Assembly: GCA_037444445.1 (NCBI GenBank)
Contig: JBBIMK010000005.1
Coordinates: 60,001 to 92,000, forward strand
Source: a bacterium
GTDB lineage: Bacteria > UBP7 > UBA6624 > JBBIMK01
Reading direction: 5' to 3'
DNA: 32,000 nucleotides
Made by a program: the position numbers and the translations under genes
The notes under the pieces: generated by a model
What the model saw: the letters and a program-made list of their open reading frames with translations, nothing else
Databases searched by the model: none
Told to the model about the DNA's origin: nothing
Shown: positions 1 to 32,000 of the stretch, piece by piece
Layout: the number at the start of each line of letters is the position of its first letter
Numbering within the stretch: position 1 is the first letter of the stretch

Positions 1-588
1 GGGAGCACTCACGCGGGTGAAGAAGAGATTTTACTGCAAGCCTTTCAAGAGGTCCGGCACAGATTTCCCCAGGCTGTGCTGATTCTGGCACCCCGACACC
101 CGGAAAGAGCTTCTGAAATCCTCTCTCTGGCACACGCCACGGGATTTCGCATTCTCCAGCGGAGTGCTAACCTGTCCGATTCTTCCCAGGAGCAGGGAAA
201 GAATTCTTTTCCAGCCATTTTACTTCTGGATACTGTAGGAGAGTTGTTGAGCGCCTACGCTCTGGCAGATGTGTGCGTGGTGGGAGGGAGTTTCATTTCT
301 CGGGGGGGTCATAATCCACTGGAGCCGGCATCTTTTCAGAAGCCCGTGTTATTCGGACCTTCTATGGAGAACTTTCGGGAATCCGCATCCCTGCTACTGA
401 ATGAGGGAGGAGCCCGATGCATCCAGAGTGCCTCGGCACTTTCCACCACACTCCTGACTTTACTCTCCCAGCCGGAGACCCTTCAAGAAATGGGGGAAAA
501 GGCCTTTCGCTCCGTATCCCGTTATCAGGGCGCTTCACGGAGAATCCTACAAGAATTACAGGTTTATTTATCGGGGGGTCCGGGATGA
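1..588 (+). CDS. waaA: 3-deoxy-D-manno-octulosonic acid (Kdo) transferase, C-terminal part (5' end lies outside the window)
   Basis: Frame 1 is open from base 1. The translation GSTHAGEEEILLQAF...LILAPRHPER...LLLDTVGELLSAYALADVCVVGGSF...GGHNPLEPA resembles the conserved C-terminal half of KdtA/WaaA. The TGA stop at 586-588 overlaps the next start (ATGA). Confidence 0.85.
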   Translation, partial: GSTHAGEEEILLQAFQEVRHRFPQAVLILAPRHPERASEILSLAHATGFRILQRSANLSDSSQEQGKNSFPAILLLDTVGELLSAYALADVCVVGGSFISRGGHNPLEPASFQKPVLFGPSMENFRESASLLLNEGGARCIQSASALSTTLLTLLSQPETLQEMGEKAFRSVSRYQGASRRILQELQVYLSGGPG

Positions 589-1793
589 AGGCAGAATCTT
601 TTGAGCAGGCGGTTCAACGGCCTCGCAGTCCTACTTTTCTTCCCTTTTTTAAGCCCGGGATAGGAAAGGAGGAGGAAGCGGAAGTTCTGGGGGTATTACG
701 GTCAGGGTGGTTGACCACGGGAGAGAGGGTTCAGCATTTTGAACAGGAATTGCGAAAATATCTGGGGGGTCAAGAGGTTTTTGCGGTTTCCTCCTGCACC
801 GCCGCTCTTCACCTGGCTCTGGATATTCTGAATGTCCAGCCTGGAGATGAAGTGCTGACCACGCCATTCACTTTCGCATCCACGGTGAATGTGATTTTGC
901 ATCGGGGTGCAACGCCGGTGTTCGTAGATATATCACCGGATGACTTGAATCTGGATGTTTCGCAAATCCCTGCCCGCATCACACCCAGAACCCGGGTGCT
1001 TCTACCGGTTCATTTCTCGGGCTATCCAGCCCGGATGGATGACCTGCTTTCTATGGCGAAAAAGCAGTCTCTCGTGGTGGTGGAAGATGCCGCTCACGCC
1101 TTCGGTGCTCAATATGACGGCAAGGCCATCGGCACTTTTGGGCATCTCACCTGCTTTTCCTTTTATGTCAATAAGAATCTCACCACCGGAGAGGGAGGTG
1201 CCATAGCCACGAACAGGAAAAAGTGGGGGGAAGCATTGCGGATTCGCCGCAATCACGGAATGTCCGCCTCCGCTTATGAGCGGGAGGGCGGTCCCCCCGG
1301 GTTCGGATACGATGTCCTCTATCCGGGATATAAATACAATCTTTCCGATTTACATGCCGCCATAGGAATTCATCAACTCCAGCGTTTTTCATCTTTCCAG
1401 GCCCGAAGGAAAGCCCTCGCCAGCCTGTATACCCGCTCGTTTCAAACCTTTCCCGGGATTACCCTGCCATTTCGCGATCTCTCCCGTCACCAAACTTCCT
1501 GGTATCTTTATGTTATCCTTTTGAATCTGGAGGAACTGACCGTAGACCGGGATGAATTTATGAGGCTATTGCGGGATGAGAATGTGGGGTCGGCAGTTCA
1601 CTATAAGCCAGTTCACCTATTTCGGTTTTATCGGAAAGCCCTCCCTTACAGAGAAGGAGACTTTCCCGTGGCAGAATCGGTCTATCGGCGAATTCTTTCC
1701 CTTCCACTCTATCCTATGATGACCGAGGAAGATGCGATGAATGTGGTAGGTGCTGTGGCGAGGGTCATAAAGCGAACCCTCCGAAGGAAATAG
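585..1793 (+). CDS. DegT/DnrJ/EryC1/StrS-family PLP-dependent sugar aminotransferase
   Basis: I chose the internal ATG at 585 (MKAESFEQ...) because it overlaps the waaA stop. The upstream part of the 417-start ORF lies inside waaA. Family-typical segments are present: FLPFFKPGIGKEEEAEVLGVLRSGWLTTG, AVSSCTAALHLAL, VEDAAHAFGA, and SFYVNKNLTTGEGG with the putative PLP lysine. Confidence 0.85.
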   Translation: MKAESFEQAVQRPRSPTFLPFFKPGIGKEEEAEVLGVLRSGWLTTGERVQHFEQELRKYLGGQEVFAVSSCTAALHLALDILNVQPGDEVLTTPFTFASTVNVILHRGATPVFVDISPDDLNLDVSQIPARITPRTRVLLPVHFSGYPARMDDLLSMAKKQSLVVVEDAAHAFGAQYDGKAIGTFGHLTCFSFYVNKNLTTGEGGAIATNRKKWGEALRIRRNHGMSASAYEREGGPPGFGYDVLYPGYKYNLSDLHAAIGIHQLQRFSSFQARRKALASLYTRSFQTFPGITLPFRDLSRHQTSWYLYVILLNLEELTVDRDEFMRLLRDENVGSAVHYKPVHLFRFYRKALPYREGDFPVAESVYRRILSLPLYPMMTEEDAMNVVGAVARVIKRTLRRK

Positions 1794-1796
1794 AGC

Positions 1797-2210
1797 GTGA
1801 AATCTTCCTCCCGTTTTCATCTGGCACGCAGACGTGAACCCCGCTTCCCTGTGAGTGTGCCAGCAACCCTCACCACTTTTGCAGAAAACATGGAGCCCCG
1901 CCAGGTTCTCTATGGGGTGACGAAGGATATAAGCCGAGAAGGAACTCTCCTGGCCTTCTCCTCTCCTCCCCCTTTGCAAATTGGTGAATTTGTGAAAGTG
2001 GAATTGCAATTATCGTCTTCCGTGCTCCATTTTTATGGAAGGGTAATTCGTATTCGGCCTGCAGAAAGCGAGGAAATTCCCGAAACTCTCATTCATCTTC
2101 ACTTTACTATTCTGGAGGAATCCTCAATAAAATATCTGCAAAGTCTTCTCACTTCGGAAGTCAAACCGGCAGGAAAGGATATGGATTCAGAATTGAAGCG
2201 AGGCGAGTGA
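1797..2210 (+). CDS. stand-alone PilZ-domain protein (predicted c-di-GMP receptor)
   Basis: GTG start 3 nt after the upstream stop. The N-terminal RRREPR matches the PilZ RxxxR motif, and DISREG about 30 residues later matches the D/NxSxxG motif. Confidence 0.7.
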
Positions 2211-2211
2211 C

Positions 2212-3471
2212 ATGAAGGAGATTTTATACGGTTGTTTCATTGAAGAGAAGGACCCTGCAATTTATGGAGCGATTCAGGGGGAACTCACCCGAATTCGCAC
2301 CACGCTGGAACTCATTGCATCAGAGAATTACCCTTCTCTGGCAGTGTTGGGGGCTATGGGGAGCATCTTGACTGCCAAGTATGCGGAGGGGTATCCGGGG
2401 AAACGGTATTACGGCGGATGTCAGTTTGTGGATGTGGCAGAAGAGTTGGCGAGAGAAAGGGCAAAAAGCCTGTTTCACGCGGAGCATGCCAATGTTCAAC
2501 CCCATTCAGGCACGCAGATGAATATGGCGGTGTATTTCACCTTCTTAAATCCAGGAGATACCATCATGACCCTTCGGCTGGACCACGGGGGACATCTGTC
2601 GCACGGACATTCCGTGAACTTTTCAGGGAGATTCTACCGCGTGGTTCATTATGGTGTGACGCCGGACACGGAACTGATAGATATGAATGAAGTTCGGGAG
2701 AAGGCAAAGGAATCCCATCCCAAACTGATTATGGTGGGATATACGGCGTATTCTCGTTCCATAGATTTCCAGGCTTTTCGGGAGATAGCGGATGAAGTGG
2801 GAGCAGTTTTGGTGGCGGACATAGCGCACCCGGCTGGATTGATAGCGGCGGGGATATATTCCGACCCGATTCCCCATTGCGAGGTGGTTACTGCCACGAC
2901 ACATAAAACCCTGCGGGGTCCCCGGGGCGGGCTGATTTTATGCAAGAAGGAGTTCGCAAAACGGATTGACCGGGCAGTCTTTCCAGAAACCCAGGGTGGT
3001 CCGTTTATGCACATCATCGCCGCCAAAGCGGTTGCCTTCCAGGAAGCCCTTCAGCCTTCCTTCACTGTCTACCAGGTTCAAACTCTTCAGAACGCCCGGA
3101 CTTTAGCCCGTGCCCTGGCCGAAGAAGGATTGCGTATTGTTTCCGGAGGAACCGACAATCATCTTTTTTTAGTGGATTTACGCCCACTGAATATCACGGG
3201 GAAAGAGGCGGAAACCCTCCTGGAATCAGCGGGAATAACCGTGAATAAGAACACCATACCCTATGACCCTCAGCCGCCGGCTGTAGCCAGTGGAATACGC
3301 ATTGGAACACCTGCGGTTACCACGAGGGGGATGAAGGAGTCGGAGATGCGGCAAATTGCCCGATGGATTGCGAGAGTGCTATCCAGTAAAGATTTGCAGG
3401 TTGCTCACCAGGTTCGTAAGGAGGTGGCTGAAGTGTGCGAACAGTTTCCCCTCTACCCGGAACTGGAATAA
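2212..3471 (+). CDS. glyA: serine hydroxymethyltransferase
   Basis: [52 protein letters not shown] (PLP-lysine region) and full-length collinearity with GlyA. The ATG lies 1 nt after the PilZ stop. Confidence 0.95.
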
Positions 3472-3497
3472 ATTGGAATCCTCAGGGGAGTGTGGAT

Positions 3498-4025
3498 ATG
3501 CCAAATCCTCCGGCGCTTCCGTGCGGTGTTCGGTACCAGCCTCTACTCTTATCGTTGGGGTCAAATACCTCTTTACTCCATGACGACCCCCTGAGCCCCC
3601 TTCGGCGAGGTGTGTATATACTCCAGCGTCGCGGTCTTATGGTGCTGGAAATGTCCAATGTATATCTCACAGAACCGTGGGGACCCCTGCAAACCCAGCG
3701 ATGGTTTTATAACATTGCTATCCTCACGGAAAGCTCTCTGGAGCCCTACGCTCTCCTGAATCTTGTCAAGGAGACGGAAAAAGAAGCCGGTCGCCTCGTT
3801 TCCTCCCAGCGGTGGGGACCCAGAGAAATTGATATTGACATCGTTCTGTATGGTAATTATGTGGTAAAGACTCCGGAATTGACCATTCCCCATAAGTATA
3901 TGACAGAACGGCTCTTCGTTTTAGAGCCTCTATGCGAGATTGCACCCAATTATGTCCATCCCGTATTCAAAAGAACCGTGCGTGAATTATATGAAGACGC
4001 AGTTATCCGAGGCGTTTACCCCTGA
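3498..4025 (+). CDS. folK: 2-amino-4-hydroxy-6-hydroxymethyldihydropteridine diphosphokinase (HPPK)
   Basis: LLLSLGSN...MSNVYLTEPWG...RWGPREIDIDIVLYG...LTIPHKYMTERLFVLEPLCEI is the HPPK signature pattern. I chose the ATG at 3498, which is preceded by GGGGAG at 3485-3490. The ORF-track start at 3435 overlaps glyA. Confidence 0.85.
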   Translation: MPNPPALPCGVRYQPLLLSLGSNTSLLHDDPLSPLRRGVYILQRRGLMVLEMSNVYLTEPWGPLQTQRWFYNIAILTESSLEPYALLNLVKETEKEAGRLVSSQRWGPREIDIDIVLYGNYVVKTPELTIPHKYMTERLFVLEPLCEIAPNYVHPVFKRTVRELYEDAVIRGVYP

Positions 4026-4029
4026 GCCA

Positions 4030-4056
4030 TAAAAATAATGACACCTTTTGGGGTCA
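4030..4056 (-). terminator. possible intrinsic terminator of the hybrid kinase gene
   Basis: On the minus strand the sequence reads TGACCCC-AAAA-GGTGTCA. This is a 7-bp stem with one mismatch, followed by TTATTTTTAT, and it lies directly downstream of the stop at 4074. The stem is weak. Confidence 0.4.
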
Positions 4057-4073
4057 GGCACCAAACTATGACA

Positions 4074-6851
4074 TTATTTTGAAATCTCGGCGGCAGGGGC
4101 AAGGTCCAGGATGCCCCGCACCTTCAACAGGAGGTCTTCGTGGTCAAAAGGCTTCTGCAGGAAGCCCTGAACCCTGGCGCGGAGGGACTGCTGCTCTTCC
4201 GATTCCTGGCTATAACCGGTAATCACCAGAATTTTCATCTCTGGACGGATATGACGAACCACATCCACCACTTCTTCTCCACTCATTTCAGGCATCACGA
4301 GGTCTACTACCATAAGGTCAATGGAGTCCCGGTTCAGTAGGAAGATGTCCACCGCTTCCTTCCCATTCTTCGCCGCGAGGACACGATACCCTTTGGACTG
4401 CAGAATTTCTTTGAGAAGATTGCGAAGGACTGCTTCGTCATCCGCCACGAGGACAGTTTCCGACCCCCCGGGAATTTCCACAGGGGGAGGCACTTTCACT
4501 TCTGCCGGGCGCTCAGCGATAGGGAGATAAATCAGAAAGGTGCTACCTTTTCCCTGTTCACTGCGGACTTCAATGGTGCCGCCATGGTTTTTCACCACGC
4601 CGTAAGCCACGGCAAGCCCCAGCCCCGTTCCACTGGGCTTGGTGCTGAAGAAGGGTTCAAAAATCCGGTCCCTCATCTCTTCGGGTATACCCACCCCAGT
4701 GTCCGAGATAGAAATGCGAAGATAATCTCGCTCCTTTAATCTCAGAGTGCTCCGAAGGCGGTCTATGGGAATGAACCGGGTTTCCACGGTCAGAGTTCCG
4801 CCATCGGGCATGGCATCCCTGGCATTCAAACAGATGTTCAACAGGGATTGTTGAATCTGAGCCTCATCCCCTTCTATGTGAGGGTGAGAAGCATCCAGAT
4901 GCATAACGATGGAGATATTTTTGGGGAAAGTGCGGGTGAGAATAGCCTTCACCTGGTCTAAAACGGTGTGGAGATTAAAGATTTTCACTTCTGCTTTTCT
5001 GCTTCTGGCGAAGGCGAGGAGTTGCTGAGTGAGGTCAGCGCCCTTTCTTGCAGTGGATTCAATGAGTTCCACATGGGAGTAAATTTCCGAGCCCGGGGTG
5101 AGTTTGCTCTTCACCAGGCTGGCGAAGCCGAGGATACCTGCGAGGATATTATTAAAGTCATGGGCCACGCCTCCGGCGAGAGTGCCCAGGCTTTCCATCT
5201 TCTGGGAGTGGAACAACTGCTCTTCCAGGGCTTTTCGCTCGGTGATGTCGCGGAGAATGGCGCGAATCATTCGGGGATGGTCAGGAGTTCCTGATATCAA
5301 CGAGGCGCTCATTATCACATCCATGGACTCGCCGTTGGATTTGACCATCTGGAGTTCCACGCCCTCTATCTTCTGGAAGTTGAGAATTTTCTGCAGAGCG
5401 TCCCGATGGGCGATGCGAGAAGCAGGCGTCAGGAATTTTTCTATCGGCTGACCGATGAGATGCTCTTTCCGATAGCCCAGTTTGCCAGCCTCCGTTATGT
5501 TACAGGAAAGGATAATTCCCCTGTCATCCAGGCTGTGATACATATCGGGGGCATGCTCATACAGGTCCAAATATCGCTGCTCAGATAGAATGGCATTCTG
5601 ATACAGACGCGCTTGAAAAATGGCGGAGGCAACCCCACTGGCGAAAAGCGACATAATTTCTTCATCTTCCACGGAGAAGGGCTTGCCGTCTTCTCGGTCC
5701 GCCACATATAGCAAGCCCAAAACCGTGTCATTATACCGGAGACAAGAACCCAGAAAATGGTTCATCACAGGATGGTGAGGAGGAAAGCCAGTAAACCCTG
5801 GTTGGCTGGAGATGTTTTCCAGCCGTAGAGGAGTGGTACACACTTTCAGAGCCCCAAGAATCCCCCGGTTACGCGGCCTCTGGGTCAAGGATGGCAGGAT
5901 GGTTTCATCTATCCCACTGGTGAGAAACTCTTCCAGTTGCCCCTTGTTGTTAAATATCTGGAGCGCAGAATAGCGAGTGGAGAATAAATCCCGGGTCCTT
6001 TCCACCACCTGTTTTGCCAGTTCTTTCGGGTCCGTGCTGAGAGCATGAAGAATGTCGTAGACTTGAAGGAGGCGAGTAGACTTTCGGGATAGATATTGTA
6101 GGGCACTTTCCAGTTCCGAAATGATTGCCCGGGCTTCTATCGGGGGTCCCAGTTCGTTTCCTACCCGGCTGAGAAAAGACACGGTGGGGAGGGAAAAAAT
6201 ATACCCGGAAGAGACAAAGAAACTCAAGGCACCAATGGGCTTCTCTATTCCTTTCAATGGCACGCTTCCGAACTGAATCAGGTCCTCATGTGCCGGTGCC
6301 TTCCTGCGGGTATCCTGAATGTAATTCTGAACAAAAACAGGCTCCCCGGTCTGAAGACACATCGCTTCCAAACAGGGGTCTTCTCCAAGTTCCTGTAACG
6401 CTTCTGCCTGAGGGGCCGGGAGATTCCAGTGAGCCACCAGCCGGAATCGGTTTTCTTCTTTCTCCCGGAGATGAAGGTAGACTGCAAAAAAATTCAACTC
6501 TTTCTGGAGGGCCTGGCAAATCTTGTTTAATGCCTCGGAAAAGGGAATGGAAGAATAAAGGAAAGATTCCAGATAAGAAAGCAAGGTCCGATGATATAAC
6601 TCTTCCTTCTGGCTTTCCATCATCCGGAATGTATCATTCACAACTACCGTGAGTTCATCCAGGTCCGCCTGTTTTACGGTGGGTAATGGGGAGAAATCCT
6701 TCTTCTCCACTCTGTTTCGGAGAGTGTGAACAAATTCTTTTAAGATTTCCTTCCATTTCTTACGGGTAAAGGAGGAAAGAAGAAAAAATGCCAGGGCAAA
6801 ACCGATAATAAACCCGATAACTACCCCACTATATCCAGTTACAACTGCCAT
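4074..6851 (-). CDS. membrane-anchored GAF/PAS hybrid sensor histidine kinase with C-terminal receiver
   Basis: There is an N-terminal TM helix (VVIGFIIGFALAFFLL), two GAF-like regions and a PAS segment (YEHAPDMYHSLDDRGIILSCN). The H-box is GGVAHDFNNIL, the N box NARDAM, the G boxes DTGVGI and GTGLGLA. The receiver carries VLVADDE...MVVDLVMPEMSG...ILVITGY. Confidence 0.9.
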   Translation of the reverse strand: MAVVTGYSGVVIGFIIGFALAFFLLSSFTRKKWKEILKEFVHTLRNRVEKKDFSPLPTVKQADLDELTVVVNDTFRMMESQKEELYHRTLLSYLESFLYSSIPFSEALNKICQALQKELNFFAVYLHLREKEENRFRLVAHWNLPAPQAEALQELGEDPCLEAMCLQTGEPVFVQNYIQDTRRKAPAHEDLIQFGSVPLKGIEKPIGALSFFVSSGYIFSLPTVSFLSRVGNELGPPIEARAIISELESALQYLSRKSTRLLQVYDILHALSTDPKELAKQVVERTRDLFSTRYSALQIFNNKGQLEEFLTSGIDETILPSLTQRPRNRGILGALKVCTTPLRLENISSQPGFTGFPPHHPVMNHFLGSCLRYNDTVLGLLYVADREDGKPFSVEDEEIMSLFASGVASAIFQARLYQNAILSEQRYLDLYEHAPDMYHSLDDRGIILSCNITEAGKLGYRKEHLIGQPIEKFLTPASRIAHRDALQKILNFQKIEGVELQMVKSNGESMDVIMSASLISGTPDHPRMIRAILRDITERKALEEQLFHSQKMESLGTLAGGVAHDFNNILAGILGFASLVKSKLTPGSEIYSHVELIESTARKGADLTQQLLAFARSRKAEVKIFNLHTVLDQVKAILTRTFPKNISIVMHLDASHPHIEGDEAQIQQSLLNICLNARDAMPDGGTLTVETRFIPIDRLRSTLRLKERDYLRISISDTGVGIPEEMRDRIFEPFFSTKPSGTGLGLAVAYGVVKNHGGTIEVRSEQGKGSTFLIYLPIAERPAEVKVPPPVEIPGGSETVLVADDEAVLRNLLKEILQSKGYRVLAAKNGKEAVDIFLLNRDSIDLMVVDLVMPEMSGEEVVDVVRHIRPEMKILVITGYSQESEEQQSLRARVQGFLQKPFDHEDLLLKVRGILDLAPAAEISK

Positions 6852-6903
6852 TTATATTTCACTCTTACTTTATGTATATTCCGGTGCCTGATGGCATAAA
6901 ATA

Positions 6904-6933
6904 AGTATAGTGCAAAAGGGATGCACCTGTCAA
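6904..6933 (-). promoter_or_regulatory. sigma70-like promoter for the hybrid kinase gene
   Basis: On the minus strand there is TTGACA (6933-6928), an 18-nt spacer, then TATACT (6909-6904). This lies about 55 nt upstream of the ATG at 6851. Confidence 0.5.
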
Positions 6934-7071
6934 GAAAAATGAGGAGTAGGCACCATTCTGAATCCTGAGTCAATTCAAATCCTCCGGAGCCAGAATTTCA
7001 AACATGGGCCCGTTTCGGATGTGGCTCGGGTGGGGGGAGGGAAAAGAGAAGCGAATCCACTGGCGTTTTTG

Positions 7072-8232
7072 TCAGGAGGAAACGAAAAGGCGGGGAATCC
7101 GCTTCCCGAGGGCGCAGAGAACTTCGTAAGGGATGGAATTAGCCCAGTGAGCCAGTTCCCAGGCATCTACACCTTCTCCGAGAATCGTCACCTCATCTCC
7201 GACCTTCACGCCGGGAATAGTGGTAACATCCACGGCAGTAAAATCCATGCTCACATTCCCGAGGACAGGGGCCTTTTGACCCAGGAGGCGCATCCATCCC
7301 TTACCTGAAAAAGCCCGGCTGTATCCATCCGCATAACCGATAGGAATGATGGCAATTTTCGTGGGGGCAGAGGCTTGAAACCGATGCCCATATCCACATC
7401 CTTCCCCCTTCTTTAATTCTTTCACCTGAATTACCCGGGCTTTTACTGACATAACCGGGGCGAGAGGCAGGCTATAATTCAGGTTTGGAATCGGATTTAT
7501 GCCGTATAAGAGGATACCCAGGCGCACCTGGTCTGCCCAGGTTTCTTTCCACCGTAAAGTAGCCGCAGAATTGGCCATGTGCAGAGCGATGGTGGAGCGA
7601 TTTTTCCCCAGAAAGGGAGCCACCAAAGTTTGGAAGGTTCTCACCTGCTGGCGAGTGAACTCTTCATCACAATCTGCCTTCGGAAAGTGAGTAAAAATCC
7701 CTTTCACACCGGCGCCGGAAATTTCAAGGATTTCCCGAAGGAAAGTGGTGGCTTCGCCCGCCTGGACGCCCAGTCTTCCCATGCCGGTGTCCAGTTTTGC
7801 CTGAACCTGCAGAATCTTTCCATCTCTGCGGAGAGCCATCAATTCCTCCTGAAATTCCTGCAACATTTCAACGCTGAAGAGTGTTTGCTGAAGATTATAG
7901 TGATAAATCTCCCGGACGGCGCGCGGGGAAGTGTACCCCAGGGTAAGGATTTCGCCTCTCACACCATTTTCCCGGAGTTCAATGGCTTCATCCAGAGAGG
8001 CAACGCCAAAGGAGCGGATGCCCTCTGCTTCCAGAGTTTTTGCAATTTCTACTGCGCCATGACCATAGGCTTCCGCCTTTACGATGGCTAAAATCTCCGT
8101 TTCTCCATTCAGGAACTTTCGGATATTCCGGAGGTTCTGGCGGAGGGCATTCAGGCTGATTTCTGCCCAAACGGGCCGATGTGTAGAAATAGAAAGTTCG
8201 CTCTGGGTTTCCACTCCATTGACCGATTTCAT
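7072..8232 (-). CDS. alr: alanine racemase
   Basis: RPVWAEISLNALRQNLRNIR...AIVKAEAYGHGA (PLP-lysine motif)...MANSAA...GYADGY...VSMD is collinear with Alr. I chose the internal ATG at 8232 (MKSVNG...) because the longer ORF overlaps the end of nnr. Confidence 0.9.
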   Translation of the reverse strand: MKSVNGVETQSELSISTHRPVWAEISLNALRQNLRNIRKFLNGETEILAIVKAEAYGHGAVEIAKTLEAEGIRSFGVASLDEAIELRENGVRGEILTLGYTSPRAVREIYHYNLQQTLFSVEMLQEFQEELMALRRDGKILQVQAKLDTGMGRLGVQAGEATTFLREILEISGAGVKGIFTHFPKADCDEEFTRQQVRTFQTLVAPFLGKNRSTIALHMANSAATLRWKETWADQVRLGILLYGINPIPNLNYSLPLAPVMSVKARVIQVKELKKGEGCGYGHRFQASAPTKIAIIPIGYADGYSRAFSGKGWMRLLGQKAPVLGNVSMDFTAVDVTTIPGVKVGDEVTILGEGVDAWELAHWANSIPYEVLCALGKRIPRLFVSS

Positions 8233-8251
8233 CTTGCTTATCAGGACTAAT

Positions 8252-9823
8252 TCAACTCTCCCTTTCCAAATTGAAGAGGACTCTGGGGATTTCCAGCAGG
8301 AGGTCAGAGGCAATGAGGGAGCGTGGGGTTTTTCTTGCTGCCGCCCGGTCACCAGCCAGACCGTGGAGGAAAACCGCCAGAGTGGCTGCAACCTCCGCCC
8401 CTAATCCCTCTGCCAGAAGAGTGCCCACCATCCCGCTGAGGACATCCCCCACGCCTCCGGATGCCATACCGGCGTTTCCTGAGGAGTTGATAAAGACTTT
8501 GCCGTCCGGGGTACCGATGGTCGTTCGGGCGCCCTTGAAAACCACCACACCACCGGATTCCTGCGAGGCTTTCTTTGTCCATTCCAGCCGTTCTTTCTCC
8601 AGAATATCCGGAGGAACACCCAACAAGCGTGAAAGTTCCCCTGCATGGGGCGTGAGAACAAATTTCACCCCTACCCGTTTTAAGGCTTTTATACCCTCGC
8701 CTTTACCTTTTAGCCCTTCACCTGAGCGAAAAGCGAAGAGGCCATCGGCATCCAGGATGAAGGGCTTTTGTGCGTTGAGCACTATTCGGCGAATCAGTGT
8801 TTGAGTTTCCGGATGCCTGCCCACGCCTGGTCCAATCACGAGGGCATCTGCCCATCTTTCCTGCTCTTTCAGAGGCTCCCACGCTTTTAGCCCGATATGC
8901 CCTTTCTCACATTCCGGGAGGGGAAGTTTCATCACTTCTACCAGACGTCTGGCGAAGACAGGATGGAGGCTTTCCGGGAATGCAATGACTGCGAGGCCTG
9001 CTCCCGTTCGGATAGCGGCTCTGGATGCTAACTCTCCTGCTCCCGTCAACCCGGTGCTCCCGCAAACCAGCAGAACTTTCCCGCATTCTCCCTTGTGAAC
9101 CCAGGGCTTTCGTTTGGGGAGTGCCATCTGTGCCCATTCTCGGGTAATAAAATACCGGTGAATATTCTCCGTCAGAGAATCTGGATAACCGAGGGGTGCC
9201 ACGACTACATCACCACAGTAGGTGGCGCCCGGGTAAAGAATCAAGCCAGGCTTCAAAAAGCCCATAGTTACCGTTACATCAGCACGAACGGCTTCTAACA
9301 TGGGGCGACCTGTGTCGGCATTCAGCCCGCTCGGTATATCCACACTCACCACAAGGCACCCCTGCTCGTGTAAGTGGCAAACGGTGCGTATCGCCGATAA
9401 TGCGAGCCCTCTTACCTCACCCCGGATTCCCACTCCGAGGATTGCATCCACAATTCCTGAAACTCCCTCACAGGCTTTTTGCCAGTGGGCATAGGTATAA
9501 ACAGGGATTCCATGAGCGTGCACCCAGGAGAGATTTTGACGAGCAGGACCCGAAAAATCTTCCTCCTCTGCCGTGAGAATAACTCGTGCTTCTCCTCCTA
9601 ACATTTTTATCCATCGGGAAGCGCAGAGGCCATCACCCCCGTTATTTCCCTTTCCCGCAAAAACAGCCACCTTCCTTCCTTTCCTTTCCTCTTTCAGGCG
9701 GTGAAGTATCGTTTCTGCCACCGCTTTGCCTGCGTTCTCCATCAATACCTCTACGGGAATACCCACTTCCTTTCGGGCTCGCTCATCCACTTCCCTCATT
9801 TCATCCGTCATCAAAACTTTCAT
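8252..9823 (-). CDS. nnr: bifunctional NAD(P)H-hydrate epimerase / ADP-dependent dehydratase
   Basis: The N-terminal YjeF_N-like part contains VLMENAGKAVAE...VFAGKGNNGGDG. The C-terminal carbohydrate-kinase-like part contains GECGKVLLVCGS...LTPHAGE...SGGVGDVLSG. Confidence 0.9.
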   Translation of the reverse strand: MKVLMTDEMREVDERARKEVGIPVEVLMENAGKAVAETILHRLKEERKGRKVAVFAGKGNNGGDGLCASRWIKMLGGEARVILTAEEEDFSGPARQNLSWVHAHGIPVYTYAHWQKACEGVSGIVDAILGVGIRGEVRGLALSAIRTVCHLHEQGCLVVSVDIPSGLNADTGRPMLEAVRADVTVTMGFLKPGLILYPGATYCGDVVVAPLGYPDSLTENIHRYFITREWAQMALPKRKPWVHKGECGKVLLVCGSTGLTGAGELASRAAIRTGAGLAVIAFPESLHPVFARRLVEVMKLPLPECEKGHIGLKAWEPLKEQERWADALVIGPGVGRHPETQTLIRRIVLNAQKPFILDADGLFAFRSGEGLKGKGEGIKALKRVGVKFVLTPHAGELSRLLGVPPDILEKERLEWTKKASQESGGVVVFKGARTTIGTPDGKVFINSSGNAGMASGGVGDVLSGMVGTLLAEGLGAEVAATLAVFLHGLAGDRAAARKTPRSLIASDLLLEIPRVLFNLERES

Positions 9824-9913
9824 TTGCCTTCCCTTCTACAATTATACACTCCCTCCACTGAATTGAAATTTTCCCTTCCTTTCTATTCCGCCCTCGCCTG
9901 TCCTTCGCCACCT

Positions 9914-9927
9914 TGCAAAATTTTGCA
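9914..9927. promoter_or_regulatory. perfect 14-bp palindrome TGCAAAATTTTGCA (candidate operator)
   Basis: Read directly from the sequence. It extends to an 18/20 palindrome, CCTTGCAAAATTTTGCAGGG. It sits about 90 bp upstream of the nnr start, inside a 440-bp noncoding gap. Confidence 0.3.
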
Positions 9928-10263
9928 GGGCGTGGTTGGATAATTTGGGCATGGAAGTCCTCCAGAAATTTTTCGCCTCCCCCCACTCTCCCCGTGTAAC
10001 TCTGGGGGCGGGACCCATCGGGGAATATCTGGAAAATCTCTCGCGAAATAGATTATGGGCAGCGAGTGAAGAAGACTATACTGAATAATGGTGAATATGA
10101 TTGAGGATGCGAGTGAATGCCTCCAGAGTGAATGAAGGTTTTATGTCCGATGTTACCGTAAGTATCAATAAGTATCAAGTAGAGTGATATGTCTCCACCG
10201 CCGAAAATATCAACGACAATCCTTCATCCTGTCTGTTTACGATGGGGAGGGAAAGAAGTGGGG

Positions 10264-11325
10264 TTAGAGTGTGAAGGTGGTAATGCCTTGAATGCGGCCG
10301 ATGCGGGAGTGTAATAGATTCCAGGAATCTCCACCATCGTCGGAAGTATAGAGTTGCCCGGTAGTGGTTCCGAAGAACAGGGTTCCGTCATCACTGGAGG
10401 TCAGGGCGTGGCGGAGGACGCAAGTGTGAATGTGTGAGGGTAACCCTTTGCTTGCCTTTTCCCAGGTTATTCCGGTATCGGATGAACGCCAGACTTCCAG
10501 CGGTCCCTGGATGCAACTATTGTGATGTTTACATTTTCCTTGATAAGCAGGGATTACGAAGATAGTGGGATGGGAAGCAATAGTAACCGCAATGGGGAAG
10601 CCGTGTCGGCTGGGTAGCCCTTCACTGATATCCTGCCACGACTCGCCAGAATCGTCGCTCCGATATACTCCGCAATGATTCTGCTGGAAGAGGAGAGTTT
10701 TCTGTTTTTTCAGTGGAGCCATAGCGATGCGATGGGTGCAAGCATGGACTTCTTTCAGGTGGTGGGGGTCATTTTTTGCTGTCGGGCATGAGGAGAGAGT
10801 ACCTTTCCGGATGCGAGTCCACGAAGCGCCATCGTCATCGGAGCGATAGGCTCCTCCTCCGGAACTGACGATATAGATTCGCCCGTTTTTTAAAGGGTCA
10901 AACAGCACTGTGTGTAAGCAATGCCCGGTGGTGCCAAAGCCCCAGTCAATTCCCCACTCTTTCCGACCGGGTGCCTGATGGAGCCCTTCCACATCGTTCC
11001 AGGAAATTCCTCCATTCTCGGAGCGGAAGAGGTGTCCATAGTGTGTGCCCGCAAGAATTACCCGGGGATTTTCAGGGTTCAGAGTGAGGGTCCAGACTTT
11101 CCGGATAGGCATACCCTGATAAGAGCGTGTCCATTTTCTTCCGATGTTTTTGCTGATATAAACGCCGTCGGTGAGGGTTGCTGAATACAAAATTCCGGAA
11201 TGTTCATCTACGGCATAGTGGTTCACAGAATGGGCTATGAGGAAGGTGCGGAGTAATTTCCACTTCCTTCCTACCTGTTGAAAGAGAACACCTGCGTTAT
11301 CAGTGCCTATCAGTAATCCTCTCAT
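10264..11325 (-). CDS. BNR/Asp-box repeat beta-propeller protein (sialidase/Ycf48-like fold), no signal peptide
   Basis: There are six SxDxGxxW-type Asp-boxes: SKNIGRKW, SENGGISW, SDDDGASW, SDDSGESW, SSDTGITW and SDDGGDSW. A GGAGGG RBS lies 7-12 nt upstream of the ATG at 11325. Confidence 0.75.
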   Translation of the reverse strand: MRGLLIGTDNAGVLFQQVGRKWKLLRTFLIAHSVNHYAVDEHSGILYSATLTDGVYISKNIGRKWTRSYQGMPIRKVWTLTLNPENPRVILAGTHYGHLFRSENGGISWNDVEGLHQAPGRKEWGIDWGFGTTGHCLHTVLFDPLKNGRIYIVSSGGGAYRSDDDGASWTRIRKGTLSSCPTAKNDPHHLKEVHACTHRIAMAPLKKQKTLLFQQNHCGVYRSDDSGESWQDISEGLPSRHGFPIAVTIASHPTIFVIPAYQGKCKHHNSCIQGPLEVWRSSDTGITWEKASKGLPSHIHTCVLRHALTSSDDGTLFFGTTTGQLYTSDDGGDSWNLLHSRIGRIQGITTFTL

Positions 11326-11337
11326 AGCCCGCCCTCC

Positions 11338-12150
11338 TTATGGTTTGATATTCTTCTTTTCGTGGGCAGAAGAAGTAGCCCGAGAGTTTTTCACTGCAAT
11401 CAATTGAGCGAGAATGGAGACAGCGATTTCTTCTGGGCTCTTGCCACCGATGGGCAATCCAATGGGTGCGTGAACTCGTTGTAGAGCGGATTCTAAAATG
11501 CCCTCTTTTTTGAATTCGTGGACAAATTGGAGCCATTTAGATTTGGAGCCCACCATTCCCAGGTAGGCGACGGGCTTCTGGCAGTAACGACGAACGAGGG
11601 ATTTATCTATTTCATGGTCCCGGGTGACGATGACGATGTAAGTGTTTTCATCCACCGGTGGGATGTTTTTTTCGAACTCGGGGTCGGTGAGAATGACTTT
11701 CCGGGCGCCGGGGTGGAGCCCAGGGGTAGCGAACTCGGGTCGGTCGTCCACGACGGTGATGGAAAAGAGGGCTGTGTCACCGGTCAGGCGTGAAAGAGCG
11801 CGGGCAATATGCCCCCCGCCGAAAATCAATAATTGGGGTGGCGGATGGAAAGCCTGCAGGAAGACTGTGGCTTGCCCCGCACAGTACATCCCTGCTTCCG
11901 AAGGCGTCAGTAAGTATTCCTTCAGCAGGGTTTTCCCCTCTCTCATCAGGTGGAGGGCATCCTGGATAACTTCCGCTTCAAAAGTTCCACCTCCGATGGT
12001 TCCTTCACCGGAGGAATCGGGGAAGATAATCATGCGGGCACCCGGCTCCCGGGGCGAGGAGCCCTTCACTCCCACCAGTTCAGCGAGAACGAACACTTTA
12101 CGCTCCTCCAGCAGGTCTGCGATGCGCCGGTGAAATTTTTCTTCCTCCAT
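11338..12150 (-). CDS. XdhC/CoxI-family molybdoenzyme maturation accessory protein
   Basis: The N-terminal FVLAELVGVKGSSPREPGARMI...GTIGGGTFE and the Rossmann-like LLIFGGGHIARAL...YIVIVTRDHEID are typical XdhC family blocks. Confidence 0.8.
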   Translation of the reverse strand: MEEEKFHRRIADLLEERKVFVLAELVGVKGSSPREPGARMIIFPDSSGEGTIGGGTFEAEVIQDALHLMREGKTLLKEYLLTPSEAGMYCAGQATVFLQAFHPPPQLLIFGGGHIARALSRLTGDTALFSITVVDDRPEFATPGLHPGARKVILTDPEFEKNIPPVDENTYIVIVTRDHEIDKSLVRRYCQKPVAYLGMVGSKSKWLQFVHEFKKEGILESALQRVHAPIGLPIGGKSPEEIAVSILAQLIAVKNSRATSSAHEKKNIKP

Positions 12151-12199
12151 TATCGCCGTTACAGCACGGGGTCAGGGGTGGATGGACGAATTCGTTCCA

Positions 12200-13642
12200 T
12201 CAGTATGGGATAGCCGTGCGAATGCGCCTCAATACCTTCTCTTTTCCTAAAATCTCCATGCAGTCAAAAAGAGGTGGAGACGCATCTTTCCCGGTGATTG
12301 CCACCCGGAGGGGCTGGAAAACTTCCTGAGTTTTCAGCCCAGAATCCGAAACGAGTTGTCGCAAGGCTGGCTCAATCTTCTCCCTGATGAAAGGCTCAAT
12401 GAGGTTCAGGACTTCCAGGACCTGCTGGAAAATAACCGGGATATGGGGGTTACTCAAATACTTTTTCTGTAAGGTCGGGGGAATTTTCACCTCCTGGAAG
12501 AAGAAATCCGCTTTCTCCGCGATTTCACCAAAAGTTTCAATACGTTCCAGGAAAAGGGGAGCGATACGAGGTATGAGAGATTCCTGTGCAGGGGACTGGA
12601 GAAGACCTCCTTTCTGGAGAACCTTGCACAGGGCGGATTCAAACTCCTGCCGGGGCATCTGCCGGATGTATTTTCCATTCATCCAATTCAGTTTTTTAAG
12701 GGAAAACCGGGCGGGGGAATGGTGAAGACGCTCCAGTTGGAACGCCTGAATCAGTTCTTCCCGGCTAAAAAATTCCCGCTCACTCCCCGGGGACCAACCG
12801 AGAAGAGCGAGGAAGTTGAACAGTGCCGACGGGAGGTAGCCCCGGGCACGGTAGGCTTCCACGGATGTGGCGCCGTGGCGCTTGGACAGCGGCGTTCCAT
12901 CCTCCCCGTGAATCAGCGGCAGATGGAGAAATTCCGGCGGTTCGTACCCAAAAGCACGATATAACAGCAGTTGCTTGGGGGTATTGGAAAGATGGTCTTC
13001 TCCCCGGAAAACATGTGTAATTCCCATGGCATGGTCATCCACCACCACAGAGAAGTTATAGAGGGGGCTACCGTCCTCCTTCATAATGGAGAAATCACCC
13101 ACTTCCTCACTGAGGAAGTCCACATCACCGCGGAGGCGGTCGTGAAATCGGATTTGTTCACCCATTGGGGTTTTGAAGCGAATCACCGGCTTCAGCCCCT
13201 GGGTTTTCAGGGCTTTTATCTCCTTCGGGGTGTAATCCCGGCAGGGGTGGGGTTTGCCGGGTTTGGGGGCTTGACCGGGCTCACAATAGCAGAAGTAGGC
13301 TTTTCCCTCTTTCAGGAGTCGTTCCACATGTTCCTGATAAAGGGGTTTTCGCTGGGATTGGAAGTATGGGCCGCAAGGGCCACCCACATCCGGTCCTTCA
13401 TCCCAATCCAGTCCCAGCCAGTGGAGGCTGTTGAGGATAGTTTCCACGAATTCCGGGGCGGAGCGTTGCACATCGGTATCCTCAATCCGAAGGATAAAAA
13501 TCCCGCCGGTGTGACGAGCAAAGAGCCAATTATAAAGAGCGGTTCGGGCGTTCCCGATGTGCAAAAGGCCAGTGGGGCTGGGAGCGAAGCGGAGCCGCAC
13601 TTTCCGTTCCCCTGCAGGAAGAGAGCCTCTGTCCTGCATCAC
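12200..13642 (-). CDS. gltX: glutamate--tRNA ligase
   Basis: RLRFAPSPTGLLHIGNARTALYNWLFAR carries the HIGH motif, and LSKRHG is the KMSKS-like motif. The length is typical. The start is either GTG at 13642 or ATG at 13639. Both overlap the ridA stop. Confidence 0.95.
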   Translation of the reverse strand: MMQDRGSLPAGERKVRLRFAPSPTGLLHIGNARTALYNWLFARHTGGIFILRIEDTDVQRSAPEFVETILNSLHWLGLDWDEGPDVGGPCGPYFQSQRKPLYQEHVERLLKEGKAYFCYCEPGQAPKPGKPHPCRDYTPKEIKALKTQGLKPVIRFKTPMGEQIRFHDRLRGDVDFLSEEVGDFSIMKEDGSPLYNFSVVVDDHAMGITHVFRGEDHLSNTPKQLLLYRAFGYEPPEFLHLPLIHGEDGTPLSKRHGATSVEAYRARGYLPSALFNFLALLGWSPGSEREFFSREELIQAFQLERLHHSPARFSLKKLNWMNGKYIRQMPRQEFESALCKVLQKGGLLQSPAQESLIPRIAPLFLERIETFGEIAEKADFFFQEVKIPPTLQKKYLSNPHIPVIFQQVLEVLNLIEPFIREKIEPALRQLVSDSGLKTQEVFQPLRVAITGKDASPPLFDCMEILGKEKVLRRIRTAIPY

Positions 13643-14115
13643 ACCGATTTCTCTCCCTTCCGGATTTTCACCACCATAGAAATTTCCACCGGGGAATTCA
13701 TAGGCAGGGAAGCCACGCCCACGGCTTCCCGGCTGTGTTTGCCTGCTTCTCCGAAGACTTCCACCAGTAACTCAGAGGCACCATTCACCACCAGTGGATG
13801 GGCGGTGAACCCCGGGTCGCTTGCGACATATCCGGTGAGACGGACGATGCGTTCCACCTCTTCATCGGCACGGAGTTCTGAACTCAGGATAGAAAGAAGA
13901 TTCAACGCACTCTGTCGGGAAGCTTCCTGCGCCTGCTGAAGGCTTACCTGTGTGGGAACTTTTCCCTCAAATAACAACTTACCTTCCTTCAATGGGAGGG
14001 TGCCGGAAAGGAAGAAGAGGTTCCCCGCTCGCACCACTGGCACATAACTTGCGATGGGTTTTGGCGGTTCCGGTAGCACAATCCCTTTCACCTTCAAAGT
14101 TTCTCGCCAATCCAT
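13639..14115 (-). CDS. RidA/YjgF/TdcF-family (reactive intermediate deaminase-like) protein
   Basis: YVPVVRAGNLFFLSGTLP...GKV and the C-terminal ASLPMNSPVEISMVV fit the YjgF/RidA fold pattern. The stop overlaps the gltX start. Confidence 0.8.
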   Translation of the reverse strand: MDWRETLKVKGIVLPEPPKPIASYVPVVRAGNLFFLSGTLPLKEGKLLFEGKVPTQVSLQQAQEASRQSALNLLSILSSELRADEEVERIVRLTGYVASDPGFTAHPLVVNGASELLVEVFGEAGKHSREAVGVASLPMNSPVEISMVVKIRKGEKSV

Positions 14116-14231
14116 TTCTCTATTATTCTAACATAAAGGAAGAGGTGTATGACGCAGATGCCCAACTTTGAAGTGCTGGGATTTCGCTTCCCATCGTTCA
14201 GCCTGATAAAATTAGATAGAGTTAAACCCGT

Positions 14232-15428
14232 ATGACACTTCCGTGGGTATTTATTTTTATACCATTTGTTGGGACCCTGGCGGGGTCGGTTGTGAAAACG
14301 GCGGTGGCGTTCCAATCTCGCTCTCTTGGCGGTTTAGGGTGGCAGGTGGGCGCTCTCACTTCCGGATTTATGCTGGCTCGTGCCCTTTCTTCGCCTCTCT
14401 TCGGGTATCTCATGGACCGGCTCACCGGAGATTCGTCCCGGAGAACTTTTTTCCAGCGTCTTTTTATCCTTGCCGGTCTACTTCTTTTCGCTCTGACTTC
14501 TATCTTTTTCCTTCTCACTCCTTTCATCTGGATGCTCATCCTTCTGCGCACACTCCAGGGAGTGTGTGCGGGGGTGCTCTGGCCCACGATGCAAACCTAT
14601 GTGGCGGAAAGTGCCGATGCTCAATCATCGGCGAAGTGGCTGGCCGTCTATTTCATTTCTGGAGAGCTGGGTTTGTCGCTTGGCTATCTCCTCTACGGCT
14701 CTTTTTTTACAGGCTCGTTTTCGGGAGCTATGGGGGCGGGAATTTTTTTCTTCCTGCTCACCGCCTGGAGCACGCGGTATCTTCCTTCTCCGCGTCCAGC
14801 AACGAAGGCTGGCATTTCACCTGCCCTTGCGAACTCCCATTTCTACACTTCTGCCTGGCTATACCTGACTACTTTCAGCGCAGGACTGGGAGTGGGGCTT
14901 ACTGGAGAACTTCTCCTTATTTACCTGAAAGAGGTTCAAGCATTTACCGTTTCGGAGACCACTTATCTTCTTTTTATAGCAGGTGTGGTGGGGCAGGGCG
15001 TCAGCCTTTATCTATCCCATCTGGCAGGTCAAGGGAATTTAGAAGCGGGATTGCATCGCAGTCTTCTGCTGACGGCCTCTGGTGCTTTCCTCCTTTCTTT
15101 TCGCGGAGGTTTTTATACCACCTTTCCCGCTCTACTTTTCCTTTTCAGCGGACTATACAGTTTTTCCCCAATTTCAAGGGCTTACGCAAGCCTACGGTCC
15201 TATAATCCTGCCACGGTGATTGGTTTCCTGAACACGGCTGGCAACCTCGGAGGATTCCTCTCTCCACTCCTCGGGGGGTATCTCTATGAGATTTTTCTTC
15301 ACAAATCGGCGGGTGTTTTTTCTCCTTCTGCTGCACCCTATTTGCTCCTCGCTATCCCTCTTTTAACCCTGGGAGTGCTTCGCCCTTCCGTCTGTATTCA
15401 AAATCAGGAAAATAGAAATCACCCGTGA
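14232..15428 (+). CDS. MFS-type transporter
   Basis: About 11-12 hydrophobic helices are present. An MFS loop 2-3 motif-like segment reads LFGYLMDRLTGDSSRR. The 14243-15205 ORF in another frame is a shadow of this gene. Confidence 0.8.
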   Translation: MTLPWVFIFIPFVGTLAGSVVKTAVAFQSRSLGGLGWQVGALTSGFMLARALSSPLFGYLMDRLTGDSSRRTFFQRLFILAGLLLFALTSIFFLLTPFIWMLILLRTLQGVCAGVLWPTMQTYVAESADAQSSAKWLAVYFISGELGLSLGYLLYGSFFTGSFSGAMGAGIFFFLLTAWSTRYLPSPRPATKAGISPALANSHFYTSAWLYLTTFSAGLGVGLTGELLLIYLKEVQAFTVSETTYLLFIAGVVGQGVSLYLSHLAGQGNLEAGLHRSLLLTASGAFLLSFRGGFYTTFPALLFLFSGLYSFSPISRAYASLRSYNPATVIGFLNTAGNLGGFLSPLLGGYLYEIFLHKSAGVFSPSAAPYLLLAIPLLTLGVLRPSVCIQNQENRNHP

Positions 15429-16084
15429 GAGAAATTCGGGAAATTCTCATCCTCTGGATTTTGACGATGGTTCGGGTCTGGATTCCTTATCTTCATTATA
15501 ACCATCTCGCCGGTGCTGTATGGGTTATGGCTTCGCTGTTTTATCTCCTCTCTGTGCAATATGCCCGGTGGAAGTCAATAAAAGCCCTTCCTGCGACAGA
15601 ATCCTCACTGGCGAAAGAAGGTGGTATTCGCTGGGATACTTTTTTCCCCTGCCTTCGTGTTGTATCGCCATTTCTTGTTGTTTTTATATTCCTGATTGTT
15701 GTAATTTATATCTCGGAGGGGCAACCGACACTTTGCCGAAATCTACCTCTCCGCTATCTCCTCTATTTCCTGTGGGCTTTATTTCAGCAATACCTTTTGC
15801 AGGGTTTCATCGTGGTGCGACTGCGATCCTTCGGGAAAAGTCGGGTGTGGACAGCATTCCTAACGGGGTTGATTTTCGCCAGTGTTCACCTACCCAATCC
15901 AGGCCTCACGGTGGCGACCTTCATCGGTGGATGGATTTTATCCTATGCGTTTTTAATTTACCCCAATCTTTTTTCTGTTGCCATAGCCCATAGCCTGATT
16001 GCTGTGAGTATGAAATGCTTTCTACCGAAGACCATTCTTGCCAACATGTATGTGGGGATTTATTACCTCTATCCGCCCCCTTAA
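15425..16084 (+). CDS. CPBP (CAAX/Abi)-family intramembrane protease homologue with substituted catalytic motifs
   Basis: The protein is polytopic with a CPBP-like motif order. Motif 1 reads FQQYLLQGF (canonical EExxxR in EELLFRG). Motif 2 reads FASVH (FxxxH retained). Motif 3 reads AHSLIAV (HxxxN/D with the N/D lost). The GTG start overlaps the MFS stop (GTGA). Confidence 0.65.
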   Translation: MREIREILILWILTMVRVWIPYLHYNHLAGAVWVMASLFYLLSVQYARWKSIKALPATESSLAKEGGIRWDTFFPCLRVVSPFLVVFIFLIVVIYISEGQPTLCRNLPLRYLLYFLWALFQQYLLQGFIVVRLRSFGKSRVWTAFLTGLIFASVHLPNPGLTVATFIGGWILSYAFLIYPNLFSVAIAHSLIAVSMKCFLPKTILANMYVGIYYLYPPP

Positions 16085-16125
16085 GAGGGGAGCAGGTGGA
16101 AAACCGGAAGCAGGAGGTCGGGAGG

Positions 16126-16308
16126 TTAAGTGGTAGATTTTTTCTCTTCAGAATTTTTCAGGTATTTTTCCGGGTTTTTATCAAAGGCGATTTTACATCC
16201 CCGGGCGCAGAAGTAATAAGTTTTTCCCTGATACACCGAGATAGCCGCCGCCTTCTCCGGGTCCACCTTCATCCCGCAAACCGGGTCGATTTCCATAGCC
16301 ACAATCAT
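16126..16308 (-). CDS. YHS/TRASH-domain small metal-binding protein
   Basis: DPVCGMKVDPEKAAAISVYQGKTYYFCARGCKIAFDKNPEKY is a textbook YHS domain. I chose the start at ATG 16308, which is preceded by GGGGTGG. ATG 16296 or 16365 are also possible. Confidence 0.7.
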   Translation of the reverse strand: MIVAMEIDPVCGMKVDPEKAAAISVYQGKTYYFCARGCKIAFDKNPEKYLKNSEEKKSTT

Positions 16309-16405
16309 CACCACCCCTTCAATTATACAACCCCGACGATAAGTATTGGAAAATCTTACCTCCACATGGTAGATGCTTCACTGCGTTCTGCCTGACGAAA
16401 GGCAT

Positions 16406-16433
16406 TTGACTTCTGTGCCTGACCCCTTATAAT
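16406..16433 (+). promoter_or_regulatory. sigma70-like promoter for the dehydrogenase gene
   Basis: TTGACT (16406-16411), a 16-nt spacer, then TATAAT (16428-16433). A GGAGG RBS at 16456-16460 lies 10 nt before the GTG at 16471. Confidence 0.55.
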
Positions 16434-16470
16434 CACCATTGGACTTGAGAAAGAAGGAGGTTTTTAGAAG

Positions 16471-17499
16471 GTGAGATACCGGGTGGTACTGATTCCTGGG
16501 GATGGCACGGGGCCGGAAATTACGGAGGCAACGGTGAGGGTTCTGGAAGCCACGGGCGTGAAATTTGAATGGATGGAGTATTTAGTGGGAGAAACGGCGT
16601 TGAAGCAGAAGGGCACCCCATTACCCGATGAGGTGATTGAAGCCATTCGTCAGACGAAGGTGGCGCTCAAGGGGCCTATCACCACTCCGATAGCGAGTGG
16701 ATTTCGGAGTGTGAATGTGGCTCTTCGGAAAGCCCTGAACCTGTATGCCAACATCCGACCAGCAAAATATATGCCCGGCGTGAAATCCCGATTCCCGGAG
16801 ACGGACATCGTGGTCATCCGTGAAAACACCGAAGATTTGTATTCCGGGGTAGAATATTTTATGAACCCGGAGACGGCCATTTCGTTGAAAATCATCACCC
16901 GGGAAGCGTCGGAGCGCATCGTCCGTTTCGCCTTTGAGTATGCGCAAAAAGAAGGACGAAAGAAGGTTACCGCCGTCCATAAAGCCAACATCCTGAAGTA
17001 TAGCGATGGACTCTTTCTGGAAGTTGCCCGGTATGTGGCTCAACAATATCCCGACATTGCATTTGAGGATCGCATCGTGGATAATATGTGCATGCAGTTG
17101 GTGCAGAAGCCGGAACTGTATGATGTTCTGGTTCTTCCGAATCTTTATGGCGACATTATTTCGGATTTATGCGCTGGATTGGTGGGGGGGTTAGGGGTGG
17201 CGCCCAGCGGGAATATAGGCGATGACGGCGCTCTGTTTGAAGCGGTCCACGGCAGTGCTCCCAAGTATACCGGTAAGAACAAAGTAAACCCCACCGCCCT
17301 CATCCTCACAGGCGCTATGATGCTCAAGTATTTGGGTGAAGCAGAAGCGGCACTGACAGTGGAACGAGCCGTCCGAAAAGTCATCGCGGAAGGGAAATTT
17401 GTCACTTATGACCTGAAGCCGAACCGGGATGACCCTACCGCCGTAGGCACATCCCAGATGGCGGATGCCATTGTGAAAGTCATTAAAGCTGGCATCTAA
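16471..17499 (+). CDS. isocitrate/homoisocitrate dehydrogenase, NAD-dependent IDH3-like member of the beta-decarboxylating dehydrogenase family
   Basis: [56 protein letters not shown] and [19 protein letters not shown] are the family signatures. The short length of about 340 aa resembles NAD-IDH rather than the NADP Icd of E. coli. Confidence 0.8.
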
Positions 17500-17653
17500 C
17501 CCCCCGCTTACGCTCCTTCCCGAGTCATCCTCATAAAATACTCAGAATTTTGGGACCCCTTCACATCGCCTTATGTATTGAAATATCGGGTTTCCACCAC
17601 AGGGATTTCAGAGAGTGAAGGGGGCAGAATTGCAAGAATTTTCTTTTTCCCTG

Positions 17654-17662
17654 TGGTATGAT
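17654..17662 (+). promoter_or_regulatory. extended -10 promoter element TGGTATGAT
   Basis: A TGn-TATGAT element lies 22 nt upstream of the ATG at 17684, with GGGGTGA as a candidate RBS in between. No good -35 element is present. Confidence 0.35.
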
Positions 17663-17683
17663 GGTAAATGGGGGTGATAATTT

Positions 17684-19399
17684 ATGAAAGGATGGGTAAG
17701 GGTGGGGATGAGTGTGGGAATTTTGCCGATGTGTCTCGTGGCTGGCGCAAAATCTTTCGGGCAGGATGTGGCGCCCCTTAGAGCGACAAGTTTGATGGAA
17801 GAAGCCCTGAGTATGACGGAGAAAATAGAGAATCCCCGGGATAAAGCCTTTGCCCTTCGTCATATCGCCGGTCAAGCGGCAAAAATAGATAAAGCCCTCG
17901 CACTTTCCATATTTGAACGAGCGGCATCGGAGGCGGAGAAAATTGAAGATGCCAGCCAGAGAATCTCAGCTTACCAGGAAATCGTTCTGGACCTGTCGGA
18001 GATGGATATGGACCGGGCTATTGCAATAGTTCAGAAAATTTCAGATGAAACAATGCAGTCCTTTGTCATCCGCGACATCACTCAGCCCCTCACTGAAAGG
18101 GATGTGGAAGAAGCTATGGCGGTGGTGGAGAAGACTCCAGACCCCGGTCCCAAAATCTCTGCTTTGATTTCCATAGCCCAGAAACTGGCGAAGAAGGACC
18201 CGGCGCGTGCTCTAACCCTGGTAGAGAAAATCCGGGACCCCAATCCCAGGTCTATAGCGCTATATGAGATTGTTTCTGAACTTTCTCAAACCCACATTCG
18301 CCTTGCTCTCACGGTGGCGGATTCAATTCCTGACCCTTTTTTCAAAGCAAGTGCCCTCAAAATCATTTCTGCAGAGCAGGCGAAAACCGATGTGGAAGTT
18401 GCGAAGAAAATGGCTGAGGAGATTCCCGAGCCTTATGAAAAAGCAGATGCTTTGAGTCGCATCGGCATAGAGGTCGCAAGGACTGACACGAAGGGCGCCC
18501 TCACCTTTTTTCAGCTCGCCCTGCAAGAGGGGGAAAAAATTTCTGACCCTACCCGAAAGGTTCACCTTCTCCTACCCATAGCCAGAGAGATGGTGAATTG
18601 GGACTCGGCTCGTGCTCTGGACATATTTGACCGTGCCATTCAATCTGCAAAGAGAATCTATGATGAGGGAATGAAGGATAGAAACCTGCAGGAAATCGCT
18701 ATTGCCCTTGCGAGCATAGATTTTGACCGAGCTTTCAAAGTGGCGAATGAAATCTCCAATACCTGGATCCGGGCGGAGACCATTCGTATTCTCATCGTTG
18801 AAATAGCCAAAAAAGATGTCCCCGGCGCCCTGCAAAGGGTAGAAAGTATTGAGGATTCAGACTTTAGAGCCTCCGCCCTGTTGAGTCTCGCCACAGAAGT
18901 GGCAAAAAAGGATATGGGGCTCGCCCTGCAGATTGCAGAGAAAATCGGTTTACCCTTCTGGCTTGCCCGGGCTTATGGGAACATCTCCGTAGAAGTGGCG
19001 CGCTACAATCTTCCTGCGGCTCTGGGTATCGTGCAAAAAATCACCACCACTAACGACAGGGATAAAGCCTATCATCATATCGCTGAACTCCTGGCAAAAA
19101 CGGATATAGAACAGGCTATAAATTTAACGGAAAGAATTCAGGATAACGAGCGGAAGGGCGAAGCCTTGCATACCCTCGCCCTGGGACTGGCAGAAAGGGA
19201 TTTCCAGCGAGCCCTGGGGCTGGTGGAAAAGATGACACCCGACTCCGATGAGAAGCGAAAAGCCTTGCTGGACATCGCATCGGAATTAAGGGGGAAGGAC
19301 CTGAAGCAAAGGGAAAAGTTGCTGGAGCAAGCGGCAGAAATCGCCCGTCAGCGGCAGGATGCCATCGCCCTGGCTGAAGTGGCTGTGTTTTTCCTGTAG
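17684..19399 (+). CDS. exported alpha-helical repeat (alpha-solenoid-like) protein, about 15 tandem 32-residue units
   Basis: A signal-peptide-like N-terminus is present (GMSVGILPMCLVAGA). The recurring unit is roughly (E/Q)KIxDPxxKxxALxxIAxExAKxDxxxALxxx. Anchors fall at residues 46, 85, 117, 149, 181, 213, 245, 284, 323, 355, 387, 419, 451, 483 and 515, giving a period of 32 and occasionally 39. Confidence 0.8.
   Translation: MKGWVRVGMSVGILPMCLVAGAKSFGQDVAPLRATSLMEEALSMTEKIENPRDKAFALRHIAGQAAKIDKALALSIFERAASEAEKIEDASQRISAYQEIVLDLSEMDMDRAIAIVQKISDETMQSFVIRDITQPLTERDVEEAMAVVEKTPDPGPKISALISIAQKLAKKDPARALTLVEKIRDPNPRSIALYEIVSELSQTHIRLALTVADSIPDPFFKASALKIISAEQAKTDVEVAKKMAEEIPEPYEKADALSRIGIEVARTDTKGALTFFQLALQEGEKISDPTRKVHLLLPIAREMVNWDSARALDIFDRAIQSAKRIYDEGMKDRNLQEIAIALASIDFDRAFKVANEISNTWIRAETIRILIVEIAKKDVPGALQRVESIEDSDFRASALLSLATEVAKKDMGLALQIAEKIGLPFWLARAYGNISVEVARYNLPAALGIVQKITTTNDRDKAYHHIAELLAKTDIEQAINLTERIQDNERKGEALHTLALGLAERDFQRALGLVEKMTPDSDEKRKALLDIASELRGKDLKQREKLLEQAAEIARQRQDAIALAEVAVFFL
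17816..19333 (+). repeat. in-frame coding repeat array, about 96-nt period (32 aa)
   Basis: The periodicity was read from the translated protein. The repeats are degenerate at nucleotide level. Confidence 0.7.
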
Positions 19400-19414
19400 G
19401 GTCATTATCATTTT

Positions 19415-21391
19415 TTACAAATCCAGTCCCGCGCCCTTTTCGGAAGGCAATTGATTGCTACCTGGCTGGATCCAGAGGATATTATCCCGTGCGAAAGGTT
19501 TCGGGTAAGAATCTTCCCCGCCGCCGGTATCTAAAAAGATGCCAATCGTAGGCATAAAATCCCGAATTAGCCCTACCGGGCCACCCACGCTGGATTTACC
19601 GAGAGTTAAATCTGCGGACACACGGTAAATATCCTTCCCGCTTTTATCCCAGAATAAGCCCATACCGTTAGCATTACCGGCGCCGAGGCTGAGATTGGGG
19701 GCATCATAAACATCATCACCCGCCTCGTCTATCAGGAAACCCACGGTGAAATCGTGCCCGGCGCCTTGAGCCATATTATGGGTGGCGGAATAATGGTCGT
19801 TTCCTCCACCCTCCCAGAGGATGCCAACGCCGAAGTGGGCTCCTGCGCCCTGAACATACCAAACACCTTTATACTCATCATTCCCCGCTTTATCTGCGAG
19901 GATGCCCACGCCATACCAGTACGCCTGCCCCTGGCCGAAGACGCCGCAAGAGTAATGGTCATTTCCATCGCCATCCACGAGAATACCCACACCGCCTGCG
20001 AGGGAATGCCCATCCGTGAAATCTGCCCGCTTCCCCATTCCCATCCCTTGCACAAGACTGCTGTTGTGTTCCTTCGTCTGGGCAGCAGGAAATTTGATGT
20101 CCGAATCGTTGCCCGTGTAAATATCGTCTCCGGCTACATCCACCAGGAGCCCGCTACCGAGAACCCAACCATATCCCTGACCCTGCTGGTAGAGGGCATA
20201 CGAGTCATTTCCCTGCAGGTCCGATAGGACGCCCACACCGAAGAACCCTGCCCCCTGCCCGCCCGCAAAAGCATCGTAGGAATCATCACCGGCTCTATCC
20301 ATCAGGATGCCCGCGCCAAAGAATCCAGCGCCCTGCGTCAAAGACTTGCTCCTGTAAGTATCATTCCCCTGAAGGTCAACCAGATAAGCCCAGCCGAGAA
20401 TGCCGGCGCCGAAGGAAGGAACCTTCGCATCCTCCGAGATATAGGTGTCATTCCCCTGAAGGTCAATCAGGATAGAGATGGGGTTGGCGGGGGAAGAGGA
20501 TGCGCCCGTGGTGTAGGTGTCATTTCCACCCACATCCACAAGGATGAACGGGTTCTTTTCCGAATAGGAATCATCTCCTGCCCCCCGGATGGAAATGGCG
20601 CCCACAGGGGTGGAAGCATGGAAAGAAAATTTCTTATCCGTGTGGAATGAAGAAAGAGATTTCACCACTTCATCCAGGGTGAGAGCGAGGTCAATACCGC
20701 CGGTATTCAGATACAGAAAATCCACCTGGTCGGCGAAAGATTCTACTCGCCGAATGACCTCCTCCTGCACCTGTTCCGAATCAATCCCCACCACATAGGA
20801 AATCGCATCGCCAAAAACTTTCTCCACATCCTTCACTGCGACTTTCTGAAAAGCCAGGTCCCTCCAGGAGAGAACCTCAGCAGAGGTCACAACGAGCAAT
20901 GCCACCTCCTTCGCTACTTCGGGTGGCACCTCCGAAGCGGTTTTTTGAAGCCGCTGGTATTCATTTTTCGGTAATTTTTTTCCGTTTTTCTCATAGAGGA
21001 ATTGAATGGCGTTGGGGAGGACGTCCGTTTCTTTCAGTTTTTTCCGGTAGCCTTCCACAGGGTTGAAAATCAGGCTACGGCGGACAGAAGTTTTCACTTT
21101 TGCCGCCGTGCGCATCAACAGATTCCCTATAGATTCCGAGTTCTTCAGGGTGTCCTCCGCAAAATAAGGCACATAATTTGGAATTTTCAGGGGGCTATCT
21201 ATGAAGACATCAAAGAAATGAAGACGATACTTATCCCCGCCGAAAAAATTCATATCCAGCCGGTCAAACTTCAGCGTCTCTTTCGTGTATCCGATGATGG
21301 GTAAAACCTTCTCCCACGGGTCTTCTTCAGCCACTCCCGAAATCAGCATCATTGCGAGGAGAATACCTGAGAAATTCAGATATTTTTTCAT
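19415..21391 (-). CDS. exported protein with an N-terminal unknown domain and a C-terminal 13-fold G(N/D)DxY repeat (beta-solenoid-like)
   Basis: I chose the ATG at 21391 (MKKYLNFSGILLAMMLISGVA, signal-peptide-like), which is preceded by GGAGGG. The repeat motifs are GDDSY, GNDTY x3, GDDSY, GNDSY, GDDIY, GNDHY, GNDEY, GNDHY, GDDVY, GKDIY and GEDSY. They are spaced about 26-27 residues apart and embedded in QGxGxxGxGxLxDxxG(N/D)DxY. Confidence 0.8.
   Translation of the reverse strand: MKKYLNFSGILLAMMLISGVAEEDPWEKVLPIIGYTKETLKFDRLDMNFFGGDKYRLHFFDVFIDSPLKIPNYVPYFAEDTLKNSESIGNLLMRTAAKVKTSVRRSLIFNPVEGYRKKLKETDVLPNAIQFLYEKNGKKLPKNEYQRLQKTASEVPPEVAKEVALLVVTSAEVLSWRDLAFQKVAVKDVEKVFGDAISYVVGIDSEQVQEEVIRRVESFADQVDFLYLNTGGIDLALTLDEVVKSLSSFHTDKKFSFHASTPVGAISIRGAGDDSYSEKNPFILVDVGGNDTYTTGASSSPANPISILIDLQGNDTYISEDAKVPSFGAGILGWAYLVDLQGNDTYRSKSLTQGAGFFGAGILMDRAGDDSYDAFAGGQGAGFFGVGVLSDLQGNDSYALYQQGQGYGWVLGSGLLVDVAGDDIYTGNDSDIKFPAAQTKEHNSSLVQGMGMGKRADFTDGHSLAGGVGILVDGDGNDHYSCGVFGQGQAYWYGVGILADKAGNDEYKGVWYVQGAGAHFGVGILWEGGGNDHYSATHNMAQGAGHDFTVGFLIDEAGDDVYDAPNLSLGAGNANGMGLFWDKSGKDIYRVSADLTLGKSSVGGPVGLIRDFMPTIGIFLDTGGGEDSYPKPFARDNILWIQPGSNQLPSEKGAGLDL
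19505..20599 (-). repeat. in-frame coding repeat array, about 80-nt period (26-27 aa), glycine-rich
   Basis: The motif tyrosines fall at residues 304, 321, 345, 374, 400, 426, 453, 508, 535, 562, 590, 617 and 657 of the 686-aa ORF-track translation. Confidence 0.7.
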
Positions 21392-21413
21392 CTTTTCCGC
21401 CCTCCTTCTCCCA

Positions 21414-21422
21414 ATCATATCA
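21414..21422 (-). promoter_or_regulatory. extended -10 promoter element TGATATGAT
   Basis: On the minus strand a TGn-TATGAT element lies about 22 nt upstream of the ATG at 21391, followed by GAAGGAGGG as RBS. Confidence 0.35.
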
Positions 21423-21554
21423 CAAGCGGGAAGAAAAATTTTTATCCCATTTCTCTGGCAGGAACAGGGTGTCAACGAGCCCTGGACTCAAAAGGGAGGG
21501 AAGTGCGGAGTCAAGGCTGTCTGTGGGGGGAATCCATTTGAATTTGTGACAGGA

Positions 21555-21600
21555 ATAAAAAGGGGCGGCCGCCGACACGGTCAAGCCGCCCCACTTTTTA
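21555..21600 (-). terminator. intrinsic terminator (hairpin flanked by T tracts on both strands) after the EF-hand gene
   Basis: GGGGCGGC (21562-21569) pairs with GCCGCCCC (21585-21592) across a 15-nt loop. The minus-strand reading is followed by CTTTTTATT and the plus-strand reading by ACTTTTTAA. Confidence 0.7.
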
Positions 21601-21622
21601 AGTCAAAAAGGACTAACGAGTT

Positions 21623-22309
21623 TTACGGTAGTTCCGGGGGGCTTATGCTTTCCTCAGGCTGGGATTCTTTCGGAATTCCGGGTTCTCCAGTTCCGGGACC
21701 TCTCTTCCAATCATCCCGGTTCAGGACGCTGTCGCCATTCCGGTCCAGACGCTCAAAAAGGGTGTTTATACCCGTCTGAAATTCCTCCTTGCTCAAAGCC
21801 CCATCCTTGTTTGTATCCAACCGCGCCATGCGGGAGAAAACAGGAGGAAGGTTGTCTTGCCGCTTTTTCATTCCAGCGATGAATTCTTCTCCGGTAATGG
21901 CGCCATCGTGGTTTGCATCCAGCCTCTGGAATAACTCCTCGCGTCCGGGAAACTCATCCCTGACAATTTTTCCATCGCCATTGGCATCCAGTTTCTTCAG
22001 GTGCTCCAGGATTTTATCCTGCACTTCACCCAGGAAAGCGTTTCGTGCCTTCTGCGCCTCTTCCCTGGTGATGACACCATTTCCGTCAGAGTCCACCTTC
22101 TGGAAAAGGGTCATCCAGCCCGAAGTGAACTCCTCCCGGGAGATGGAACCATCTTTATTGGCATCAAATTTTTGCCACGCCATTCTCCCCGTATGCTTTA
22201 CCGCTTCCTTTTTGAAATGTTCCCTTTTCACCGACCTTCCTTCCGGCTTACCCGCGAGCAGGAAGGGAACCACCAGCACCGCCGTAACTATCAGAATTAT
22301 TTTTTTCAT
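21623..22309 (-). CDS. exported six-EF-hand calcium-binding protein
   Basis: I chose the ATG at 22309 (MKKIILIVTAVLVVPFLLAG), preceded by GGAGGTG. There are six canonical 12-residue loops: DANKDGSISREE, DSDGNGVITREE, DANGDGKIVRDE, DANHDGAITGEE, DTNKDGALSKEE and DRNGDSVLNRDD. Confidence 0.85.
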   Translation of the reverse strand: MKKIILIVTAVLVVPFLLAGKPEGRSVKREHFKKEAVKHTGRMAWQKFDANKDGSISREEFTSGWMTLFQKVDSDGNGVITREEAQKARNAFLGEVQDKILEHLKKLDANGDGKIVRDEFPGREELFQRLDANHDGAITGEEFIAGMKKRQDNLPPVFSRMARLDTNKDGALSKEEFQTGINTLFERLDRNGDSVLNRDDWKRGPGTGEPGIPKESQPEESISPPELP

Positions 22310-22544
22310 TCTTCCATTCACCTCCACTTTCCTATAAACAAGGAAAGGTTCTAAAAGTTTCATCCTGTTTTCAGAGAGGGATGAGTGGGGAATGTCAGAA
22401 GAAAATCTACCGGGAAATCATGCGGGAGGGCTGTGACATCGGGAAATGTTTCTTTTCCTTAAGGGGAGCCCCCACCGATTTTTCAACAGGAACGATGATT
22501 TGTATCACCTGGTCAGGATCTATTGACTCAAAAAGTGTAGACTT

Positions 22545-22574
22545 TTGACAAAGAGAAGGAGAATAAGATATAAT
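22545..22574 (+). promoter_or_regulatory. sigma70-like promoter upstream of tRNA-Pro
   Basis: TTGACA (22545-22550), an 18-nt spacer, then TATAAT (22569-22574). The tRNA 5' end is at 22590. Confidence 0.6.
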
Positions 22575-22589
22575 ATACACTCGCAAGAG

Positions 22590-22665
22590 CGGGATGTGGC
22601 TCAGCCTGGCTTAGAGCGCCTGGTTCGGGACCAGGAGGTCGCGGGTTCAAGTCCCGCCGTCCCGA
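22590..22665 (+). tRNA. tRNA-Pro (anticodon CGG)
   Basis: I folded the cloverleaf by hand. The acceptor stem is CGGGATG/CGTCCCG, the D stem GCTC/GAGC, and the anticodon stem CCTGG/CCAGG with loop TTCGGGA. The T arm is GCGGG-TTCAAGT-CCCGC and the discriminator is A. No CCA is encoded. Confidence 0.9.
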
Positions 22666-22690
22666 TGGAATTTTTGGAAGGGAGAGAAAG

Positions 22691-23554
22691 ATGAAAAGGT
22701 GGATTTTTACAGGTATAATTTTGTTGACCGGGATTCCCTTATTTTCCCAGGAACCGGAGGAGTTGCTCCGCTCCTCTATTCGGATAAAACTGCCCACAGA
22801 AACCCCTGAACTTCCTGAAATTCAGGTGAATCGGCGTCTATTTCAGAAAGAAATGATTCTAAAGCAATTTTTAGGCGAGGTCCCCCCGAAAATAGAAGAA
22901 GGAAGTATTGAGGTCTACACGGGGAAAAATGGGCAAGAGGTGGATTTCTACCCCACCCAGGTTTTTTCCTTTTTACAGCCAATTCAACCTGAAGAAGAGA
23001 AAAAAACGATGAACGAGGCAGAAGCCCGAAAGGCGGTGAATGATTTCCTGGAGAGATTTGGGGGCTTGCCGGCAGAGGCTTATCTGTTAGAGAGTAAAGC
23101 CCTGCGGGGTGAAGGTGGAGCAGGGAATCTCTATTATTACATTTACGCTCACAACTATCATAATGTGGCTGTGGAAACAGATGTGATACGCCTTACAGCA
23201 GGGGCAGGCCGTGTGGTGGAATTCGTCTTCGGATGGAGCACACCCGTGAAAGAATTTCCTTCAGTAAAAATCATTCCTGCTGAGGTGGGGCTGAAGAATG
23301 CCCTGAAATACCTGTATGTGGATATTCTGAAAAATAAATACTATGCCACGGCAGAAGTGACGGATGTGAAGTTATACTACTACAATAAGAGCCAGAAAGA
23401 GATAGAGCGGCTGGTGCCGGTGTGGCGGTTTACGATGGTGCTGACGGGTCAGTCACTTCTCCAGCCGGGTCAAACGCAATTCAGGGAGCCAGAAGCCATC
23501 GGCTATTCCATTCAGGTGCGAATCAACGCCATCACGGGGGACCCGATCCGATGA
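22691..23554 (+). CDS. secreted hypothetical protein
   Basis: A signal-peptide-like N-terminus is present (MKRWIFTGIILLTGIPLFSQE), with a GGAAGGGAG RBS upstream. I recognise no catalytic motif. Two segments (EAEARKAVNDFLERFGG..., PAEVGLKNALKYLY...) are loosely reminiscent of PepSY/YycI-like modules. Confidence 0.65.
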   Translation: MKRWIFTGIILLTGIPLFSQEPEELLRSSIRIKLPTETPELPEIQVNRRLFQKEMILKQFLGEVPPKIEEGSIEVYTGKNGQEVDFYPTQVFSFLQPIQPEEEKKTMNEAEARKAVNDFLERFGGLPAEAYLLESKALRGEGGAGNLYYYIYAHNYHNVAVETDVIRLTAGAGRVVEFVFGWSTPVKEFPSVKIIPAEVGLKNALKYLYVDILKNKYYATAEVTDVKLYYYNKSQKEIERLVPVWRFTMVLTGQSLLQPGQTQFREPEAIGYSIQVRINAITGDPIR

Positions 23555-23636
23555 ATTCCACTGTAGTGAGGATGTTTAAGAGGAACCTGAGGGGAAGGGT
23601 TTCCATCCAGGGGTATTCAAAGGGAGCATCAGCGGG

Positions 23637-24569
23637 ATGAAGCGATATTCTCCACGGCCCACCCTCACGCTGATGGTTATGACAGAAAAGAGAGAGCCTC
23701 GTTTTTTCCGCCTCTCTTCCATAGTGGTTCGGTGGAGTCTGCTGGCGAGTGGAGTGCTACTGCTGGGGCTAACCCTCTGGATAGCCCGATACTTTTATCT
23801 GGAGAGTGAGGTTCGTAAACTCGCCGGTGTGAAGCAGATGCAGGAGCAGTTTGACACACTGAAGCAGGACCTGTTGGATGAAATGAAGAAATTCCATGCC
23901 CTTCAGGAGAAGGTTAGAAAACTGGAGGACCGGTTGAAGAGCAAGTCCTACGCACCACCACGAGAAGACACAGAAATGCAGGCTTTTCCGGTCCTTGAAG
24001 AGTCTACATTCTCACCTGATGGAATGGAGGATGCTCTGCAGGCATACAAACTTCTAACCTCACGCCGTGAAAAACTGGAAAGTCAATATGTTGCTCTGAA
24101 CGAAGAAGTATCTCGGCGTCTCTCCCTTCTGGAATATATGCCCTCCATTCCTCCCACCTCTACCCTGTCCATTTCCTCCGGCTTCGGGTATAGGCGGAAT
24201 CCCCTGAGTGGCAGGAAGGATTTCCATCCGGGGCTGGACATTCGGGGGGACCCTTCGGATGTGGTTCGTGCTACTGCTTCGGGCACTGTGATTTTTGCGG
24301 GCTGGAAGGGGGGATATGGACGAACCGTAATCATTGACCATGGAAATGGATTTGTTACCTGGTTTGCCCATAACTACAGTTTGACGGTTCGGAGCGGGGA
24401 ACGAGTCAAAAAGGGGCAGGTAATTGCTCGCATCGGCAGCTCTGGCTACACGACAGGACCCCACCTGCACTACGAGGTTCATTACCGGGATAAAATCATA
24501 GACCCTCGCATTGTTCTAAATGTAAATGTGTTTACAGTAGAATCAATCCTGAGCAGGGTCCGGAGGTGA
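23637..24569 (+). CDS. LytM/M23-family metalloendopeptidase with N-terminal TM helix and coiled coil
   Basis: The TM helix is WSLLASGVLLLGLTLWI. A coiled-coil stretch follows (QFDTLKQDLLDEMKKFHALQEKVRKLEDRL). The catalytic motifs HPGLD (HxxxD) and GPHLHYEVH (HxH) are intact. Confidence 0.9.
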   Translation: MKRYSPRPTLTLMVMTEKREPRFFRLSSIVVRWSLLASGVLLLGLTLWIARYFYLESEVRKLAGVKQMQEQFDTLKQDLLDEMKKFHALQEKVRKLEDRLKSKSYAPPREDTEMQAFPVLEESTFSPDGMEDALQAYKLLTSRREKLESQYVALNEEVSRRLSLLEYMPSIPPTSTLSISSGFGYRRNPLSGRKDFHPGLDIRGDPSDVVRATASGTVIFAGWKGGYGRTVIIDHGNGFVTWFAHNYSLTVRSGERVKKGQVIARIGSSGYTTGPHLHYEVHYRDKIIDPRIVLNVNVFTVESILSRVRR

Positions 24570-24576
24570 GGAAAAG

Positions 24577-24969
24577 GTGTTTGGAAAGCGAGAGGCAAAA
24601 GAGGATAAAATCACGACCATCCTGGGGGGGAATAGTTCCTTTGAGGGGACGCTGAGCGACCTTCATTCCTTGCGAGTGGATGGCCGTTTCAACGGTGACA
24701 TTTCCACGGAAGGAGAAATCTTTGTAGGAAAAATGGGATATGTCAAAGGGAACCTCACGGGGAAAAGCGTGTATGTGTATGGACGGGTTCATGGGAATTT
24801 GCAAGCCAAGGAGCGTATAGAAATTATAGAAGGCGGAGTGGTGGAAGGAGATTTACATACAAAACGCCTGGTTATTTATGAGGGCGCCGTGTTTAAGGGA
24901 CACAGTTATATGGAGGAGATGGTGGTTCAACCGATGGCCGAGGGTGCGCGGAGTGCGATGGTTTCTTGA
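24577..24969 (+). CDS. bactofilin (polymer-forming cytoskeletal protein)
   Basis: SSFEGTLSDLHSLRVDGRFNGDISTEGEIFVGKMGYVKGNLTGKSVYVYGRVHGNLQAKERIEIIEGGVVEGDLHTKRLVIYEGAVFKG is the typical bactofilin beta-helical repeat pattern. The GTG start lies 10 nt after GGAGG. Confidence 0.9.
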   Translation: MFGKREAKEDKITTILGGNSSFEGTLSDLHSLRVDGRFNGDISTEGEIFVGKMGYVKGNLTGKSVYVYGRVHGNLQAKERIEIIEGGVVEGDLHTKRLVIYEGAVFKGHSYMEEMVVQPMAEGARSAMVS

Positions 24970-25331
24970 ACCTCCTCCGAGCATGGGTAGTGGTTCTGGG
25001 TGGAACCTTTCTGACATGGCGCTGGTTAAAAGAGGGAATGCATGGGCAACAGGAAACAGCGTGGATGATTGGGTGGGCAATCGGGATAGGTATTCTCGCT
25101 GGTGTGGGGCTTTTGTGGTATTGCAAAACGGCATCCAGGGCGCTTTTCCGTAAACTATTTCTTTTTCTTCTCGGATTTACCATACTATGGGTGATTTTTC
25201 TGGCTACGGGCGCACCCTCTTCCCCCGCCCATAACTTCCTGTTTGAAGTGCTGGAAATGGTCTGGGTGGCCGTGATAGTCCTGCCCATTCTCTGGCAGAG
25301 GAGGGAAAATGGAAATCCTACTGGCACCTGA
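24966..25331 (+). CDS. small polytopic membrane protein (3-4 TM), function unknown
   Basis: Hydrophobic helices include AWMIGWAIGIGILAGVGLLWY, LFLFLLGFTILWVIFLATGA and FEVLEMVWVAVIVLPILW. The start is uncertain. The TTG at 24966 overlaps the bactofilin stop, and an in-frame ATG at 25038 is the alternative. Confidence 0.5.
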   Translation: MNLLRAWVVVLGGTFLTWRWLKEGMHGQQETAWMIGWAIGIGILAGVGLLWYCKTASRALFRKLFLFLLGFTILWVIFLATGAPSSPAHNFLFEVLEMVWVAVIVLPILWQRRENGNPTGT

Positions 25332-26472
25332 CTCGTTTAAGGGCACCCTGTGGGCCTGGGAAGTCAGCCAGGTTGTGGAAGAGGGATTGAGAGATAGCGG
25401 GCTTGACTGCCGCGTGGAGAAACTGCCCATCGCTGACGGAGGAGAAGGAACGGCGGAAGTGCTGAGAAGGGCGTGGGGAGGAATACGGATGACCTCTCAA
25501 GTCAAAGGCCCTCTATACGAGAGAGTGGAAGCATCGTGGGGTCTGAGCCCGGATAGAAAAACGGCCGTCCTGGATATGGCTTCCGCTTCCGGGCTCACTC
25601 TCGTTCCACTGGAACGCAGAAATCCCCTGCTCACGACCACTTATGGAACTGGAGAATTGATTCGGAATGCAATTCAATCGGGAGTGGAAGAGATTTTAGT
25701 GGGAATAGGAGGGAGTGCCACCGTAGATGGGGGTTTGGGCGCTCTCCGGGCACTGGGAGTAAAACTCTACGATGAACAGCGAAATCTTCTGGAGGGGCGA
25801 GGGCAGGACCTGCTTCGTCTCTCCGCGGTGGATGCGGAGGAAGCGGAAGCCATCGTGAGTTCCACCCGGATTGTGGCCATGGTGGATGTCCGGAACCCAC
25901 TGTGCGGCCCGGAAGGGGCGGCTCGGGTCTACGGTCCCCAAAAAGGAGCCTCTCCTGAGGTGGTTGCCCTGCTGGAAGAGGGTCTGGAGAAGTGGGCAGA
26001 ACGGATAGAAGTGGAGCGAGGGATAAGCGTGAAGAACCTGCCCGGAGCGGGTGCGGCCGGTGGATTGCCTGCCGCTCTCGTTGCCTATCTCAATGCAGAA
26101 ATCTGCGCCGGTGCTCCTTTCGTCTTGAAGCGTCTCCAGTTTGATGAAAAAGTAACCGGGAAGGACCTTCTGATTACGGGTGAAGGAATGGTGGATTCTA
26201 AAACTCTGTATGGAAAAGCACCCTACGAAGCCCTCCGAAGGGCAAAACAAAAGGGCATTCCGGTGGTTCTGCTGGCCGGTTCTCTGGGACCAGGCGCAGA
26301 GGAAGTCTACCGGCATGGTGCGGACCTAATCCTCGCTTCGTTCTATGGCAAAACGCCCTTCCAGGGGACCGAACAAGAAGCCCGAGAAAATCTCTACTTT
26401 CTGTCTTACTCTCTGGGTAAGTCATTCGTTCTGGGAAGGAGGCTTCCATCTTATGCCCAGGCCTCTTCGTAA
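25309..26472 (+). CDS. glycerate kinase
   Basis: MEILLAPDSFKGTL...LPIADGGEGT...GIGGSATVDGG...LITGEG is collinear with the GlxK/GarK family. A GGAGGG RBS lies upstream. Confidence 0.9.
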   Translation: MEILLAPDSFKGTLWAWEVSQVVEEGLRDSGLDCRVEKLPIADGGEGTAEVLRRAWGGIRMTSQVKGPLYERVEASWGLSPDRKTAVLDMASASGLTLVPLERRNPLLTTTYGTGELIRNAIQSGVEEILVGIGGSATVDGGLGALRALGVKLYDEQRNLLEGRGQDLLRLSAVDAEEAEAIVSSTRIVAMVDVRNPLCGPEGAARVYGPQKGASPEVVALLEEGLEKWAERIEVERGISVKNLPGAGAAGGLPAALVAYLNAEICAGAPFVLKRLQFDEKVTGKDLLITGEGMVDSKTLYGKAPYEALRRAKQKGIPVVLLAGSLGPGAEEVYRHGADLILASFYGKTPFQGTEQEARENLYFLSYSLGKSFVLGRRLPSYAQASS

Positions 26473-29413
26473 AACTTTCTTCAGCAATCTGGATGCACTG
26501 AAGGAAATCCTGGGTAAGGAAAGCCCTTTAAGTCTCAAGGAAATTATCTCCCGGATCCAGAAAAAATATCTGCTGGATGAAAGTCAGGAGGTGATTAAGA
26601 GTGATTTCGTTCTCCCCGTGCTGAAGAAGCAGGATTACTTTACCTGTGTAGAAGATGAAACAGAAGATGGAAAATGGTCTCTGGAGTATAAAAAACTTCC
26701 GGAGCATCAATGCGCCCTAAAAATCCTTCGTGCAGAAGGAAAGGTCATTCCGTCCAGGGTCTTGAGAGAAAGAATTGCTGAAAGTCTTCGCCTGCCGTTG
26801 AAGCGAGTTTTTTTCTTTCCTGAAAAAGACCCGGAGACATTCAAGAAATTTTCCTTCCCGCTGAAGGTGGAAGAGGGAGAGTGCTGGGTTCCCAGGGACT
26901 GGCGGCTCATCAACGACGAAGCGGTGGAGATTCTGAGAAGGGAAAAGACCCCGCTGAATACCCGGGAAATAGAGGAAAAGGTGCGTGCCCACTATAAACT
27001 GGCTGAGCCGGTTCTCATCTTTGAACCCCGATGGGATGACCGATTTGAGGCGCACAAGAGAAAATGGGTTCTTCGGGAAGAGCGAGAGGAGGTGATAGAG
27101 AAAAAGGCTACTTCCTGGGTTGTGGAAGTCACCCTGAAAGAAAAGGTCATTCAGGCGCTGGAGGAAATTCTTGAGAAAATGAAGCACCGCTCTCAGCCTT
27201 TCTCCCTCAATGATTTAACTCAGTCTTTACTCGGGAAAGAAGCCCAGGGTGTGAAAGATACCCTGTATTTTTCACTTCTGAGAGAATGCCTTCAAGCGAA
27301 AGAAGCCCGGGGCGAACTGGTCCGGGTCAGAGGGCATCGGGAAACCTTCTCGCTTCGTGCTGCCTGGCGGTTGTCGGAAGACATTCCTTCCGCCGTGTTT
27401 ACCCTGCCGATACGAGAGGAGCCTTTTGAGCCGAAACCTTTTGAAATCTTGAGCGATAGGGGTTTGGACCCCGAAATGGTTGCTATCCTAAAAAACCCAT
27501 ACGATTATTTTTACGACGGCGATTATGAGGAGCACCAATTCCCTCCCTCCGGTTTCTGCATCTTCATCACTTATCATGAAATGCTCACGGGAATCGTTGC
27601 TCTTTCAGCCCCTGGAAAAGCCTTTCTAAAAAAGGAATTGGGCTTATTCTTTGAGGGTTCTTCGGGGGAGAGACCCCACTCACCCGAAACCGGTCCCGTG
27701 GCAGAACTGGAGGTGCGTATTCCCGACGGGACAAACCTCAACATTTTTATCCACCTGGGCACGGGGTTGGTCTTCGGCCTGGAAGATTTTATCAGCCGTT
27801 ACTCCGAGCCCGGGGCCTGCTATCGCGTGGAAGTCACAGGCCCTTACCAGTTATCTCTGACACCGGAAGTTACACCCAGTCTATCCGAAATCTCCATCAT
27901 CACTGGAGAAGAAATTGAGCGGCTGGATGAAATGATTCCACGACTACCGGAACTTTCTTTATTCCAGGTGATGGTGGAGATTCTGTCCCAGTACAAAGAG
28001 GGTTTGACCGTGATGGACCTGTACCATCGGGTGCAGTATCTACGGCGAACCAGCCGACGCCACCTTTTCAGCCTCCTGTGCCAGCACTATGCTTTCCAGA
28101 AGAAGGACCAGAAATGGAAAATTATGCCTGAACGAGTTGCCTGGGAGAAGAGGAAATCCCTTCTGGTTCATGCCCGGGAATTTCTCGCCAGCCAGTCTTT
28201 TTCCTTTTCCTTCGCGGGTCCGAAAATCCCACTTCGGGAAAAAGAAGATGGGTGGACGCTTACGCTGAGAGGAATCAAAATCCTGCCCCGACCCCGGGAT
28301 TACATCCTCCTGTTTTCCCGACATGATGAGGCTTATGTGGGAAGTTTCTTTGCTTCCTCCGTTCATCGCATCAACGACGCAGAAGTCATCATAGAGACCC
28401 CTGCGCTGGAGTTGTGGGAAGTGAAAGTCCCCCTGGAGAAGGGCTGGAAAGTGGGATTGGAACGAACTTCTCTGTATCCTCTCCGCACCACCATGCTTTC
28501 AAAACTGCTGGAAACTTTTGACCGTCTTTCCTATGCTTACTGGGTGAAGAAAACCCTGACACGTTCCTTTCGTTTCGTGGAGATGACCCCGGCGCTCACG
28601 CAGAAATCTAAAGATGAAATCCAGGAATTGAAAGGGTATCTGGAAGAGGAACAAAGCCCGTTTCTTGCCCTGAAAGGGATTTCCTGGCAACTTCAGATGA
28701 CGCCAACTTATGAGGAGTTTAACAAAATTCTGGAGGAAAAACATTATTCTCGTGGAGAACGAACCCGTCTGAAACCCTGGGAAATGCAAGAGGCTGTATT
28801 GAGTCTTGAACTTTCTTTCCCTCAGCGTCTTCTCTTCTTCCCTCTGGGGGAGGGAGAGTGGGCCCTGTCCATTCTGGAGGACTTTAAAAAGCAACTGATA
28901 GAAGGGGGCTACGGTGTAGAGGAAGAGGGAGTGAAATTCTTCCTGTCAGGGCAGGAAGAGATTCTGCCCTGGGAAAAGATAGTCTCGGACCGGCGGAGAG
29001 TGGAAAAAATTCGCATGCGAGAAGACGACTTGAATACGGATGAAGCGTTGAATGCTTTACTGGAGCGATATACTCTGGGGGTGGAACCTCGCCGTTCCCT
29101 TTTCCTGATTGCCAGCCTAAGCCTCCGATTCAAGGGCTTCGGCAGCCTTCCGTTGATGAACAAACGGGTGGAAGATTTCCTGCGGGATTCTCCCGGGCCG
29201 GATGAACTGGAAAGGAATGGCTTTGACCGCATAATCGGCGACCTGCGCAATCTATCGCATAAAGAGGTTCGGAATATCCTCACAGGCATACCTTCCTTTC
29301 TTCGTGCCGGTGGGCTTGCGTCCTTCTTCATCCACACAGATGTTAAAGGGCTGGCGGTGGATTCTGAAAAGGTTTTATCCGACGCCGTGAAACTGGTCTT
29401 CCTCCGACGATGA
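26453..29413 (+). CDS. 986-aa orphan protein with several HARE-HTH-like winged-helix modules, function unknown
   Basis: I chose the ATG at 26453, which lies 10 nt after GGAAGGAGG. It overlaps the glycerate kinase end by 20 nt. I see no Walker A or other catalytic motif. A recurring module is described in the findings. Confidence 0.8.
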   Translation: MPRPLRKTFFSNLDALKEILGKESPLSLKEIISRIQKKYLLDESQEVIKSDFVLPVLKKQDYFTCVEDETEDGKWSLEYKKLPEHQCALKILRAEGKVIPSRVLRERIAESLRLPLKRVFFFPEKDPETFKKFSFPLKVEEGECWVPRDWRLINDEAVEILRREKTPLNTREIEEKVRAHYKLAEPVLIFEPRWDDRFEAHKRKWVLREEREEVIEKKATSWVVEVTLKEKVIQALEEILEKMKHRSQPFSLNDLTQSLLGKEAQGVKDTLYFSLLRECLQAKEARGELVRVRGHRETFSLRAAWRLSEDIPSAVFTLPIREEPFEPKPFEILSDRGLDPEMVAILKNPYDYFYDGDYEEHQFPPSGFCIFITYHEMLTGIVALSAPGKAFLKKELGLFFEGSSGERPHSPETGPVAELEVRIPDGTNLNIFIHLGTGLVFGLEDFISRYSEPGACYRVEVTGPYQLSLTPEVTPSLSEISIITGEEIERLDEMIPRLPELSLFQVMVEILSQYKEGLTVMDLYHRVQYLRRTSRRHLFSLLCQHYAFQKKDQKWKIMPERVAWEKRKSLLVHAREFLASQSFSFSFAGPKIPLREKEDGWTLTLRGIKILPRPRDYILLFSRHDEAYVGSFFASSVHRINDAEVIIETPALELWEVKVPLEKGWKVGLERTSLYPLRTTMLSKLLETFDRLSYAYWVKKTLTRSFRFVEMTPALTQKSKDEIQELKGYLEEEQSPFLALKGISWQLQMTPTYEEFNKILEEKHYSRGERTRLKPWEMQEAVLSLELSFPQRLLFFPLGEGEWALSILEDFKKQLIEGGYGVEEEGVKFFLSGQEEILPWEKIVSDRRRVEKIRMREDDLNTDEALNALLERYTLGVEPRRSLFLIASLSLRFKGFGSLPLMNKRVEDFLRDSPGPDELERNGFDRIIGDLRNLSHKEVRNILTGIPSFLRAGGLASFFIHTDVKGLAVDSEKVLSDAVKLVFLRR

Positions 29414-32000
29414 ATCTCTCCCTTTTTCTGATTGTGCTTCTTCTTCTGGTGGCTGTGGGAGTAGGCGGCTTCTGGGCTCATCGCAGGCAAATTCGTCGTT
29501 TGAAGTCTTACTTCCGTTCCAGCCTTTTGAACCTGCAAGAAGGGAAGCCCATCCCGGAAGAGCCTCTCCTGAAAGAGATTCAACCCACCCTGCTCCAATT
29601 ATTCCAGCAAAGCCAGGAACTGGCACAAAACCAACAGAATTTGGAAAGAAAGAACGCTCATCTCCAGGCAAACCAGTTATTTCTGAGGACTCTCCTGGAA
29701 CTCATGAACTGGCAGGGTCCCAGAGCTGAACTTCAGGAGACCCTTGTGCACCTTCTGCTGGATGTTCTTCAAGTGGAGCAAGTGCTGTTCTTTGACTATG
29801 TTCCAAGTATAAAAGGTTTTCATTTTGCATGCCAGGCGGGAAAACCTGGCGTCGTGCCACCTTCTCTTCAATTAAGCCCGGATGAACATCCCTTCTTCCT
29901 GCGGAGAATTTTTACATCCCGAGCCTCCATCGCGCTTCAGCCAGATGACCCTGAAGCGGGTTTCCTTTTATCAGCAGTGAAAACAAATCGGGGGTTCTTG
30001 AGCCTGCTCCGACGGGAAGGCTCCCTCTACGGGCTCCTGCTCATCACTATTACCGCAGAGGATTCTGCTACCCTTCAGAAAATCCAGGAAATGTTTGACG
30101 ACTATACGAAAATCATTACACTCCTGCTGGAAAATCATGCAGTGCGGGAGGAAAGTCAGAGGCATATTAAGGACCTGGAACTGGTTCATCAGATTAATCT
30201 GCAAATCAGTTCCATTCTGGAATTTTCGAATATCCTCACAACCTCAGTTGAACAGGTAGCCCGGGCTCTGGAATCCGATGTGGCTATGATTGAATTAGTG
30301 GAAAACGATGAAATCCATCTCAGGGCTTCTTCAGGAATTTCCCTGGAAGAAGTGAAAGGGATGTCTCGGATGAAAATCGGCGAGAGTTTGTCGGGATGGG
30401 TAGCGGCGGCAGGAACTCCCCTGGCGGTAGAGAACATTGAACTGGACCCCCGGTTCAAATTCAAAGGACAAGCCCGGGCCCTGGGCCTCACTTCCTACTG
30501 TGGTGTGCCGCTGATTATTACGGGAAAACTGATTGGTGTTCTTTCCGTTCTAAACCGGCAACCCCGAATCTATTCGCCCCGAGAAATTGACCTTCTAAAT
30601 ACCATCGCTGGCTCCCTGGGTGTGTTCTTAGAGCAGGCGACTCTCTACCAGCAGCTGCAGGATAAACTCCAGGAATTGGAAAGCGTTCACCAACAACTGA
30701 AAGCCCATGATAAAGAAATCCTTCATCTCAACCAGCAGTTGCAAGCCCTCCAACAATTCCAGCAGGAACTGGTCCACTCTCTCCCCCGGGCACTACTCAA
30801 TCCCTTAACTATCATCAAAGGAACCGCTTCCATCTTCCAGACTGGCTTACAACAGACAGAGAAAGAGAAGGAGATTTTTTTCACCTTTCTGAATACACAG
30901 GTAGATGCTATGGTGGATTTCCTATCTCAACTCTCCGACTTTCTTCTGATTCAATCCGGTCAATTTGCTTTGTATCCAGAAACCCAATCATTAAAGGCTT
31001 TTCTTGAAACTCTTTTCGTGCCGTATCACGCTCTGGGGCAGGCAAAATTTAACACTTTTCAAACGCAAATCTTCGCAGAAGGAGAACAAGCGGTATTTGA
31101 CCCTCGGCGTCTTCGTCTTATCTTCCGAGGCGTCCTTGGAAGAGCGTTTAGTAAGTCTAAAACTGGTGACACCATCTTTTTGCAAGCCCGCGCTGGACCC
31201 CTGGAAAAACTTCCATTCTCGCCACCCGTAAAACTATCTCCGGGAGAGTATTTATGGGTTACACTTCAGATGATTTCCGCAGAAGGGGTTCACAGAAAAC
31301 CCTCGGAAGTGTTTGACACTCTAACGAAAGAGATTGAACCCATTCCCGGCAAGCCGGAAGCATTCGCCCGGGGATTTGAGGATTTCTTGACGCGGTATTT
31401 CATCTCTGCTCATGGTGGAACCTTATGGGTGGAAGATGGAAAGATAGATGAACCGAAAATCCATTTCACTGTTTCCATTTCCCCTACCCCTTATATCACG
31501 ACTGCGGAGAAAGGGTTGGTTCCTTACACCCGCCCACTCGGTATCCGTTCCATCCTCCTTTTCCAGAAAGGATGGGATATTCAGCCCTGGCTGACCCTTC
31601 TCCAGAAGCATGTTCCATCCATTCTACGGGCAGAAAATTCTATGGAAGCACAAGAGATTTTAAAAAAAGAGGAGCCCGATTGCTTGTTTGTTCCCGCAGC
31701 TATTTCGGGCGATATACTTCATCTCCAGGAGGAAATCGTAAAGGGGAGTGGAGTTTCACAGAGTGTGCCCTGTGTCGTGGCTCCCCGGGACCCTCCCACG
31801 ACTCCCGCTTCTACCCCACTCTATCTCCTCGTCTTGCATACTCTACGGGATAGATTTCATCCGCAGCCCGCACACTGGGAAATCGTGTATATAGATACGC
31901 TGGAGGCTCTGCGGAAGGCGACACAAATGGAGATGAAATATCATTCTATATGCCTGTTTGATTTTCCTCTGTTGACGGAAGTATATGAAACACTGGTGAA
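29410..32000 (+). CDS. membrane-anchored double-GAF protein with degenerate histidine-kinase and receiver-like domains (3' end outside the window)
   Basis: This ORF is not in the supplied track because it has no stop within the window. I translated frame 1 from the ATG at 29410, which overlaps the upstream TGA (ATGA), through base 32000 without meeting a stop. The order is MNLSLFLIVLLLLVAVGVGGFW (TM), a coiled coil, two GAF-like regions (the second contains GESLSGWVAAAGTPLAVENIELDPRF...SYCGVPLIITGKLIGVLSV), another coiled coil, then the DHp-like VHSLPRALLNPLTIIKG. Confidence 0.8.
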   Translation, partial: MNLSLFLIVLLLLVAVGVGGFWAHRRQIRRLKSYFRSSLLNLQEGKPIPEEPLLKEIQPTLLQLFQQSQELAQNQQNLERKNAHLQANQLFLRTLLELMNWQGPRAELQETLVHLLLDVLQVEQVLFFDYVPSIKGFHFACQAGKPGVVPPSLQLSPDEHPFFLRRIFTSRASIALQPDDPEAGFLLSAVKTNRGFLSLLRREGSLYGLLLITITAEDSATLQKIQEMFDDYTKIITLLLENHAVREESQRHIKDLELVHQINLQISSILEFSNILTTSVEQVARALESDVAMIELVENDEIHLRASSGISLEEVKGMSRMKIGESLSGWVAAAGTPLAVENIELDPRFKFKGQARALGLTSYCGVPLIITGKLIGVLSVLNRQPRIYSPREIDLLNTIAGSLGVFLEQATLYQQLQDKLQELESVHQQLKAHDKEILHLNQQLQALQQFQQELVHSLPRALLNPLTIIKGTASIFQTGLQQTEKEKEIFFTFLNTQVDAMVDFLSQLSDFLLIQSGQFALYPETQSLKAFLETLFVPYHALGQAKFNTFQTQIFAEGEQAVFDPRRLRLIFRGVLGRAFSKSKTGDTIFLQARAGPLEKLPFSPPVKLSPGEYLWVTLQMISAEGVHRKPSEVFDTLTKEIEPIPGKPEAFARGFEDFLTRYFISAHGGTLWVEDGKIDEPKIHFTVSISPTPYITTAEKGLVPYTRPLGIRSILLFQKGWDIQPWLTLLQKHVPSILRAENSMEAQEILKKEEPDCLFVPAAISGDILHLQEEIVKGSGVSQSVPCVVAPRDPPTTPASTPLYLLVLHTLRDRFHPQPAHWEIVYIDTLEALRKATQMEMKYHSICLFDFPLLTEVYETLV

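Follow-up and report, generated by a model that had tools for sequence, protein, structure and literature searches.

RNA polymerase delta is a protein of about 170 aa that combines a single HARE-HTH domain with a long acidic disordered tail, and its HARE-HTH domain contacts the polymerase, not DNA. Fusion partners of HARE-HTH domains also include N6A-methyltransferases and the endonucleases of N6A restriction-modification systems, and ASCH domains are recurrently fused or linked to N6A-methyltransferases (PMC4738411). A purified HARE-HTH domain selectively bound 6mA-containing duplex DNA (PMC6591016). The protein described here (the target) is the 986-aa product of a gene in a 32,000-nucleotide stretch of bacterial DNA, referred to as the window. 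With the HARE-HTH and N6A-methyltransferase fusions of restriction-modification loci (Aravind & Iyer 2012, as summarised in PMC4738411) it shares the pairing and its order, HARE-HTH being N-terminal, as well as a PUA-like (ASCH-type) partner that is also recurrent there. The target differs from these fusions by having five HARE-HTH-type modules where one or few would be expected, by an added beta-grasp-like domain, by a motif IV that reads DLRN and not (D/N)PP(Y/F), and by a stable housekeeping site beside glycerate kinase with no restriction-modification partner.

The gene and its immediate neighbours are arranged as follows.

25309..26472, + strand: glycerate kinase gene, directly upstream and overlapping the target (Pfam Gly_kinase 3e-127)
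26453..29413, + strand: target ORF, 986 aa plus stop, translated without internal stops
29410..32000, + strand: TM-GAF-HisKA-like gene with an ATGA overlap, running off the window (GAF 1.7e-17; HisKA just 0.11)

An AGGAGG at 26437-26442 lies 10 nt ahead of the ATG of the target, whose start overlaps the glycerate kinase stop by 20 nt. At the other end, the ATGA at 29410-29413 joins the target stop to the ATG of the downstream gene, in agreement with the translational coupling proposed in the earlier note. Comparison with the 86%-identical orthologue in L012 gave a dN/dS of 0.15; the ORF is a real gene under purifying selection, and its product is a large conserved bacterial protein, so far uncharacterised.

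The target sits within a co-directional, overlapping string (M23 peptidase, bactofilin, small membrane protein, glycerate kinase, target, GAF protein, PlsY and GpsA) that is kept, from M23 to GpsA, in orthologues of 86, 46 and 36% identity. Such conservation would fit a role of the target in the control of cell shape or of the envelope, alongside the bactofilin, M23 peptidase and GAF sensor encoded next to it, a reading that we consider very unlikely. The loci of the 22-23% orthologues lack bactofilin, M23 and GAF genes and retain just glycerate kinase, and the downstream TM-GAF-HisKA-like gene was found in the closer orthologue loci only. At the 29% orthologue, the upstream sequence is not long enough to reveal M23 or bactofilin, and the downstream 768-aa product has no recorded GAF match. 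Moreover, the domains of the target are typical of nucleic-acid proteins. A constant co-occurrence with the GAF protein or bactofilin, which the earlier note had put forward for checking, does not hold in the distant orthologues; the sole neighbour constant in every orthologue locus is glycerate kinase, which adjoins the target in L001-L004 and L008-L012. Target and glycerate kinase are co-expressed, a link for which the reading favoured below does not account.

From the N-terminus, the target begins with four HARE-HTH-type modules and a conserved acidic linker. A beta-grasp-like domain then precedes the fifth module, which has a basic RRTSRR helix, and the remainder consists of a PUA-like barrel, a helical region and an HsdM/mad2-like N6-adenine-methyltransferase fold with a family-specific insertion. 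The five winged-helix modules are:

26474..26698, + strand: M1, HARE-HTH type, residues 8-82 (Pfam HARE-HTH 14.9 bits alone; hhalign to F2 92%)
26699..26908, + strand: M2, residues 83-152 (hhalign M2-M3 98.6%, M2-F2 95%, M2-F1 96%; AF2 topology)
26909..27088, + strand: M3, residues 153-212, with a D-x-RF...W-x-L signature (Pfam HARE-HTH 16.7, WH_Rok 16.8 bits)
27116..27382, + strand: M4, residues 222-310, with a long first helix (hhalign to F4 of the ~610-aa family 87.5%)
27905..28150, + strand: M5, residues 485-566, with the basic helix RRTSRRHLFSLL (hhalign M5-F5 100%, M1-M5 85%, M5-F2 63%)

Over the full-length target, Pfam HARE-HTH attains 23.8 bits, just below its curated cut-off of 25.9; among isolated modules it reaches M1 and M3, and M4 has no direct Pfam match. 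Profile-profile comparison with deep module profiles ties all five modules to one another (M2-M3 at E 9e-16) and to F2, the Pfam-positive HARE-HTH module (34.6 bits) of the relative P0034, which M3 matches at 81.5% and F4 at 94%. Column-shuffled controls (270 comparisons) stayed within 9.8% and within a score of 15.6, and the maximum among the reversed controls (90 comparisons) was 62%, with a top score of 25. M1-M2, M5-F2 and M3-F2 (25.7) are borderline, since their scores are around 25 or less, at the level of the reversed-control peak; M4 and M5 are tied to HARE-HTH solely through intermediate profiles. The AF2 model of the target (pLDDT 80.7) displays a helix-strand-helix-helix-hairpin topology in M1, M2, M4 and M5 and a shortened form in M3. 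Its elements are H12-22, H28-38, H45-59, E63-65 and E74-77 in M1 and H221-242, H252-260, H271-285, E289-293 and E304-307 in M4, and the M5 sub-model reads H-H-H-E-E. Compared with PDB, the M3 profile places RNA polymerase delta first (2krc_A, E 0.011), in an end-to-end alignment.

These results confirm five related HARE-HTH-type winged-helix modules in one 986-aa protein, as the earlier note had proposed from strings found here at residues 15-79, 88-150, 157-209, 234-305 and 506-560. Two companion claims fail. The protein is no orphan: orthologues exist at 95, 46, 36, 29 and 22-23% identity, sharing its length and layout down to 22%, along with 134 related 50%-identity clusters. Nor is HARE-HTH otherwise single-copy, arrays being common among the relatives. 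An uncharacterised ~610-aa family with members in Armatimonadota, including Capsulimonas corticalis CCAX7_64890, has the same 4+1 layout as target residues 1-570: four winged helices precede an acidic DEGL...DP..EDVG motif and a beta domain, and EVNVVRRTxRR lies in the fifth winged helix. Unlike in the target, the fifth module is the last, neither a PUA-like nor a methyltransferase-like part follows, and the gene does not adjoin glycerate kinase.

The middle of the protein holds four further regions.

27383..27688, + strand: conserved acidic linker, residues 311-412, net charge -9, with motifs GLDP and FYDGDYEEHQFPP
27689..27877, + strand: beta-beta-alpha-beta-beta domain, beta-grasp-like, residues 413-475 (sub-model pLDDT 89)
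28190..28486, + strand: all-beta domain, tentatively PUA-like (ASCH/YTH-like), residues 580-678 (Foldseek)
28487..28822, + strand: helical region leading into the methyltransferase fold, residues 679-790 (conservation)

The linker is mostly coil in the AF2 model, with pLDDT below 50 limited to residues 403-412. Its segment FYDGDYEEHQFP has a mean pair identity of 66% among distant orthologues and can be aligned to DEGL...DP..EDVG.E of the ~610-aa family. Weak ubiquitin-like Foldseek matches (SUMO, UBX and YtmB; 66-90 columns, E 0.07-0.2) probably belong to the beta-grasp-like domain, which is conserved together with M5 as a C-terminal unit in 85 clusters. The PUA-like domain has the lowest conservation of all (13% pair identity) and weak matches (E 0.02-0.2), led by ZmASCH 5y6b (E 0.02, probability 1.0, TMt 0.5) and including many YTH domains, S. 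marinus McrB-N and a phage ASCH protein; from the model, it is tentatively a PUA-like barrel, a type of domain by which modified bases are read. The helical region contains the best-conserved stretch of the target, QLQ..PT..EF.KILEEK.YSRG, and is collinear in the alignment with the part upstream of motif I in ~650-aa relatives.

In relatives of ~900 aa, an array of the target's N-terminal type occurs in fusion with sigma-70 regions 2 and 4. These fusions, and delta as the solved structure nearest to a module, constitute a link to transcription that also counts towards the nucleic-acid-binding reading favoured below. The target might itself be a delta-like RNA-polymerase-associated factor, in which one or more HARE-HTH modules would dock onto the polymerase, contacts with nucleic acid being modulated by the acidic linker and the basic helix. 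The M3 alignment to the N-terminal domain of delta (RpoE; PDB 2krc, 6zca, 6zfb) covers the D-x-RF...W-x-LR signature, at an E-value of just 0.011, and the conserved negative charge of the linker and the apparently chromosomal, non-defence Armatimonadota loci examined for the ~610-aa family point the same way. Nevertheless, we rate this as rather unlikely: delta carries one HARE-HTH and a long acidic tail, and the target is 900 residues longer and has no such tail, its acidic part being short and internal. Furthermore, the PUA-like and methyltransferase-like domains would be left without a role, and none of the loci examined has polymerase genes near the target. Since the HARE-HTH of delta binds polymerase and not DNA, DNA binding by the target modules is not a given.

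The C-terminal domain and its motifs are:

28823..29410, + strand: class-I SAM-methyltransferase fold of HsdM/mad2-like N6-adenine type, residues 791-986 (Foldseek, hhalign)
28829..28855, + strand: motif I remnant FFPLGEGEW, residues 793-801, aligned with DPCCGSGGF of P0047
29084..29086, + strand: E878, motif II acid closing strand 2 (E or D throughout the orthologues)
29222..29251, + strand: motif IV position FDRIIGDLRN, residues 924-933, (D/N)PP(Y/F) absent

All of the top 50 Foldseek matches are methyltransferases (including RlmKL, HsdM, Trm11, BsaXI and CamA), and hhalign relates the domain to its counterpart in relatives at 98.5% (E 3e-14), one of which, P0047, matches Pfam N6_Mtase at 3.4e-14. 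In the AF2 model the fold has all of its strands, 1 to 7, together with an insertion at residues 821-873 that contains a conserved basic stretch, SDRRR..KIR..ED. This stretch and the conserved basic helix of M5 were counted towards a nucleic-acid-binding reading. The target has in common with Type I HsdM/mad2 gamma-class N6-adenine methyltransferases the fold, the motif order I-II-III-IV and the preceding helical region; its Foldseek matches include 2okc and 3ufb, and relatives match PADLOC MTase_I and mad2. In contrast to these enzymes, it falls below threshold on every sequence model, lacks the catalytic motif and has no HsdS/HsdR. Also related are the uncharacterised ~650-aa proteins P0011, P0013, P0015, P0017, P0019 and P0022, with P0047/P0020, which have an M1-M3-like N-terminal array and carry the same insertion in a methyltransferase-like C-terminal domain. 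Unlike the target, they are without M4, the beta-grasp/M5 unit and the PUA-like domain, their motif IV (N[FL][TA]F or NPPL) is nearer canonical, and P0047 and P0020 pass Pfam N6_Mtase.

The glycine loop P-x-G-x-G (P797, G799 and G801, invariant in A1) and E878, aligned with G(I/V)E.D of relatives, are kept; in canonical enzymes, such elements contact SAM. The motif III acid is also kept, motif I has lost its usual Asp, and the spacing from P to G is one residue shorter. In the alignment, a conserved D-x-R stands in place of the catalytic (D/N)PP(Y/F): [NDS]PP[YFW] is absent from every orthologue, the variants there being GDLRN, GDLRG, ADGRG, ADFRG and VDLRA (GN[FL][TA]F in relatives, GNPPL in P0047), and the base-stacking position has no aromatic residue. 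The domain is thus non-canonical and probably inactive, and with the catalytic motif lost, nucleic-acid binding by the target is more likely than methylation. The strict conservation of D930 and R932, down to 22% identity, could instead reflect an alternative catalytic activity. On such an account the target would be an active methyltransferase with an unconventional D-x-R motif IV, whose winged helices and PUA-like barrel target a DNA, RNA or protein substrate. The complete fold, the retained glycine loop and acids, and a graded motif IV series (NPPL, then N[FL][TA]F, then DLRN) speak for it; given the missing PP and aromatic residues, the defective motif I and the fact that no Pfam, NCBIfam or PADLOC methyltransferase model scores on the target, we hold it to be fairly improbable. 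The earlier note had seen no motif in the remaining ~600 aa: its five-module core and the coupling stand, and the eroded catalytic motifs bear it out in part, but a methyltransferase fold and beta-grasp-like and PUA-like domains are present. Confident matches are to single domains, none joining the whole protein to a known family.

HARE-HTH, ASCH-like and HsdM/mad2-like methyltransferase domains are typical of restriction-modification and other anti-phage systems, and the relatives P0047, P0020 and P0011 match PADLOC MTase_I or mad2 models. It is nonetheless extremely unlikely that the target is a modification or reader subunit of such a system. PADLOC gave no match on it, its catalytic motif is lost, and no nuclease, specificity or ATPase partner was seen at any orthologue locus examined. 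The neighbours at all loci are housekeeping genes, as at the P0011 locus (from the sample that also holds the orthologue P0002), and the position of the target is stable across deep divergence. The target is without defence context.

Taken globally, we favour, with a probability of about 0.5, a domesticated housekeeping protein of HARE-HTH/PUA/N6-methyltransferase type, with a role in the multivalent binding or reading of nucleic acids, its methyltransferase domain being probably inactive. Mechanistically, the winged helices would provide multivalent binding of DNA, or possibly of RNA or RNA polymerase, and the PUA-like barrel and methyltransferase-like pocket would read a base or cofactor with no amino-group methylation. 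Such a protein would have originated from the HARE-HTH and N6A-methyltransferase fusions of restriction-modification contexts and been co-opted for a chromosomal role.

The 986-residue protein, a member of a large superfamily of uncharacterised proteins, is a new architectural variant assembled from known domain types. On the most economical reading, to which we assign a probability of about 0.5, it would be a domesticated descendant of fusions of the restriction-modification type, acting as a multivalent nucleic-acid binder in which a barrel and a methyltransferase-like pocket bind and no enzyme remains. The gene itself is real and under purifying selection:

26453-29413, + strand, uninterrupted reading frame translated into 986 aa

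An AGGAGG at 26437-26442 lies ten bases 5' of the ATG, the first 20 nt of the gene are shared with the end of the glycerate-kinase gene upstream (25309-26472), and the stop codon overlaps the start of the downstream gene in an ATGA at 29410-29413. Comparison with the 86%-identical orthologue of locus L012 gives a dN/dS of 0.15 over 982 codons.

The protein had been taken for an orphan, which proved wrong: a word-indexed search returned three close homologues (95, 46 and 36% identity), and an exhaustive profile search collected 134 clusters at E <= 1e-3, falling into four groups. The first comprises orthologues of full length, 954-979 aa, whose identity falls as low as 22-23% (P0003, P0006, P0008, P0009). 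The second, of about 85 clusters and some 600-690 aa, has a C-terminus matching residues ~410-566 and a layout that mirrors residues 1-570: four winged helices, an acidic stretch (DEGL...DP..EDVG.E), then a beta domain followed by another winged helix, the fifth, carrying EVNVVRRTxRR; its named members are Armatimonadota, including the cultured Capsulimonas corticalis (CCAX7_64890). The third consists of ~650-aa proteins joining an array like the first three modules to a methyltransferase-like C-terminus, and the fourth of ~900-aa proteins with the array placed ahead of sigma-70 regions 2 and 4, such as WP_160914629.1 of Halobacillus litoralis. A scan of GTDB genomes with the orthologue alignment, which used only two peptide patterns, found no relative. 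The families, like the gene neighbourhoods, are computational observations.

Several relatives deserve a remark of their own. Among the sigma-70-family proteins, P0041 (the H. litoralis protein), P0028, P0035 and P0103 have a long N-terminal winged-helix extension homologous to modules M1-M4. The loci of two proteins of the ~610-aa family, P0160 (CCAX7_64890; L005 8001-9902) and P0164 (L006), share no neighbourhood; one adjoins a MiaB-like radical SAM gene and the other rpsT. P0011 (666 aa, L013 7001-9001) combines an M1-M3-like array with a mad2/HsdM-like methyltransferase domain whose motif IV reads GNLAF; its neighbours are housekeeping genes (GAPDH, RapZ, NadC, CoaX, TatD, DksA-like, RNase HII), and since it comes from the same sample as the orthologue P0002 (SRR22388033), it may be a paralogue in this lineage.

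The earlier note had read five segments as HARE-HTH-like winged helices, delimited here as M1-M5 (residues 8-82, 83-152, 153-212, 222-310 and 485-566), and the five peptides it quoted all occur where it placed them. Searched with Pfam HARE-HTH (PF05066), the whole protein reaches 23.8 bits, a sum of weak stretches below the 25.9-bit gathering threshold; taken singly, M1 scores 14.9 and M3 16.7 bits, while isolated M2, M4 and M5 give no score. Two homologues exceed the threshold, P0014 with 29.5 bits and P0034 with 34.6 bits, the latter through residues 88-145, the second of the five modules (F1-F5) of the ~610-aa family. NCBIfam yielded nothing useful. Module HMMs built from four orthologues cross-matched in register, but, except for M2-M3, weakly or without significance. 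With deeper profiles of 10-94 homologues each, compared by hhalign with F1-F5, all modules join in one network, relating the five modules of the protein to one another. M2 matches M3 at 98.6% (E 9e-16) and M3 matches F1 at 96.6%; against the HARE-HTH module F2, M1 reaches 92%, M2 95% and M3 81.5%. M4 connects to HARE-HTH only indirectly (M4-F4 87.5%, then F4-F2 94%), as does M5, by way of M1 (85%), in addition to its match with F5 (100%). Links scoring above about 26 are meaningful, as two controls show: the highest values were 9.8% and a score of 15.6 in 270 comparisons with column-shuffled profiles, and 62% and a score of 25 in 90 comparisons with reversed ones. The links M1-M2 (58%), M5-F2 (63%) and M3-F2 (score 25.7) are borderline.

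Structural evidence points the same way. Against all PDB sequences, the top match of the M3 profile was the N-terminal domain of RNA polymerase delta (2krc_A, E 0.011), aligned end to end and including the D-x-RF...W-x-LR signature, and three more delta entries ranked next; the whole protein found nothing there as a single sequence and only noise as a profile. In the AlphaFold2 model (mean pLDDT 80.7), M1, M2, M4 and M5 show a helix-(strand)-helix-helix-hairpin topology with block pLDDT mostly of 75-94, and M3 a shortened version with a reduced third helix; the predicted secondary structure thus has the three helices of a winged helix and the beta hairpin carrying the conserved Trp. The five-module observation and its HARE-HTH reading are therefore supported by Pfam scores, profile network, delta match and model, directly for M1-M3 and indirectly for M4 and M5. 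The notion that HARE-HTH is otherwise a single-copy domain does not stand, arrays being normal among the relatives of this protein.

The delta match, together with the sigma-70 fusions of the same array, suggests a delta-like role in association with RNA polymerase. Such a role is compatible with multivalent binding, and we regard it as possible but rather unlikely. Delta (RpoE) is a protein of ~170-200 aa with a single N-terminal HARE-HTH and a long acidic C-terminal tail, whereas the protein studied here has 986 aa, five modules and no acidic tail; the likeness is confined to the module level.

Beyond the array, some 600 residues had been described as free of nucleotide-binding or catalytic motifs. 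Half of that description survives: no (D/N/S)PP(Y/F/W) occurs anywhere in the orthologues, but the region contains a class-I Rossmann methyltransferase fold. When the full model was compared with the PDB by Foldseek, class-I SAM-dependent methyltransferases took all of the top 50 places (best E 2e-5), including RlmKL (3v97, E 2e-5), the type I HsdM structures 2okc and 3ufb, Trm11, AviRa, PrmA, BsaXI, CamA and RsmD. Pfam assigned no family to isolated residues 740-986 at E up to 5. In hhalign, their profile and that of the C-terminal domain in the ~650-aa proteins align over 237 columns (98.5%, E 3e-14), a set that includes P0047 (Pfam N6_Mtase, PF02384, gamma class, 3.4e-14; PADLOC type I methyltransferase, 2.6e-24) and P0020 (N6_Mtase, 1.1e-8).

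The joint alignment locates the motifs. Motif I, (D/E)-x-x-x-G-x-G, reads FFPLGEGEW (793-801) against DPCCGSGGF in P0047, with the glycines retained and the acid lost. An insertion of ~55 residues with a conserved basic stretch (SDRRR..KIR..ED) is common to the whole group. Motif II is GVEPR with E878, a position occupied by E or D in all orthologues, and motif III is VEDFL. Motif IV reads FDRIIGDLRN (924-933) and varies among orthologues as GDLRN, GDLRG, ADGRG, ADFRG or VDLRA, all of them preserving D-x-R; the relatives have GN[FL][TA]F in the 650-aa proteins and GNPPL in P0047. From the fold search and the motif alignment we therefore describe an N6-adenine-methyltransferase fold with its cofactor side partly kept and its base-side motif replaced by a conserved D-x-R. 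Judged from these motifs, the domain has probably lost catalysis. An active enzyme employing an unconventional motif IV is a possible but rather unlikely alternative, and one compatible with multivalent binding.

Between array and methyltransferase fold, a second model of residues 410-680, built from a 94-sequence alignment (pLDDT 89.2), resolves three units:

residues 416-471, beta-beta-alpha-beta-beta domain
between the domains at 416-471 and 582-677, the fifth winged helix
residues 582-677, nine-strand all-beta domain

Foldseek matched this model weakly but consistently to the Zymomonas ASCH protein ZmASCH (E 0.02, probability 1.0, TM ~0.5 on the target), to about 20 YTH-domain entries of the PDB (E 0.1-0.2), to the YTH-like N-terminal domain of S. 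marinus McrB (E 0.16) and, in BFVD, to a phage ASCH protein (E 0.03); short ubiquitin-like matches also appear. Because the Foldseek output has no query coordinates, we infer the placement, tentatively putting the PUA-like matches in the nine-strand domain (582-677) and those of beta-grasp type in the domain at 416-471. Pfam found no family in isolated residues 577-739 at E up to 5. Among distant orthologues the putative PUA-like domain is the least conserved part (13% mean pair identity); the most conserved short windows are FNKILEEKHYSR (756), FYDGDYEEHQFP (353) and RRTSRRHLFSLL (531).

The gene sits in a co-directional string with overlaps between most genes, running unknown, M23 peptidase, bactofilin, small membrane protein, glycerate kinase, target, TM-GAF protein, PlsY, GpsA. 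This order was seen in the window and in the orthologue loci of 86, 46 and 36% identity. The locus of the 29% orthologue retains glycerate kinase, target, an unknown of 768 aa and PlsY; the 22-23% marine orthologues retain the kinase and a ~300-aa unknown upstream of it, and have an amidase or an amino-acid permease downstream. Constant co-occurrence with the GAF protein and bactofilin, proposed earlier as a check, thus fails, because both genes are absent from the 22-23% loci. A joint role with these two proteins consequently finds little support, and we hold it to be quite improbable. The invariant partner is glycerate kinase (PF02595), directly upstream of every full-length orthologue seen (L001-L004, L008-L012) and usually with an overlap of 4-20 nt; this holds down to orthologues of 22% identity, whose other neighbours all differ. 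It is an ordinary PF02595 member, sharing ~47% identity with glycerate kinases from Atribacterota, Poribacteria and Clostridia, and the idea of a special subfamily was discarded. The adjacency may reflect a functional link or inherited gene order.

A role in defence is argued against by the same loci, whose neighbours are metabolic or housekeeping genes throughout and which all lack defence genes, nucleases and specificity subunits included, and by PADLOC, none of whose models match the protein; we consider such a role, poorly supported as it is, highly improbable. The rest of the window is likewise housekeeping (SHMT, alanine racemase, GltX, NAD(P)HX repair).

Other features of the window are recorded for completeness. 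The downstream gene (29410-32000, +) runs off the window; its product has a GAF domain in addition to a TM segment and a coiled coil, and one region that weakly resembles HisKA (E 0.11). Pfam finds only GAF in its orthologues at L001 and L012 and HisKA plus HATPase_c at L004, so the kinase part looks degenerate in this lineage. At 23637-24969 (+), the M23 peptidase with an N-terminal coiled coil is followed directly by bactofilin and a ~120-aa membrane protein; the pair is retained in the closer orthologue loci and resembles known bactofilin-M23 morphogenesis modules. A tRNA-Pro (CGG; 22590-22665, +), the sole Rfam/ARAGORN match in the window, lies just upstream of the operon. At 21623-22363 (-), a secreted-looking protein of 246 aa consists of repeated EF-hand-like loops (DANKDGSI, DSDGNGVI, DANGDGKI, DANHDGAI, DTNKDGAL, DRNGDSVL), and its L012 counterpart has EF-hand_7 matches. 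Neither of two long reading frames, 17684-19399 (+, 571 aa) and 19415-21475 (-, 686 aa), matches a Pfam family at E <= 1e-5; the second was considered as a ~650-aa paralogue and rejected, showing no similarity. A second large sensor, a 925-aa GAF-GAF-PAS-HisKA-HATPase_c-receiver hybrid histidine kinase, occupies 4074-6851 (-).

HARE-HTH, PUA-like and N6A-methyltransferase domains are the predicted means by which adenine methylation is written and read, and their bacterial examples have, to our knowledge, nearly all been discussed in a restriction-modification setting. In prokaryotes, HARE-HTH is fused to endonucleases of N6A restriction-modification systems and to N6A-methyltransferase domains, and ASCH, predicted to recognise modified bases, is repeatedly fused or linked to N6A-methyltransferases (PMC4738411); pull-downs with a purified HARE-HTH domain showed selective binding to duplex DNA that contained 6mA (PMC6591016). 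The protein combines the domain types of these reports (HARE-HTH, tentatively ASCH/PUA-like, N6A-methyltransferase), yet differs from the HARE-HTH/N6A-methyltransferase fusions in its five-fold array, its missing catalytic motif and its conserved non-defence position. As a domesticated descendant of an ancestor of that type, it would use the winged-helix array for multivalent binding of nucleic acid, while barrel and methyltransferase-like pocket would have a binding function in place of an enzymatic one, reading SAM or a base.

A more specific and more speculative proposal, which we think improbable, sees in the protein a chromosomal reader that would recognise adenine methylation, a different base modification or cellular SAM. 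Here the five HARE-HTH modules and the PUA-like barrel would scan nucleic acid, the rewired methyltransferase pocket with its conserved D-x-R would capture a flipped base or cofactor without catalysis, and the captured state would be relayed to transcription, a step suggested by the delta match and by the occurrence of this array in front of sigma-70 regions. A reader derived from a restriction-modification methyltransferase would then have become fixed as a core gene in its bacterial lineage.

These methylation-related domains appear here without the catalytic motif, in a stable housekeeping operon and under purifying selection, and the same winged-helix arrays recur in sigma-70 fusions and in the ~610-aa family found in Armatimonadota. 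Should the protein prove to read modified DNA or to couple SAM to transcription, it would offer an accessible bacterial model for non-defence methylation readers and a function for more than 100 uncharacterised protein clusters; if it is only a structural DNA binder, it would still be a tidy example of a methyltransferase pseudoenzyme.

Follow-up and report, generated by a model that had tools for sequence, protein, structure and literature searches.

Can a protein laid out as a sensor histidine kinase still signal when the catalytic residues of its kinase core have disappeared? The question is raised by a gene at the end of the window, i.e. the whole 32,000-nucleotide stretch of DNA analysed here, where an open reading frame (ORF) extends from an ATG at 29410 to the window end at 32000 on the plus strand (863 codons, without a stop; all coordinates within this gene refer to that strand). 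By orthology to P0001 (893 aa, 95-96% identity) and P0002 (894 aa, 82% identity), about 30 codons are missing beyond the window end and the full length is about 893 aa. A first-pass annotation of the sequence had described a pseudo-kinase core and a C-terminal receiver-like module, both devoid of catalytic residues, in a protein that kept its GAF domains, and this description is borne out with two corrections, the kinase core by alignments with P0003 and with HK853 of Thermotoga maritima.

To our knowledge, only a handful of bacterial pseudo-histidine kinases have been studied, DivL being the paradigm. The class is already known, and as the present case is an uncharacterised protein of a rare uncultured lineage, its immediate impact is modest. 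The reading that we favour, with some reservation, is that the gene encodes a pseudo-histidine kinase derived from a GAF sensor kinase, which acts as a non-phosphorylating signaller, probably together with the 986-aa protein encoded directly upstream.

The family and its sensory half

The positional orthologue P0003 (898 aa) shares 34% identity with the window protein in an alignment spanning 100% of the length. In P0003, Pfam recognises both HisKA (E=1.2e-17) and HATPase_c (E=2.4e-29), and the canonical H, N, G1, F and G2 boxes are all present. A third lineage is formed by the unclassified bacterium JZ-2024 1 (L085), of which no mention was found in the literature, and P0087; there too the core is degenerate. 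The known family thus amounts to about six sequences in three lineages, for which reason conservation statistics are thin. In an exhaustive profile search of 1.84 billion representatives, where giant multi-GAF kinases swamp the match list, the only true family members were P0001, P0003, P0060 (a fragment) and P0087. No relatives of the window protein were found in 185,579 GTDB species genomes, and scans of metagenome contigs with this protein and with the 986-aa upstream protein gave no matches. For the SHMT encoded in the window, identity does not exceed 63%, and the matches come from a mixture of phyla.

The domain order, which like the predicted folds is retained from the active P0003-type kinase, is a transmembrane (TM) helix, a coiled coil, a GAF-like domain, a GAF domain, a signalling helix, a DHp-like hairpin, a CA-like domain and a C-terminal alpha/beta domain. 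The single N-terminal TM helix of the first-pass annotation was recovered at 29416-29478 (aa 3-23; Kyte-Doolittle 2.4), and apart from a hydrophobic GAF core strand no other segment of the protein passes the same hydropathy criterion. The helix is directly followed by HRRQIRRLK, and these positive residues suggest that the remainder of the protein is cytoplasmic. The Q-rich segments reported earlier are likewise present, the first as a Q/L-rich helix and putative coiled coil at 29542-29703 (aa ~45-98), the second as a Q/L-rich signalling helix linking the second GAF domain to the DHp at 30640-30771 (aa 411-454, or about 411-455).

Two GAF domains had been proposed, and the two differ in how well they hold. 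The second, at 30172-30648 (aa ~255-413), is a clear GAF domain with Pfam matches within aa 273-408 (PF01590, E=1.7e-17, at aa 274-405; PF13185, E=2.3e-15), and it is the best-conserved domain of the protein, with 57% identity to the P0003 lineage. The first, at 29677-30150 (aa ~90-247), is better termed GAF-like: it has no Pfam match in the window protein, and the corresponding domain of P0003 matches GAF_3 below the cut-off (E=2.3e-4). The family profile gives full-length, sub-threshold matches of this domain to cyanobacteriochrome GAF structures (E about 0.6), and AlphaFold2 (AF2) predicts with confidence an alpha/beta, GAF/PAS-like topology (pLDDT 75-87). That it might be a diverged copy of the second domain was considered and rejected, as hhalign detects no signal between them.

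The kinase core and the C-terminal domain

The DHp-like helical hairpin spans 30772-30969 (aa 455-520) and carries a degenerate H-box, SLPRALLNPLT, within the H-box-like segment SLPRALLNPLTIIKG at 30778-30822. THELRTPL in P0003 corresponds to PRALLNPL in the window protein, so that Arg460 (codon CGG, 30787-30789) stands where HK853 has its phospho-acceptor His260 and P0003 its His457. Across the orthologues this position is Arg in the window protein, Gln in P0002 and His in P0003. Pfam HisKA reaches only E=0.11 on the window protein; the DHp-CA core is homologous in sequence to that of HK853 (phmmer against PDB sequences, E=2.6e-4). The H-box had been called deviant with a retained His, and the first half of that claim stands. 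The His in question, His456 (VHS), is out of register, four residues before the canonical position; the window protein and P0001 have it, and P0002 has Asn instead.

In the CA-like (Bergerat-fold) domain, at 30970-31479 (aa 521-690), the motifs are lost as well. The N-box equivalent LIFRGVLGRAFSKSK at 31117-31161 has Arg578 in place of Asn (IDNALKF in P0003, LGRAFSK here); the G1 region at 31270-31302 reads AEGVHR where P0003 has DTGIGI (AxGxH versus DxGxG); and the G2 region at 31363-31437 reads ARGFED where P0003 has GAGIGL (versus GxGxGL). The N-box Asn, the G1 Asp and the G2 glycines bind Mg-ATP in all GHKL ATPases. An alignment to HK853, made independently, gives the same motif register as that to P0003, and neither rescues any lost catalytic residue in a better register, in agreement with the absence of an N-box Asn and of G1 and G2 motifs noted at first reading. 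Profile comparison points the same way: beyond the marginal HisKA score, neither HATPase_c nor Response_reg is matched in the window protein, P0001 or P0002, and HATPase_c is missing from the window protein even at E<=1. A canonical GAF-GAF-PAS hybrid histidine kinase with intact domains lies 22 kb upstream in the same window, at 4074-6851 on the minus strand, which indicates that the degeneracy is specific to this gene.

The AF2 model of the whole protein, built on a four-sequence alignment, is poor (mean pLDDT 54; the second GAF domain and the C-terminus unmodelled), with the CA region at pLDDT 70-84. In Foldseek searches the model matches HK853 (TM 0.70), DivL (0.72) and RetS (0.6). As judged from alignment and predicted structure, the window protein is a kinase descendant that retains the DHp-CA fold. 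It would be unable to autophosphorylate or to transfer phosphate.

It might still be argued that the protein is an enzyme, either a kinase or phosphatase with non-canonical residues, e.g. with His456 as acceptor, or a Ser/Thr kinase. Both the window protein and P0001 do have His456 on the DHp helix that carries the canonical site, roughly one turn away from it, and at H+4 (RALLN) there is an Asn reminiscent of the T/N in the phosphatase motif; moreover, ethylene receptors of subfamily II, which lack histidine kinase motifs, are active in vitro as Ser/Thr kinases (PMC4972365). However, His456 gives way to Asn in P0002, the canonical position varies between Arg and Gln, the E/D of the phosphatase motif at H+1 is replaced by Ala, and the N-box Asn, G1 Asp and G2 glycines are all gone. 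We therefore regard an enzymatic role as very unlikely.

The receiver-like half of the C-terminal alpha/beta domain occupies 31549-31830 (aa ~714-807). It has no Pfam match to Response_reg; hhalign aligns the domain to a profile of 25 REC sequences with a probability of 63% (77% for the first half) and a score of 33, where controls with reversed or shuffled sequences score 9-15, and response regulators make up four of its nine sub-threshold PDB matches. In the hhalign register, the receiver positions D12/D13 are K/K (Q/K in the window protein), D57 is Pro762, T87 is Pro and K109 is Tyr; the phospho-acceptor Asp is also absent from P0003 (Phe) and from the JZ lineage. The domain appears weakly receiver-like, at the level of a distant homology, and lacks every catalytic residue of a receiver; the missing residues are those named in the first-pass annotation, although the homology (hhalign 63-77%) is weaker than its wording implied. 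Modelled separately, the C-terminal 204 aa give a better AF2 prediction than the whole protein (pTM 0.71, mean pLDDT 69), for which a Foldseek search of the PDB returned nothing significant, just generic Rossmann/flavodoxin-like folds. A word-indexed search with the profile of this domain gave no matches at E<=1 and did not recover the family itself.

A second receiver had been placed near 31820, and this claim fails. Only about 90 residues are left there, with an hhalign receiver probability of 0.3%, and they do not duplicate the first half, so that an origin of two receivers by internal duplication is rejected. The segment is a beta-alpha-beta-alpha-beta-alpha extension with a conserved FDFP motif, which starts at 31831 and is cut by the window end at 32000.

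Selection, loss of catalysis and the operon

Between lineages, the DHp, CA and C-terminal regions retain 16-26% identity, versus 44-57% for the second GAF domain. This pattern, the reverse of that in usual histidine kinases, would be expected of a relic in decay, on its way to becoming a pseudogene and without a function of its own beyond perhaps its GAF domains. Against such decay, no lineage has a disrupted copy of the 2.7-kb ORF, the gene keeps both its place and its translational coupling, and the prediction of the CA fold is reasonably confident. Furthermore, dN/dS between the window protein and P0002 is 0.06 in the DHp, 0.12 in the CA and 0.09 in the second GAF domain, at a dS of about 0.6; the ranges are 0.04-0.08 for the DHp, the most constrained segment of the protein, and 0.12-0.15 for the CA. 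Purifying selection on a dead core favours a functional pseudokinase over a pseudogene. By these ratios of 0.04-0.15 across DHp and CA the pseudogene reading is largely refuted, and we consider it extremely unlikely.

The number of losses bears on what the conserved function requires. In seven of the eight operon genes, the exception being one short gene, the JZ lineage is less similar to the others than the window lineage is to the P0003 lineage, and when GpsA and glycerate kinase are rooted with Escherichia coli, four-point tests pair the window lineage with the active one. As the active lineage thus falls inside the family in these neighbour genes, catalysis was probably lost twice independently, assuming vertical inheritance and as judged from two rooted genes and one outgroup. 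A single ancestral loss, suggested by the Arg at the His position in both dead lineages, is disfavoured by the four-point tests and by the Arg/Gln variability at this position within the window clade; convergence comes easily here, as one transition turns a His codon into an Arg codon. Two independent losses would imply that phosphotransfer is dispensable for the conserved function.

The gene directly upstream, at 26453-29413 on the plus strand (ATG at 26453, with a GGAGG ribosome-binding site), encodes the 986-aa protein and is the putative partner. The ATGA overlap between its stop and the pseudokinase start, reported at first reading, is real and is shared across the window clade; the corresponding overlap is GTGA in the P0003 lineage, and the JZ lineage has the two genes end to end, with no overlap. 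The 986-aa protein has no significant Pfam domain, its N-terminal ~280 aa giving sub-threshold winged-helix matches (HARE-HTH and Rok), and its profile has no matches among PDB sequences. It shares 46% identity with the orthologue of the P0003 lineage, and outside the same three lineages no homologues of it were found; within them its gene is always the one immediately upstream of the histidine kinase-like gene. Gene order is identical in the P0003 lineage: an unknown protein of 287 aa, M23 peptidase, bactofilin, an unknown protein of ~113 aa, glycerate kinase, an unknown protein of ~980 aa, the histidine kinase-like gene, PlsY and GpsA. By guilt by association, the M23 peptidase, bactofilin, glycerate kinase, PlsY and GpsA point to envelope growth or phospholipid supply as the likely context.

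No response regulator or kinase gene occurs in the conserved operon of any lineage examined, which weighs against a further explanation, namely that the protein serves a two-component system elsewhere, either as a decoy or heterodimer partner, in the manner of RetS-GacS, or by sensing a phosphorylated response regulator, in that of DivL-DivK~P. The strong constraint on the DHp would fit such a role, as DivL reuses the docking surface of its DHp to bind DivK~P (PMC4211667), and both DivL and RetS are among the structural neighbours of the model; the canonical hybrid kinase of the same window would offer a candidate. However, the model resembles DivL and RetS no more closely than it does the ordinary kinase HK853, and nothing links the window protein to the hybrid kinase. 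We deem this explanation improbable, though worth keeping in mind.

Under the favoured reading of a non-phosphorylating signaller, dimerisation would probably be kept through the coiled coil and the DHp bundle, and the conserved GAF domain would probably sense a cytoplasmic small molecule. In place of phosphotransfer, conformational change and contact with other proteins would probably relay the GAF state, and the translationally coupled 986-aa protein with its putative winged-helix repeats is the most likely partner. A bolder version, which we offer as speculation and think rather unlikely, is that after the double loss, in a deep uncultured lineage, the ancestral and essential job of the family is seen never to have needed phosphotransfer, and that the body of GAF, DHp, CA and pseudo-receiver forms with the 986-aa protein an undescribed signalling complex, independent of phosphorylation, coupling a cytoplasmic metabolite signal to envelope or phospholipid biogenesis.

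Active and dead orthologues share one operon slot and selection persists on the dead DHp and CA, which makes the family a natural experiment and a usable system for what a kinase core does after the loss of catalysis. As regards annotation, the label of sensor histidine kinase does not suit this gene, which should also be left out of counts of two-component systems.

Comparison with known systems

A canonical HisKA-family reference for the core is HK853 of T. maritima (PDB 2C2A/3DGE), whose DHp-CA is homologous to that of the window protein in fold and in sequence. The difference lies in catalysis, as both His260 and the N-box Asn of HK853 are Arg here, and the G1 and G2 motifs are missing.

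A likeness is also found in plants, in the subfamily II ethylene receptors (ETR2, EIN4, ERS2) and in the histidine kinase-related domain of phytochromes, which signal via partner docking; structures of phytochromes A and B are among the top full-length Foldseek matches. These receptors are eukaryotic and have a Cu/ethylene-binding TM domain or sense through a bilin, ETR2 and EIN4 retain a real receiver domain, and no orthology is implied.

As for domain order, CikA of Synechococcus elongatus (PMC6378743) combines GAF, HisKA/HATPase_c and a receiver-like domain without phospho-acceptor Asp. The active P0003 is built in exactly this way, and the window protein has the same plan by descent. The pseudo-receiver of CikA acts through protein-protein contact (PMC6378743). 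In contrast to the window protein, CikA has an intact and active kinase core, lacks a TM anchor and belongs to a Kai context, of which there is none here; its pseudo-receiver is a clear (beta-alpha)5 fold, whereas the receiver similarity of the window protein is weak and followed by the extra ~90-aa extension.

A comparable pseudo-kinase is DivL of Caulobacter crescentus (PDB 4Q20, PMC4211667), similarly membrane-anchored, with multiple sensor domains and a DHp-CA without the phospho-acceptor His; its TM score of 0.72 against the window model does not imply orthology in sequence. DivL differs in having PAS rather than GAF sensors, Tyr in place of the His and no C-terminal receiver-like domain. 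It keeps most of the CA motifs and weak ATP binding, whereas the window protein has lost every ATP-binding motif, and its partner is DivK~P, whereas the window protein has no evident response-regulator partner. In DivL, which has neither kinase nor phosphatase activity, the dead core has been kept and reused for protein-protein signalling.

Domain layout and loss of the catalytic motifs

The pseudo-histidine-kinase gene (29410-32000, forward strand) is open in frame 1 from the ATG at 29410 for 863 codons, with no stop up to the window end. Its closest database proteins, P0001 (893 aa, 95-96% identical) and P0002 (894 aa, 82%), match it from the first residue onwards, and just the last ~30 codons of the gene therefore lie beyond the window. 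The ATGA overlap seen in the first-pass annotation, between this start codon and the stop of the upstream gene, is present; the latter gene encodes 986 aa from an ATG at 26453, with GGAGG ahead of the start. The proposed membrane helix corresponds to the sole hydrophobic segment (aa 3-23, Kyte-Doolittle 2.4), followed by HRRQIRRLK, which under the positive-inside rule indicates an N-terminal anchor and an otherwise cytoplasmic protein. The Q-rich coiled coils are likewise found as long Q/L-rich helices in the AF2 model (aa ~45-98 and 390-477). Two GAF domains had been read from the sequence; the second is the sole significant Pfam domain of the protein (aa 273-408, E=1.7e-17), but the first (aa ~90-247) is weakly supported and has no Pfam match. 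The latter region is confidently modelled by AF2, its helices and strands in GAF/PAS-like order (pLDDT 75-87), has a sub-threshold GAF_3 match in the orthologue P0003, and its family profile matches cyanobacteriochrome GAF structures full-length at an E-value of about 0.6 only. Judged by predicted fold and profile matches, it may be termed GAF-like, not a proven GAF. HisKA is marginal in Pfam (E=0.11), and neither HATPase_c nor Response_reg matches even at E<=1.

P0003 (898 aa) covers 100% of the window protein at 33-35% identity, within an identical gene order, and carries HisKA (1.2e-17) and HATPase_c (2.4e-29) matches in Pfam with textbook motifs. In a column-by-column alignment with P0003 as reference, its H-box SVTHELRTPLT is replaced in the window protein by SLPRALLNPLT, the N-box RNLIDNALKF by RGVLGRAFSK, G1 DTGIGI by AEGVHR, the F-box FERFYQ by FDTLTK and G2 GAGIGLYLTRH by ARGFEDFLTRY. 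An independent phmmer alignment to Thermotoga maritima HK853 agrees in register, placing His260 against Arg460 and the N-box Asn pair against Gly-Arg. The claimed absence of the N-box Asn, G1 and G2 thus holds, and neither alignment restores an H, N, G1 or G2 motif. The His thought to be retained in the H-box, however, came from a register error: His456 (VHS) precedes the acceptor position by four residues and is replaced by Asn in P0002, so the protein is more degenerate than first thought. The acceptor position itself holds Arg (CGG) in the window protein and P0001, Gln (CAG) in P0002 and His (CAC) in P0003.

GHKL ATPases use the N-box Asn for Mg2+ coordination, recognise the adenine through the G1 Asp and build the ATP lid from the G2 glycines. 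Since all of these are lost, ATP binding is predicted to be very unlikely. The fold of the CA (catalytic ATP-binding-like) region is kept (pLDDT 70-84), and Foldseek matches the model to HK853 (TM 0.70), DivL (0.72) and RetS (~0.6); with these residues gone, a residual, non-canonical enzymatic activity is regarded as highly improbable. The same window holds an intact hybrid kinase (4074-6851, reverse strand; GAF-GAF-PAS-HisKA-HATPase_c-REC, HATPase_c 1.6e-25, Response_reg 8e-25), so the degeneracy is specific to the pseudokinase gene. This hybrid kinase provides a useful internal control and could conceivably act with the pseudokinase as a partner.

Selection and history of the dead core

Nei-Gojobori dN/dS between the window gene and P0002 (dS ~0.6) is 0.06 in the DHp (dimerisation/phospho-acceptor hairpin) region, 0.09 in GAF2, 0.12 in CA, 0.16 in GAF-like 1, 0.24 in the C-terminal domain and 0.31 in the membrane helix and coiled coil, in agreement with the P0001/P0002 and window/P0001 pairs. 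Constraint within the protein is strongest in the catalytically dead DHp. Values of 0.06-0.31 across regions rule out a pseudogene; that a protein stripped of its motifs is now decaying is accordingly given next to no credence.

Exhaustive and indexed searches found three lineages only: the window clade W (window protein, P0001, P0002), the active clade A (P0003 and the fragment P0060) and lineage J (NCBI 'bacterium JZ-2024 1', loci L084-L086, and P0087). No further members appeared in scans of GTDB representatives (185,579 species) or metagenomes. The J orthologue is degenerate too: its H-box is SLVRDLRETFT, the N, G1 and G2 motifs are missing, and Pfam detects neither HisKA nor HATPase_c. 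In 7/8 operon genes, W is most similar to A and A to W. With the E. coli proteins GpsA and GarK serving as outgroups, the four-point condition yields (W,A | J,outgroup) in each case, and the outgroup-rooted test shows no rate acceleration in J. The active lineage is thus nested between two dead ones. Because regain of five motifs is implausible, the parsimonious history, assuming vertical descent, would be two independent losses of catalysis, in W and in J, making the Arg shared at the His position a convergent single transition.

Among relatives that carry the operon, just one has a name, the unclassified 'bacterium JZ-2024 1' (GCA_054402635.1). The SHMT encoded at 2212-3471 reaches at most 63% identity among the 185,579 GTDB species representatives, its best matches coming from mixed phyla; this, with no close GTDB relative, suggests a deep lineage that has been poorly sampled. 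Between SHMT and a DegT-family aminotransferase lies a stand-alone PilZ-domain protein (1797-2210, forward strand; 137 aa, E=1.7e-15), which suggests c-di-GMP signalling in the organism.

The C-terminal domain

The C-terminal ~200 residues match no Pfam family. When hhalign was used to compare a profile of the family C-termini with one built from 25 receiver domains, the full C-terminus scored 33 (probability 63%, 116 columns, from beta1 to about alpha5) and its first half alone reached 77%, while reversed or column-shuffled controls scored 9-15. In hmmsearch against PDB sequences, response regulators including RR468 rank top yet below threshold (E 0.09-1.4). Every receiver catalytic position is replaced in the hhalign register: K/K (Q/K in the window) stands for the acidic pair, Pro762 for the phospho-Asp, Pro for the Thr and Tyr for the Lys. 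The phospho-Asp is also missing in the active P0003 (Phe) and in J, so the pseudo-receiver state is older than the death of the kinase. In AF2 the isolated C-terminus forms one compact alpha/beta domain (pLDDT 69, pTM 0.71); Foldseek against the PDB found no significant neighbour for it, only generic Rossmann/flavodoxin-like folds that include a few receivers. A receiver-derived, non-phosphorylatable module is plausible: the lack of catalytic residues in the first receiver-like segment stands, but receiver homology itself is weak. The second receiver suggested near 31820 is not supported, as the last ~90 residues resemble a receiver with a probability of just 0.3% and do not repeat the first half.

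By descent the protein is a histidine-kinase superfamily member; judged by its residues, it lacks the catalytic positions that define the HisKA and REC (receiver) classes and is a functional member of neither. At the level of sequence and evolution, motif loss, retention of the fold and GAF domain, and purifying selection support a pseudo-kinase with a receiver-like module.

Operon context and proposed mode of action

The gene is seventh in a tightly packed nine-gene cluster (22691-32000 in the window, forward strand), just after tRNA-Pro(CGG) (22590-22665). It follows an unknown 287-aa protein, an M23 peptidase (23637-24569), a bactofilin (24577-24969), an unknown protein of ~113-121 aa, a glycerate kinase (25309-26472) and the unknown ~980-aa protein (986 aa here, 26453-29413), and precedes PlsY and GpsA. 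This order and its tight packing are conserved in all three deep lineages (loci L001, L002, L003 and L085). M23 peptidase and bactofilin are a known morphogenetic pair (PMC10945521); by guilt by association, these genes with PlsY and GpsA hint that the process under control may be growth of the cell envelope or the supply of phospholipids. In the active-kinase lineage (L002, 9607-9969), PlsY is called at 120 aa only, starting 220 nt past the kinase stop without overlap, which may stem from an error of assembly or a frameshift, or else be genuine.

Upstream of the cluster, a 246-aa protein of multiple calcium-binding EF-hand motifs (21623-22363, reverse strand; EF-hand_1 1.7e-30, faint Excalibur/dockerin-like matches) is conserved beside the operon in the syntenic JGI contig L001. 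Two convergent ORFs of 571 and 686 aa (17684-19399, forward; 19415-21475, reverse) have no Pfam match, nor is one on record for a 661-aa gene in L001. The strong negative AT skew at 14001-16000 (-0.29), over an MFS transporter (14232-15428) and an Rce1-like CAAX protease gene (15425-16084), is probably due simply to the T-rich codons used for membrane proteins.

The 986-aa protein has no significant Pfam domain, with repeated sub-threshold HARE-HTH/Rok winged-helix-like segments in its first ~280 aa. It is confined to the three uncultured lineages, always immediately upstream of the HK-like gene, with translational coupling conserved in W and A, and its cross-lineage identity is 46% versus 34-35% for the pseudokinase. 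This co-translated protein is the prime candidate partner. A decoy of the DivL/RetS type acting on another two-component system is the less likely arrangement, though the foremost of the alternatives. In the preferred reading, a dimer tethered to the membrane and joined through its coiled coil and DHp bundle would bind a cytoplasmic ligand through its GAF domain; the ligand state would be relayed via the signalling helix to a non-catalytic DHp/CA/pseudo-receiver platform, which would regulate the bound partner.

Dead kinase cores are already known as a phenomenon; the pseudokinase is a new and rare family-level example. The proposed mode of action may be likened to that of DivL, in which a DHp-CA core without catalytic activity has been redeployed as a sensor surface (PMC4211667), and the domain architecture resembles the GAF, kinase and pseudo-receiver arrangement of CikA (PMC6378743).
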